Made by a program: the position numbers and the translations under genes. The notes beneath the pieces are model-generated. The model saw nothing but the letters and a program-made list of their open reading frames with translations. It was not told the origin of the DNA and searched no databases. Positions 1 to 44,005 of a stretch of 44,005 nucleotides of DNA are shown piece by piece. This DNA comes from Patescibacteria group bacterium (GTDB lineage Bacteria > Patescibacteriota > Patescibacteriia > UBA9934), in the NCBI GenBank assembly GCA_038064675.1, contig JBBTSM010000008.1, positions 167 through 44,171 on the forward strand. Direction: 5' to 3'. The stretch's first letter is position 1. Each line of letters begins with the position of its first letter.

Positions 1-141
1 TTTTTTTTTTGGGGCCCCCCCCGGCACTTACTTCTTCTTCACTCCACCCTTTGGTTTCTTCTTGTCTTTCTTCTGGGCGTTATTTCCCTTTGCCATAATC
101 ATTATTTAGTAAATGATAGCTCCATTATGCCACAAGTTCGA

Positions 142-954
142 CTACGCTCGGCGCGTAACCGATGTTCCGATGAAGCTGACGATGAAGAGGCCGACAGCAC
201 ACAGCACGATGGTTCCGCCGGTTGCGAGATTGAATGAGTAGGATAGGCCGAGGCCGAGGAGGACGCTCAGCAAAGAAACGACGATCGCAATGCCGATCGT
301 TGTTTTGAATCCGCGGTTGAATTGCGTTGCTGCAAGCACAGGAATCACCATCAATGCGCCGACCAGAAGAATTCCAACCACCCGCATCGAAACAGCAACC
401 ATGCCGGCCGTGAGGATCGCAAGAACCATGCTCGAGAGCGTGACGTTCACGCCGTTTGCCCTGGCGATGTCTTCGTCGAAGGAAAGAAGAAAGAACTGGG
501 GATACATTTTTATCACTACCCCCACGATAACCACACCTATTCCACCAATCATCCACAAGTCATCCACAGTTACCGTTGTAATGCTTCCAAAAAGATATGC
601 GAGCACTCCCCCGTTGAATTTCCCCACCACGCTCATCGCAACGACGGCGAACGCGAGGCTTCCAGAGAGAAACAGCGCTAATACCGCCTCGCCCCCGAAC
701 CTTCCAGATAGTCGCAGCTTCTCGATACCGATCGCAACGATCACCGAAACGACGATCGCGGCAAGAATCGGATTAATCCCGAGGATGATGCCAATCGCGA
801 CACCAGCCAACGATGCGTGCGAGAGTGTGTCGGCAATCAAAGCGTATCGGCGAACCGTCAGGAATGTTCCAAGAATTGGTGCCACGGTGCCGATGATGAC
901 TCCGGCAATGAGCGCTCGAGTGAGAAAATCGTAGGCAAAGAAGTCTGCAAACAT
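142..954 (-). CDS. metal (Zn/Mn-type) ABC transporter permease, ZnuB/MntB/TroD family
   Basis: ORF 142..1041 is trimmed to the ATG at 954, one nt after the stop of the upstream gene. It is a multi-pass hydrophobic protein with family-typical stretches (FFAYDFLTRALIAG, DTLSHASLAGVAIG). It is the last gene of an operon with an ABC ATPase and a TroA-like binding protein. TAG stop at 142-144. Confidence 0.85.
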   Translation of the reverse strand: MFADFFAYDFLTRALIAGVIIGTVAPILGTFLTVRRYALIADTLSHASLAGVAIGIILGINPILAAIVVSVIVAIGIEKLRLSGRFGGEAVLALFLSGSLAFAVVAMSVVGKFNGGVLAYLFGSITTVTVDDLWMIGGIGVVIVGVVIKMYPQFFLLSFDEDIARANGVNVTLSSMVLAILTAGMVAVSMRVVGILLVGALMVIPVLAATQFNRGFKTTIGIAIVVSLLSVLLGLGLSYSFNLATGGTIVLCAVGLFIVSFIGTSVTRRA

Positions 955-955
955 A

Positions 956-2110
956 TTAGTGCTTTTTACCGTAGTACCACGCAGCGGCAAACGTCGAAAT
1001 CGGAACAGCAATAACGAGCGAGGCGCCGCCGACGATCGCACGAACCACTTCTTCCATCACGTACTCCGCGTTCAAGACAACCCACAGTGGCGGGCCACCA
1101 TTCGCGGCAAATAAGAGAAACAGTGGGAACGAAGCACCGGCGTATGCGAGCGCCAAAGTGTTCACAAGGCTCGCGATATGTTCCCTTCCCACTCGGAGCC
1201 CTCGCTTGTAGAGCTCTTTTCTTGTCAGTGATGAATCGGCAATCCCAATTTCCTCCACCGCAGCAACTTGCGCCGTCGTGACGTCGTCGAGCACACCAAG
1301 GGTGCCGATAATCATGCCGCCAAGGAGAAGACCCTGAAGGTTCAACGATGGCAATGATCCAATTTGGAGATACACAGCCTCTTCAGTTCCCGATCCAGAG
1401 AGTTTCGCGAGTGTTACGGCAATAATCGAAAACACAACAGCACCGATGAGTGTAACGAGTGTCGATCCGAGAGCGATGCCGCTTCGTTTATTCACGCCGT
1501 GCGCGAGGAGAATCGATATCACCGCAATCGAGAACGCGCCGATGACGCTAACGGTTAATGCGTCGTGGCCAGCGATAATGGCTGGGATAACGCCGTACGC
1601 AAGAATGCCTAAACTTGCCGCAAGGCCAAAGAGCGACGTGACTCCGCGAATGCCGCCAAAGAGAATCGCAAGAAGAAAGAACGCCGCGAGGCCTACGAGC
1701 ACGCCAGGAATACGGAGCTTATCCAGAATGACGTATCCTGATCCGCCGATGGTATCCGGCGCAACAATCACCGTGTCGCCAACCGCGAGTTTCTGCTGTT
1801 CAAACGCGCTGATCGACGTTGAGTATTCAATCATCTCGTCCTTTCCCGCGTCTGGCCCGTTGTTCAATCGAACATTCACACGCTGATACTTCTCGCTGAA
1901 TCCAGGATCGGTATTCTCACCTTCGCTAAAGATAATCGTTACTTTCCCCGTGTAGTACGACGGCGAAGCCGCAAAAACCGAATCCGCAGCCGGCGCCTCG
2001 GACGCAGACGGATTCACAACCTCAGCCCGAAGCGCCATCGGCGACATCAAAAAGACCAATCCAAGTAAAAATACACAACACAAGACCTGACCCCATCGTT
2101 TAATGCCCAT
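956..2110 (-). CDS. YibE/F family integral membrane protein
   Basis: ATG at 2110. An N-terminal signal/anchor (VLCCVFLLGLVFLMSPMALRA) and a soluble domain are followed by many TM helices. The motif GGMIIGTLGVLDDVTTAQVAAVEEI is typical of YibE/F proteins. It overlaps the ATPase gene by 11 nt and abuts the permease gene. Confidence 0.75.
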   Translation of the reverse strand: MGIKRWGQVLCCVFLLGLVFLMSPMALRAEVVNPSASEAPAADSVFAASPSYYTGKVTIIFSEGENTDPGFSEKYQRVNVRLNNGPDAGKDEMIEYSTSISAFEQQKLAVGDTVIVAPDTIGGSGYVILDKLRIPGVLVGLAAFFLLAILFGGIRGVTSLFGLAASLGILAYGVIPAIIAGHDALTVSVIGAFSIAVISILLAHGVNKRSGIALGSTLVTLIGAVVFSIIAVTLAKLSGSGTEEAVYLQIGSLPSLNLQGLLLGGMIIGTLGVLDDVTTAQVAAVEEIGIADSSLTRKELYKRGLRVGREHIASLVNTLALAYAGASFPLFLLFAANGGPPLWVVLNAEYVMEEVVRAIVGGASLVIAVPISTFAAAWYYGKKH

Positions 2111-2783
2111 AGTGTTCCATTTTATGCATCACGTCGTCGGGGTGTCCGTGGCAGACGAGATGTCGGTTCAAACAAAACACACGTTCAACTTGATGAGCGA
2201 TGGCGTCGGTATCGTGAGAAACGAGAACGATCGTTAATCGCTTTTCATCATGGAGCTTGCGGAGGAATGCGTAGAACTCTTCTTGACTTCCAGGATCAAT
2301 CGCCGAGGTCGGCTCATCGAGAAATAACACGTCGGGATTACCGGCCAATGCACGAGCAATCATCGCCCGCTGGCGTTCGCCGCCGGAAAGCGTGCCGATT
2401 CGGCGATTGGAAAGATGAGAGATCCCCGTCGTCTTCATTGCATCATGAATACGATGATCGCGGTCGTGCGCTGATTTCGCGTCGAAGATTCCGCTCTCGA
2501 TAACCTCATGCACAGTCGCTGGGAATGTGACTTCCCCACTACTTGAACGCTGCGGAACGTACCCAATCTTTGATTTTGGAATTTTCACTTCAACCGTGCC
2601 GTGACTCGGATTCGCGAGGCCAAGGAGGAGTCGAAGGAGCGTTGTCTTTCCTCCACCATTCGGGCCGATGATGCCCACGTATTCGCCGCGCCCGATATCA
2701 ATCGAAATGTTCGACAAAATATCTTTGCCATCGATGCGATACGAAACATTGTGTAATGAAAGAATCGGCACTATTCCTGGCAT
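2100..2783 (-). CDS. metal ABC transporter ATP-binding protein (ZnuC/MntA-like)
   Basis: Walker A GPNGGGKTT, ABC signature LSGGERQR, Walker B LFLDEPTS, H-loop VSHD. ATG at 2783 overlaps the binding-protein gene by 13 nt. Confidence 0.9.
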   Translation of the reverse strand: MPGIVPILSLHNVSYRIDGKDILSNISIDIGRGEYVGIIGPNGGGKTTLLRLLLGLANPSHGTVEVKIPKSKIGYVPQRSSSGEVTFPATVHEVIESGIFDAKSAHDRDHRIHDAMKTTGISHLSNRRIGTLSGGERQRAMIARALAGNPDVLFLDEPTSAIDPGSQEEFYAFLRKLHDEKRLTIVLVSHDTDAIAHQVERVFCLNRHLVCHGHPDDVMHKMEHYGH

Positions 2784-3676
2784 ACCATCGCGGCTTTGAG
2801 CTTAACTAAATTCTTCTCCATGATACCAGGGTATTCCAAGCGTTCGGATTCTTCCGAGGCTAAACTCTCAATTACATCGAGCACATCGCTCTTTGCACCA
2901 GTCTCATCGGCGAGCGTCTTCGCTAATGCCGGACTCGCAAGTTCTTCGAAAAATACGGTTGTAATGCTACGGGATCGAATCAGATCAGTAAGTTCGACAA
3001 GCTTCGAAGTCGACGGTTCATCCTCTGGAGAAATCCCGGCGATGCTGTGCACAGTGAATCCGTAACGCTTTGCAAGGAACCCGAATGCATCATGAGATGA
3101 AACGATCTCGGGAATCGAGCACGAAGCGAGTCCGGCACGATAGTCGTCATCGATTCTCTGAAGGACCGCGATCTTCTTCGAAACATTGTCGCGAATCACA
3201 TCGGCATTCTTCGGATCGATGAGCTCAAGTTGACCGCCGATACTTTCGACGATCCGCTGCATCAGAACCGGATCGAGCCACACGTGAAGATCGGTTTCTG
3301 GATATTGGAGCATCGTCAGAACTGAAATCGTTGGCCCACCGCGATGATCGTTGATGATGTCGTCTGCCCATGCATCCACTCCGCCGTTGTTAATGAGAAG
3401 CTCCGCATCTTGAATCTTCTTTACGTCGTCAATCGTTGGCGAGAAATCGTGCGGTTCAAGACCTGGACCAACAATAGTGGTGACGGTTGCCGCAGGATCG
3501 AGATCACTCGCCATCCAGGCTAAAGGATAAATCGTCGCAACGATCGAAACCTTCCCGTCGTCCTTGGTGTAATCGGGAATCTGATTCTCTGGGAAAAGAG
3601 AGATATACGTGAAAGCCCCAATCCAGACAGCGATGAATGCAAGGGAAAACCCTAGAGCGATGCGCAGCTTTTGCAT
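2771..3676 (-). CDS. metal ABC transporter substrate-binding protein (TroA/ZnuA cluster-9 type)
   Basis: N-terminal hydrophobic anchor. Family-typical stretches are IVATIYPLAWM, EPHDFSP, LHVWLDP and SSHDAFGFLAKRYG. Operon context with the ATPase and permease supports the call. Confidence 0.85.
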   Translation of the reverse strand: MQKLRIALGFSLAFIAVWIGAFTYISLFPENQIPDYTKDDGKVSIVATIYPLAWMASDLDPAATVTTIVGPGLEPHDFSPTIDDVKKIQDAELLINNGGVDAWADDIINDHRGGPTISVLTMLQYPETDLHVWLDPVLMQRIVESIGGQLELIDPKNADVIRDNVSKKIAVLQRIDDDYRAGLASCSIPEIVSSHDAFGFLAKRYGFTVHSIAGISPEDEPSTSKLVELTDLIRSRSITTVFFEELASPALAKTLADETGAKSDVLDVIESLASEESERLEYPGIMEKNLVKLKAAMVCQE

Positions 3677-4095
3677 AGGCCGAAGAATTCTAAAGAATGA
3701 CGGAGAATCGTAAACTTGGACTTTTTATCAACCTGATCCTCGAGTTTGTCGAACGGATCCGCGACATCGATGTCTGCGATGGCATCACATTTGATACAGA
3801 CGATGTGGTGATGGTGATCTTGTTCCACGAATTCGTATCTCTGAACCTGATCATGGAAATAAATGGGGACGATAACGCCGGCCTCAACGAGGACCTCGAG
3901 CTCTCGATAGAGTGTGACCTTGTGGACCTCGGGGATATCAAATTTCTTGAGCCGACCTCGAATTTCGTCCACAGAAAACGGCTTCATATTCTTCGCGAAG
4001 ATCTCGAGAAGCGCTCTTCGAAGCTTCGTCATGCGAAAACCTTCTGCAGCAAGATTGTAGCGAAGCTCTGCGGTTCTGGGTGTTTCCAGTTTCAT
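3652..4095 (-). CDS. Fur family transcriptional regulator (Zur-like by context)
   Basis: Winged-helix N-terminus (TKLRRALLEIF...FSVDEI). Metal-site residues HHHHIVCIKC and a C-terminal CKSC pair. First gene of the metal-uptake operon. Start placed at ATG 4095 rather than the TTG at 4116 used by the ORF track. Confidence 0.85.
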   Translation of the reverse strand: MKLETPRTAELRYNLAAEGFRMTKLRRALLEIFAKNMKPFSVDEIRGRLKKFDIPEVHKVTLYRELEVLVEAGVIVPIYFHDQVQRYEFVEQDHHHHIVCIKCDAIADIDVADPFDKLEDQVDKKSKFTILRHSLEFFGLCKSCASL

Positions 4096-4109
4096 ACGCC
4101 ATCGACCAT

Positions 4110-4128
4110 AACGCAACTGAGTTGCGTT
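4110..4128. promoter_or_regulatory. perfect 19-bp palindrome AACGCAAC-TGA-GTTGCGTT just upstream of the Fur-family gene (candidate operator or hairpin)
   Basis: Read directly: 8-bp arms with a 3-nt spacer, ending 15 nt upstream of the ATG at 4095. A function is not demonstrated. Confidence 0.35.
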
Positions 4129-4226
4129 TGCAAGACCCCCTGTTCAAAACGCACACACCCAAACTCGCCGATAGTGTCTCGTTATCATTGCCGCCTCCAC
4201 ATCCATCCAAGGTCACCTCACAATCA

Positions 4227-4267
4227 GACCCCCTCCAACTCCCCCTTCGTAAGGGGGAGTGATGTCT
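4227..4267. repeat. palindromic repeat element, copy A (GACCCCCTCCAACTCCCCCTTCGTAAGGGGGAGTGATGTCT)
   Basis: It contains a 10-bp perfect stem ACTCCCCCTT/AAGGGGGAGT with a 3-nt loop (4238-4260). It is about 95% identical to a 41-bp block at 9328-9368. It lies directly after the comFC stop codon. Confidence 0.8.
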
Positions 4268-4268
4268 T

Positions 4269-4895
4269 TTATCCCTTGGCAATACTTATTCTTAAAATCT
4301 CCTCAACACCCGCATCGCGCAAAATGTCTTCAGCAGCACCCATCGTCGCTCCCGTCGTCTCAACATCATCAAAGATCATGATTCTCTTTGGAACAGCGAT
4401 TCCCGCTCTCAATGTAAACGGATTCTTTGTGAAACTTTTCTTTCTCAGATCATGCGACGTATTCGCTTGCGCAAACCATCGATGTTTTCGTTCGAGAAGA
4501 TCCACGCTCGGCAGATGAAGAAGCTCGCCGATTGCTCGAGCGCCGTCTTTTGCTTGATTAAATCCACGCATTCGCTCTTTCCAGGAAGACAGCGGAATTG
4601 GCACGATCGCCTCAATCTTCTTTGCTTCGATCACACTTTTCCAAGAAGCAGCCCTTGGCGCGATCAGACGCACGAGCCTCGCAAGACCCTCCTCGTCGCC
4701 GTCGTACTTCCATGCACAAATCAGTTTCCGAATCTTTGGGTTGGCATACGCAAACGGCGGACCATCGAGGGATGAATCCGCCGTGCACAACGCACAAAGT
4801 AGCGCCCCTTCTGTGCCGCAATTCACACAATATCGTGGGAATACGGCATCCCAAATCACACACCGTCCTTCCAGGTATATCCGTCCACCAGCCAC
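4269..4895 (-). CDS. comFC: ComF family protein (ComFC-type phosphoribosyltransferase-fold competence protein)
   Basis: N-terminal Cys pairs (CVNCG...CALC), the RGFNQA motif, and the PRTase motif IMIFDDVETTGATM. The start is a GTG at 4895 that overlaps the upstream gene by 40 nt. Confidence 0.85.
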   Translation of the reverse strand: MAGGRIYLEGRCVIWDAVFPRYCVNCGTEGALLCALCTADSSLDGPPFAYANPKIRKLICAWKYDGDEEGLARLVRLIAPRAASWKSVIEAKKIEAIVPIPLSSWKERMRGFNQAKDGARAIGELLHLPSVDLLERKHRWFAQANTSHDLRKKSFTKNPFTLRAGIAVPKRIMIFDDVETTGATMGAAEDILRDAGVEEILRISIAKG

Positions 4896-5440
4896 GTCGT
4901 TCCAGACTTCACAAGCGTGATAGTAATTGATTGATACTTGATCGTTGTGTTGCCCGGATCACCTTTCGACTCTTCACGCTGCGTGGTCATCGAGAGCACT
5001 GTTTGCGTAGACGACGCGCTCACGGTCTTTGGCGCTGTTACGACCAATGTAGAAACACCATAATACGATCCATCCGACGACGCACGCGATTGCTTTGCGA
5101 GTGTTTCGAGTTGCTTCTGAAAACTCGTCGTCGCCATCGGCAAAATGTCCTCAATGTTTGCCGCATCGGATTCCGACGAATAACTTCCTAAACGTTCCAC
5201 AAATGTTCGCGCAACCGTTGTTGCCGACGTTTCTTTCACAACAACTGGCGCTGGAGTTGTTGTCGTGTCAGTAGACCCTGTAGCCGTCACCGACCTGTCC
5301 TTCGACGTTGTCACCGTCGCCGCGGTTGGTGTTGTTGCTGTTGGAGTTATCGCCTTCTGTCTCCAAAACAGCACAAATGCTGCGAAGAGCAAAAGGACTG
5401 CAATAGCGAGAGCGATTTCGATTTTTGTTTTGCGTTCCAT
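4856..5440 (-). CDS. membrane-anchored protein: N-terminal TM, Thr/Pro-rich linker, about 115-aa C-terminal globular domain (VirB8-like candidate)
   Basis: ATG at 5440, 3 nt after the VirB4 stop. TM helix IEIALAIAVLLLFAAFVLFW. Linker TPTATTPTAATVTT...TTTPAP. The C-terminal domain ends ...GTTWLVDGYTWKDGV. The VirB8-like reading is inference from architecture and position only. Confidence 0.6.
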   Translation of the reverse strand: MERKTKIEIALAIAVLLLFAAFVLFWRQKAITPTATTPTAATVTTSKDRSVTATGSTDTTTTPAPVVVKETSATTVARTFVERLGSYSSESDAANIEDILPMATTSFQKQLETLAKQSRASSDGSYYGVSTLVVTAPKTVSASSTQTVLSMTTQREESKGDPGNTTIKYQSITITLVKSGTTWLVDGYTWKDGV

Positions 5441-5443
5441 ACA

Positions 5444-7363
5444 TTATGCATTTCGTTCTTCAGCCTGTTCTGCGGCCAAACGCTTCTTTTCTTTTTCAAT
5501 TTCGAGCAACTGCTGTGGATTGGTGGTAACGATTTGATCTTCGGTGTAACTTGCGACGATCTTGATTGCGGCGTGTTTTTGACCCGCAAAGAAAATACCT
5601 TCTCCAACAGCAGATTCGAGCAATAAATACTTCTCGCTCTGCGTGAGGTTGAATGTTTCTGCAATACGATCAACACCCGCCGGCGATTGTTTCATCAACA
5701 GCTGCAGCGATGAGTTCGTCACGATCGCCTGACCGTACGACGATCCCAAGAAGTCGTTTACATCCTGTGTGATCGTCGTCACCCCGAGGTAATATTTTCG
5801 AGCGCGCTTCACGAGAGCGAAAATAAACTTTGCAGAATCCTCATTCTGCATGAGCCACCACGCTTCGTCGATGACAAGAATACGCTTCTTGCGTTCCGAT
5901 CGGACGACGTTCCAAATGTAGTTGATGATGGTGTAAATCGCCATGGCTCGCAACTCGTCTTCAAGATCGCGAACCGAGAAAATAACGAGCTGATTGCGCA
6001 TTTCCACCGTGGTTGGCGAGTTGAGCAATCCAGAAAATGTTCCACTCGTGAACTTTTCCAAACGCGCCACCAAGTTGTCACCACCGTTCATGCCCTGCAA
6101 AACTTGAAGCAGGTCTTCGAGGATTGGATAATCAACAATTCCTTCCAGCGTCGTTAAATCGGGCGTAATGTCGCGCTTTGCGTACGATTCTAAGAGCGCA
6201 CGGTCCAGCAATGAATCTTCTTCTGGCGTAAAGCTCAAGGTTCCTTTTTCGCCCATTGGCTTGCCAATCATGATGCGAAGCAAGCCTTTAAGCGTAATGA
6301 CCGCGCTGCGCAACACATCGTCAACCGATGTTTCGTCACCTTTCGCGCGAGGAAGATCGAACGGGTTCACCTTGCTGTCCGACGCAAGCGACACGTTGAT
6401 GTATGTTCCGCCAACGGCATCCGACAGCTGGCGGTATTCCATTTCTGGGTCGATAACGATCACATCCACGCCCATCATCATGGAACGTAAAATTTCCAGC
6501 TTCACCGCATACGACTTTCCCGCACCAGATGTTGCGAACACCACCGAATTCGCGTTCTGCAAGCTGAAACGATCGAACAAAATCAACGAATTGTTGTGGC
6601 GGTTAATGCCGTATAAAATGCCGTTGTCGCTCGTGACGTCCGACGAAATGAACGGATACGACGACGCGATTGGCGACGTGTTCATGTTGAACGTAATCGC
6701 AAGCTCGTCGTTCAAGAGTGGCAATGTGGAGTTGAATCCTTGTTCTGTTTGGTAAAAACCACGCTTCGAATAAATGAGCTTCTGACCGAAGATTGCTTCA
6801 ATCTCCTCCGTTCGTTTGTCGAGCTCCTCAACCGTCTTTGCGTATAACGTCACGTAAAACGCAAACTGAAAGAAATGTTCAATTCCTTGAGTAAGGTCAT
6901 CACGAAGCTGCTCCACGTCGCGCAATGCGGTTTCGCGAATTGGATCACGAGGTTTGCCGGTTTCGTTGTCGGAAATGACCTGCGCCTCGAGCACACCAAC
7001 CTTGTTTCGCAACTGCTTCAAAATCACCTCCGGTTTGATGGGATAAAAGTACATCGCAATATCAATAGTGCTGTTGTAGTTGATGATTGGCGCACCCCAT
7101 CCAATGCCAACGTAGCGTGGATACGTCGTCACAAACAATGTCCGAACGTACATGTCGCCCAAATGCAAGTGCGCGGATGTTACTTCAAACGACGACGGCG
7201 CAATAAGATCGCGAACACTCACCGTTCCACGGCGATAAATGCGTTCTTCTTCAAGCGTGGTGCGTTCTTGCATTGCCCGCGCCTGCGCCTCCGAAATCGG
7301 TTTCGGCTGAAGGGTCACTGGAGCAACCTTTACGTCTTTGGGATTGTTTAAATCAAATGCCAT
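5444..7363 (-). CDS. virB4: VirB4/TrbE/TraC-type T4SS ATPase, central and C-terminal ATPase part
   Basis: Walker A FATSGAGKSY and Walker B ILVIDEAWW. Region IAPSSFEV...HLHLGDMYVRTLFVTTYPRYVGIGW is typical of Gram-positive VirB4 proteins. ATG verified at 7361-7363. Confidence 0.9.
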   Translation of the reverse strand: MAFDLNNPKDVKVAPVTLQPKPISEAQARAMQERTTLEEERIYRRGTVSVRDLIAPSSFEVTSAHLHLGDMYVRTLFVTTYPRYVGIGWGAPIINYNSTIDIAMYFYPIKPEVILKQLRNKVGVLEAQVISDNETGKPRDPIRETALRDVEQLRDDLTQGIEHFFQFAFYVTLYAKTVEELDKRTEEIEAIFGQKLIYSKRGFYQTEQGFNSTLPLLNDELAITFNMNTSPIASSYPFISSDVTSDNGILYGINRHNNSLILFDRFSLQNANSVVFATSGAGKSYAVKLEILRSMMMGVDVIVIDPEMEYRQLSDAVGGTYINVSLASDSKVNPFDLPRAKGDETSVDDVLRSAVITLKGLLRIMIGKPMGEKGTLSFTPEEDSLLDRALLESYAKRDITPDLTTLEGIVDYPILEDLLQVLQGMNGGDNLVARLEKFTSGTFSGLLNSPTTVEMRNQLVIFSVRDLEDELRAMAIYTIINYIWNVVRSERKKRILVIDEAWWLMQNEDSAKFIFALVKRARKYYLGVTTITQDVNDFLGSSYGQAIVTNSSLQLLMKQSPAGVDRIAETFNLTQSEKYLLLESAVGEGIFFAGQKHAAIKIVASYTEDQIVTTNPQQLLEIEKEKKRLAAEQAEERNA

Positions 7364-7366
7364 ACG

Positions 7367-8050
7367 CTAGAAATGGGTTTCCACACGCAACTTTCCAACG
7401 TCTACCAACTTCTCTGTGTCGTACACATCTGGGTTGTACGACGAGTAATACAGCTCAATGAGCCCCTGGGTATCAAGGAGCGCCACCTGTAAGCTCATGC
7501 TCCCCAAACCAGACGCAATTGTGGAAACCTGGCGCATGAGTGTTTCGCGACGAGCCTGAAAATTCTTTTCGTTCAGCTTAATAATCTTAGCCGGCGAAAA
7601 CGCGCTAGAAAGTTTTGTAAGGAAACCCTTGCCCTTATCGCTTCCTTCTGCAGGATCGTACGGCACAACCACAAAGAATCGCTTTTGCATGATTTGCCCA
7701 AGCTCTACAAGTTCCTTGATGAACGACGTATAATCGCGAATCTGCGTTCGAAGAAGCTCGTTATGAATGGTGTCTTCTTGCGCCTTCAAACTTGCAAGAT
7801 ATCCATCGACATTCATTCTGCGCGACTGAATCACCACCTGAAGCGGAAAATCCAGTCCATTCAAAAATTGCATGTACCCCTGAATAATTGCCTGCTGCTC
7901 GTCTTCACTTTTCAACGCAAAGTTAATACTCGACACCATCAACACCGCACGAAGCGTGCCGTCCTTCATCACAACACAATCCTCACGAATTTCAGCAATA
8001 TCCAAATATCGCTGTGTTGGCTGACCAGATTTTGGCTTTGCGTTTGCCAT
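7367..8050 (-). CDS. VirB4 N-terminal domain encoded as a separate ORF
   Basis: The sequence PTQRYLDIAEIREDCVVMKDGTLRAVLMVSSINFALKSEDEQQAIIQGYMQFLNGLDFPLQVVIQSRR resembles the N-terminal region of Gram-positive VirB4/TraE-like ATPases. It ends in TAG (7367-7369), in the same reading frame as the ATG at 7363. Confidence 0.65.
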   Translation of the reverse strand: MANAKPKSGQPTQRYLDIAEIREDCVVMKDGTLRAVLMVSSINFALKSEDEQQAIIQGYMQFLNGLDFPLQVVIQSRRMNVDGYLASLKAQEDTIHNELLRTQIRDYTSFIKELVELGQIMQKRFFVVVPYDPAEGSDKGKGFLTKLSSAFSPAKIIKLNEKNFQARRETLMRQVSTIASGLGSMSLQVALLDTQGLIELYYSSYNPDVYDTEKLVDVGKLRVETHF

Positions 8051-8052
8051 AG

Positions 8053-8499
8053 TTAGACATCTTCATCTGACGCGTACACACCGCCGGTGTTTACCACCAA
8101 TGTCAGTTCGTTCAGGCGTGATCGTTCGAGCGGCGCCTTTCGCACTGGCGGTGGAGCAACGTCTTCCTCAACCGTCTGAAGAAACATCCGAATGTCTGAA
8201 TCGCTCAATGTTTTATCCCAAATACGAAGGTGCGGTTTACGGAATGTCTGAATGAAATTCAACACAATAAAATGAAACGGCTGACCGTTTACCTTTGCAA
8301 AAGAAAACATCAGTCCCAGTGCAAGAATCGGCACACCGAGCGCGAGAACAATGATGAGATTAAGAAAGACGCGATAGATGACGAACTCCACAAGAAGCAC
8401 GCCAAGCATAATCAAAAACTGTCGCGCAGTAATTGGCCCGATAATCTTCGATTCAACATCGAGAAATTGCGGTACGACAAATTGATTCTGACCAGCCAT
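8053..8499 (-). CDS. PrgI family / VirB3-like small T4SS membrane protein
   Basis: The N-terminal signature VVPQFLDVESKIIGPITARQFLIML is followed by two TM helices. It lies immediately upstream of VirB4. Start moved to ATG 8499; the ORF track uses the TTG at 8505. Confidence 0.7.
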   Translation of the reverse strand: MAGQNQFVVPQFLDVESKIIGPITARQFLIMLGVLLVEFVIYRVFLNLIIVLALGVPILALGLMFSFAKVNGQPFHFIVLNFIQTFRKPHLRIWDKTLSDSDIRMFLQTVEEDVAPPPVRKAPLERSRLNELTLVVNTGGVYASDEDV

Positions 8500-8515
8500 G
8501 ACCAAAGTATATCAC

Positions 8516-10081
8516 CTAAAATCGCAATCGCTCATTCAGTGCGGACACGGCGCGAATCTCTGCCGGGCTCAAGCTTTCTTCACCGGCGCTACGGCGGCGC
8601 GTGGCGATTTCTGCAAGACCAACGCCTTGAGTAAGCGCGTCAGTCGTCATGAGCACATACAATTGATTCATCGGACTTTGACGCCACGCCTTCACACCCT
8701 TCACACGCTCTTCGTACGATTGCGATTCGATAGTTGAAAGAATATCCTCAATCTTCTGTGCTGCGTCTGCAGGAACCGTTGAAAGTCGTCGGAATTCCAC
8801 CGGCGTCATGGTCGCGAGCTCGTCAATAGGACCAACCAATCGTTTTACCGTTTGTACATCCGTCATCGGCCTCATCGTATGTTGTGGTGCGACAGAACCT
8901 ACCGTCAGCATCGGCTTCACTGGGACCGGCCTGCTCGCAACCGCAGCTTCCATGAGCTTCTCCTCCGGAATCGCCTGCGCTTGCTGAGCGGTCTCTTCCT
9001 TCACCGACCGCGCCAAACTCACCCGAGCATCCGGCAAAATCGGCTCAAGATGCTCCGACGATGCATCCTTGGTGATTGCCGCAAATCGCTTATCGAGAAC
9101 GTCATTTTTTGGTGGTGCGGATTGCTCCGTTTTGCCCACTGCCCCTTGCCCCTTGCCCTCCCCCGACGACACAACCTGCCTCGCCTTCTTCTCCGCCTCC
9201 TTCAACTCGCCCTTCCATGAATCATCGATATGACTCGTCGGCACAGGCGCTTTCGGCGCATTGATGATGGGAAGTTCCGAAGTAAGTTCGTGGGATGGGG
9301 AGAGCTCAAGAACTGTCCCGACCGCAGCGACCCCCTCCGACTCCCCCTTCGTAAGGGGGAGGGATGTCTCCGATTCTGATTTCGCAAACTGTTCTTCGAT
9401 TTCTTTTACCGCAACTTCGCCGCTGTTCACAGTTTCACCAACACCAAGTTGCCGACTTCCAGGCGCGCCCTGTTCCCCTCCACTAATCACATCAATCGTG
9501 TCTCGGCTTTCATCGATACCAGCAAGAAGCTTCTGCGCGAGTTCTGGTGACAATCCCAGGCCGCCGATCGTCTGGCCGCGCGAAAAAAATGTCAACGTGG
9601 ATTCCTTTGTTTTTTCCTTGTTCCAATATGCGTACAACAAGAATGCGCAACGTTTAATGAGCACTTCCGAAAAGTTCAGCTCCAATTTCTCATCGAGCTG
9701 CGCAGCAAATGTCTCTGCGCTCATCTTCGTTTTTCCAACACGTGATTTTGGATACTTACTCAAATCCCCTCCCCATTCAGTAATCTGCGCCGCGACACCA
9801 GGAATGTATTCTTCCAAAGGCAACAAACGGAATCCCACAACATCGCACGCAATTTTCTGTGCACGAGGAAGCTCAACGCCGAACGCCTCCGCAAGCATCG
9901 CCGGAAATTGGTCCACGGTTAACGCTCCGTCTAATACCGCGTCAGTCAAATCGAGCAACTCAATCGCACGATCCGTCGGCAGTGCAAACTTTTCCAGAAT
10001 AGCTCGAAACACGGTCATCACTGAGCCGTCTGCAAGGAATGCCTGTACTGGCGGAATTTTGATGAGGTCTGCAATGGCCAT
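8516..10081 (-). CDS. hypothetical protein (521 aa) embedded in the T4SS-like operon
   Basis: A long uninterrupted ORF with ATG at 10081, 6 nt after the VirB6-like stop and 16 nt before the PrgI-like start. It has a structured N-terminal region of about 200 aa, a low-complexity middle and a structured C-terminus. I recognise no family. Confidence 0.8.
   Translation of the reverse strand: MAIADLIKIPPVQAFLADGSVMTVFRAILEKFALPTDRAIELLDLTDAVLDGALTVDQFPAMLAEAFGVELPRAQKIACDVVGFRLLPLEEYIPGVAAQITEWGGDLSKYPKSRVGKTKMSAETFAAQLDEKLELNFSEVLIKRCAFLLYAYWNKEKTKESTLTFFSRGQTIGGLGLSPELAQKLLAGIDESRDTIDVISGGEQGAPGSRQLGVGETVNSGEVAVKEIEEQFAKSESETSLPLTKGESEGVAAVGTVLELSPSHELTSELPIINAPKAPVPTSHIDDSWKGELKEAEKKARQVVSSGEGKGQGAVGKTEQSAPPKNDVLDKRFAAITKDASSEHLEPILPDARVSLARSVKEETAQQAQAIPEEKLMEAAVASRPVPVKPMLTVGSVAPQHTMRPMTDVQTVKRLVGPIDELATMTPVEFRRLSTVPADAAQKIEDILSTIESQSYEERVKGVKAWRQSPMNQLYVLMTTDALTQGVGLAEIATRRRSAGEESLSPAEIRAVSALNERLRF
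9328..9368. repeat. palindromic repeat element, copy B, lying in-frame inside the 521-aa CDS
   Basis: GACCCCCTCCGACTCCCCCTTCGTAAGGGGGAGGGATGTCT has the same 10-bp stem and 3-nt loop as copy A (39 of 41 nt identical by my alignment). On the minus strand it is translated as TSLPLTKGESEGV within the disordered linker. Confidence 0.8.
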
Positions 10082-10087
10082 ACGGAA

Positions 10088-13000
10088 CTATGTTGTTGGC
10101 GGCGGCGTCGGAGGCCCAGGAGTGTACCGTGTTCCGACTGGCTCTCCCGATACTCGAGCGGCCCCCTCAGCTGCAGCAGCCGCACGAGCCGCGGCGCCAG
10201 CAGCACCACCGGCATCGCTATATGCTCTGGCTGCCTGTTCGGGTGATCCTGGAGGAGAAAGGAAGCGGGGATTAATCCGAGACGCTGGAGCTGTCGCAGG
10301 GCTTCCTCCTAATGATGGCCGGCGAACTGGAACAACAGGACGAGGAACCGAAGCATTGGCTGGTGTCGTCCCTGGGCCACGAGTCTGCGTAATGACCGGA
10401 GGGTTTGACGCTGGAGCTGGAGCTGGAGCAGTAGCTGCGGCAGCACCAACAACAGCACCCGCGGCGGCACCAACAGCGGCAGAGGCCCCACCGCTACCAC
10501 GCTGTGCATATCGGTCACCCGTTCCAAGCTCATCGGCGACACGTTTTAACGTCTTCTTTCGGTCATCCGACAAATCTGTTCTCCCCATTTCGGCATGAAC
10601 CGCACGCTCCATCGTCTTCAACGCCACTGCAGCGCGCGCTCCATCATCACCCCCACTCGAAGATGTGCTTTGCAATTTCTTTACCGCTTCAAGGTTCACC
10701 TTTGACGTCGCAAGAGCGGAAGCTGCATTCGCCGTGTTGCCAATAGCGCCATCAAGATGACGAACGCTCTTGGAATCCGCCTCGAGCATCGCCACCCCAC
10801 GCTGGTATTCGGCAGACTGCGGATCGGCTGCGGCCTGACTCATCGTAGAAACGAACGAATCTCCAAGAACACTGTTCGGATTAACCGCTGTCTCGATACC
10901 AGCGTCGTCGATCGCTCCATTCAACAATGAAGAAGCTGCGCTACCATAAACCTTCGCGCCATAATCCGCAGGAACAGACGATTTTACTGCCTCACGAACC
11001 GCATCTCGACGAGTAGTCCCAACGCCGTCTGCATCTGTTTTTGAAACCGCACCCGCTCTGACCAACGTTCCCATGCTCTGCTTCCGTGTTGCAGAATCAC
11101 GAATGCTTTCTGCAGTGATAGTACCAATCATGGCATCGCGCTGCTGAATAGTTCCCTTTCCATGAGAAACGACATCATCCCAAACGGTAATATCCTTACC
11201 CTTGTCATCACGACGAGAAACCTGCTTCTTATAGAACGCAAGCGTAGCAGGATCCTTAATGGATTCCGTGGAAAGCATTCCAAGATTCGCTCTACCGGTC
11301 TTCTCTTGCTCCGTCCAAACCTTCTTGCGCTCCTCGTCATCTTTCAGCAAGTGCATGTTTGCGAACTTCGAATCCTGGAAACGGTCCTTCTCGGCGTCGT
11401 CCATAAGATCCTTCCCTGCGCCATCCAAGAACTTCGCAGAATTTTGGAACAAAAGGTTGTGCTGTCTCTGCGCCTCAGTCTTCGCGCCAGCAGCGTCCAA
11501 AATGGCTCCAGTCACTGGATGCTTCGTTCCAACCAAAGACTTCTCCTGGTTTGCCTTAAATTTATCGCGACGCTTCTGATCTGTTCCGAAGTTCTTCAAG
11601 TACGCGTTCTTCTCGTCAGGAGGAAGCGACTCGAAAGAGTTGCCACCAATAGCGGCGGCTGCATCGATCCGTGCCATCTGGTCGTCTGTGCGATCCTTCA
11701 GTTGCTCTGCACCCAGTTTTGCATCGTCCTTCATGGTGTGCTTTGCGCCCTTCACGATATTCCCTCCAGCTGCGGCAACCGCATTTCCAGCCCACCCAAG
11801 ACCCTTAACACCAGCGGCGGCAGTCCCGGCTTTCGCCAATCCCATTCCAACACTCTTCGTAAAGCCCGGAGCGATTCCTGCCATATGCGCCGCACCCTTC
11901 TGTGCCTTATCGTTTACCCAGGCGCGCTCTTTTTTGAATCCTCCAGCGGCTCTAAATGGGCTCTTCCCAAGCCACTTCGCCATGCTCAAACCGTTCTTCT
12001 CACTCAACATGCTGCTCGCAAATCCACCCATGCCAGATGCCGCAGACGATGCCTGCTGCATACCGGCAAGAAGAATGGCGAGTGCAAGGAACATGCCCAA
12101 GAAGTTATCCAAAGAAAACATCTCCAGCGGAATACCAGCGTCCCCCTGAGAATCTGGCATTGGAAAATCTTCCGTCTGTGCAAGGTTCGATCCCGACGAC
12201 GCGGCGAGCGCGAGCCAGAGGAAGAACACCATCATCGGACCAAACGTCAGCGCGCTTGAAAACTTACTCCACCATTGTGTGTATGTTGATCCAGCGCTAT
12301 GGAATACGTCTTTCACCCCAATCATGAAAAACGCCATTGGCGACATGATGATGAGAATCCACAAAATGACGATGCGCCACACAAACGCCGCAGCAAGAAG
12401 GAACATCACGCCGAGAATTGCGAGCATCACAATGAACTGCAGATATGCGCCCATCAAAAATTCAAATGCCTCAAGGCCCGTTCCTGTCTCATTAATTTTA
12501 TCGATGAAATCGGATCCGAACTGACCAAAGGTATTCAAGCTTAGCATCGATGCAAAGTTTCCTGCGGCAATAGAAACAATAGCGTTCACAAACGTAAACA
12601 TCACCACCTGGCTAACATCAATCAAGAACCCGCAAATGAGCTTGCTGAAGTTCACTAAAACAATAGCGATGAAGAGCTTTGGCAACTGCTGGATCCAATT
12701 CGCCTTTTCGTATCCAATAATCGTCATGATCGCGATCACCATCAAAATAACCACCACGAACATATTCACCACATCCCGAACAAGTGACCAACCAAGGTTC
12801 GTAATGTGACTATTGTAAAAACCGTTGTAGCCAAGAACCGGAATTACCACGACCTGAATAATCAATAAAATCAGCTTTCCGACCGCACCGGTAATCACCT
12901 GAATGATTCCCGCTAGGGTAATCATTGTTGTATCAATTGGGTTGTTCAAGAATTGCGTGAAGAGTTCTCCACCAGCATGGGTGTAATGGAATGGAATGCC

Positions 13001-13093
13001 CAAAACCAGTACCGCCATCATCAGAGCGGTTACGGTTTTGTGTGTCGAGCACCAATTCGTGAATCGCCGAACAAGCTCCGTGAGCTTCCGCAT
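10088..13093 (-). CDS. VirB6/TrbL/TcpH-like polytopic membrane protein with a long soluble C-terminal extension and an Ala/Pro-rich tail
   Basis: About 8 TM helices lie in the first roughly 350 aa, followed by a hydrophilic region of about 600 aa. It is the first gene of the operon that contains VirB4 and PrgI-like genes. Start placed at ATG 13093 (MRKLTELV...), because the longer ORF to 13318 overlaps dprA. Confidence 0.65.
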   Translation of the reverse strand: MRKLTELVRRFTNWCSTHKTVTALMMAVLVLGIPFHYTHAGGELFTQFLNNPIDTTMITLAGIIQVITGAVGKLILLIIQVVVIPVLGYNGFYNSHITNLGWSLVRDVVNMFVVVILMVIAIMTIIGYEKANWIQQLPKLFIAIVLVNFSKLICGFLIDVSQVVMFTFVNAIVSIAAGNFASMLSLNTFGQFGSDFIDKINETGTGLEAFEFLMGAYLQFIVMLAILGVMFLLAAAFVWRIVILWILIIMSPMAFFMIGVKDVFHSAGSTYTQWWSKFSSALTFGPMMVFFLWLALAASSGSNLAQTEDFPMPDSQGDAGIPLEMFSLDNFLGMFLALAILLAGMQQASSAASGMGGFASSMLSEKNGLSMAKWLGKSPFRAAGGFKKERAWVNDKAQKGAAHMAGIAPGFTKSVGMGLAKAGTAAAGVKGLGWAGNAVAAAGGNIVKGAKHTMKDDAKLGAEQLKDRTDDQMARIDAAAAIGGNSFESLPPDEKNAYLKNFGTDQKRRDKFKANQEKSLVGTKHPVTGAILDAAGAKTEAQRQHNLLFQNSAKFLDGAGKDLMDDAEKDRFQDSKFANMHLLKDDEERKKVWTEQEKTGRANLGMLSTESIKDPATLAFYKKQVSRRDDKGKDITVWDDVVSHGKGTIQQRDAMIGTITAESIRDSATRKQSMGTLVRAGAVSKTDADGVGTTRRDAVREAVKSSVPADYGAKVYGSAASSLLNGAIDDAGIETAVNPNSVLGDSFVSTMSQAAADPQSAEYQRGVAMLEADSKSVRHLDGAIGNTANAASALATSKVNLEAVKKLQSTSSSGGDDGARAAVALKTMERAVHAEMGRTDLSDDRKKTLKRVADELGTGDRYAQRGSGGASAAVGAAAGAVVGAAAATAPAPAPASNPPVITQTRGPGTTPANASVPRPVVPVRRPSLGGSPATAPASRINPRFLSPPGSPEQAARAYSDAGGAAGAAARAAAAAEGAARVSGEPVGTRYTPGPPTPPPTT

Positions 13094-13101
13094 ACGAGAC
13101 G

Positions 13102-13122
13102 AAGTATACCATGCGTATACTT
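13102..13122. promoter_or_regulatory. 21-bp perfect palindrome AAGTATAC-CATGC-GTATACTT in the 58-bp divergent region between the T4SS-like operon and dprA
   Basis: Read directly: 8-bp arms and a 5-nt spacer, 9 nt from the VirB6-like ATG and 30 nt from the dprA ATG. The operator role is inference. Confidence 0.35.
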
Positions 13123-13151
13123 TTAGGACTTCCCCATTTTCAACCCACGTC

Positions 13152-14237
13152 ATGACGTCGCCATACACCATCGCCTTCGCAAATGTTCCGTACTTCGGTC
13201 CACGATCGAACGCGATTCTTTTTGAATACTTTGATGATCCAGAAAAAGCGTGGAACGCTGACATCGACGAGCTTATTGCATTCGGCATCAAACCACATGC
13301 TGCGTCGAGATTTTCCAACTTTCGAAAGCATCACGATCCATCTGAGTTTATCGAAACGATGGTGAAGCACGGCATTCGTGCCATCACGATTCGCGACGAC
13401 GAGTACCCTGCAATGCTCAAAACCATCCACACTCCACCCACATTATTGTTCATCAAAGGTGTACTCCCATCCATCAAAAAGAAACACCTCGCGATCGTTG
13501 GCTCTCGTCATGCGACGGCGTACGGAATCCGAATCGCGAAAAAACTTGCAGGCGAATGCGCAAACGCAGGGATTGTCGTCGTCAGCGGATTGGCATACGG
13601 GATTGATGAGGCTTCCCATCGAGGGACGCTTGATGCGAATGGAATTACCCTTGCCGTCCTTGGCTCTGGATTCCTCGGAATCGATAATCCGCGACATCAG
13701 AAACTCAGCGATGCGATCCTCAGAGGAGGAGGCGCGATGATTTCCGAATTTGGATTCACGATGCCGCCGCACTACTACAATTTTCCTATTCGGAATCGAA
13801 TCGTTGCGGGAATGTGCCACGGAACCCTTGCGATCGAAGCCGGAATTCCATCGGGAACACTCTTAACAACTACGTCTGCGACCAATGAGAATCGGGAGGT
13901 TTTTGCGATTCCCGGCATGATCGACTCCGCGATGAGCAAAGGAACCAACGAACTTCTCAAAAACGGCGCTCATCTCGTCACCGAAGCACGAGATATTTTC
14001 CTCGCCTTTGGCATGGACGTGGCACCCCAAGCCAGTGCCACTGCCTTTCTTCCCATTGGTCGGCCACCAGACGAGATTGCCCTCTTTGCCCAACTTGGTG
14101 CCGAACCGATTCATGTCGATACCGCTATCGAGAAGGCTGGACTATCAACCACCGCTGGATCTATAGCGCTCACGGGACTCGAACTCCTTGGAGTGATTGA
14201 GGATACTGGAGGGAAACAGTTTGTGAGAAAGAGCTAA
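13152..14237 (+). CDS. dprA: DNA-processing protein DprA
   Basis: Rossmann-like DprA core: LAIVGSRHATAYG, VVSGLAYGIDEASHRG, AVLGSG, FPIRNRIVAGM, LAIEAG..SGTL. Start placed at ATG 13152. Confidence 0.9.
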   Translation: MTSPYTIAFANVPYFGPRSNAILFEYFDDPEKAWNADIDELIAFGIKPHAASRFSNFRKHHDPSEFIETMVKHGIRAITIRDDEYPAMLKTIHTPPTLLFIKGVLPSIKKKHLAIVGSRHATAYGIRIAKKLAGECANAGIVVVSGLAYGIDEASHRGTLDANGITLAVLGSGFLGIDNPRHQKLSDAILRGGGAMISEFGFTMPPHYYNFPIRNRIVAGMCHGTLAIEAGIPSGTLLTTTSATNENREVFAIPGMIDSAMSKGTNELLKNGAHLVTEARDIFLAFGMDVAPQASATAFLPIGRPPDEIALFAQLGAEPIHVDTAIEKAGLSTTAGSIALTGLELLGVIEDTGGKQFVRKS

Positions 14238-14243
14238 AGGAAT

Positions 14244-14507
14244 CTGAACTGATCCTTTGACGAGGTTGTGACGGAGGAACGACGACGTTACTGGCGTGAG
14301 CGGCGAGGATGGTGTGCTCGGTTTTTCGATTCTCGAGTGTAAAGACCTCTTTACATACCTTTTTGCGATTTCATTGGGCTTTTTGATAACAAAAGTGTAA
14401 ACTCCTCTTTACACTCGCGGATTGCAGAATCGAGAACCCCCAAGTGCCGATCACGCCAACTTTTCGCATCCGCCCTCCCCTCCTACCCCGCTCAAAGGTT
14501 CAGTTTT
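14244..14507. repeat. 264-bp imperfect inverted repeat (long hairpin-capable element) filling the dprA-topA intergenic region
   Basis: The left arm 14244-14356 aligns by eye with the reverse complement of 14395-14507. Matching pairs are CTGAACTGATCCTTTGA / TCAAAGGTTCAGTTTT, TTACTGGCGTGAGCGGC / GCCGATCACGCCAA, TTCGATTCTCGAG / GAATCGAGAA, and the twin 20-bp boxes GTGTAAAGACCTCTTTACAT (14337-14356) and GTGTAAACTCCTCTTTACAC (14395-14414). Confidence 0.7.
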
Positions 14508-14572
14508 AGGCCCCGTTCAGGTTCCCCTCCCTCTGTTATCATGCTATCGTCCGCACCATTCCCCTCCTTTCT

Positions 14573-16852
14573 ATGTCCAAACTCCTCATCGTAGAGTCTC
14601 CAACCAAGGCCAAAACCATCACCAAATTCCTTGGAAAGGAGTACAAGGTCATCTCGTCATTTGGCCATATTCGCGACCTCCCAAAGAAGAGCACAGCAGT
14701 AGACGTCAAAAATGGGTTCGCACCAACCTACGAGATTCCCGTCGATAAGAAGGATAAAGTGAAGGCACTCAAAGATGCCGCAAAAGGCGTAGACGACATC
14801 TATCTCGCAACCGACGAAGACCGCGAAGGAGAAGCCATCGCCTGGCATATTGCCGAGGTTTTGAAGCTGGACCCGGCAACAGCAAAGCGCATCACGTTCC
14901 ACGAAATCACCAAATCCGCCATTGCCGAAGCACTCGACCATACCCGCCACATTGATATGCGGATGGTAGACGCGCAGCAAACTCGACGCATCCTCGACCG
15001 CCTCGTCGGCTACGAGCTCTCCCCGCTCTTGTGGAGCAAAGTGCAGCGAGGACTCTCTGCTGGCCGCGTGCAATCAGTCGCTGTCCGATTAGTTGTTGAG
15101 CGTGAACGTGAGCGCCAAGCATTCAAAACCGATGAGTACTGGAGCGTTGAAGCAATTCTCTCAAAATCAAACACCGAGTTTCCTACCAAACTTGTTGCAA
15201 TCGGCGACAGAAAGATTGACAAACTCGACATCACAACACAAGCGGAATCCGACGCCGTTGTTGCCGCGGTACGCGATGCGGATTTTGTCGTGAAGAGTAT
15301 TGAGAAAAAGGCAGCAAGCCGCAAAGCTCCAACGCCACTCACCACGTCAACGATGCAGCAAGAGGCGTACAACCGCCTTGGCATGAGCGCAAAACAAACG
15401 ATGACGCTTTCCCAGAAGCTCTACGAAACTGGTCGCATTACGTACATGAGAACAGACTCCACTAACTTGAGCGAACAGTTCATCGCCGCAACGCAGGAAT
15501 ACGTAAAGGCGCAGTGGGGCGAAACGTTCGTTACGGGCGGTATCCGATACCAAACCAGCAAGAAAGGCGCACAGGAGGCGCACGAGGCCATTCGTCCAAC
15601 CAACGTAAATGCAACGCCAGAAAGCCTTCGTTCCGAGCTCGAACCTGGCATGTGGAAACTGTACGATCTTCTTTGGCGCCGCACCGTTGCGTCGCAGTTG
15701 CCGAGTGCAAAGCTTGAGCGCACCGCAATCGATTTCACCGCAAACAATCACACGTTCCGCGGCAATGGCAGCATCGTCGTCTTTGAAGGCTTTATGAAAG
15801 TGTGGCAGGCATCGGAGGATAAAATCCTTCCAACACTCACTGAAGGCGAGAACATCGGCAAAGCCGTCAGCGTTACACCAGAACAACATTTCACCGAACC
15901 TCCAGCGCGCTATTCCGATGCGTCGTTGATTAAAATCATGGAAGAGTACGGCATTGGCCGCCCATCAACCTACGCGCCAACCTTGAACACTATTGAAACC
16001 CGAGGCTACGTGCTACGCGACGACGGAAAACGGCTGTATCCTTCCGACATCGCGTTCGTTGTTACCGATCTCTTGAAGGAGCATTTTCCGCAGATTGTCG
16101 ATTACGATTTCACGGCAAGCATGGAACGAAAGCTCGACCAGATTGCGGAAGGAGAGGAAAAGTGGAAGCAGGTGCTCGGCGATTTCTACGGCCCATTCCA
16201 CGAAGCGATCGTTGGTAAAGGCGCCGAACTGACTCGCGAAACCATCATGAAAGTGACGGAAATTGGCATCGATCCCGAAAGCGGGAAAATGATCGTGGCG
16301 CGTACTGGTCGCTTTGGTCCGTTCGTGCAAATCGGCGAGCTCTCGCCAGACAAGAATGCAGAGAAACCAAAGCGTGCGAGCCTAGAGAAGAATCAGACCA
16401 TCGACACGCTCACGCTCGAGCAAGCCCTGAAGCTCCTCTCACTCCCCCGCGTTCTCGGCAAACACACCAATGGGGACGAGATTGTGGCGAACGTTGGACG
16501 CTTTGGTCCGTATCTCAAATGCGGCGCGATCAACATCACGCTGCCGCCAGAACATCATCCAGCAACCGTTACTCTCGAAACCGCTATCGCGCTGTGTACC
16601 GAGGGCGTCGCAAAGAAAATCAAGGCGATGACGCCACTTGCGGAACTTGGTGTTGAGCCGGAAACGAAGGCGAATATCGTCATCAAAGATGGTCGCTACG
16701 GCGCGTATGTGACCGACGGGAAAACAAATGCAACGATTCCGAAGGGCACCGATCCTACGACCGTCACACTGCACGATGCAATCGATCTCCTTGTAAAAAA
16801 ACGCAAAGCACCGAAGAGCCGGTGGAAGCGCAAAGCATCGAATGATGAATAG
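14573..16852 (+). CDS. topA: DNA topoisomerase I
   Basis: TOPRIM N-terminus MSKLLIVESPTKAKTITKFLG. DEDREGE acidic motif. Active-site region ITYMRTDS. C-terminal repeats of the GRFGPF/GRYGAY type. Confidence 0.97.
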   Translation: MSKLLIVESPTKAKTITKFLGKEYKVISSFGHIRDLPKKSTAVDVKNGFAPTYEIPVDKKDKVKALKDAAKGVDDIYLATDEDREGEAIAWHIAEVLKLDPATAKRITFHEITKSAIAEALDHTRHIDMRMVDAQQTRRILDRLVGYELSPLLWSKVQRGLSAGRVQSVAVRLVVERERERQAFKTDEYWSVEAILSKSNTEFPTKLVAIGDRKIDKLDITTQAESDAVVAAVRDADFVVKSIEKKAASRKAPTPLTTSTMQQEAYNRLGMSAKQTMTLSQKLYETGRITYMRTDSTNLSEQFIAATQEYVKAQWGETFVTGGIRYQTSKKGAQEAHEAIRPTNVNATPESLRSELEPGMWKLYDLLWRRTVASQLPSAKLERTAIDFTANNHTFRGNGSIVVFEGFMKVWQASEDKILPTLTEGENIGKAVSVTPEQHFTEPPARYSDASLIKIMEEYGIGRPSTYAPTLNTIETRGYVLRDDGKRLYPSDIAFVVTDLLKEHFPQIVDYDFTASMERKLDQIAEGEEKWKQVLGDFYGPFHEAIVGKGAELTRETIMKVTEIGIDPESGKMIVARTGRFGPFVQIGELSPDKNAEKPKRASLEKNQTIDTLTLEQALKLLSLPRVLGKHTNGDEIVANVGRFGPYLKCGAINITLPPEHHPATVTLETAIALCTEGVAKKIKAMTPLAELGVEPETKANIVIKDGRYGAYVTDGKTNATIPKGTDPTTVTLHDAIDLLVKKRKAPKSRWKRKASNDE

Positions 16853-16853
16853 A

Positions 16854-16890
16854 AAACACGCGAGCCATTGCGGCTCGCGTGTTTCTTTTT
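16854..16890. terminator. bidirectional intrinsic terminator between the convergent topA and 1440-aa genes
   Basis: A 13-bp perfect stem AAACACGCGAGCC / GGCTCGCGTGTTT with a 5-nt loop. It is followed by CTTTTT on the plus strand and by TTTTCT on the minus strand. Confidence 0.8.
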
Positions 16891-16899
16891 CTCTTTCTT

Positions 16900-19800
16900 T
16901 TATGCCGCACGTTTCATCGCCCGTTCTGCACGCCGCAGAACACCATCCATCGCTTCTTGAACATTAAGTCGGCCTTCAGCGGCTAGGCGCGCCATCTCAT
17001 CTCGCTCACTCCCGGTTAACGATCGAAGGTTTGAAAGAACCTGTTCGAGCCCCGTGACCGCAGCGGTATAGCCGTACGCAGATCCGATCATCGCCACAGC
17101 CTCCGCAGTATTCATCACCCTACCGCCCAAACTTCCATTCGCACGAATTCCCTGCATCGCCTCCTCCCATGTTTCGCGGAATACCGTTGCAACACGAGCC
17201 ACAAGGCCAGTGTCGCCGCCTCCTGATACCGCTGTTTCAAATCGCTTTCGGAAGTCGCCAACGCCGTGCGCAAGGTTTGTACCGATATTGAAGGGAAGTT
17301 TTGAGAGCAATCGGAGTGCTGGCGATCCTCGACGGCCCGGAGCCTCGAGTACTCGAACCGATTGTTCAACGATACCGGCAAGCTCTCTGCTTCGTGCAAC
17401 AGCATGTTTCCGGGTTTGTTCTGAGTACTGTTCAGTGAGTGCGCGAACCGATTCATGCAATCTCGTTTTCATTTCATTCGATAGCGGCTCACCATCTCTT
17501 GTTGTCGCCGTGGAAATCGCACGATCAAGCCGGGCAGCAACATCAAGATTTGCCGTATAAATACGCTCTGGATCCCCGGCGGCGCGTTGTAGTGTTTTCG
17601 CGTTTTCTCCCATGGCATCTAAAATATCTGCCGTAAGTAGCGCACGAGCATTCTGATCGCCAAACGATTCTGGGAGATATTGTGGAACGTCCGCAAAGGC
17701 TTTCAAGCCAAAGAACTTGCCAAGCACACCGATGACTCCACCGGCAGTTCGACGAGATATTTCTGGCGTTGGCGCGAATTCGGTTCGCGCAGCAGGAGTC
17801 TCCACCACAGCAGGAGCCACAGTAGCATCACCACCAAAGATTCGACCGACGGTATTTCTCAGCGAACGTGACCACGATGCCACGCGATCTTCTGCGTGCG
17901 TTTCACGAGGCACCTCAACTGGAGCTTCAATAGGAATTTCAACGCGAGCTGGCGCCGGAGCAACGGAATCGATCACAGGCTCCGGTCGAGCTACTGGTCG
18001 AACATCAACCGCTACTGGACGAACCGGAGGAACAGATTCAGCAGACGATGGACGAGGAGCTTCAACGCGAGGCACCGGTCGTGCTTCTGGAGCGGGTGCC
18101 GGGGCCTCGGCTCCGCCACCAAAGAATCCAGCAAATGGATCGGCGCTTTCGTTTGATGGAGCCGAAGCGGGGCGTACTGGCGCTGATTCTGCGCGGGACG
18201 TGGGAGCAGACTCGAATCGAACAGGAGCAACCGGCGCAGCGGTACCGGCTGGACGCGGTGGACGTGGGACTTCGGATCGAGGACGGTCAATGAGAGATTC
18301 TGGAGAAGCCGCCGAAGGAAGAACGATATTTCGACGAACCGGGACAAGAGGCCTTGGTGCATTTGGATCCACGGGGAATACGCCTGCAAGAATTTGCTCG
18401 ATCTCGGAGAGGCCTTCCCCTGGAGCAGAAGCGGCCGACGTCGCAGCGGGAGCCGATACCGACGCAGCAGCTGGAGCTGAATCAGCTTCCACGGAAGGCG
18501 CGGGAGCCGCATCCGGCGTGCGAGGAGCATCGCCAGCCGCGCTGTATGCCGGAACGTTTTCCCGAACATGACTCGCGTCGGCCACCGGAGAATCCTCGTC
18601 TTCGCCCTCTTCCTCGGCGACAAACATCGACAAAGAGCCCTCAGCTCCAGCAACAAATGAACCAACCTCCAGAGTCTGATGTTCATCAGAAGCATGTTCT
18701 TCTCCAACATCGGCGCTTTCTACAGCAAAGTGCTCAACAGCCGCACGATCGTCTGACGAAAGCTCAACGCGCTCTTCGTGCTCCTCAGGAATAGCAACGA
18801 AAAACTCTCGAGGAATCTTCCCTTGTTTACTCAACTCTCTTGCGATTCCATTATTCTCATCCAACACCCACTGTATATAACGTCCAAAAATTCGCACGTG
18901 CGTCTGCGCGTTTGCCCAGTCGCCAATTGGCCTAAGCAAAGCTGAAGGAACTCCCGAAAGCGCCTTGGGGCCCACTGTCCAATATCCCTTAAAGAACTCG
19001 TGGAGCTTCTGTTTCCGATCTGATTGAGACGTGTCCGAGCCCATTGCATTCATCGCTCCGCTCCACGCATCCCGCTCACGACGCTTCCATTGGAAATACC
19101 CTTTCATTGTTCGTAAAACATCTTTAACGTCAATATTTGCCTCTACAGCGGCTTCTCCACGCTTCCCCAACAATATATCCTCCGTCTCTGTCAGGCGATC
19201 CCGAGCCTGCTCCAACGATGCAATCGCCATACGAGCAATAGAAACGTCCGTAACAAAATTCCCAAGCTCGTCATCGCTCATGGTCTTCCCCGACCGAAGG
19301 ACGCGACGAAAATTCTGAAGAGATATGGAAGGCTTCCAGAACCGTGCATTCCGCACATCCCAAAATACGTCTTCTTCAAGCAGACGCACAAAATTTAACT
19401 GAGGAGTTTGAGGTAACGACCGTCGCTCTTCACGATCTCGAGCAGCTCGCTGTCGCTGATCTTCCCGTCCACGACGACGAAGTGCACGAAACACCTCCGT
19501 ATGCGCAAGCATGTCAAAATCCATACGATGTTCCGCCGAAACCATTGCCACAAACTCCGCGTCCCCTTCCTTCACTTCGCCAGGACCGTACTTTTCTTCC
19601 AAAAATACTCCTCGATCTCCAATATCCGTATCCGAATTCCATAATTGGTGTGTTCGCGCAAGCGTGTTTCGCCAAATGTGGACAACCTCATGAAGACGTG
19701 CAGGCAACGCGGTCTCCGATGCCTCAATATATTCTTTTACTCGTTCCTCAAGAGTCCTCATCCTTCCATCAAATGCTGCACGCTCGGTGCGTACTCCGGC

Positions 19801-21222
19801 ATCAATCTGTTCACGCGTAAGCGATGGAGCGCATTCTCGAAGACCTAACTCCCCCCTCCAATTTTCCACGAGTACGCTCAAAGTTTCGTCACGGATTTTC
19901 TCAAATGCCTGCTTCCGTCTTTCGCCGCGCAATAGTCGGGCATCGAGTACTTGCATTTCCGCATACACAATGCTCAACTCAAACGCCGGCAGCTCAGTTT
20001 CCCATCGTTCCTGGCGTTCTGCAGCCTTGGTTTGATTAAGCTCTTGATCTCGAAGATTCAACGCTTCGCGTCGTATTTCGGCCTGCACTCGCATCGTTTC
20101 TCGCAATTCTCGTTGATTCCGTGCAAGCTCTTCCCACGCATTGCCGATATCATTTTGTCGAAAAATTGGTTTTAGTTCCTGATCCCAATTTTTTATATAT
20201 GTACTAAAATCATCTCCAAGAACACGGAAGGCTGTTCCGGCAGCCTCTAACTCTTCCGCCGTTACAATCGGCATTGCAAAAACATCTGCGGCCCGCGTAC
20301 GAAAACTTTCAATCAAACTCGCATATCTTTCCCCGATCTCCTTGCGCGTTGCAAGCGCTTGATCTGCTTTGGCTTCTTTAGCCAAAAATTCCTCTTGCAC
20401 CCTAGTTTCTGCCTCTTTTCCCTTAAGAATTTCTTCACGAAATTTTTCAATCTCGGTATCGAATTGATCAATGCGGCCTTTATAAAAATTCAGCATCTCA
20501 ATTTCGGCCGGTTGAGAACCTCGTTCGGCAACTTGTGCTGCACTTGAATCGTGATTCACTCGAAAGGACGCGAGCTGTCTCTCCAATAATTCTATATTTT
20601 GACGAGCAGTTTCCCAATCACCTTGTCTTATCATCCTTCTTAGCGCCTTCAATATGCTCGTCGTACCTTCAAATAACTTTAGAATCGGTCTTCGCGCCTC
20701 TTCCAAAAGTTTCGCATTATGTTCAGCAATCAAACGATCATCTTCTTCGGTTCCTTCCCCGCGGGCAATGCGCTCATCGGCCTCGCGAGCACGCCGATCC
20801 GCATCCTCCCGTGTCTGCATCGCCACAAGATCTCGCTCTTTCTGCTCTTTAAGGACCGCTTCCCTTTGCACGGCACGCTCTTGAGCACGGATACCCGCAG
20901 CACTCGATCCAGCAAGCAATGCTTTTGTAGCATCGAACTCCCGACGAACTGTCTTTAATGCCGCCAAAATCAAACCACTCGCTACATCGCCACCAACAAA
21001 ATCTTTCGCCGCTTTTTCGGCGCTGCGTAAAGCGGCTTCAACACTTTCCACGAGAGCATTGCGCTCCAACCCAAGTGGAAGATTTTTAATTTCACCAAGC
21101 TGAGCATACGACTCGTCTGTCACGGCTCTGATAGTATTCAAAATCCGTTCTCGCTCTGAATTCACCGCGGAATCCGGAGTTCCATCGCCTCCACCAGGAA
21201 TCTTTCCCTTTTTGGTCGCCAT
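16900..21222 (-). CDS. hypothetical 1440-aa protein: long coiled-coil/helical N-terminal two-thirds, Pro/Ala-rich disordered segment, helical C-terminal domain
   Basis: A 4.3-kb uninterrupted ORF with ATG verified at 21220-21222. Composition is Glu/Arg/Ala/Leu-rich and heptad-like. I see no signal peptide, TM helix or enzymatic motif. Confidence 0.85.
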   Translation of the reverse strand: MATKKGKIPGGGDGTPDSAVNSERERILNTIRAVTDESYAQLGEIKNLPLGLERNALVESVEAALRSAEKAAKDFVGGDVASGLILAALKTVRREFDATKALLAGSSAAGIRAQERAVQREAVLKEQKERDLVAMQTREDADRRAREADERIARGEGTEEDDRLIAEHNAKLLEEARRPILKLFEGTTSILKALRRMIRQGDWETARQNIELLERQLASFRVNHDSSAAQVAERGSQPAEIEMLNFYKGRIDQFDTEIEKFREEILKGKEAETRVQEEFLAKEAKADQALATRKEIGERYASLIESFRTRAADVFAMPIVTAEELEAAGTAFRVLGDDFSTYIKNWDQELKPIFRQNDIGNAWEELARNQRELRETMRVQAEIRREALNLRDQELNQTKAAERQERWETELPAFELSIVYAEMQVLDARLLRGERRKQAFEKIRDETLSVLVENWRGELGLRECAPSLTREQIDAGVRTERAAFDGRMRTLEERVKEYIEASETALPARLHEVVHIWRNTLARTHQLWNSDTDIGDRGVFLEEKYGPGEVKEGDAEFVAMVSAEHRMDFDMLAHTEVFRALRRRGREDQRQRAARDREERRSLPQTPQLNFVRLLEEDVFWDVRNARFWKPSISLQNFRRVLRSGKTMSDDELGNFVTDVSIARMAIASLEQARDRLTETEDILLGKRGEAAVEANIDVKDVLRTMKGYFQWKRRERDAWSGAMNAMGSDTSQSDRKQKLHEFFKGYWTVGPKALSGVPSALLRPIGDWANAQTHVRIFGRYIQWVLDENNGIARELSKQGKIPREFFVAIPEEHEERVELSSDDRAAVEHFAVESADVGEEHASDEHQTLEVGSFVAGAEGSLSMFVAEEEGEDEDSPVADASHVRENVPAYSAAGDAPRTPDAAPAPSVEADSAPAAASVSAPAATSAASAPGEGLSEIEQILAGVFPVDPNAPRPLVPVRRNIVLPSAASPESLIDRPRSEVPRPPRPAGTAAPVAPVRFESAPTSRAESAPVRPASAPSNESADPFAGFFGGGAEAPAPAPEARPVPRVEAPRPSSAESVPPVRPVAVDVRPVARPEPVIDSVAPAPARVEIPIEAPVEVPRETHAEDRVASWSRSLRNTVGRIFGGDATVAPAVVETPAARTEFAPTPEISRRTAGGVIGVLGKFFGLKAFADVPQYLPESFGDQNARALLTADILDAMGENAKTLQRAAGDPERIYTANLDVAARLDRAISTATTRDGEPLSNEMKTRLHESVRALTEQYSEQTRKHAVARSRELAGIVEQSVRVLEAPGRRGSPALRLLSKLPFNIGTNLAHGVGDFRKRFETAVSGGGDTGLVARVATVFRETWEEAMQGIRANGSLGGRVMNTAEAVAMIGSAYGYTAAVTGLEQVLSNLRSLTGSERDEMARLAAEGRLNVQEAMDGVLRRAERAMKRAA

Positions 21223-21235
21223 ACATCTTCAACAA

Positions 21236-21592
21236 TTATTCCTTTTGTGCGGCCTCAGCCTTTCGAAGTTCTTGAACAATGCCGCTGATATCGCCCATAA
21301 AGGAAGTATCGAGTTGCGACTGAATCGCTGCGTACTTCTCCATAACGATACGAAGCTTTGCCACAGTATCAGCAACGTCGGCGCGCGCAGCCTTTTCCAC
21401 AGACGTATCAAGAACCGCCGCAAGACGAGAAAGCTGGTCAAGCCGAAGTTCAGGCAACAGTGCCGCCCATGCTTCTTTTTCTTGCTGCGGCATACTGGAC
21501 ACCACCAATGCTTCAGCAAGTTGAATCGCAAGCCCTCGCGCCTCTTGAATAAGCGCGGATTCCGAAAACTGTGGTTTCGCCGTGGATGCCAT
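21236..21592 (-). CDS. hypothetical small helical protein (118 aa), co-oriented 13 nt upstream of the 1440-aa gene
   Basis: ATG at 21592 (MASTAKPQFSES...). The longer ORF to 21757 would read through the intergenic inverted repeat and gives non-protein-like sequence. No family recognised. Confidence 0.6.
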   Translation of the reverse strand: MASTAKPQFSESALIQEARGLAIQLAEALVVSSMPQQEKEAWAALLPELRLDQLSRLAAVLDTSVEKAARADVADTVAKLRIVMEKYAAIQSQLDTSFMGDISGIVQELRKAEAAQKE

Positions 21593-21653
21593 GAAGTTAT
21601 TATACCGCATTCCAAAATACGGTGATTCTGAACCTGAGCTGACCTTAGATGGC

Positions 21654-22101
21654 GCTCGACGAGCCAGAGCTGGGCGAGGAGAGTGTGGGAGGGAGAGATC
21701 GGAAGAAAGTAAACCTTTGGGTGGGTTGGGACGGAAATGGTGGCAAAAAGATATCATCGAAGAGCGGGGGTATTCGATTTCAAACAGGGTGCTTGGTAAT
21801 GCGAATGCTTCGCAAACAGAAATCGTTGGTCCACGCTAACGATCTACGAGGTCGCAAATAACGCCGCCTACGATCGAAGATCACGCATTTTCGAATCAAT
21901 TTCACTTTTCATAGATTTCCGGCTCAGATCACATGCTGTTGCCCAGTTTTAAAACCCAAAAAACGAGGGTATCGTTTTCTGTCGCAGTACCCCGTACTCT
22001 CCGTTCTGTTCCGTCCCGTCCCAATCCCTCAAAGAATCAGGCTGGATTCACCCCCCCCTCCGACTCCTCACTCTCCTCGTCCAGCTCGGGACTCGTCGAA
22101 C
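21654..22101. repeat. about 448-bp non-coding element bounded by imperfect inverted repeats
   Basis: The core arms are 21654-21685 (GCTCGACGAGCCAGAGCTGGGCGAGGAGAGTG) and 22069-22101 (CACTCTCCTCGTCCAGCTCGGGACTCGTCGAAC). Weaker complementarity extends to about 21740 and from about 22001. Only short, implausible ORFs lie inside. Confidence 0.65.
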
Positions 22102-22127
22102 ACCTTCGTAAGGAAGGAGAGATGTCA
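22049..22127. repeat. expanded, diverged copy (C) of the palindromic repeat element
   Basis: CCCCCTCCGACTCC...CCTTCGTAAGGAAGGAGAGATGTC shares both flanks with copies A and B. It carries about 35 extra nt, and that insert coincides with the right arm of the 21654-22101 inverted repeat. Confidence 0.55.
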
Positions 22128-22188
22128 TCCGGAAATCTCATTCATTGACCAGTACTCCGATCAGGCATATGTTCGATATACTGTAGCT

Positions 22189-23667
22189 ATGGATTCTACC
22201 AATTTTTCCGACCTTGAACGACGTCTCGACTCCCACTACAGCCAGGAGGATCTTGCGGTACTCAAAAAGGCATACGACTTTGCAAAAACTGCACACGAAG
22301 GGCAGCTTCGTGCCACAGGTGAGCCCTATTTTGTCCACAGCTTCTCCGTCGGCCTCAAGCTCGCCGATCTAAAACTGCCGAGCAGTGTTATTGCGTCCGG
22401 AATGCTTCACGACGTTCCAGAAGACACGGTGTTTACCACCGAAGACGTTGAGCGCGAATTCGGAAAAGATATCGGCTCCATGGTCGCTGCCATTACCAAA
22501 CTCGGTCACGTCAAATATCGTGGAGAGCAGCGCTATATTGAAAACCTTCGAAAAATGTTCGTAGCGATGGCTGAAGACGTACGCGTGGTATTCATCAAGT
22601 TTGCCGACCGCATGCACAACATGGAAACACTATATGCGCTTCCAGAACACAAGCGCCTTCGCATCGCCAAGGAAGTCCTCGAGATCTACGCCCCAATCGC
22701 GAACCGGCTTGGCATGGGTGAATACCGCGGATTATTCGAGGACTACTCGTTTAAATATCTCGAACCAAAAGAATACAGCTGGACGAAGCATCTTTTGGAG
22801 GAGCGCGTAAAGAAGTTCGGCCCGTCTCTTGATCGTGCAATGAAACACGTCAGCACCGAGCTACACCAACACAGCATTGGCTACGTAGACATTCACGGCC
22901 GTGTGAAGCATTGCTACAGCCTCTATAAAAAACTTGAAAAATACAAAAACGACATGAGTAAGGTGTACGACATCGTGGCCATGCGCGTCGTCGTGAAAGA
23001 CATCACCGACTGTTACGCAGTGCTTGGCATTCTTCACGGCATTTATACCCCGCTTCCTGGTCGTATTAAGGACTACATCGCGCAACCAAAACCCAACGGC
23101 TATCAATCGCTGCACACCACTGTTTTTGATGAAAGTGGGTCGATTTTAGAGTTTCAAATTCGTACCCAAGCCATGCACGAGGAGAGTGAATACGGTGTGG
23201 CGGCGCACTGGCGCTACAAAAACGGTGCAACACGTGAAGAACGCAACGTCGAGTGGATGGAGGAGCTTGCGCGTATCCAAAAAGAACTGAGCGCGAACGA
23301 CTTCATGGCGCACTTAAACGAGCTCAAGCTCGATATGTTTCGCGATCGGATCTTCGTCTTCACTCCAAAAGGCGACGTGATTGATCTTCCAGAAGAATCC
23401 ACGCCAATCGACATGGCGTATGCAATTCACACGGAAATTGGAAATAAGGTTGCGCAGGCAAAGATCAACGGTGAAATCGCATCACTCGACCGTGCGTTAA
23501 AGAGCGGCGATATGTGCGAACTCATCATCGACAAAAATCGAAAGATGCCAAACAAGGATTGGTTGAAGTTTGTGAAAACTCGTCACGCGCGAAGCAAAAT
23601 CCGCGCAGCGCTCCACGGAGCACAGCGCGGACTTCTTTCAAGTATTTGGGGACGTGTCAAAAAATAG
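22189..23667 (+). CDS. rel: RelA/SpoT homolog (HD hydrolase, synthetase and TGS domains), short 492-aa form
   Basis: HD domain (HDVPEDT). Synthetase region (YDIVAMRVVV...GYQSLHTTV...EFQIRTQAMH). TGS domain (IFVFTPKGDVIDLPEESTPIDMAYAIH). The protein ends about 35 aa after TGS. Confidence 0.92.
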   Translation: MDSTNFSDLERRLDSHYSQEDLAVLKKAYDFAKTAHEGQLRATGEPYFVHSFSVGLKLADLKLPSSVIASGMLHDVPEDTVFTTEDVEREFGKDIGSMVAAITKLGHVKYRGEQRYIENLRKMFVAMAEDVRVVFIKFADRMHNMETLYALPEHKRLRIAKEVLEIYAPIANRLGMGEYRGLFEDYSFKYLEPKEYSWTKHLLEERVKKFGPSLDRAMKHVSTELHQHSIGYVDIHGRVKHCYSLYKKLEKYKNDMSKVYDIVAMRVVVKDITDCYAVLGILHGIYTPLPGRIKDYIAQPKPNGYQSLHTTVFDESGSILEFQIRTQAMHEESEYGVAAHWRYKNGATREERNVEWMEELARIQKELSANDFMAHLNELKLDMFRDRIFVFTPKGDVIDLPEESTPIDMAYAIHTEIGNKVAQAKINGEIASLDRALKSGDMCELIIDKNRKMPNKDWLKFVKTRHARSKIRAALHGAQRGLLSSIWGRVKK

Positions 23668-23752
23668 CCGTATTGTTTTCCACAGAACAACCACTCGGGC
23701 AGAATATTGCGGTGTACAATCAAAGAATCCACCGTAAACATGAAATATATCT

Positions 23753-24334
23753 ATGAGCAACCCATTCGATAATGCACTCCCGTTTGAACAACATAACGAG
23801 AAAAAGCAACTCACAGGGAAATTCATCGAGGAGCTTGATTACGCCGGCTTTAGGGGTCGCAATTATACGAGTGACGATGAGGCATTTTCACATATTCAGA
23901 ACATAATCAACGAAACCCGTCCTACCACAAGAGACGAAGAGATCGCCGGAGCGTTTCGAAACGCATTCATCGAAGCCATTCACTCGGGATTAATTTCCAT
24001 CGCGCATTTTTACGTCGAAATTGCAGAAAGGAACGGTCTTTCCGTTCAGCCAATCGAGAACGACGAAAAATTCCTTGCCGAACTTCGTGCGTGCGCGCTG
24101 GAACACCTCAACCGCTACAAGGTTTTTGAGGCAGCTAAAGTGATACAAAAGTATTTCCCAAATGCAAAGGAAGATCCTGAATTCATGGACGCACTCAAGC
24201 GACGCACAATGAAACGTATCAGCCCATCCAGCTCCAAAGACGAGTCTGATCCAAGACTTCTCCAAGATTTTGAACAAATCTTTGATGCTTTTCACCTTAC
24301 ACCAGAGGAAAGAGAAGCGCTTTTACGCGTTTAG
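23753..24334 (+). CDS. hypothetical protein (193 aa)
   Basis: ATG verified at 23753. The composition is plausibly that of a helical protein. It converges on parB with a 12-nt 3' overlap. No family recognised. Confidence 0.6.
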   Translation: MSNPFDNALPFEQHNEKKQLTGKFIEELDYAGFRGRNYTSDDEAFSHIQNIINETRPTTRDEEIAGAFRNAFIEAIHSGLISIAHFYVEIAERNGLSVQPIENDEKFLAELRACALEHLNRYKVFEAAKVIQKYFPNAKEDPEFMDALKRRTMKRISPSSSKDESDPRLLQDFEQIFDAFHLTPEEREALLRV

Positions 24335-25291
24335 CTGACGAATCATTGCAGCAAGGTCTTCCTTGGAATAGCAATGAATCGTAATTGTGCTTTTCGCGCC
24401 GTGCATATCAATGGATACTTTGGTACCGAGCTTCTCACGAAGCGCGGATTCGAGCGCGAGAATATTTGAATCTTTTGAGACTGCACGTCTCTGCGAGGTT
24501 AACGATTCTGCCGAACGCACTGTGACTCCCCCACCAAGCATTCGCTCGAACAACTCGCGACGACGAGCATCATTTGGTTCGGATAATAATGTTCGCGCAT
24601 GACTCTTGGTGATGCGGCCTTCAACCACTGCAGCGAGCATGTCGGTTGGTAAATCGAGTAAGCGCAGCGTGTTCGCCACTTGCGAGCGGCTCTTCCCTAC
24701 TCGTCCTGCAACGTCTTCCTGCGTGAGGTTGAAATCATCGATCAACATCTTGTACGCCTTTGCTTCTTCAACAGCATTTAGGTCTGCACGTTGGATATTT
24801 TCGATAAGTGCAAGCTCGAGCTTCTGCTGATCGGTAACATTGCGAACAATGACCGGAACCGACTCCAGACCAACCGCACGTGCCGATCGCAAACGGCGCT
24901 CACCAGCGATGAGTTCATACTTTCCATCTTCGCGAACAGAAACCACCAATGGCTGCAAAATGCCGTGCTCCTTCACACTCGCCATAAGATCAGTGAGATC
25001 TTCTTCCGCGAAATGATGACGGGGCTGACGTGGATTTGCGACGATATCGGTTGGCGAAACGCGAAGAAGACGGTCGTCGGAGCCGGAGAGCGATCGGCTT
25101 GCGCCTTGAGCGATCGGTGGATTACCTCCTTGAGCAAGTTGAGCGACGACCTGATGCTGAGGGGAATTTTCCTCGCTCATTTCGCTCAAGCGTAGCGATC
25201 GCTCATTTCGCTCAACGGTATTCATCGACGAACCCGCCGGCGGCAACAACGCACCAAGCCCACGCCCCAATCCCCCTTGAGTCTTCTGCAT
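24323..25291 (-). CDS. parB: ParB/Spo0J chromosome partitioning protein
   Basis: N-terminal GLGRGLGALL motif. ParB box (NPRQPR, GILQPLVV, ELIAGERRLRSA) and an HTH region. Start placed at ATG 25291, 2 nt from the parA stop. Confidence 0.9.
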   Translation of the reverse strand: MQKTQGGLGRGLGALLPPAGSSMNTVERNERSLRLSEMSEENSPQHQVVAQLAQGGNPPIAQGASRSLSGSDDRLLRVSPTDIVANPRQPRHHFAEEDLTDLMASVKEHGILQPLVVSVREDGKYELIAGERRLRSARAVGLESVPVIVRNVTDQQKLELALIENIQRADLNAVEEAKAYKMLIDDFNLTQEDVAGRVGKSRSQVANTLRLLDLPTDMLAAVVEGRITKSHARTLLSEPNDARRRELFERMLGGGVTVRSAESLTSQRRAVSKDSNILALESALREKLGTKVSIDMHGAKSTITIHCYSKEDLAAMIRQLNA

Positions 25292-25292
25292 A

Positions 25293-26072
25293 TTACACGG
25301 CGGCAACGCCGGATTCTTCACGGACTAAAAATTCTCGAGCCAACCGTTCGTACGCTTTTGCAGCTTTTGATTCAGGATCGTAATGCAAAATCGTTTTCCC
25401 GAAACTCGGCGCCTCAGCTAAACGAACGCTTCGAGGAATCACCGATCGGAAAATCTTTCCCGGGAAGTGTTTATACAATTCCTGAAGTACTTGATTCGAC
25501 AGATTTGTTCGCGGATCGAACATCGTAATCACCGCGCCCATAATACCGAGATTCGGCTTGATATGTTCGCGCACCAGGTTCACGGTGTGCATGAGTTGGC
25601 CAAGCCCTTCCAAGGCATAATACTCCGCCTGAACTGGGATGAGCACACTGTCGCTTGCAACGAGGCCGTTGATGGTTAAAAGACCAAGTGATGGTGGATT
25701 GTCGATAAGAATGTAATCGTAATCATTTCGAATTGGCATGAGCGCCGCTTCGAGCTTCCGTTCACGGTTGAATTCGGTAACGAGTTCGACAGCAGAACCG
25801 GCGAGATCTGGGCCGCCAGGAAGCAGCGCAAGGCCAGGATGGTTCGTACCGATAATCAAATCTCGCGCTTGGTGAGTCCCCGCTAATGCTTCATAGGTTC
25901 CCGAAAGTTCGGTCGGACTCTGCCCAAATCCACTCGTTGCGTTCCCTTGCGGATCCAAATCCACTAACAACACCGACTTTCCCAAATGCGAAAGATACGC
26001 CGCCAAATTCATGGAAGTAGTCGTTTTCCCCACTCCCCCTTTCTGGTTAACGACCGAAACGATGTGAGCCAT
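25293..26072 (-). CDS. parA: ParA/Soj partitioning ATPase
   Basis: Deviant Walker A NQKGGVGKTTTS, LLVDLDPQGN, and DYILIDNPPS. Start placed at ATG 26072, because the longer ORF to 26234 runs through the tRNA gene. Confidence 0.93.
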   Translation of the reverse strand: MAHIVSVVNQKGGVGKTTTSMNLAAYLSHLGKSVLLVDLDPQGNATSGFGQSPTELSGTYEALAGTHQARDLIIGTNHPGLALLPGGPDLAGSAVELVTEFNRERKLEAALMPIRNDYDYILIDNPPSLGLLTINGLVASDSVLIPVQAEYYALEGLGQLMHTVNLVREHIKPNLGIMGAVITMFDPRTNLSNQVLQELYKHFPGKIFRSVIPRSVRLAEAPSFGKTILHYDPESKAAKAYERLAREFLVREESGVAAV

Positions 26073-26123
26073 AGAATGAAAGAAGTATAACAAAAAATCT
26101 CCAGTCTTGCGACGGAGATTTTT

Positions 26124-26200
26124 TGGTTGCGGGGGCCGGATTTGAACCGGCGACCTTCGGGTTATGAGCCCGACGAGCTGCCTGGCTGCTCTACCCCGCG
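26124..26200 (-). tRNA. initiator tRNA-Met (CAU) with encoded CCA
   Basis: The reverse complement reads CGCGGGGTAGAGCAGCCAGGCAGCTCGTCGGGCTCATAACCCGAAGGTCGCCGGTTCAAATCCGGCCCCCGCAACCA. It shows a C1-A72 mismatch, three G-C pairs closing the anticodon stem, anticodon CAT, and a GGTTCAAATCC T-arm. It is near-identical to E. coli tRNA-fMet. Confidence 0.97.
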
Positions 26201-26282
26201 GGGGGAGTATGCCCGAAATGAGGGCAAGGGGCAAGTGCGGTTAAAACGGTTGATCGCTGACGCTCGGTTAAGGCGGTTATTC

Positions 26283-26642
26283 CTACAGGGATACGGATTT
26301 ACGGATCGCAACAAGAGAAAAGTAAATCTTTTCAGTCATACGATCAAGAACGAGAATATCATCACAACCTTCAAGATAACTTAAAGATTTGGCAATCTTG
26401 AGGCACGCGTCGACCTCAACGAGGGATCCGATAGAGATGTTCAGAAAACGAGCATATTCTTTTGGACTTTTGCGAGCGCTTCCTTCGGCGAGATTGAGAA
26501 GGATAGATGTTGCAGCCCGCCGAATCTGTGACGTAAGTCCATAACCTTCTTCTCGAGGAAAACTTTGTGAAATTCGATAAATGCCTTGAATACATTGATG
26601 GATAATAGGAACGATCCTTAAGTCTTCGTAGTGAAATTTCAT
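26283..26642 (-). CDS. four-helix-bundle protein (23S rRNA intervening-sequence protein family)
   Basis: Family-typical sequence: FPREEGYGLTSQIRRAATSILLNLAEGSARKSPKEYARFLNISIGSLVEVDACL. Start placed at ATG 26642, giving 119 aa. Visibly low GC: one sampled 60-nt line was 35%. Confidence 0.8.
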   Translation of the reverse strand: MKFHYEDLRIVPIIHQCIQGIYRISQSFPREEGYGLTSQIRRAATSILLNLAEGSARKSPKEYARFLNISIGSLVEVDACLKIAKSLSYLEGCDDILVLDRMTEKIYFSLVAIRKSVSL

Positions 26643-26726
26643 AATAACCGTTTTAAACGTTTTAACCGTCATCGAAAACGGCGGCGATGTTTCCATCCCC
26701 GCCGCTCGTTCGTCGTTCGTTGTCCC

Positions 26727-27950
26727 CTACGGGATGTCCACTTGCAAGGTGCAGCCGTCGCTCCCCGGATCATCCACCTTGGCCACCAGCACTTCCGCGC
26801 CGTTGTACGACGCGAGTGGCGTTCCGGTGAGCGCGCCCGCCGGGAAGGGACCGAGGCAGCTCCAGTTCTCCACACCATCGCTCGAGAAGGTGTAGGAGTA
26901 GCGGAAGCTGTCCCCCGAACCCGCGTCTGCGATGGCGAAGTAGAGCTCATCGCTCCAGGTGCTCCACGCGATGTTGGAGTTCCAGCCGTATCCGTAACCG
27001 CCCTCGTTCGTGAATTCGCCCGAGATCGTCGTCCAGTCCGCGCTGTCGTCCAGCCACCACCAGAGCTCCAGGCCGATGCCCGTGCCGTCGCTTGCTTCCG
27101 TCCCACCGATGTAGGTACCGGCCGCCGTGGAACCGTTGTTCGTGCACGACGACGGAAGACTGGTACTCGCGGCCTGGTTTGCGCCCTTGCACGTGAGCTT
27201 TCCCCAGCCGTACAGGCCGGAAGACACCGCGGGCGAGCTCGTTCCCGGGAACACTCCGAAGTGGAGGTGCGAGCTAGACGTTTTCTTCCACGAACTCGAA
27301 CTGGAGGTGCGGTCGTAGTCGTTCGCGATGACGCCGATGGTGTCGCCCGGTGTGTAGGATTTCCCCACCGTCACCGAAGAGCTGTACACCAGGTGTCCGT
27401 ACACCACCACGAACGGCGTACCGGCCGCGGTGTAGTGCTGCATGGCCACGCCCATGTTGCAGGTGCTCGCGCCGCCGTAGTCGTAGCCCCAGCCGGACGT
27501 GCACGTGGAGTTCTGCGAAGCGCTCACGGCGAGCACCGTTCCGACACCGATCGCGTACACGGAACTACCGCGCGACGCGCCAATGTCGGTACCGCTGTGA
27601 CAGGTATTCGTGTAGTAGCTCGTTCCGCACGCCCCGTAGCCGGCGTAGTCGTACGTGTCCTTCCACGCCGTCATGGAGTCGAGCGGGTACACGAATCCAT
27701 TCCCAGCCGTAGTCTTGGCGAAGCTGGCCGGTCCGCTGGCGTCGAGCAGTGCTCCGGTATCTGCCGCATCGTCCACGTTCAAAGCACCGCCGCTATCGGT
27801 ATCGTCTTCAATGACGAGTGCGATCCGACCAGCCTTCTCCCGATTCGCCTGACACTGATGGTCGCAGCACCCGTTCAGGCTTACGACGACCACGGTGAGG
27901 AATCCAATCCCCACCAACAACACAATCCGACCGATCATCACAACTCCCAT
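26727..27950 (-). CDS. secreted or membrane-anchored M23 family metallopeptidase
   Basis: HxxxD motif CHSGTDIGA, then YGHL, then the HxH motif SSHLHFGV. N-terminal anchor MGVVMIGRIVLLVGIGFLTVVVV begins at ATG 27950. Sampled lines are 63-67% GC with GC-rich third positions. The opposite-strand 445-aa ORF is Arg-rich antisense noise. Confidence 0.85.
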   Translation of the reverse strand: MGVVMIGRIVLLVGIGFLTVVVVSLNGCCDHQCQANREKAGRIALVIEDDTDSGGALNVDDAADTGALLDASGPASFAKTTAGNGFVYPLDSMTAWKDTYDYAGYGACGTSYYTNTCHSGTDIGASRGSSVYAIGVGTVLAVSASQNSTCTSGWGYDYGGASTCNMGVAMQHYTAAGTPFVVVYGHLVYSSSVTVGKSYTPGDTIGVIANDYDRTSSSSSWKKTSSSHLHFGVFPGTSSPAVSSGLYGWGKLTCKGANQAASTSLPSSCTNNGSTAAGTYIGGTEASDGTGIGLELWWWLDDSADWTTISGEFTNEGGYGYGWNSNIAWSTWSDELYFAIADAGSGDSFRYSYTFSSDGVENWSCLGPFPAGALTGTPLASYNGAEVLVAKVDDPGSDGCTLQVDIP

Positions 27951-28279
27951 GTCTGTGTTTTGGGATAGCCTTTGACCAGAACGATCGCAACGTCCCTGTT
28001 TCCTGGTGACTCGGAAACAGTGACGAACGATGTATAAAAGACCAAGAGCGCTGAGACGACTCGGAGAAGAAAGTGTCCCCACTATTTCCCTTCTCCGAGC
28101 CGCGGAGAACCTGACCATTACGCCGGCAAGAAATCCGCCTAAGGATGTTCTTGGATCGCACGCAACCGACCGATCGCTCCCTAGAAATTCTCTTTTGCCG
28201 ACGGCCGTCGGCGCCGCACAGAACTGTTCTGCACCTATCGTGCCAAGCATTCGCATTCTCCTCAAATGGTTTTCGTCTG

Positions 28280-28322
28280 AAAAAATACAACACCGTCGGA
28301 GCTATTCCGACGGTGTTGTATT
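28280..28322 (-). terminator. intrinsic terminator downstream of glyQS
   Basis: A 17-bp perfect stem AATACAACACCGTCGGA / TCCGACGGTGTTGTATT with a 5-nt loop, followed by a run of six U in the minus-strand transcript. Confidence 0.8.
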
Positions 28323-28389
28323 TACGATCATTTCCCCTCACTATCGTTGCAATTTTGTGTCGGAGCACGTCCGACGACAACTGTGGATA

Positions 28390-29796
28390 TTATTTTCCGA
28401 ACTGTTCTTTCGACAAATACTTCGCAACATCCGCGATTGCAATTCGTCCACCTTCACCAACTTGCTCCATCGAATCACGATGACGAAGCGTCACTGTCCC
28501 ATTCTCGAGCGTGTCGTAATCGATCGTGACACACCACGGTGTACCAATCTCGTCTTGTCGGCGGTAGCGCTTACCGATGGATCCGCTCTCGTCGTAATCG
28601 GCCGAGATTCCTTGCTTGCGGAGACCTTCGTACAATTCCCATGCTTTATCCGCGAGGCCATCTTTCTTCATGAGCGGAAGAATCGCAATCTTGAACGGCG
28701 CGAGGTCGTACGGCGCTCCGAAAACGATACGCGTCTCCTTTTCTCCCTTTGCCGTCGTTACCTCTTCCTCGCGATAGAACTCGAACAATGTAAGTAAGAA
28801 TAATCGATTGAATCCGCCGGAACATTCCACAATGAATGGATTGTAGCGTTCCTTTGTTTCTGGATCGAAGTAGCTCAAGTCTTCCCCACTAAACTTTGCA
28901 TGGCTGTCGAGGTCGTAGCTTCCACGATGATGAACCCCTTCAACTTCTTTAAACCCGATCTCGCCGAATTTGTATTCAATATCCCATGCGTCTTGTGCGT
29001 AGAATGCACGCTCATCAAGTTCGTGCTGGCGCCAACGAACATTCTCCTCCTTTAACCCAATGCACTTGGTGTAAAAATCCCATCGATTCGCTTTCCACGC
29101 TTCGTACTGCGCATCGGCTTCCGCCGGCTTACAGAAAAACTGCACATCCATTTGTTCAAACTCGCGTGTACGGAACAAAAACTGCTTCACCGTAATTTCG
29201 TTGCGGAACGCCTTACCGATCTGCGCGATTCCGAATGGAAGCTTTCGTCGCGTTACCATCTGTGTTGCTTTCCAATCGAGATAGATATTCTGGCAGCTTT
29301 CGCCTTTTAGGTAAACGAGAGACGATTCATCCTCGACAGGACCAAGGTGCGTCTTCACCAAAAGGTTAAAGCGCTTTGCCTTGGAAACTGGATTCCCGTC
29401 TGGACTCTTGATCTTGTGTTCGGCGATAACATCATCGACCTGTTCTGGAGTGAGCGCTCCAGCATTTTCCATCACACCAGCATCTTCAATGAGATGATCC
29501 GCACGGAATCGACGATGAGAAATAAGGTCTTCAACAAGGAGATCGGAGAACCCACCAATGTGGCCGCTCGCTTCCCATACCTTTGGGTGCATAAAAATCG
29601 CGCCCTCAATTTCCACCATATCGGTGCGGCTCGTGACGTTCCAATAGCGCCACGCAGCCTCGAGATTCTTCTTGAGCAACATTCCCACTGGGCCAAAGTC
29701 GTATGTTGCCGCAAATCCACCGTAAATATCGCTCGACGGGAAGACAAAGCCTTTTTGTGTGGAAAAATTGACGATGGTTTCAAGATTGGTGGACAT
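28390..29796 (-). CDS. glyQS: glycine--tRNA ligase (alpha2 homodimeric type)
   Basis: N-terminus MSTNLETIVNFSTQKGFVFPSSDIYGGFAATYDFGPVG. Class II motifs FRNEI and the GxGxGxxR-like GGFNRL region. C-terminal anticodon-binding domain (IAILPL...). Confidence 0.95.
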   Translation of the reverse strand: MSTNLETIVNFSTQKGFVFPSSDIYGGFAATYDFGPVGMLLKKNLEAAWRYWNVTSRTDMVEIEGAIFMHPKVWEASGHIGGFSDLLVEDLISHRRFRADHLIEDAGVMENAGALTPEQVDDVIAEHKIKSPDGNPVSKAKRFNLLVKTHLGPVEDESSLVYLKGESCQNIYLDWKATQMVTRRKLPFGIAQIGKAFRNEITVKQFLFRTREFEQMDVQFFCKPAEADAQYEAWKANRWDFYTKCIGLKEENVRWRQHELDERAFYAQDAWDIEYKFGEIGFKEVEGVHHRGSYDLDSHAKFSGEDLSYFDPETKERYNPFIVECSGGFNRLFLLTLFEFYREEEVTTAKGEKETRIVFGAPYDLAPFKIAILPLMKKDGLADKAWELYEGLRKQGISADYDESGSIGKRYRRQDEIGTPWCVTIDYDTLENGTVTLRHRDSMEQVGEGGRIAIADVAKYLSKEQFGK

Positions 29797-29869
29797 AGTG
29801 CCCCGAGTGTATCGAAAGTGGCGGAAATATGGAAGTCGGTTCTATACTGAAATATCCTAACCTTCTCCT

Positions 29870-30361
29870 ATGCAAGTCGCTCTCGATCCAAACGCAATAC
29901 CAAAGATTCCCGGTGCAAAAATCGCGATCCTACAGTCCAAATGGTACAAGGAGCAGCTCGATAGTATGTCCAAAAAGTGCATTGAGATGTTGGTTGTCGC
30001 GGACTGTCCGCAGCCGGAATTTTACGTTCTTCCAGGTTCTTGGGAACTCCCCCTCGCTGCACAAACCATCATTCGCAGCGCACCAAAGGATAAACCGTAC
30101 GATGCGATCATCGTCTTTGGAGCAATTATGAAAGGCGAAACGTATCACTTTGAAATGATCGCCGACGCTTGCAGCAGAGACTTCGGCAAGGTAATGCTGG
30201 AAGAAGGTGTGCCGATTATTAACGAAGTGATCCCTATCACAAAAATGGAACAACTCATTGCCCGCAGTACAAACGACGGATTCAACAAAGGCATCGAGGC
30301 CGCCCTTGCCGCAGCAGAGATCATTACATGGCGCAGAGAACTAGCGCAACGAACGAGATAA
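29870..30361 (+). CDS. ribH: 6,7-dimethyl-8-ribityllumazine synthase family protein
   Basis: It aligns by eye with B. subtilis RibH: KIAILQSKW, LPGSWELPLAAQ, YDAIIVFGAIMKGETYHFEMIADA, GVPIINEVI, NKGIEAALAAAEI. Confidence 0.85.
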   Translation: MQVALDPNAIPKIPGAKIAILQSKWYKEQLDSMSKKCIEMLVVADCPQPEFYVLPGSWELPLAAQTIIRSAPKDKPYDAIIVFGAIMKGETYHFEMIADACSRDFGKVMLEEGVPIINEVIPITKMEQLIARSTNDGFNKGIEAALAAAEIITWRRELAQRTR

Positions 30362-30369
30362 GATCAGAC

Positions 30370-30399
30370 TACAAAACCCCGAACAATCGGGGTTTTGTA
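30370..30399. terminator. hairpin between the convergent ribH and NUDIX genes (copy 1 of a duplicated hairpin)
   Basis: A 12-bp perfect stem TACAAAACCCCG / CGGGGTTTTGTA with a 6-nt loop, followed by TTTCT on the plus strand. Confidence 0.65.
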
Positions 30400-30402
30400 T
30401 TT

Positions 30403-30843
30403 CTAGATTAATAAATCTAGCGAACGCAGAACATCATGAGCGATCGGCGCAACGCTATTCGCCAGAAGAGGAGTCGTCATCCATTGCGCGCCTTCTGAAT
30501 CGTGCCCGTCAGGACCGTGTTTCAGATTCGTAGCATCGAGTTCTACCGTGGTATACAGCGCGACATGATGAAAGGCCTTTCCCTCGCCTTCCGACGTCCA
30601 TTGACACTGATACTCGCTCGCACAAACCGGCGTTTGGTTTAAAACTATCGCCCCAGTTTCCTCGTCGAATTCACGACGTAGCGCTTCCGCGAATGTCTCC
30701 CCTGGCTCCATCTTCCCACCTGGCAGATCCAACAACCCCTTATATGGTCCGCGGCCCTTTCGAATCATCAAAACCTTTCCGTCTTGAACACAGATTCCGT
30801 AAATACCTAAGTGAATTTTTGATGGGACCGTCGTCGTGTTCAT
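30403..30843 (-). CDS. NUDIX hydrolase
   Basis: Nudix box GGKMEPGETFAEALRREFDEETG. The ATG at 30843 overlaps the upstream TGA stop as ATGA. Confidence 0.88.
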   Translation of the reverse strand: MNTTTVPSKIHLGIYGICVQDGKVLMIRKGRGPYKGLLDLPGGKMEPGETFAEALRREFDEETGAIVLNQTPVCASEYQCQWTSEGEGKAFHHVALYTTVELDATNLKHGPDGHDSEGAQWMTTPLLANSVAPIAHDVLRSLDLLI

Positions 30844-31925
30844 AAAATGCAATCATGAGTAAAAAAGTTCATGAGTCGGACCCGCTTAGACTCTCTCAGG
30901 CCCTGTACCGTGCGGACCGCAGAGAGCGACAGAGCTCCGTACTCATCATCGCTCATGACCTCTGTATAAAGTAACACGTCAAGTAGATCCGCGCTTGTAT
31001 CAAAAAGAAATCCATTCACACCATGTTGAATAATATCCTTGTGTCCGTCGATGCGAGACAGAATCGGAACCACCCCCTGAGACATCGCCTCAAGAATAGA
31101 AAATGGCATACCCTCAATAACGCTGGAGGAAAGAATGAAGCGCGTTGCGGCAAGATGCGAAAAAGCCTGTTCGTTGGGGATATTGCCTAAAAATGTAAAT
31201 TCAGAGTATTTCTTCTTCAAAATGGGGAGCTCTTCTCCGTCGCCAATGACCAATGTCTTCTGCTCAAGATTCAACAATTGCAACGCCTTCAAGCTTTCTC
31301 CAACGCGCTTGTCCCGCGATATGCGCGAAAGAATAATATATGAATTCTTACGCTCCCGGGCCGTCACCTTTCGAAATGGAATCGCATTTGGATTCAAACG
31401 TATCCTTGAGGATGGAATGTGATACGTATCTTCAAGTTTAAATGTCTCAGAGGATCCGCACGCAAAATACCACGAACAATATCGCGCAAGAACACGTTCA
31501 AAAAACGCGTCTGGAAAACGGACGCTCCACTTCTTATGGATAGTGTCAAAGCCCTGGGGAACGTGAATGAGCCGACGAATGCCGCCAAAAAGATAGAGAA
31601 TTCTTGCGAGCTTTCCAGCATACCCGCCATAGCTCATCACTACATCATAAGAGGAATTCGCGAAGTGCTTTCTGGATCGAAAAATATCAGCGATGAGAAA
31701 ACGATATTTTCTTCGAAGTGGGGTAAATTCAACCTTCCCGAATCGCGAGAACTCCAATATATTTTTCTCTCGCCTCTCTCCGTAACGGTCTCGTGCGGTA
31801 CTTGGTAAAAAATACGTTATTTCAAAACCCATGTCTTTTAAAACTCTCGAATCCTCAATAATGGACCGAAGGATTCCAGAATACGGTCCCTCGGTGATTA
31901 TCGCGATTTTATTTCTCTTCCTCAT
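30840..31925 (-). CDS. glycosyltransferase, GT-B fold (GT4 / Glycos_transf_1 type)
   Basis: C-terminal domain motif ILSSSVIEGMPFSILEAMSQGVVPILSRIDGHKDIIQHGVNGFLF. The start is ambiguous between ATG 31925 and ATG 31949. Confidence 0.85.
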   Translation of the reverse strand: MRKRNKIAIITEGPYSGILRSIIEDSRVLKDMGFEITYFLPSTARDRYGERREKNILEFSRFGKVEFTPLRRKYRFLIADIFRSRKHFANSSYDVVMSYGGYAGKLARILYLFGGIRRLIHVPQGFDTIHKKWSVRFPDAFFERVLARYCSWYFACGSSETFKLEDTYHIPSSRIRLNPNAIPFRKVTARERKNSYIILSRISRDKRVGESLKALQLLNLEQKTLVIGDGEELPILKKKYSEFTFLGNIPNEQAFSHLAATRFILSSSVIEGMPFSILEAMSQGVVPILSRIDGHKDIIQHGVNGFLFDTSADLLDVLLYTEVMSDDEYGALSLSAVRTVQGLRESKRVRLMNFFTHDCIL

Positions 31926-32754
31926 AAAGACTTTGCACAAAACATACATCCGCCATCACCTTTGCCTCATATCCTTCTGGCTTTCGTGTCACAAATGACA
32001 TCGCATGCTCCAATGGAATGATCGGCAAAAAAACTCGAACTCTTTCTTCGATCTCTTTTGCAGACATTCCCGATTCTTGTGCGTACGAGTCGATGACATA
32101 CTTCACAACCTCATCCCTATTCAAGCGACGGTCGACGACAGCATCGTAAATAACCTTTGCCAAATCCTGAGCAGGATCACTAACATCGGAAAACTCCCAG
32201 TCGATAAGCGTAGGCTTCATGGTGTCTATCCCGAATAAAAGATGTCTCGCACGAAGATCTCTATGCACGACAGAAAAGTATTTCGTTTTTAGCGCTTCAA
32301 TTTTTTTCTCCATCCACAGAACAACATCTCCAGAAATCTCAAATTCAGTTCCTTCAAGAGCAGCGATCTTTTGTTGGGCCCGCCTCTTTGTATAAGCACT
32401 ATATTCAGACGCGCTGGCCCCGCCCCGAACGTGAGGCTGATCTGTTCGAATAAGGCGATGCAGTTCCAATGCACTCTTAATGAGCCGGTCCGTCATAACT
32501 GCCTCTGACGGACCCGAGGCCACGTCTATGTATCCCATTTTGATCCAACCCTCCTCTACGGAAGCGCTCCGTACCTCGGGAACAGCAAATGCCCTGCACG
32601 AACGTAATATCGAGGATGTAAGCCAGCCAATCTCGTTCTTGATTTCCTCGCCATCTGGTTTATACCGTTTCAAGAAATATGCGATACCACCCTCTTCAAT
32701 CTTTTGGGTTTCATGCCACTGTGTAAGCGAGCCTTCTTTAAGGTGTTCAGCCAT
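31909..32754 (-). CDS. APH / choline-kinase-like phosphotransferase fold protein
   Basis: Catalytic-loop-like VVHRDLRARHLLF and the metal-binding segment LIDWEFSDVSDPAQDLA. Start placed at ATG 32754, because the longer ORF to 32889 reads through a perfect 15-bp hairpin. Confidence 0.7.
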   Translation of the reverse strand: MAEHLKEGSLTQWHETQKIEEGGIAYFLKRYKPDGEEIKNEIGWLTSSILRSCRAFAVPEVRSASVEEGWIKMGYIDVASGPSEAVMTDRLIKSALELHRLIRTDQPHVRGGASASEYSAYTKRRAQQKIAALEGTEFEISGDVVLWMEKKIEALKTKYFSVVHRDLRARHLLFGIDTMKPTLIDWEFSDVSDPAQDLAKVIYDAVVDRRLNRDEVVKYVIDSYAQESGMSAKEIEERVRVFLPIIPLEHAMSFVTRKPEGYEAKVMADVCFVQSLYEEEK

Positions 32755-32838
32755 ATAGATTAGGGTTCTAGACCGATATCGATTCAGATGTTCACACCGT
32801 ATCTTACACCCTCCTTCATATACACGATCAAATACGCC

Positions 32839-32874
32839 AATCACAAAACCCCGGACAATCGGGGTTTTGTGATT
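32839..32874. repeat. copy 2 of the duplicated hairpin, upstream of the kinase-like gene
   Basis: A 15-bp perfect stem AATCACAAAACCCCG / CGGGGTTTTGTGATT with a 6-nt loop. The core ACAAAACCCCG-R-ACAATCGGGGTTTTGT differs from the hairpin at 30370-30399 at one position. Confidence 0.8.
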
Positions 32875-33043
32875 CTTAATCTCTTCCAAAGCCTATAGAT
32901 GAGGCCATTTTTCAAGCAACTTATCCACTTTTTCACTCTTTTCCTTTACTTTCTCCAATTTTCTGCTATTATCACCATGCAAGGTGCTAACCAGCACGTG
33001 CTCAACTTACGGTTCTAGGCGGTAATACCCGCCGGAGGTTCAC

Positions 33044-33754
33044 ATGTTCCTTTTCCTCATCGCGATCATCGCCTGCGCCGACGTCTCCGAAAACGGGAAC
33101 AATGGCGGCTGCGTCGAGAACTGCGGCACGGTCGATCCGGCTTCCGAAGCCGAACTCGTCGTGACCGCAAGCTTCCTCGGCGTGGCCGAGAATAGCGACG
33201 TGGTGATCGACAACGAGATTGCTGGCAGCACCGGCGAAACGATCACGATCTCCGATGGGATTCCCACGGAAGTCGAGGTCGGGATCCTCGACGGTCCTAC
33301 CACCACGGACGGAATTCCCCTCCACATGCTTGGTCCCTCGTGGAACGAGACCGTGTGGGAAGGATCCTCCGTGGTCGCGCCGAAGCAGACCGTGACCGGA
33401 AACCTCGCCGAACCCCAGACTGTCACCGCCGGATTCAACCTCTGGCGCCCCGACGAGTACTGGACGTGCGATGAGGTTCGGTCGTGGGAAGACGGAGTAC
33501 ACCCCGGAACGCCTGCGATGACAGCCTACACCGGTGGAAGTTCCTTCCACATGCCGGGTGTCGGCGTCATGGTCATCGATGGCGTCGAGCTCTCGATCGA
33601 AGATCACACGAGCGGCGAGTTCACCTCGCCGATCACCGCAACCGTCGTCGCAGTTCAAGACGAGGCCGGCGAGTTCTACGTCACCTCGACGTGCTTCACG
33701 AGCGACGGGAACGGCAACAAGGTCGATGCGGACGGCAACATCGTCTCCGAGTAG
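33044..33754 (+). CDS. putative secreted lipoprotein (236 aa), high-GC foreign-looking gene
   Basis: Signal peptide with a lipobox-like MFLFLIAIIAC-AD. Acidic Thr/Gly/Val-rich mature part. A GGAGG sequence sits 7 nt upstream of the ATG, and its own terminator follows. Third codon positions are strongly GC-rich. The opposite-strand 264-aa ORF is Arg/Gly/Asp-rich antisense noise. Confidence 0.7.
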   Translation: MFLFLIAIIACADVSENGNNGGCVENCGTVDPASEAELVVTASFLGVAENSDVVIDNEIAGSTGETITISDGIPTEVEVGILDGPTTTDGIPLHMLGPSWNETVWEGSSVVAPKQTVTGNLAEPQTVTAGFNLWRPDEYWTCDEVRSWEDGVHPGTPAMTAYTGGSSFHMPGVGVMVIDGVELSIEDHTSGEFTSPITATVVAVQDEAGEFYVTSTCFTSDGNGNKVDADGNIVSE

Positions 33755-33783
33755 ACCCACCGCAAGGAGAGCGGTGAACACGA

Positions 33784-33818
33784 GCGGCGGACCCATTGGG
33801 CCCGCCGTTCTTCGTTTC
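33784..33818 (+). terminator. intrinsic terminator after the lipoprotein gene
   Basis: GC-rich stem GCGGCGGACCC / GGGCCCGCCG with one mismatch and a 3-nt loop, followed by TTCTTCGTTTC. Confidence 0.6.
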
Positions 33819-36800
33819 TATGGAGTTACAGTGATTGTACCATCGTAATAAACCCATGGATCAGTGGCTCCAGTGTAATCGCCTCCTGGATAATTCGTGT
33901 AATCACATTCATTTGAGTCTTCTGTGCTCCCCCAAGATGAACCGGAGTTAAAACATGACGCCGTTCCATCATCATTTGTTGTAGCAATCGTCGAATCGCA
34001 CGTGCCACTACAGAATCCCCAGTTATCGAGCACCTGTACGCGAGGGCGGAATGTACATGATTCTCCTCCATCTTGAGTACACGGCGTGTTGTCGTAAATG
34101 CCGTCGCCGTCGGTGTCAGCACAGACGGTGATAACTTCCGTGGTATCACAGGTATAGATGTGGCTGTAGCTGAAATAATTTGGATCGCAGCTATCTGTGT
34201 TCATGCCCCAGGCGTAATCCGAATCCGTTACTGGCTTTTCACAAATCGACGTTTCTTTTCCGTCTTCCAATCCTCGATGATTTTTATAGAAGTTATCTCC
34301 TGTTTCTGATCCCTTTGCGCCCGAATCGTCGCCCCAATCAATGATAACTCGACGAAGCGGAAGCTGGTTCTTATCTGCAGCTGCAAAGAACTTCAGGTAT
34401 GCCCGATAGAATGATTCGCTCGAAACATCACCCTCATTCTGATCATTCATCGTTAAACCGTGTGTTTGATCTTCTTCACATTCATCGTTATAACAATTAT
34501 CCACGTCTACTGCCCAAACTGATGGAGGTTTTCCATTCTCAGCACGAATGTCCCAACCCGCACTTGTGTTATTGTCATTGCTTTGCGCGTCACTCATATA
34601 TGCACCGGATGTTGGCGCCTCTCGAAGCGAGAGTGAGCCGCCATATGTACTCGTTGTGTCAAAAACACCGTCGTCGTATTTTGACCAATCTAAACGTGTC
34701 GCGAACACCTCTTCGAGCAATCCATCATGGATATTTTCTGTTATTCCGTCCGCAACCCGACCAGCGGAACTCGAATCAACACCAAAGAATGAAAATGATC
34801 CGCTCGTTGCGCCGTTTGCCCAATCCACATATCCAGAAACGTCATAGTACAAGCGCGATTCTGGATCGGAGTCGTACGATGACACTACAGTAGAAAGGTT
34901 TGAGGTTGAGTATCCACTTTCAGAACACACGGCTTCTCCAGTTGCACTATCAATTTCTGGAATGACGAAACTACTCAATCCTGTACCAGAGTCAGCCTCA
35001 CACTGTGCAAATGATGTTGGGCGAGCATCGCCATAATAGTCATTTTCTATGGACTTCATTGCACCAAGAGGCACCGGCAAGGTATCAACACCATCAAGAG
35101 TATATGTGAATTTGTTCTCATCAGGAACGTAGCCTGACGTGTCCGCTTTCGAAACATCCGGCCGCAATGTCATGATGGAGTTTTCGTTCAATAATCGATC
35201 CGTCCATGGTGCGCCAATATCACCATTCAAATCGCTTGTTGCAGTTTTCACCGCCTCTCCACAGCCAAGATAATATCGAGGTTCTGCAAAGTCTAAGTTA
35301 TAGAATCCTTTATTATCAAGGAAGCCGTCAGCGATTCGCAAAGAATCTTGCGGGAATTCGTACCCTGTATATACCGCTTCAGATGTTCCAAGCATTGAGC
35401 CGGTCATGTCCGACCAATATGCTGGACCGGAAGACGATGCCGACGTTGGAATATTTGGATATTCAAATCGGTACACTTCGCGGCCCACTGAGACACACCC
35501 TTTTCGCAGTGCGATTTCCTCCGCAAATGTATCGTAATCCGCAATATAATACAGATCCGTTGTAGACCTTATCTCTGTGGAATCCGATCCAGAACTCTGG
35601 AGATCTGAAACATACACCGTGAGCGGATTTGTAGTCGTTTTGTCGTAATTTGTTGGCGGGGTGCACACACCACTCGAATCTGATGTCGTCGCTCCTTCCG
35701 GAACACAAATAAGTGGACAACTCGGTTCTCCCTGATTACACGCATCAGCATATGTACCGAGCCCATCTGATTCCTCTATTCCATCCGCATTATTCCAATC
35801 GGACATCGGAGCACCAATAACAGCATAGTATCCAACAGGACAGTACACGTCTTGATGAAGGCACAGATCTGAAACGCGAGGATCCTTTGGCGTCGTTGCT
35901 GCAGCCAAATCGTCTGCTGCGGTTCCAGATCCATTCGATATTTCCACGCAAGCTATTGAGAATTTTGTTGGATTATCCTCATCTGAAGCATCGCTCGTTG
36001 TCAGTTCATCGGCAATGTGACTCGTATACACATTCTCATACAACTTTGGATCATCACAATAATACGTATCCCCGGTATACCCAGCGCCTATGTACTTTGC
36101 GTACAAATCTGTTGATCCTTGGAGCTGATCCACCGGCAGCCATGTAACACACGCATTCAGATCACGATCCCCAAGGATGTTCGTAGATGTGTCGCGCTCC
36201 AAACAATAGCCGTCCATACCAAGCACGTCGTCGGTTTTTGTTGGATAATCGCACGTTCCTCCGCCATCAGCACACGTTGAATCTGCATTAATAATAGCGT
36301 AACGCCAATCGCTAGAACCGGAATCGTAATAGTACGTTGAGCTTGAACTGCAGAAATTTCCATCGAACGTTCCGCCATTACAAACCCCAATTGCTCCATT
36401 ATCAAATGGGAACATCGTGTCAGAACCAAAGTACTTCAAAGTTCCACCGTACGTTACCTTCTTGTAAGAACACGAACAGTCTTCCCCTTCGATGCACGTT
36501 TTTGCGTTATCAAAATTCTGCACATACGTTTCCGGCATTGAACTGTACGTCGGGTTATCTGCGTCGCTGTCATTCACATCTTTCCATGTACTCACCACAC
36601 TCGTTGGGAATGGGCTGTTGATTTCTGGGTATCCACGGCAGCTCTTTGCTTCCGCAGTTCCCGTATCGAATGTGCCACCAGTTGGTGTAAGAACGCATTC
36701 GTCGCGCATACAGGTTCCCACTTTGTAATTTACGGATGTGTAGAGCGTCTCATCGAGGGCACACACGCTGGAATCTTTGCCATTATAGTCATCGATAGCC

Positions 36801-39800
36801 GCTCCACTCCCCGCGGTTGCGCAGTAGCCGCCTAGGCAGGCTTCGCCGGTGGAACAATCCGCGCTCGAAGCACAAAGCGTGGTGGAAACGGCGTAACAGG
36901 TTCCAATCAAGCACGATCCTCCAGTTACGCCACAGCTATCGCTTGCGGCACATGGTGAGCCAGTGTTTTCGCAGTAACCAATTGAACAATTTTCACCGTA
37001 CGCAAGGTCGCAACTTCCTGCGATGAATGCCAAACGATAATCTGAATCGTCCGCGTTCGGACACAATGCGTATTCCCCTGCGGTTCCGCCACACTGTTCA
37101 TCGTCAGTACATTCCAGTCCGTTATACGAATCGCCTGGGCCGGTGTTACAGGTTCCGGAAGGCGCTGCAACATTCTTTTGCGTAAGCTGATCCACCGGAA
37201 GCGATCCTGGAATTGCGTAGCCCGAATAATCGTCACCATACCAGGAAACGTCGCGCTGAGAATACGTATCCGCATCAAGAACAACTGCCGCGTCGTCTAC
37301 TTTCCATGCCGAACAGAACGACGCGTTGCCGCTCGTGGAATATTCCGTACACAACCCGATGTCGCCACAAATCGTCTTGTAGCTATTGGTGCGCTCATCC
37401 CATGTGGTCTGTGCGTCGGAACAGCTCAACCATTCGCTACATTCGCGATCTCGGTTCACTTTGAGCACCATATTCGCATCGTTTTCCAAACGCGTTGTCG
37501 TTGTGGTGCCGTATCGTGACGCGCAGAATCCATTCACGGTTTCTCCAGATTCACTGGTGAGCGGTCGGCAATCGGAATCTTCGTAACATGATCCGTCAAA
37601 GATGTACGCGTCTCCGGTGGCGCCGTTAATGTCGTAATATGCATCCGCGTCGTACCAACAACGGTTTGCGCACAAATCAACCGTATCCCCCGATGGAGTA
37701 AGGATTGTGGACGTATTGCTACAGTCGATAGGATCCGCCATGCCATTTGGTGCACCACCAAACAACGTATCAGCGTGCTTGCTTGCCACGTATGATGCGC
37801 TCATGTTGTACGTCTTCGACGGTTCCGATGTGTCGTTAAACAATCCACAGCCTTCTTTCTGGCTCACCTGACCATTACACTTCTGACTATCTGGCAGGCT
37901 ATTGTCTTCAAGCGAATCGTTATTCAGGTAGTAATAACTCGTGCCGTCAGCGTCGCCGTACACCTGATCCGTTGAAAGATCGGTGAGATCCTGGAATTCC
38001 GAACAGCTGTCGTATTTCGTGAGACACGTTCCCACCCAGTTGTTGTAATCGTCATCCCCGTTCTTCCAAATACCCGACGTGTCGCCGCCAATAACGTATT
38101 GTGGATTGCCGTCGGCATCCGTTGCACACAGTTCATCTTCACCCGTCTTGAACCAACCGCTGTACGTGACGTTATCAATCGTAACGTCTGTGCGGTATTC
38201 ACACGTTTGATCCTGTGGTGTTTTGAAGTAATGTACCGAACTGTTCTTGTCAGTAAACGCATCACAATACAATTCTTTCTCAGAACACAATGTTGCAGCG
38301 TAATCCGCCGGAGTATTCATGAGATACGTTGCGGTCCAGCTCGCCACCGCGGTGTGGTCCTGGCTAAACACCGGCAACCCAACTTCCATACATCCGGCAA
38401 CGTCCGACGTACACTCCACATTGCTATTCACTACGAGAAACACATCTTTATCCGCTGGAGAAACAACGGTGGATGCCGCATACGACAAATGCGGCGAACG
38501 CGAGCCGCTCGCAGTGAATGTCGATGGCGGCAGGTACCAATCAAGGTTGAATTCACAGCTGGTTGACCCAACACCAATCGTACAAAGGAACTGGCTCGAT
38601 GTGTCGTATGCCGTCAATGCGCTATTCAACGCGTAGTAACACGACGTTGCCGAGAGCGCCGGTTCACCGTCGATAGTGGAACAGGAGCCGCCGTACACCG
38701 CTGCGGTCGTTGCGTCGGATTCTTGTGTCATGAAGTAGGAAGAGCAGCCAACCTGCGATTCTTCACACAATGAGCTAAAGCTCTTCAAGTCCGAAACATC
38801 ACCGTTCTGATCCGTGTATTCCTGACATCCAAGCATATACTGCGGCGACGATGTGCCTTCCACGGTTTCGTCACATTCTGCCGGAGTCACCCAAGAATCT
38901 TTGATGACGTCGATGTTATCTTCACCCTCACGAAGCACAACATTATCAATGAAGAACGTATCCGACCCAGATCCTGGCGTGAAGACGAGCGCCGTAGATC
39001 CGTCGCCAAAATTTGGATGGTCTGTGCCGTTCATATCGAGCGGACCGTATGTGTATTCATTCCAATCTGTTGCAAGATCGATAGAAGATTCGAATGCCGT
39101 TCCAATAACACCGGCACCGCTCACAACCGTTCCAAAACCCACCGACACCATTCCCGTGCCCTTTGCCCAGAAGGAAATGGTGTACGTTTTATCTGCAAAC
39201 AATTCCTGGCTCAATGTTCCACAGGAGTATTCGCCGTTCACAATGGTGCAGCTTCCGCCAAGCGCGCCGGTGGTGCTCGCGCAGCCTTCGCCGGTTGTTG
39301 CTTCTGCGCACGCTGTTGAGCTTCCGCCAACGTATGTCCACACCGATTCACCATCAGACGACAACGAATGACCGTCTGTCGCGATTGATTCGTTTGAAAG
39401 TGTGACGTCTGATGCGCTCGCCGCGTCCCAGTTGGTCAAATCACCGTTCTCAAAATATTCCGTAAAGGCCTGACGGCTATTGCGGCTACGTCCACCGGTG
39501 TATTCACGACATCCGGATTCTTTTTCTGAACATGTTGCGCTCTCGTCAGCATAGCCGTAATAACGGCATTCTGACGTGGCTGAATCGAAGAATCCTCCGG
39601 ACTCTTGGCAATTCGTCTTACCATCATCAACACCGTTTGCATCATTGTCATCACCAAATCCAACGAGATCGGTCTTTCGATACGTCACACAGGAGTTATT
39701 GACCGTAACAGTCTTCGACCACAATCGATAGTGAATAATACCGCTCGCGTCGTAAAATTCGCGGCAATCTGGGTTGGTGATGGTGTCGTCGTGTTGGTCG

Positions 39801-42800
39801 CACGATGCGCTGTCGGTTTCCAATTTGCCGGCTGTAGTTTCGTCGTCGTTACATGCAATGCCCGTTGCGGTTGCAGACCAATTCGTACATGGCGCTGACT
39901 GTGGTGCGTCGTCTGTCTCGCCGCTATCAGCATACGTCATTGGAGCATACACAGGATCGATATCCGATTCGAGCAAGTTCCAGGTCTTAATCTGATATCC
40001 AGCGGTATCTGATCCTTCCCACGTGTAAAAAACTTCTGCGCCGTCGGTAGCAATTGTATTCAAATCCGCCTGAGCCGTCGTAAGACAGGCGCGAAGATTC
40101 GTAAAGTACGATGGCGCCTCCGAAGAGATGTCGGTGAATTCATCACACCCAACTGCCTGAGCCGAACACTCATCTGCGGAATCTGGAATGAAATACACAG
40201 GGAAATCACCGTCTGGTTCGTATCTCGTCGCTTCCTGTTTAAATGTGTCGTATCCCACGCAAGATTCTGGGCATGAATCCAGGCTGTCCGTGATACCCGC
40301 AACAGAAGGATCGCCGTTCGATGGTGTGTACAAGGAGCATCCCACATCGCTTTCCGAACACACGGTTGCGTAATTCGCACAATCGGCAGGATCCGTCGCA
40401 CTATCGCCCGTACATCCAAGATACGACGGCGCAACTTTCACGTAGGCAAGGTCGAGTACGCTACCGCTGTACCCTTCGTGATAGCTCGATGCAGAGGATT
40501 CTTGTTCGAGCTGAATTTGGTCGTACCACACGTCGCCGCCAGTCAAAAAGATCGTTCCGGTGATTTCCGCAGACGTATCCGCAAGCGCAGGAACGGTGAA
40601 AGTACACGTATAGCGTTGGTAGTCCGTATCTGTTGGCGTTTCCGTAATTGCAATCGTGGCGTTTGAGAATCCCAATGCACAGTCGCCAGAAAGCGCATAT
40701 CCAGTAAGGTCGATCGTGGTTCCATCGTTTGAAGCCAGCGAAAGCCATCCATCCGTCGCCGCACCGGTTCCAGTACCCTGACGTGCATACAATGAATATG
40801 TGTATTCCGCACCCTGAGTGAGAACAATTCCCGGCTGAATGTACGCCGATGATGTGGATACTGGGTTTACCGCCGCAACGCCGCCAAGTTTTACTGAAGC
40901 ATCAATGCTATACGTCATTCCGGTTCCGGAAATGATCCAGCCATCTGGAACGCCATCGTTGTCTGCGTCGTCTTCAAACGAAGAATTCGCGACCATGTTT
41001 AACGTCGTACCGCCCGCACGAGACACTAATTCACGACATCCCGCATCAGATGCCTGACAGTCCGCAACTTCCGACGTGAAGTAGATGCGATTCTTATACA
41101 TATCGTTCGCAGCCTCGGCGGTAGCGAATGCCGGAGCCGCATCCGCGGTGTAATCTGGGAAATCGAATGTTCCCGTACCGTCGTCTACTTTCTGTGTGGC
41201 ATACCACAAACACCCCGCAGAATCGGCAGTACAATTGTCGGAATTTGTGGTGTTTGAAAGATAATCAAAGTTGTCGCCATTCGGATCTTCGTATGTCGTA
41301 CACGATGCGTAGTAGTCTGGACACTCTTCCCCGCGGAACCGCCACACATTTTCTTCACGAACGCAGTAGCCGTAGCCGCCAGTACAGTTTCCGTCGCCGT
41401 CTTCGTCAATACAACTTGGCATATCTACACAAACATCCATGCGCTCATCGGTAACTGATGCCACAAGCTGTTCGCCGTATACCAATGCCTTACATTGCGT
41501 TTCTGGGTACTTCAACACCCAGTTTGGATCGATAAGATGGCACCATGGGTGGTTGTCGTCGAGCTCACCTTGATCGCTACAGTCATTAAATGCATCGACC
41601 ACTTCACCAAGCGTCACTGGACTGTTCTCGCTATTCGCATTGGATTCTGCCGCAATTTCCCAACTCGTTGAAATAATACGTGCTTTACGAAGCTTTACGA
41701 GGTTCCCATGACAGTATCCGTAGGTATAACAGAATGGGTCTTGGTCTCGCGCGGTATCCGACGACGGAATGAGCGGCCACGAACTGTTGAGCAAACCTTC
41801 TTCAATCGCCTCAGCAATGGTAAGCGAAGATCCCGAATCTGCACGACTGACCGCGGTAACGAACGACGAATCCGCAACACAGTTGTACAACGATTTTCCC
41901 GCGGTTGGACACGCGCTGAATTCCTCGAGCTGACTGTAATTTTCTACAGAAAGCGGAGTTGCAGTAAGGAAACTGCGGAACGATTCACGAGCGTCTTCAG
42001 CGTTGCTCGATCCAACGCCCTCAACATTAAATGGATCGATCGCGGTCTGGTCGAGGCCGCTAAACAAGCCGTCGTACAGTTTCTCCGTGACCTTCGAGAG
42101 CAATGTATTTGTAAACACGGAACCCGCGTGCTTTGCAATTTGCAGCAACACTTCCTTGTCGCCGAGCGCCTGAACAGCAATTTGGTTTCGGATGCTGTCG
42201 GACGCCATCATCGTTGCATCCAAACGCTTCTGAATAAGTTCCGCAGGAGTCTCAACCTTTCCGGTAATGAAATTGGTTTTATCTTTAAAGAACCCGCCAA
42301 ACATTTCTCTCAGTGTACTATTCGCAGCATCGGTCTGCGCTTTATTGAGCACATCGCTATACAACTGAATTCCAACGGAGAGATCGTTAGACTTTGGGTT
42401 GTACATGTCGGCAAGCTTTGTGGTGATGAGCGAGTTCTTCCCAAATGGATCACTCGCCATTGTGGAAACATCGCTAATAAACCCACCCCAGTTGTCCTTC
42501 ACCGCGCTCCATTCACATGCTGGCTTTGGCCTATCAAATACGCCCTGAATACCAAATTTGAATGCGAGGGTTACACCAGACGCATTTGGTTCACACAAAC
42601 TGAAATTTCCTAAAATACCTGTGTCATCAATAGCACCGAGCGCCTCACCAGCCACAGAGGCACCATAGTCAGCGAAGTAGTCACCCGCCGTACGATTATC
42701 AAACAATGGATCATCACCGTTGCCGCCCGCGGCAATGTACACCGCGGCGTCGTAAGCCAACCGGTCCGTTGCATACGTCACGGTGTTGATCAATGCCGTG

Positions 42801-43003
42801 GAGACGGAAGCGACAAGCGCGGTTTGACCAAGGTACTTCAGTGCACTCAAAATCCATTCCGTGATACGCGGAGCGTCAGCATCAGTGCTCACCGGAATAA
42901 CGGCGTATGCGGTTTTTGGCGCAAGAATCGCCGCAGAAGAAAACGTAAAGACGGCGAGCATGAGCAACGCCGTGGCACCAAATTTTCGCAAGCGGTCCTT
43001 CAT
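33818..43003 (-). CDS. giant (3061 aa) Cys-rich secreted or surface protein with jelly-roll (CBM4_9-like) and C-terminal PKD-like segments
   Basis: A 9.2-kb uninterrupted ORF. The ATG at 43003 gives MKDRLRKFGATALLMLAVFTFSSAAILAPKTAYA, which is signal-like. It contains well over 100 Cys residues, CBM-like stretches (NSSFEDDADNDGVPDGW; FENGDLTNWDA), a Ca-binding-like CADTDGDGIYDN, and a PKD-like IIDWGDDSG...YSHIYTC. TAG stop at 33818. Confidence 0.9.
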   Translation of the reverse strand: MKDRLRKFGATALLMLAVFTFSSAAILAPKTAYAVIPVSTDADAPRITEWILSALKYLGQTALVASVSTALINTVTYATDRLAYDAAVYIAAGGNGDDPLFDNRTAGDYFADYGASVAGEALGAIDDTGILGNFSLCEPNASGVTLAFKFGIQGVFDRPKPACEWSAVKDNWGGFISDVSTMASDPFGKNSLITTKLADMYNPKSNDLSVGIQLYSDVLNKAQTDAANSTLREMFGGFFKDKTNFITGKVETPAELIQKRLDATMMASDSIRNQIAVQALGDKEVLLQIAKHAGSVFTNTLLSKVTEKLYDGLFSGLDQTAIDPFNVEGVGSSNAEDARESFRSFLTATPLSVENYSQLEEFSACPTAGKSLYNCVADSSFVTAVSRADSGSSLTIAEAIEEGLLNSSWPLIPSSDTARDQDPFCYTYGYCHGNLVKLRKARIISTSWEIAAESNANSENSPVTLGEVVDAFNDCSDQGELDDNHPWCHLIDPNWVLKYPETQCKALVYGEQLVASVTDERMDVCVDMPSCIDEDGDGNCTGGYGYCVREENVWRFRGEECPDYYASCTTYEDPNGDNFDYLSNTTNSDNCTADSAGCLWYATQKVDDGTGTFDFPDYTADAAPAFATAEAANDMYKNRIYFTSEVADCQASDAGCRELVSRAGGTTLNMVANSSFEDDADNDGVPDGWIISGTGMTYSIDASVKLGGVAAVNPVSTSSAYIQPGIVLTQGAEYTYSLYARQGTGTGAATDGWLSLASNDGTTIDLTGYALSGDCALGFSNATIAITETPTDTDYQRYTCTFTVPALADTSAEITGTIFLTGGDVWYDQIQLEQESSASSYHEGYSGSVLDLAYVKVAPSYLGCTGDSATDPADCANYATVCSESDVGCSLYTPSNGDPSVAGITDSLDSCPESCVGYDTFKQEATRYEPDGDFPVYFIPDSADECSAQAVGCDEFTDISSEAPSYFTNLRACLTTAQADLNTIATDGAEVFYTWEGSDTAGYQIKTWNLLESDIDPVYAPMTYADSGETDDAPQSAPCTNWSATATGIACNDDETTAGKLETDSASCDQHDDTITNPDCREFYDASGIIHYRLWSKTVTVNNSCVTYRKTDLVGFGDDNDANGVDDGKTNCQESGGFFDSATSECRYYGYADESATCSEKESGCREYTGGRSRNSRQAFTEYFENGDLTNWDAASASDVTLSNESIATDGHSLSSDGESVWTYVGGSSTACAEATTGEGCASTTGALGGSCTIVNGEYSCGTLSQELFADKTYTISFWAKGTGMVSVGFGTVVSGAGVIGTAFESSIDLATDWNEYTYGPLDMNGTDHPNFGDGSTALVFTPGSGSDTFFIDNVVLREGEDNIDVIKDSWVTPAECDETVEGTSSPQYMLGCQEYTDQNGDVSDLKSFSSLCEESQVGCSSYFMTQESDATTAAVYGGSCSTIDGEPALSATSCYYALNSALTAYDTSSQFLCTIGVGSTSCEFNLDWYLPPSTFTASGSRSPHLSYAASTVVSPADKDVFLVVNSNVECTSDVAGCMEVGLPVFSQDHTAVASWTATYLMNTPADYAATLCSEKELYCDAFTDKNSSVHYFKTPQDQTCEYRTDVTIDNVTYSGWFKTGEDELCATDADGNPQYVIGGDTSGIWKNGDDDYNNWVGTCLTKYDSCSEFQDLTDLSTDQVYGDADGTSYYYLNNDSLEDNSLPDSQKCNGQVSQKEGCGLFNDTSEPSKTYNMSASYVASKHADTLFGGAPNGMADPIDCSNTSTILTPSGDTVDLCANRCWYDADAYYDINGATGDAYIFDGSCYEDSDCRPLTSESGETVNGFCASRYGTTTTTRLENDANMVLKVNRDRECSEWLSCSDAQTTWDERTNSYKTICGDIGLCTEYSTSGNASFCSAWKVDDAAVVLDADTYSQRDVSWYGDDYSGYAIPGSLPVDQLTQKNVAAPSGTCNTGPGDSYNGLECTDDEQCGGTAGEYALCPNADDSDYRLAFIAGSCDLAYGENCSIGYCENTGSPCAASDSCGVTGGSCLIGTCYAVSTTLCASSADCSTGEACLGGYCATAGSGAAIDDYNGKDSSVCALDETLYTSVNYKVGTCMRDECVLTPTGGTFDTGTAEAKSCRGYPEINSPFPTSVVSTWKDVNDSDADNPTYSSMPETYVQNFDNAKTCIEGEDCSCSYKKVTYGGTLKYFGSDTMFPFDNGAIGVCNGGTFDGNFCSSSSTYYYDSGSSDWRYAIINADSTCADGGGTCDYPTKTDDVLGMDGYCLERDTSTNILGDRDLNACVTWLPVDQLQGSTDLYAKYIGAGYTGDTYYCDDPKLYENVYTSHIADELTTSDASDEDNPTKFSIACVEISNGSGTAADDLAAATTPKDPRVSDLCLHQDVYCPVGYYAVIGAPMSDWNNADGIEESDGLGTYADACNQGEPSCPLICVPEGATTSDSSGVCTPPTNYDKTTTNPLTVYVSDLQSSGSDSTEIRSTTDLYYIADYDTFAEEIALRKGCVSVGREVYRFEYPNIPTSASSSGPAYWSDMTGSMLGTSEAVYTGYEFPQDSLRIADGFLDNKGFYNLDFAEPRYYLGCGEAVKTATSDLNGDIGAPWTDRLLNENSIMTLRPDVSKADTSGYVPDENKFTYTLDGVDTLPVPLGAMKSIENDYYGDARPTSFAQCEADSGTGLSSFVIPEIDSATGEAVCSESGYSTSNLSTVVSSYDSDPESRLYYDVSGYVDWANGATSGSFSFFGVDSSSAGRVADGITENIHDGLLEEVFATRLDWSKYDDGVFDTTSTYGGSLSLREAPTSGAYMSDAQSNDNNTSAGWDIRAENGKPPSVWAVDVDNCYNDECEEDQTHGLTMNDQNEGDVSSESFYRAYLKFFAAADKNQLPLRRVIIDWGDDSGAKGSETGDNFYKNHRGLEDGKETSICEKPVTDSDYAWGMNTDSCDPNYFSYSHIYTCDTTEVITVCADTDGDGIYDNTPCTQDGGESCTFRPRVQVLDNWGFCSGTCDSTIATTNDDGTASCFNSGSSWGSTEDSNECDYTNYPGGDYTGATDPWVYYDGTITVTP

Positions 43004-43009
43004 ACGCAA

Positions 43010-43738
43010 TTACTGGGTGGTTTGGGTGGAATCCGCAGGAGGCGGCGCCGTTGCACCGGAATCCGCTGCTGCCGCCGCGTCGGCGCTTGCCGCATCGTCA
43101 ACCTGCATTTGTGTGATTGCCTGCGACAACGCCGCGCGAAGGTCGTCGTCAGACAGCGCGTTGATGGCTGTTGCGTCGCCACCAGCCTGAATAAGCAACG
43201 TCCGAATTTGATCGGTCGTCATGGATGACAATGTTGCTTCAATATCCACCGCCGTTGCAGGGGCCTCAGGTTCTGGCGTAGAACCCGCTTCGGCAGCAAT
43301 CTTCTCCGCAAAGGTTCCCTGAAGTGTTGCCGGATTCACCGTGTCTGCGACAGCTGCAGCGCATGGCATATTTGCTGCGCAGTTTGGATCGTCGCCGTGA
43401 GCGACTTCTGCCTTATCTTCAGCTCCATCACTATCGGAATCCTTCAAATACGGACTGGTTTTATAAATGTACAGCTCACTGTAGTCGTCTAAACCATCTG
43501 TATCGGTATCTTGTTTCTTCAATGTTTCCATCTCCTGTTGCTGCTTTTCATCGCCCGTTAAAAACTTTGGTCCAACGTATGAAACGACAAATGGAGAAGC
43601 AATGTGCTTCCACAAGAAAAACACCCCAAAAATAAGTGCGAGCGACCCAAAGCCGACCACCATACCCAATCCCGTTTTTTGTTCACGGTTCAGGATGGCT
43701 TTTTTTCGCGTGATGATAATTCTTTCTCCCTCCGCCAT
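43010..43738 (-). CDS. membrane-anchored protein with thrombospondin-type-3-like acidic Ca-binding repeats
   Basis: TM helix GLGMVVGFGSLALIFGVFFLW, followed by DTDTDGLDDYSE...DSDSDGAEDKAE. Its stop lies 6 nt before the giant gene's ATG. Start placed at ATG 43738. Confidence 0.8.
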   Translation of the reverse strand: MAEGERIIITRKKAILNREQKTGLGMVVGFGSLALIFGVFFLWKHIASPFVVSYVGPKFLTGDEKQQQEMETLKKQDTDTDGLDDYSELYIYKTSPYLKDSDSDGAEDKAEVAHGDDPNCAANMPCAAAVADTVNPATLQGTFAEKIAAEAGSTPEPEAPATAVDIEATLSSMTTDQIRTLLIQAGGDATAINALSDDDLRAALSQAITQMQVDDAASADAAAAADSGATAPPPADSTQTTQ

Positions 43739-43814
43739 ACGCAATATCGTATGACAAGTATATCACTGAGAGGGGGTGAATACCGATCTTGTATACACAG
43801 GAACACGGAGGTGT

Positions 43815-44005
43815 TCAGGACGGATTCAGCGCAGAAAAAAGCTTCACCCAGTCTGCGGTGTTCAATTCTTGAGGGCGGACGGTTTTTGGGTATCCGATTT
43901 CTTCGATGGCGGTGTCGACGGCTACGAGATCGGCGGCATTGGGTTGAGCGGGAGTTTGACGAAGCTGTTTTCGGCGATGCGCAAAACCAATTTTTGCAAG
44001 GGCGA
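43815..44005 (-). CDS. rsmA: 16S rRNA (adenine1518/1519-N6)-dimethyltransferase RsmA/KsgA, C-terminal fragment (runs off the window)
   Basis: My own translation of the minus strand gives ALAKIGFAHRRKQLRQTPAQ...IGYPKTVRPQELNTADWVKLFSALNPS followed by TGA at 43815-43817. The F-x-x-RRK-x-L and RP-x-x-L-x-x-x-x-W/F-x-x-L pattern matches KsgA C-termini. The fragment is only 62 aa. Confidence 0.65.
   Translation of the reverse strand, partial: ALAKIGFAHRRKQLRQTPAQPNAADLVAVDTAIEEIGYPKTVRPQELNTADWVKLFSALNPS

Follow-up and report, generated by a model that had tools for sequence, protein, structure and literature searches.

A chromosomal relaxase-less type IV secretion operon with comF as its last gene in a member of the Patescibacteria

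What does a type IV secretion system (T4SS) do when its operon ends in a competence gene? The question is raised by a stretch of 44,005 nt (the window, meaning the whole stretch of DNA analysed), in which seven tightly packed genes occupy positions 4269–13093 of the minus strand: virB6-like, the gene of a 521-aa protein (p521), prgI/virB3, trsD-like, virB4, the gene of a 194-aa protein and comF. That seven consecutive genes follow each other with gaps of ≤16 nt or overlaps had been proposed from the sequence, and the coordinates bear this out. Patescibacteria account for a large share of bacterial diversity, and theirs is the only T4SS known to be essential for the growth of its bearer.

The locus is the chromosomal relaxase-less T4SS operon already described for ultra-small Patescibacteria (class ABY1, Uhrbacteria-like), and it is real and ordinary for its lineage. 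In all 45 related loci with all seven genes detected, the gene order was colinear. Where the related loci carry a name, they belong to Uhrbacteria, Magasanikbacteria, Falkowbacteria or Patescibacteria metagenome-assembled genomes. Judged by these relatives, the window appears to come from Uhrbacteria-like Patescibacteria of class ABY1; an origin in Saccharibacteria was considered and rejected on the same grounds. The reading of the original prediction as a non-conjugative T4SS operon linked to comF stands, its dprA link and its orphan protein do not, and the split of VirB4 is no break.

In its available text, the survey by Quinonero-Coronel et al. 2025 (Microb Genom, PMC12102498) describes a relaxase-less Patescibacteria T4SS with TrsD, PrgI, VirB6 and VirB8, and for ABY1 places comF, recG and radA close to the T4SS. 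The core finding, the system and its co-localisation with comF, is thus already in print for ABY1, and the window adds refinement, not discovery. The locus shares with the published clade its chromosomal position, the missing relaxase, an MPF-FATA-related VirB4, a separate trsD-like gene beside virB4, PrgI/VirB3, a candidate VirB6 protein, a VirB8-like protein and, as in ABY1, comF. It differs in having no adjacent VirB2-like pilin array, VirB1-type hydrolase, recG or radA, and in the divergent placement of dprA-topA beside virB6 in this sublineage. What is refined concerns four points: the 194-aa protein has a VirB8 fold, the split of TrsD and VirB4 is ancestral, p521 represents a core family that is large and unannotated, and the dprA adjacency is local. 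Compared with the available text of the 2025 survey, the translational overlap of comF with the virB8-like gene and p521 as a fixed member are added here.

As the original prediction had it, Pfam scans of every long ORF over the 44 kb found no relaxase, VirD4/TcpA coupling protein, VirB11 or integrase. No att-like repeats were found in the window. Housekeeping genes lie to both sides of the operon, over 30 kb in the direction of dprA-topA, relA and parBA and over 4 kb in the direction of fur-znuA-ABC-yibEF. Many of the closest loci (L001–L006, L009 and L020) also have the fur-znuA-ABC-yibEF block downstream, in synteny. The G+C content is uniform, without anomaly, and the only tRNA in the window (tRNA-Met, 26124–26200) lies 13 kb away.

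Other T4SS parts were also missing. The T4SS_pilin-VanY proteins of the related loci were turned into a profile, which found no pilin or VirB2-like protein in the window, and no scanned ORF of the window had a pilin Pfam match. Homologues of cluster 6 were not found in the window. Next to the operon there was neither a VirB1-type hydrolase nor a coupling protein nor a VirB2-like pilin, so the machine seen here is incomplete. According to the available text of the literature, VirB2-like pilin genes lie near virB4 in many members of the Patescibacteria clade, and not in all.

The virB4 gene (5444–7363, minus strand) ends 3 nt before the virB8-like gene. Its product matches the CD1110-family VirB4 model NF045971 with 340.8 bits (cut-off: 325) and the TraG P-loop family PF19044 with an E-value of 9e-28; compared with a full-length VirB4, it covers the two thirds towards the C-terminus, the P-loop domain included. 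The best 120 homologues listed have an identity of 76–99% and a length of 596–687 aa (mostly 630–675 aa), and those with a name are Patescibacteria. The best HMM matches are Firmicutes and Mollicutes families. By these matches, VirB4 is of an MPF-FATA-related type whose closest relatives lie in Patescibacteria.

An alternative is an integrated element whose T4SS serves conjugation or mobilisation; its relaxase, coupling protein and boundaries would then lie outside the window or be too divergent to be recognised. VirB4 is most like the CD1110 family of Firmicutes conjugative transposons, some VirB6-like orthologues match conjugation membrane protein families (see below), and the authors of PMC12102498 allow for 'very different relaxases' in the available text. 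We nevertheless consider this alternative highly improbable. The housekeeping flanks contain no integrase or att-like repeats, the G+C content is uniform, and chromosomal synteny is conserved while VirB4 identity falls gradually from 97% to 68% across the relatives. Relaxases were reported in only 103 Patescibacteria genomes and seldom near virB4, as far as the available text of PMC12102498 goes. Core-chromosome flanks, the lack of relaxase, coupling protein and integrase, and the colinearity of the loci support the earlier claim that this is not a conjugative element.

The trsD-like gene (7367–8050, minus strand) is separated from virB4 by 3 nt. Its product shows weak matches to N-terminal regions of VirB4 (NF045975, positions 102–233; NF045971, positions 2–104) and to TrsD (NF041427, E-value 5.9e-6, under the cut-off). 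The two genes had been read as the N- and C-terminal parts of VirB4. The split is not a break: they are separate in 80 of 80 related loci, and homologues of the C-terminal part have the lengths given above. At the junction, these 80 loci show every type of stop codon, all three relative frames and variable spacing. The split of VirB4 into TrsD and VirB4 is, on this comparison, the ancestral arrangement. A pseudogene or a recoding event at the in-frame TAG that separates the two VirB4 parts was rejected on account of the homologue lengths and the varying spacing, frame and stop. In L047, L053 and L072, ORFs are inserted between trsD and virB4; ten were scanned and gave no Pfam match.

The prgI/virB3-like gene (8053–8505, minus strand) lies 2 nt from the trsD-like gene and was found in 77 loci. 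Its assignment was confirmed by HMM (PF12666, 34.9 bits; cut-off: 27), and two TM helices were located at residues 21–39 and 50–68.

The operon shares several traits with the conjugative T4SSs of the MPF-FATA type that were compared (pGO1 Trs, pCF10 Prg, the CTn2 CD1110 family and the Mycoplasma ICE): the VirB4 family NF045971, PrgI, a protein of PrgL/TcpC-like VirB8 fold, a polytopic membrane protein that is a candidate VirB6, and the division into TrsD and a TrsE-like protein known from pGO1. In contrast to these systems, the window shows neither relaxase nor coupling protein, oriT or integrase, and the operon is vertically inherited without a mobile-element context. Moreover, it contains comF and p521, which are not among the MPF-FATA components described in the available text of the sources.

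The virB6-like gene (10088–13093, minus strand) is the first gene of the operon in this lineage and lies 6 nt from the p521 gene; 60 loci have it in the same operon position. Its product has about 7–8 TM helices in the N-terminal ~400 aa (TM profile), and the C-terminal half of ~600 aa is hydrophilic and of low complexity ('extended VirB6'). The protein of the window had no HMM match in Pfam and further HMM scans, and its PDB sequence profile had no match. Among the orthologues, 5 of 61 match PF04610 (TrbL/VirB6; best E-value 1.8e-5), and five more match the pLS20_p028, CD3337/EF1877, Mbov_0396 or MMCAP2_0566 families. These four are families of polytopic membrane proteins from conjugation systems of Gram-positive bacteria or Mollicutes.

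The TM-anchored 194-aa protein (4856–5440, minus strand) consists of an N-terminal TM helix, a Thr/Pro-rich linker of ~45 aa and an NTF2-like domain. Its AlphaFold2 (AF2) model (mean pLDDT: 85.9) mostly retrieved VirB8 homologues as top matches in Foldseek, with CagV best (6iqt; E-value 5e-6, TMt 0.71), followed by TrwG, PrgL, TcpC and DotI (E-values of 5e-6 to 1e-3 overall). By sequence, 4 of 59 orthologues match PF04335 (VirB8), and others match NTF2-like families. The predicted structure has the VirB8 fold. VirB8 homologues have been reported almost only in ABY1, according to the available text of PMC12102498.

The p521 gene (8516–10081, minus strand) is followed by prgI after 10–16 nt, depending on the choice of the PrgI start, and lies between virB6 and prgI in 74 loci. 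Its product had been called an orphan. This is refuted, as it belongs to a large unannotated family with 2,596 cluster representatives at an E-value of ≤1e-3. No TM helix was detected, and the protein is soluble. The AF2 model (mean pLDDT: 74.8) shows two all-helical domains (~1–200 and 415–521, both near 90 or above) and a disordered linker. Foldseek searches against PDB and BFVD gave no usable match, and neither Pfam on 32 members nor a PDB sequence profile gave any match. We conclude that p521 is a clade-specific soluble helical protein and a fixed member of the operon. Helix-hairpin-helix-like motifs (GLGLSPELAQKLL) were suspected, and no tool supported them.

The comF gene (4269–4895, minus strand) is the last gene of the operon and overlaps the virB8-like gene by 40 nt, so the earlier claim of a comFC inside the operon overlapping its upstream neighbour is borne out by the coordinates. 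The match to TIGR00201 (E-value 2e-20) reaches 73 bits, below the curated cut-off of 233 bits. Across 71 sequences, Cys23, Cys26, Cys34 and Cys37 are invariant, and the PRPP loop DDVxTTGxT and the RGFNQA motif are conserved in 71 orthologues. With a four-Cys N-terminal zinc finger, a PRTase-like domain and a PRPP-binding loop, the product is ComF(C) by its motifs.

Of 64 informative loci, 63 have the gene downstream of the virB8-like gene and in the same orientation. In 39 of 54 loci the two reading frames overlap, the commonest overlap being 31 nt. One locus, L059, has the operon, and no comF was detected after its VirB8-like gene. The proposed linkage of comFC to the T4SS is therefore a real and strong feature, and these comparisons show comF as the fixed final gene of the operon, in most cases with translational coupling. 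The supplements of PMC12102498 contain no searchable comF counts.

The position of comF could also be a frozen accident that means nothing for function: in the ancestor of ABY1, a housekeeping competence gene would have come to lie behind the other genes of an operon that was essential and highly expressed, and operon inertia would have kept it there. Genomes of ~1 Mb contain many compact mixed operons. Beyond the closest loci (L001–L003), ComF identity is 25–40% versus 68–83% for VirB4, meaning that ComF diverges much faster, and L059 shows an operon with no comF detected in its usual place. In the available text of PMC12102498, comF is linked to the T4SS in ABY1 only and not in other Patescibacteria classes. 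Against this, the 63 loci across Uhrbacteria, Magasanikbacteria and Falkowbacteria keep comF despite reshuffled flanks, and the conserved 31-nt overlap points to selection on coupled translation. We find a frozen accident quite improbable.

The second competence gene behaves differently in the related loci. The dprA gene (13152–14237, plus strand) starts 58 bp from the start of the virB6-like gene. Its product scores 217 bits against TIGR00732 (cut-off: 191) and contains PF02481 (E-value 1e-66) and PF17782 (E-value 1e-9). By this domain content, a DNA_processg_A Rossmann-like domain and a C-terminal winged helix, it is a DprA. Whether the arrangement of comFC, T4SS and dprA is conserved in relatives had been put forward as a test. 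It is conserved for comFC and not for dprA: among 51 loci with sequence upstream of the operon, only L001 and L003 have dprA next to virB6. In L048 and L054, the two genes are separated by a Der GTPase gene, an LCP-family gene and pth. The commonest upstream neighbour among the related loci is an M23 peptidase gene, which in the window lies 13 kb from the operon. As the adjacency is this rare and dprA pairs with topA (14573–16852) as one unit of its own, its place beside the operon is a lineage-specific rearrangement. This position is no evidence of a shared module, and dprA was rejected as a member of the conserved module.

How, then, is the conserved comF to be understood? We regard it as fairly likely that this is a Patescibacteria-clade T4SS operon with which ComF is co-made, and that DNA enters through ComEC and type IV pili rather than through the T4SS channel. 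The system of this clade goes back to an MPF-FATA type machinery with which monoderm bacteria conjugate. Its translocon in the cytoplasmic membrane would consist of the extended VirB6-like channel, VirB3/PrgI and the bitopic VirB8-like protein, driven by a two-piece motor of TrsD and the VirB4 ATPase. Such a machine may be built for contact with a host cell and may move macromolecules across the single-membrane envelope. ComF would be the ssDNA-binding partner of the ComEC uptake pathway, produced along with the machine, so that host contact would turn on the handling of incoming single-stranded nucleic acid. The T4SS would give access to host material, and the DNA would be taken up via ComEC and type IV pili.

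ComFC binds ssDNA and connects transport to DprA, according to the available text of PMC9005727. Both ComEC and type IV pili are encoded in ABY1 genomes (PMC11809585), and ComF thus needs no new channel. Ca. Southlakia epibionticum is the organism in which the T4SS was first shown to be essential (Wang et al. 2023, PMC10633639); in the same Saccharibacteria Tn-seq data, comEC, comF and dprA are dispensable, which argues against a ComF-dependent core role and weakens the inference of DNA uptake. Counter to the explanation by co-production, the translational coupling of comF to the virB8-like gene suggests that ComF is tied to the T4SS more closely than by mere co-regulation, possibly by physical contact.

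Alternatively, the T4SS itself would import nucleic acid ('reverse conjugation'), with ComF receiving it at the cytoplasmic face. TrsD-VirB4 would pull ssDNA or RNA from the attached host through a translocon of VirB6, VirB8 and VirB3, and ComF would hand it to DprA, RecA, RadA and RecG, or to salvage nucleases. We consider this possible, if rather unlikely. The near-invariant, overlapping coupling of the virB8-like gene and comF fits import, as do the missing relaxase and coupling protein nearby and the soluble p521 family, fixed in the operon without a recognised function. recG and radA were recruited beside the operon in about 16 related loci, and dprA in the window, L001 and L003, in separate sublineages. 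Furthermore, Patescibacteria lack nucleotide synthesis, and a 2026 preprint describes feeding on host RNA, with T4SS-like tubes (10.64898/2026.06.21.733656). On the other side stand the Tn-seq result (PMC10633639), the canonical ComEC and type IV pilus route in ABY1 (PMC11809585), the rarity of the dprA adjacency and the confinement of the comF linkage to ABY1 in the available text.

Two known DNA importers would be functional analogues of such a machine. ComB of H. pylori is a T4SS without relaxase, VirD4 and VirB11, has VirB3-, VirB4-, VirB6- and VirB8-type parts and works with ComEC, ComFC and DprA. It is a diderm system that includes ComB2, B7, B9 and B10. In H. pylori, comF is not known to share an operon with comB. 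Unlike ComB, the window encodes no ComB2-, B7-, B9- or B10-type proteins (no VirB7-, VirB9- or VirB10-like proteins in Pfam/ORF scans), and monoderm T4SS classes are described, in the available text of the sources, as having no outer-membrane core. There is no affiliation at the sequence level, as the best VirB4 matches are Firmicutes and Mollicutes families. ComB moves DNA into the periplasm only, and ComEC does the membrane step (PMC13395361, available text). The crenarchaeal Ced system (CedA/A1/A2/CedB) imports DNA from cell to cell with a VirB4/HerA-related ATPase and without a relaxase, and is a conceptual precedent for such an importer. VirB4 weakly matches CedB and CedD, with scores far under the cut-offs (CedB: 44.5 bits; cut-off: 700), no CedA-like proteins were found, and domain of life and envelope differ.

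A more specific version, in which the ABY1 T4SS has turned into an importer of host nucleic acid and both virB8-like-coupled ComF and p521 form its cytoplasmic receiving end, seems unlikely to us. If true, ComF would be a T4SS accessory rather than, or besides, a ComEC partner; no monoderm 'reverse conjugation' machine would precede this one, and these auxotrophs would have in it a means of acquiring nucleotides. Few genomic hints point to the cargo of the T4SS, and the rigid comF link of ABY1, with its overlap, is among them. It predicts an interaction of ComF with the T4SS, a pattern of comEC presence and absence in genomes with the operon, and co-transcription of comF and the T4SS genes.

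Minor observations concern the ends of the transcript. Promoter and terminator scans gave nothing above the shuffled expectation, and an Rfam scan of the window found a tRNA only. Downstream, a G+C-rich hairpin with a 10-bp stem (4238–4260, minus strand) begins 8 nt past the comF stop; no U-tract follows on the minus strand, and the hairpin is probably the 3' end of the operon transcript. Upstream, the divergent spacer of 58 bp (13094–13151) does contain a palindrome, as originally proposed: a perfect 8-nt inverted repeat, AAGTATAC-5 nt-GTATACTT, at 13102–13122. An inverted repeat this good occurred in 0.6% of spacer shuffles (a chance of about 0.006). L001 retains only half of it, and L003 has lost it. 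As both arms read TATACT, each on its own strand, the palindrome may represent back-to-back -10 boxes or an operator.

The seven close-packed minus-strand genes of the operon were found with the positions and packing of the original prediction. In operon order they encode a polytopic membrane protein (VirB6-like, 10088-13093), a 521-aa protein (p521, 8516-10081), PrgI (8053-8505), a 227-aa TrsD-like protein matching VirB4 N-terminal regions (7367-8050), VirB4 (5444-7363), a 194-aa TM-anchored, putatively VirB8-like protein (4856-5440) and ComF (4269-4895), whose gene overlaps the 194-aa gene by 40 nt. The intergenic gaps from VirB8-like/VirB4 to p521/VirB6-like were 3, 3, 2, 10-16 and 6 nt. 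On the plus strand, dprA starts at 13152, 58 bp from the first gene. When one genome per species was scanned, at least 595 relatives turned up; the best 80 (L001-L080) were compared and were, where named, Uhrbacteria, Magasanikbacteria, Falkowbacteria or Patescibacteria MAGs. All seven genes were colinear and on one strand in each of the 45 loci where all were detected.

The comparison showed that the operon is a conserved T4SS inner-membrane module of the chromosome, in which comF is the last gene and is coupled. The core finding is already published: Quinonero-Coronel et al. 2025 (PMC12102498) describe the Patescibacteria system, reporting a VirB4 clade related to MPF-FATA, homologues of TrsD, PrgI, VirB6 and VirB8 (the latter almost only in the class ABY1), VirB2-like pilins, a near absence of relaxases, and comF, recG and radA in the neighbourhood of the T4SS in ABY1. 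The refinements here are the predicted VirB8 fold for the 194-aa product, the ancestral TrsD/VirB4 split, p521 as a core family, the quantified comF coupling and the lineage-specific dprA adjacency.

Against the CD1110 conjugal ATPase family VirB4 scored 340.8 bits, above the curated cut-off of 325, DprA cleared TIGR00732 and PrgI cleared its Pfam cut-off, as predicted. ComF matched TIGR00201 with an E value of 2e-20, short of the curated cut-off; all four zinc-finger cysteines were invariant in 71 orthologues, among which the RGFNQA motif and the PRPP loop were also conserved. The 194-aa protein had no Pfam match itself. Its AlphaFold model (36-sequence alignment, pLDDT 85.9) showed an alpha+beta domain joined to a TM helix by a disordered linker. 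The top Foldseek matches were mostly VirB8 homologues (CagV, TrwG, PrgL, TcpC, DotI), with CagV at an E value of 5e-6 and a TMt of 0.71, so that the model identifies it as a VirB8-like subunit. The VirB6 assignment was upheld in part. The window copy had no HMM match; the sole recurrent Pfam match among 61 orthologues was TrbL/VirB6 (five members, best E 1.8e-5), and the NCBIfam matches were to polytopic membrane proteins from conjugation systems of Gram-positive bacteria and Mollicutes. The product has 7-8 TM helices and ends in a long hydrophilic tail; it fits the 'extended VirB6' type (PMC12857230), an assignment that is probable, not proven.

The 521-aa protein had been called an orphan, but its profile search found 2,596 cluster representatives, and it is a large unannotated family. 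No TM helix was detected, and Pfam, PDB and BFVD gave no match; the model has two confident helical domains joined by a disordered linker.

An in-frame TAG parts the two VirB4 pieces. For the C-terminal part, the 120 best homologues measured 596-687 aa (mostly 630-675 aa). Across the 80 loci the junction varied in spacing and occurred with every stop codon and in each of the three relative frames. Three loci had 4.9-6.8 kb of other genes between trsD-like and virB4. Judged from these sequence comparisons, the 'split' is the ancestral TrsD + VirB4 arrangement; the same evidence ruled out a pseudogene. Separate TrsD and VirB4 genes, as in the window, are reported for Patescibacteria and plasmid pGO1 (PMC12102498). 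The inserts (L047:1130-5990, L053:192-6963, L072:4326-10001) carry genes on both strands, and ten ORFs scanned from them had no Pfam matches. The operon, otherwise rigid, can thus be broken up at this point.

The window is core chromosome. One operon flank carries fur-znuA-ABC-yibEF; the other carries dprA-topA, relA/spoT, parB-parA, a class II aminoacyl-tRNA synthetase and further housekeeping genes. The G+C content was even, and no relaxase, coupling protein, VirB11 or integrase was found within the window. This bears out the prediction that the operon is not part of a conjugative element, and makes a conjugation system highly improbable. Between topA and relA/spoT, the minus strand (16900-21757) encodes two proteins, one of 1440 aa that is charged and of low complexity and one of 173 aa, neither with a Pfam or NCBIfam match. 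A tRNA-Met (26124-26200) overlaps the 5' end of the longest parA ORF (parB-parA, 24323-26234), so parA probably starts further downstream. The T4SS locus may be ori-proximal, since parAB genes are usually found close to the origin; such a position is also reported from other classes of Patescibacteria. GC skew was negative throughout the window.

The predicted linkage of comF to the T4SS genes held: of the 64 loci with sufficient sequence, 63 had comF after VirB4 and on its strand. An ORF of 180-216 aa was called at the VirB8-like position in 61 of 64 loci with comF placed in an ORF, and the comF frame overlapped the VirB8-like gene in 39/54, most commonly by 31 nt. In contrast, dprA adjoined virB6 only in L001 and L003 of 51 loci; in L048 and L054 it lay 3.7-3.9 kb away, beyond der, an LCP-family gene and pth. 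Therefore comF is a module member, and the placement of dprA, previously offered as a clue to function, is a local, lineage-specific rearrangement. It is quite unlikely that the comF position is a meaningless frozen accident; this reading and conjugation are less likely than the others. The sole informative locus without comF detected downstream of VirB4 (L059:12678-18969) instead encodes, after the VirB8-like gene, two large proteins of 1274 and 819 aa that contain DUF5667. A 273-aa plus-strand ORF (3697-4518), antisense to fur and comF and without a family match, is almost certainly not a gene.

The original interpretation was thus supported in part, its observations being confirmed. The machine would serve host contact and, ComF being co-produced with it, handling of incoming single-stranded nucleic acid would accompany contact. 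Direct import by the T4SS itself is doubtful. In its favour are the rigid overlap between comF and virB8-like and the fact that recG, radA and dprA were repeatedly recruited to the vicinity of the operon. Against it, Wang et al. 2023 (PMC10633639) showed the T4SS of a saccharibacterium to be essential and its comEC, comF and dprA to be dispensable, and ComEC is present, with type IV pili, in an ABY1 genus (PMC11809585). For these two reasons, entry via ComEC was rated likelier.

The commonest upstream neighbour was an M23 peptidase (21/51 loci). The window's own M23 peptidase (512 aa, 26727-28265, minus strand) lies 13 kb from the operon. It resembles this neighbour, which lies directly upstream of virB6, in its M23 domain and in 99 aa of C-terminal domain (44% identity), and is a candidate cell-wall hydrolase of the VirB1 type that has been displaced in this lineage. 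Downstream of comF, recG and radA occurred in about 16 loci. Roughly 15 loci, including L014, L019, L021, L023, L027, L033, L036, L039, L040 and L043, share, 1-8 kb downstream, a membrane protein of 173 aa, recG, radA on the opposite strand, and one or two fusions of a T4SS_pilin domain to a VanY D-Ala-D-Ala carboxypeptidase; these genes are absent from the window. A giant 3063-aa minus-strand ORF (33818-43009) had a weak CBM_4_9 as its single Pfam match. Its C-terminal ~250 aa are ~43% identical to the L009 member of a large-protein family lying on the same strand directly upstream of virB6 in L059, L060, L066, L079 and L080, and its product may be a T4SS-associated surface protein.

The palindrome noted between the operon and dprA is a perfect 8-nt one at 13102-13122. 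A comparable one arose in only 0.6% of spacer shuffles; half of it is kept in L001, the closest locus, and it is gone in L003. Both arms read TATACT, each on its own strand, and may represent two back-to-back -10 boxes.

What the first reader, a model, noticed from the sequence alone, without database searches (positions are those of the whole stretch)
33818..43738. TSP3-repeat anchor protein plus a 3061-aa Cys-rich giant secreted protein as one operon
The two genes are 6 nt apart. The 242-aa protein is a bitopic membrane protein with acidic DxDxDG-type repeats. The giant has these parts:
- a signal-like N-terminus;
- a Cys-free region of about 350 aa;
- a very Cys-rich body of more than 2000 aa that includes two jelly-roll/CBM4_9-like segments and an extremely Cys-dense stretch (CENTGSPCAASDSCGVTGGSCLIGTC...);
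- Ca-binding-like and PKD-like segments at the C-terminus.

It accounts for about 21% of the window. Giant surface proteins in small-genome epibionts are suspected host-attachment factors. I can assign no family to most of its length.
Basis: partly seen in the sequence, partly recalled or inferred. Interest (0 to 1): 0.7.

Follow-up and report, generated by a model that had tools for sequence, protein, structure and literature searches.

The report
Conserved giant disulfide-rich surface protein pair
An uncultured Patescibacteria (Uhrbacteria-type) genome carries a two-gene unit, conserved in hundreds of related species but undescribed, that encodes a small calcium-binding membrane protein and a 3,061-residue secreted protein with about 62 probable disulfide bonds. 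It most likely forms a cell-surface fibre that binds sugars on another cell.

Summary
On the minus strand, a 242-aa single-pass membrane protein with two exact DxDxDGxxDxxE calcium-binding repeats ends 6 nt before a 3,061-aa secreted protein.

The giant ORF is real:
- It has no DNA repeats.
- Full-length, collinear homologues of 2,500-3,900 aa occur in over 100 independent assemblies, at least 313 species representatives and about 1,000 clusters at 50% identity. All are Patescibacteria and all are named "hypothetical".

The small gene lies directly upstream in 74 of 74 loci that include upstream DNA; the median gap, measured in 72 of them, is 4 nt.

Of 124 Cys, 118 are more than 90% conserved. 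Cys are gained and lost in pairs, and no CxxC motif occurs, so they most likely form disulfides.

Only two CBM4/9-type jelly rolls can be assigned to a family. PKD and EGF similarity is not supported. The C-terminal 1,200 residues have no significant structural relative.

A strongly constrained scaffold (dN/dS 0.01-0.07) carries a hypervariable module at residues 2331-2810. Similarity in that module does not follow scaffold relatedness.

Best reading, at moderate confidence: a membrane-tethered, glycan-binding contact fibre with an exchangeable specificity module. It is a new variant of the large Cys-rich surface proteins already noted in CPR bacteria. Function is untested.

The parts
43010..43738 (-). 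Small gene (242 aa, stop included): N-in single-pass membrane protein with an acidic ectodomain (pI about 4)
   Evidence: Homologues lie directly upstream of the giant in 74 of 74 loci with upstream DNA. The family has 132 hits, all Patescibacteria proteins of about 200-350 aa.
43607..43669 (-). Transmembrane helix of the small protein (residues about 24-44)
   Evidence: It is the only hydrophobic peak, with Kyte-Doolittle 2.36. The preceding basic stretch (RKKAILNREQK) suggests an N-in orientation; that orientation is an inference.
43406..43510 (-). Two TSP3-type calcium-binding repeats (DTDTDGLDDYSE at 77-88; DSDSDGAEDKAE at 100-111), followed by a conserved Cys pair (C120, C126)
   Evidence: Searches show the Asp, Gly and Glu positions invariant across 45 homologues. 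Pfam TSP3_bac matches 29 of 45 homologues. The window copy scores E = 0.025.
43103..43243 (-). Conserved C-terminal helical segment of the small protein (residues about 166-212), a candidate docking module
   Evidence: R179, G186 and D197 are conserved. Three homologues give weak CUE/UBA-like hits. The docking role is an inference.
33818..43003 (-). Giant gene (3,061 aa plus stop). The mature product is 3,027 aa, 324 kDa, pI 4.05, with 124 Cys.
42902..43003 (-). Sec signal peptide (residues 1-34, cleavage at AYA|V)
   Evidence: An AxA site is conserved in homologues.
41936..42901 (-). N-terminal all-alpha domain (residues 35-356; 8 long helices; one Cys pair, 137/163). It is family-specific and always N-terminal.
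   Evidence: AF2 model (pLDDT 45-70). The profile search gave 1,201 hits; nearly all of the 150 listed are giants of 2,500-3,900 aa (the shorter ones look like contig-truncated pieces), with the domain at about residues 40-360. No PDB relative was found. dN/dS is 0.014.
41504..41935 (-). Highly conserved small alpha/beta domain (residues 357-500)
   Evidence: pLDDT 83-93. Mean identity to the query across the 116-homologue alignment is 0.55-0.73. No Pfam hit.
41009..41503 (-). Cys-hairpin region (residues 501-665) with several C-x6-C-x2-[YFLW] motifs and a DEDGDG motif at 533
   Evidence: Low pLDDT.
40469..41008 (-). Jelly roll 1, CBM4/9-type (residues 666-845)
   Evidence: Pfam CBM_4_9 scores 24.4 bits here (cutoff 25.9) and 32.2 bits in homologue P0012. 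pLDDT 82-92. Foldseek top hits are CBM16, 22, 4 and 61, with E about 3e-6 and target-normalised TM 0.5-0.75.
39476..40468 (-). Cys-rich beta region 1 (residues 846-1176). Its start is homologous to the segment after jelly roll 2.
   Evidence: pLDDT 75-94 for residues 946-1166. hhalign of 858-892 against 1387-1423 gives probability 77%.
38954..39475 (-). Jelly roll 2, CBM4/9-type (residues 1177-1350)
   Evidence: A PDB profile hit to CBM4 of laminarinase 1gui, E = 0.002. Pfam CBM_4_9 is above threshold at this position in P0109. Weak homology to jelly roll 1.
37154..38953 (-). Cys-rich region 2 (residues 1351-1950) with further C-x6-C hairpin motifs. The fold was not modelled apart from residues 1862-1950, which came out at low confidence.
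   Evidence: dN/dS is 0.037.
36674..37153 (-). Cys-dense beta-hairpin region (residues 1951-2110; 18 Cys)
   Evidence: pLDDT 76-85 for residues 1991-2111. No EGF-like or other Pfam hit.
36014..36673 (-). Conserved region M (residues 2111-2330). It includes the near-invariant segment 2262-2302, which AF2 cannot place.
34574..36013 (-). Hypervariable, indel-rich module (residues 2331-2810)
   Evidence: It is 31-35% identical to the closest relative, whose N-terminal domain is 94% identical. dN is 0.90 here against 0.03. The best match is the 9th-closest scaffold relative, and only 88 of 213 giants are detectable here.
33821..34573 (-). Conserved C-terminal beta-sandwich domain (residues 2811-3061). 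It has 12 Cys, a C-x-DTDGDG-x6-C loop at 2961-2975 and the terminal motif DPWVYYDGxIxVxP.
   Evidence: pLDDT 82-94. Invariant columns are listed. No significant PDB or BFVD structural match. No PKD hit.

Best explanation
The two genes form a conserved operon that builds a cell-surface complex in Uhrbacteria-type Patescibacteria.

**Proposed mechanism.**
1. The 324-kDa giant is exported by Sec and its signal peptide is removed.
2. Outside the cell it is locked into a rigid, very acidic structure by about 62 disulfide bonds. These are presumably made by the MdbA/VKOR-type oxidoreductases that are common in CPR bacteria.
3. The giant has no membrane or cell-wall anchor of its own. It is held at the membrane by the co-translated small single-pass protein, whose ectodomain carries two calcium-binding TSP3 repeats and a helical tail. 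The contact is probably through the giant's family-specific N-terminal helical domain.
4. The distal part presents two CBM4/9-type lectin modules and, near the C-terminus, an exchangeable hypervariable module. Together these recognise glycans or other surface structures on a partner (host) cell or substrate.

**What is shown.** The operon and its conservation; secretion signals and topology; paired Cys behaviour; the CBM fold; a strongly constrained scaffold with a discordant hypervariable module.

**What is inferred.** Tethering by the small protein; calcium dependence; glycan binding; the role in cell-cell contact.
For: **Operon.**
- The gap is 6 nt here.
- The small gene is directly upstream in 74 of 74 loci with upstream DNA. 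The median gap is 4 nt in the 72 of them measured.
- The same order holds in a subfamily member only 28% identical.
- The neighbourhood is housekeeping: ksgA upstream, and a Pro/His-type class II aminoacyl-tRNA synthetase gene, M23 peptidase, parAB and relA further down.

**Secretion and topology.**
- The giant has a cleavable AxA signal and no other hydrophobic segment. It has no LPXTG and no RTX repeats.
- The small protein has one transmembrane helix.

**Disulfides.**
- Of 124 Cys, 118 are more than 90% conserved over 116 homologues.
- Cys appear and disappear in pairs or quartets, and 98 of 116 homologues have an even count.
- There is no CxxC motif, but there are 17 C-x6-C motifs.
- CPR bacteria are enriched in MdbA-like thiol-disulfide oxidoreductases, often next to VKOR (bioRxiv 10.1101/335083).

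**Calcium.**
- The DxDxDGxxDxxE repeats are invariant, and TSP3_bac matches 29 of 45 small-protein homologues.
- The giant has three DxDxDG motifs, 470 Asp+Glu against 154 Lys+Arg (a net excess of 316 acidic residues), and pI 4.05.

**Lectin modules.** CBM_4_9 HMM hits and Foldseek hits to CBM16, 22, 4 and 61. There is also a near-threshold match to the phage/GTA head-spike fibre domain.

**Scaffold and variable module.**
- dN/dS is 0.014-0.065 for the N-terminal domain, the core and the Cys regions, and 0.11-0.14 for the CBMs. dN in residues 2331-2810 is 0.90, about 30 times higher than in the N-terminal domain.
- The closest scaffold relatives (87-92% identical) are only about 25% identical in the module, while the 9th-closest relative is 45% identical there.

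**Contact between the two proteins.** Small-protein distances track the giant's N-terminal domain best: r = 0.79, and partial r = 0.40 after controlling for phylogeny. The partial r is near zero for the core domain, jelly roll 2 and the C-terminal domain. This is weak evidence.

**Precedent.** Large extracellular Cys-rich proteins in Peribacteria and giant surface proteins in Vampirococcus have been proposed as attachment factors (PMC4736985; PMC8080830).
Against: - No experiment, proteomic detection or imaging exists for this family. All names are "hypothetical" and no paper was found.
- The near-fixed length, the apparent single copy (one locus per assembly in the loci listed) and the housekeeping neighbourhood fit a general envelope component as well as a host-specific adhesin.
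- CBM-like jelly rolls can be purely structural. Ligand-binding residues could not be assessed.
- The interaction between the small protein and the giant was not modelled. The mirror-tree signal is weak and is confounded by similar evolutionary rates.
- Synonymous sites are saturated even against the nearest relative. Positive selection, relaxed constraint and recombination in the variable module therefore cannot be separated.
- About half of each AF2 model is below pLDDT 70.
- No host is known for Uhrbacteria.
Confidence: 0.45

Rival explanations
1. The pair is a general envelope or S-layer-like structural component. The giant would be a housekeeping scaffold of the Patescibacteria cell envelope (spacer, wall organiser or sheath), tethered by the small protein, with no role in partner recognition. 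The variable module would simply be a surface-exposed loop region under phage or predator pressure.
For: - The gene appears single-copy (one locus per assembly), has near-fixed length and sits in a housekeeping neighbourhood in every locus examined.
- Purifying selection is extremely strong over about 2,300 residues.
- The protein is very acidic and carries calcium-binding motifs, as in many S-layer proteins.
- The family is broad: about 1,000 clusters at 50% identity.
Against: - S-layer proteins are usually Cys-poor and 40-200 kDa.
- No SLH, CWB2 or other wall-binding module was found.
- Two lectin-type modules and a phylogenetically discordant variable module point to ligand recognition.
- A 9.2-kb gene is costly for a lattice subunit in a genome of about 1 Mb.
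Confidence: 0.25
2. The giant is a secreted polysaccharide-processing protein or a scaffold for such enzymes. One of the conserved but unassigned domains (357-500 or 2111-2330) would be a new catalytic module. The CBMs would target it to a polymer, such as host wall or capsule or environmental glucan, to obtain nutrients.
For: - CBM4, 9, 16 and 22 modules are normally appended to glycoside hydrolases (Foldseek hits; established CAZy knowledge).
- Several domains have invariant Asp, Glu, Arg, Trp and Tyr residues. Examples are Q421, D422, R439, R442, W448 and E449, and E2269 and D2271.
- CPR bacteria depend on externally derived sugars.
Against: - No catalytic family was detected by Pfam, NCBIfam or PDB profiles.
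- Foldseek on the 37-1176 model listed only CBMs in its 50 rows. That search was dominated by the jelly roll, so it does not exclude a catalytic fold in 357-500.
- Foldseek on the 1862-3061 model, which includes 2111-2330, found nothing significant.
- More than 3,000 residues and 62 disulfides are far beyond what an enzyme needs.
- The obligatory membrane partner and the hypervariable module are not explained.
Confidence: 0.1
3. The giant is a contact-dependent polymorphic toxin or effector: a conserved delivery scaffold with a variable toxic module, with the neighbouring genes acting as helper or immunity genes.
For: - A conserved large N-terminal part with a variable module near the C-terminus that is discordant with the scaffold phylogeny.
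- A fast-evolving small neighbour gene downstream.
Against: - The variable module is internal and is followed by a conserved 250-aa C-terminal domain.
- There are no Rhs/YD, CdiA, PT-VENN or toxin-domain hits and only three isolated YDxxG matches.
- The downstream gene is convergent, looks like a lipoprotein and is not detectably conserved in most loci.
- The gene sits in a housekeeping region, not on a mobile island, and GC content is uniform.
Confidence: 0.05
4. The giant ORF is an assembly or annotation artefact, such as a chimeric contig, collapsed repeats or fused genes.
For: The window is metagenome-like sequence, and very long ORFs are sometimes artefacts.
Against: - The ORF has no DNA repeats.
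- Collinear homologues of 2,900-3,300 aa occur in more than 100 independent assemblies, including a chromosome-level record.
- Cys and Trp columns are invariant along the whole length.
- dN/dS is far below 1.
Confidence: 0.01

Closest known systems
Large extracellular cysteine-rich proteins of CPR Peribacteria (Anantharaman et al. 2016, PeerJ, PMC4736985)
   Same: Both occur in a CPR host. Both have a signal peptide, a predicted extracellular location and a high Cys content, have little or no functional annotation, and have been proposed as attachment or rigidity factors.
   Different: The Peribacteria proteins average about 1,650 aa with about 7% Cys, occur as multi-gene clusters and vary between strains. 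This one is a single gene of about 3,000 aa with 4.1% Cys, near-fixed length and an obligatory TSP3 membrane partner, under strong purifying selection except for one module. Sequence relatedness to the Peribacteria proteins was not tested.
Giant surface proteins of episymbiotic or predatory CPR (e.g. Vampirococcus lugosii, Moreira et al. 2021, PMC8080830)
   Same: Both are among the longest proteins of a tiny genome, are predicted to be at the membrane or surface, and have been proposed to mediate recognition of and attachment to a host.
   Different: The Vampirococcus proteins carry recognisable interaction domains (WD40, PKD, integrin, fibronectin, DUF11). Here about 90% of the length has no family, and PKD is not detected.
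Repeat-built giant bacterial adhesins (RTX adhesins such as LapA, SiiE and MpIBP; Bap; Ebh) - from general knowledge
   Same: All are giant, very acidic, calcium-binding exoproteins with terminal ligand-binding (often sugar-binding) modules, held at the cell surface by a separate or N-terminal retention element.
   Different: Those adhesins are tandem arrays of Ig-like repeats with variable copy number and are almost free of Cys. The RTX adhesins among them are exported by type I secretion. This protein has no DNA or protein tandem repeats, a Sec signal, no RTX nonapeptides and 62 probable disulfides.
CBM4/CBM9/CBM16/CBM22 carbohydrate-binding modules
   Same: The two jelly rolls match in HMM searches and in fold.
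   Different: They are not attached to any recognisable glycoside hydrolase. Ligand specificity is unknown, and each carries an inserted DxDxDG-type loop at its start.
Bacterial thrombospondin type-3 repeat proteins (Pfam PF18884; e.g. Myxococcus MtsD cohesion protein)
   Same: The small protein has two canonical DxDxDGxxDxxE calcium-binding repeats. It gives family-level TSP3_bac hits and a weak match to MtsD.
   Different: It has only two repeats in a 242-aa single-pass membrane protein, which is always encoded directly upstream of the giant.
Phage receptor-binding fibres and GTA head spikes
   Same: The logic is the same: a conserved shaft carries lectin-like jelly rolls and an exchangeable specificity region. 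There is a near-threshold NCBIfam GTA_spike_fiber match at residues 687-841.
   Different: The gene is chromosomal, in a housekeeping context and appears single-copy (one locus per assembly). The C-terminal half gives no significant BFVD structural match. There is no diversity-generating retroelement (DGR) and no phage genes nearby.

Membership tests
CBM_4_9 (Pfam PF02018) / CBM4-9-16-22 jelly-roll fold | HMM match at or above the gathering score | tested here: inconclusive
   The window copy scores 24.4 bits against a cutoff of 25.9 for residues 669-813. Orthologues pass: P0012 scores 32.2 bits at 665-807 and P0109 scores 29.1 bits at 1289-1340. Precomputed PF02018 hits are recorded for most homologues.
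CBM_4_9 (Pfam PF02018) / CBM4-9-16-22 jelly-roll fold | Beta-sandwich jelly-roll fold superposable on solved CBMs | tested here: met
   The AF2 model has pLDDT 82-92 for residues 666-836. All 50 top Foldseek hits are this CBM-type jelly-roll fold: mostly CBM16, 22, 4 and 61, plus CBM-like domains of Cry toxins, Stig cyclases and a phage tailspike. E is about 3e-6 to 9e-5 and target-normalised TM is up to 0.75. The second jelly roll matches CBM4 1gui by profile at E = 0.002; it was not modelled.
CBM_4_9 (Pfam PF02018) / CBM4-9-16-22 jelly-roll fold | Carbohydrate binding through aromatic residues in a cleft | not testable with these tools
   No model coordinates or ligand assays were available.
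Bacterial TSP3 repeat (Pfam PF18884) | DxDxDGxxDxxE calcium-binding repeat and an HMM match | tested here: met
   There are two exact repeats, at residues 77 and 100, with all acidic and Gly positions invariant in 45 homologues. TSP3_bac matches 29 of 45 homologues, best E = 4.3e-9. The window copy alone is below threshold (E = 0.025, 14.9 bits). Calcium binding itself was not tested.
PKD domain | HMM or structural match to the PKD or Ig-like PKD fold | tested here: not met
   No Pfam hit at E <= 10 on residues 2811-3061. No PDB profile hit at E <= 10. The best Foldseek PDB hit has E = 0.1 and is a generic Ig-like domain at probability below 0.2. Only a loose WGDG...HxY...DNWG motif resemblance remains.
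EGF-like / Cys-knot repeats | HMM match and the characteristic 6-Cys spacing | tested here: not met
   No Pfam hit on residues 1951-2110 apart from DUF7107 at E = 0.22. No PDB profile hit.
RTX / type I-secreted repeat adhesins | Tandem GGxGxD nonapeptides, a C-terminal T1SS signal and tandem Ig-like repeats | tested here: not met
   There is one isolated GGNGDD, no tandem repeats and an N-terminal Sec signal.
Sortase-anchored (LPXTG) or SLH-anchored wall proteins | C-terminal LPXTG plus a hydrophobic tail, or SLH/CWB2 domains | tested here: not met
   No LPXTG, no C-terminal hydrophobic segment and no SLH or CWB hits.
Rhs/YD or CdiA-type polymorphic toxins | YD-repeat shell or FHA repeats, a C-terminal variable toxin after a demarcating motif, and a downstream immunity gene | tested here: not met
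   No Pfam hits. There are three isolated YDxxG matches. The variable module is internal. The downstream gene is convergent.
Diversity-generating retroelement (DGR) target | A template/variable repeat pair plus a reverse transcriptase nearby | tested here: not met
   The window has no direct or inverted repeat of 45 nt or more that involves the gene. No RT domain was found among the ORFs scanned. Only an isolated PF05635 four-helix-bundle protein is present, at 26283-26696.
Uncharacterised "Uhrbacteria giant" family (defined here) | N-terminal helical domain, conserved core, two CBM jelly rolls, more than 100 conserved Cys, the C-terminal DPWVYYDG motif and a TSP3 partner gene upstream | tested here: met

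The most novel reading that the evidence does not exclude
The pair could be the lineage-defining contact organelle of Uhrbacteria-type Patescibacteria. It would be a calcium-dependent spike or fibre of about 324 kDa, held rigid by disulfides and built largely from previously unseen folds. Its cassette-like hypervariable module (residues 2331-2810) would set which partner cell the bacterium can attach to. That would make it a sequence-readable determinant of host range for a large uncultured clade.
Probability: 0.2. Interest if true: 0.8.

Novelty: new variant of a known kind. Interest (0 to 1): 0.6.

Why it matters
How most CPR/Patescibacteria physically engage other cells is unknown outside the cultured Saccharibacteria. 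This family has several properties that make it a useful lead:
- It is one of the largest genes of a genome of about 1 Mb.
- It is conserved with its membrane partner across hundreds of species.
- It is essentially unannotated, and about half of it has no structural relative.

Its layout separates an invariant scaffold from lectin modules and an exchangeable variable module. That gives concrete targets: the partner interaction, the disulfide pattern, glycan binding, and typing of the variable module against co-occurring hosts. It also gives a marker for linking Uhrbacteria lineages to partners in metagenomes.

The family also shows that a bacterium thought to be anaerobic and metabolically minimal invests in an exoprotein with about 62 disulfides. 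This implies a capable extracytoplasmic oxidative-folding system.

Tried and rejected
1. **DGR-driven diversification of the variable module.** The window has no template/variable-type repeat and no RT. The PF05635/bAvd-like gene at 26283-26696 stands alone.
2. **PKD, EGF, RTX, LPXTG, SLH and Rhs assignments.** All failed.
3. **Metal-cluster reading of the Cys.** There is no CxxC motif, and Cys are gained and lost in pairs.
4. **The same-strand ORF 33002-33796 as a third operon gene.** Rejected. Only the opposite-strand ORF 33044-33754 is conserved at the protein level. Even that gene is detectable in only 7 loci.
5. **Paralogues of the giant in the window.** None were found among the other large or unannotated ORFs tested.
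6. **Searching the 5.8-billion-protein set with the variable module alone.** No hit reached E <= 0.001, not even the protein itself, so the search was uninformative.
7. **Foldseek on whole multi-domain models.** The N-terminal model was dominated by CBM hits, so the helical domain and the 357-500 core could not be searched separately. The C-terminal model gave nothing significant in PDB or BFVD.
8. **dN/dS test for positive selection.** Synonymous sites are saturated even against the nearest relative.
9. **Promoter and terminator scans around the operon.** Nothing above background was found on the coding strand.
10. **Structure prediction with full-length or locus-derived alignments.** Sub-sequence alignments of 40-41 sequences were used instead, which limits model quality.
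11. **Literature searches.** Seven were run. They found general statements on CPR giant or Cys-rich proteins but nothing on this family.

Full report
**1. What is in the sequence**

Both genes lie on the minus strand.
- The small gene starts at ATG 43738 and stops at TAA 43012-43010 (242 aa).
- Six nucleotides later, ATG 43003 opens a 3,061-codon ORF that ends at 33820-33818.
- The giant occupies 20.9% of the window.
- It contains no tandem or dispersed DNA repeats, so repeat collapse cannot have created it.
- Upstream is the 3' end of ksgA/rsmA, 77% identical to that of the nearest relative.
- Downstream, the conserved gene is a convergent, lipoprotein-like ORF on the plus strand (33044-33754). 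The same-strand ORF is not conserved.
- The transcription unit is therefore the two genes. Co-transcription with ksgA, 76 nt upstream, cannot be excluded.

**2. Organism and context**

The window encodes a T4SS-like cluster (VirB4/TraG, PrgI), topA, dprA, parAB, relA, a class II aminoacyl-tRNA synthetase, a Zn ABC transporter and several unannotated large ORFs.

Every homologue of the two genes that carries a name is from "Patescibacteria group", "Candidatus Uhrbacteria", one "Falkowbacteria" or "Parcubacteria group". Many bulk-submitted MAGs are titled "uncultured Gammaproteobacteria", which I take to be mislabelling because they encode the same pair.

**3. The family**

- The first search returned at least 250 hits. 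The best 120 are almost all full-length proteins of 2,900-3,400 aa that align end to end at 34-72% identity.
- A pattern scan of one genome per GTDB species found relatives in 313 species, which is a lower bound.
- A profile of the N-terminal helical domain alone, searched against 1.84 billion cluster representatives, gave 1,201 hits at E <= 1e-3, 1,009 at <= 1e-10 and 223 at <= 1e-30.
- Nearly all of the 150 hits listed are giants of 2,500-3,900 aa with the domain at residues about 40-360. The shorter ones look like contig-truncated pieces.
- The new long members (over 2,400 aa) align with the query over 1,900-3,060 residues at 26-39% identity and have 88-174 Cys.
- All are "hypothetical protein". 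I found no paper on the family.

**4. The gene pair**

- A homologue of the small protein lies immediately upstream of the giant in all 74 loci that contain upstream DNA. The eight loci without a hit are truncated at the giant's N-terminus.
- The stop-to-start distance has a median of 4 nt in the 72 of those loci where it was measured.
- The order also holds for a member 28% identical (3,739 aa), where the small protein is 33% identical.
- This is as strong as comparative evidence for a functional pair gets without experiments.

**5. The small protein**

- It has one transmembrane helix.
- It has two exact DxDxDGxxDxxE repeats whose acidic, Gly and Glu positions are invariant in 45 homologues.
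- These are followed by a conserved Cys pair and a conserved helical tail.
- Pfam TSP3_bac matches 29 of 45 homologues, best E = 4e-9. The window copy alone is below threshold.

**6. Anatomy of the giant**

| Residues | Feature | Evidence |
|---|---|---|
| 1-34 | Cleavable Sec signal (AYA\|V); AxA conserved in the family | |
| 35-356 | All-alpha domain of about eight long helices; one Cys pair; pLDDT 45-70 | |
| 357-500 | Highly conserved alpha/beta domain; pLDDT 83-93 | |
| 501-665 | Cys hairpins; poorly modelled | |
| 666-845 | Jelly roll 1 | |
| 846-1176 | Cys-rich beta region; pLDDT 75-94 for 946-1166 | |
| 1177-1350 | Jelly roll 2 | |
| 1351-1950 | Cys-rich region (not modelled, apart from 1862-1950 at low confidence) | |
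| 1951-2110 | Cys-dense beta hairpins; 18 Cys; pLDDT 76-85 for 1991-2111 | |
| 2111-2330 | Conserved region | |
| 2331-2810 | Variable, indel-rich module | |
| 2811-3061 | Conserved beta-sandwich; pLDDT 82-94; ends in DPWVYYDGxIxVxP | |

- The motif C-x6-C-x2-[YFLWV] recurs 10 times between residues 561 and 1667, out of 17 C-x6-C pairs in the protein.
- The jelly roll plus the segment after it appears to have been duplicated once. hhalign gives 81% probability for CBM1 against CBM2 and 77% for 858-892 against 1387-1423.
- The mature protein is 324 kDa with pI 4.05. It has 470 Asp+Glu against 154 Lys+Arg.

**7. What can and cannot be assigned**

- Only the jelly rolls match anything known. The evidence is Pfam CBM_4_9 (just below threshold here, above it in orthologues at both positions), CBM4 of laminarinase by PDB profile, and Foldseek hits to CBM16, 22, 4 and 61.
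- Ten separate segments gave no Pfam hit at E <= 10.
- Profiles of the N-terminal domain and of residues 1862-3061 gave no PDB sequence relative.
- The 1,200-residue C-terminal model has no Foldseek match at E <= 0.001 in PDB or BFVD.
- The C-terminal "Ca-binding-like" element is a single conserved C-x-DxDGDG-x6-C loop.

**8. Cysteines**

- Of 124 Cys, 118 are more than 90% conserved across 116 homologues.
- Variable Cys columns co-occur perfectly in pairs or quartets, for example 1232/1241, 1252/1261, 1861/1879 and a 4-Cys insertion present in 70 sequences.
- 98 of 116 proteins have an even Cys count.
- No CxxC motif is present.
- Together with the extracellular location, this indicates about 62 disulfides rather than metal sites.
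- CPR genomes are enriched in MdbA-like oxidoreductases, often next to VKOR (10.1101/335083), so the machinery plausibly exists. I could not check this genome.

**9. Evolutionary pattern**

- Against the nearest relative (P0002, locus L084), synonymous sites are saturated, with dS at least 1.2.
- Amino-acid identity is nevertheless 94% in the N-terminal domain, 90% in the core and 90% in Cys region 2, giving dN/dS of 0.014-0.065.
- The jelly rolls evolve faster, at 0.11-0.14.
- Identity in residues 2331-2810 is only 31-35% depending on the alignment, with dN = 0.90.
- The module's similarity is also discordant with the scaffold:
  - The two nearest scaffold relatives (87-92% identical) are about 25% identical in the module, no better than remote family members.
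  - The 9th-nearest relative is 45% identical there over 487 residues.
  - Only 88 of 213 giants are detectable by BLASTP in this region.
- This argues for distinct module types exchanged or retained independently of the scaffold.
- No DGR is present.

**10. Mechanistic reading**

Shown:
- a conserved operon;
- a secreted giant without its own anchor, paired with a single-pass membrane partner;
- paired Cys behaviour;
- the lectin fold;
- a constrained scaffold with a discordant variable module.

Inferred:
- The small protein tethers the giant, probably through the N-terminal domain. Mirror-tree r is 0.79 and partial r is 0.40, the highest of all regions and near zero for the C-terminal domain. 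This is weak evidence.
- Calcium rigidifies the complex.
- The distal lectin and variable modules bind surface glycans of a partner cell.

I put this at 0.45.

The main rival, at 0.25, is a general envelope scaffold whose exposed module merely diversifies under phage or predator pressure. Enzyme (0.10), polymorphic toxin (0.05) and artefact (0.01) readings are less likely, for the reasons given under the rival explanations.

**11. Comparison and novelty**

- The general kind is already on record: large, secreted, Cys-rich or giant surface proteins in CPR proposed as attachment factors (PMC4736985; PMC8080830).
- This family differs in several ways:
  - it appears single-copy (one locus per assembly in the loci listed), has near-fixed length and is not built of repeats;
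  - it is obligatorily paired with a TSP3 membrane protein;
  - it is conserved across about 1,000 sequence clusters;
  - it is largely made of folds with no detectable relatives;
  - it has a scaffold-plus-cassette organisation.
- I classify it as a new variant of a known kind, with interest 0.6.

**12. An unexplained detail**

Residues 2262-2302 (LGMDGYCLERD...LPVDQLQGSTDLYAKY) are among the most conserved in the protein, yet AF2 models them at pLDDT about 30. This segment is a candidate intermolecular interface or processing site.

Noticed in passing
window 33044-33754 (+): A convergent lipoprotein-like gene (MFLFLIAIIAC...) lies next to the giant's 3' end. It is conserved at the protein level only on this strand (31% identity to the nearest relative, E = 7.6e-11). 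It also neighbours the giant in L001 and in the distant L083, but is detectable in only 7 loci. It evolves very fast. A sigma-70-like site sits at 32945-32972.
   Followed up: partly
window 33002-33796 (-): A 264-aa ORF on the giant's strand overlaps the gene above. It is not conserved in the nearest relative (E = 0.05) and is probably spurious, although a gene caller chose this strand in locus L084.
   Followed up: yes
window 43001-43010 and 43736-43745 (-): The identical 10-mer ATTGCGTATG spans both start codons. These are the only two exact copies in the window. With one mismatch allowed there are 9 matches against 2.7 expected. No Shine-Dalgarno sequence is evident upstream of either gene.
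   Followed up: partly
window 26283-26696 (-) and tRNA-Met 26124-26200 (-): A PF05635 "23S rRNA intervening sequence" four-helix-bundle protein (weak bAvd-like hit) sits beside tRNA-Met. It is absent from the syntenic region of L001. No reverse transcriptase or template/variable repeat is nearby.
   Followed up: partly
window 5444-13318 (-): A type IV secretion-like cluster: a VirB4/TraG P-loop ATPase (5444-7363), PrgI (8053-8505), and unannotated ORFs of 227, 521 and 1,076 aa with no Pfam match.
   Followed up: no
window 16900-21222 (-): A second very large ORF (1,440 aa) with a single Cys, no Pfam match and no similarity to the giant.
   Followed up: partly
window 14311-14355 / 14396-14440: A 45-nt inverted repeat (73% complementary, 40-nt spacer) lies in the intergenic region between dprA and topA.
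   Followed up: no
giant residues 2262-2302 (window about 36098-36220, -): A near-invariant segment that AlphaFold models at pLDDT about 30. It may be an interface or a processing site.
   Followed up: no
loci L006, L007, L010, L012, L019 and others: Many public MAGs titled "uncultured Gammaproteobacteria bacterium" encode this Patescibacteria-specific gene pair. Their record titles appear to be bulk mislabels.
   Followed up: no
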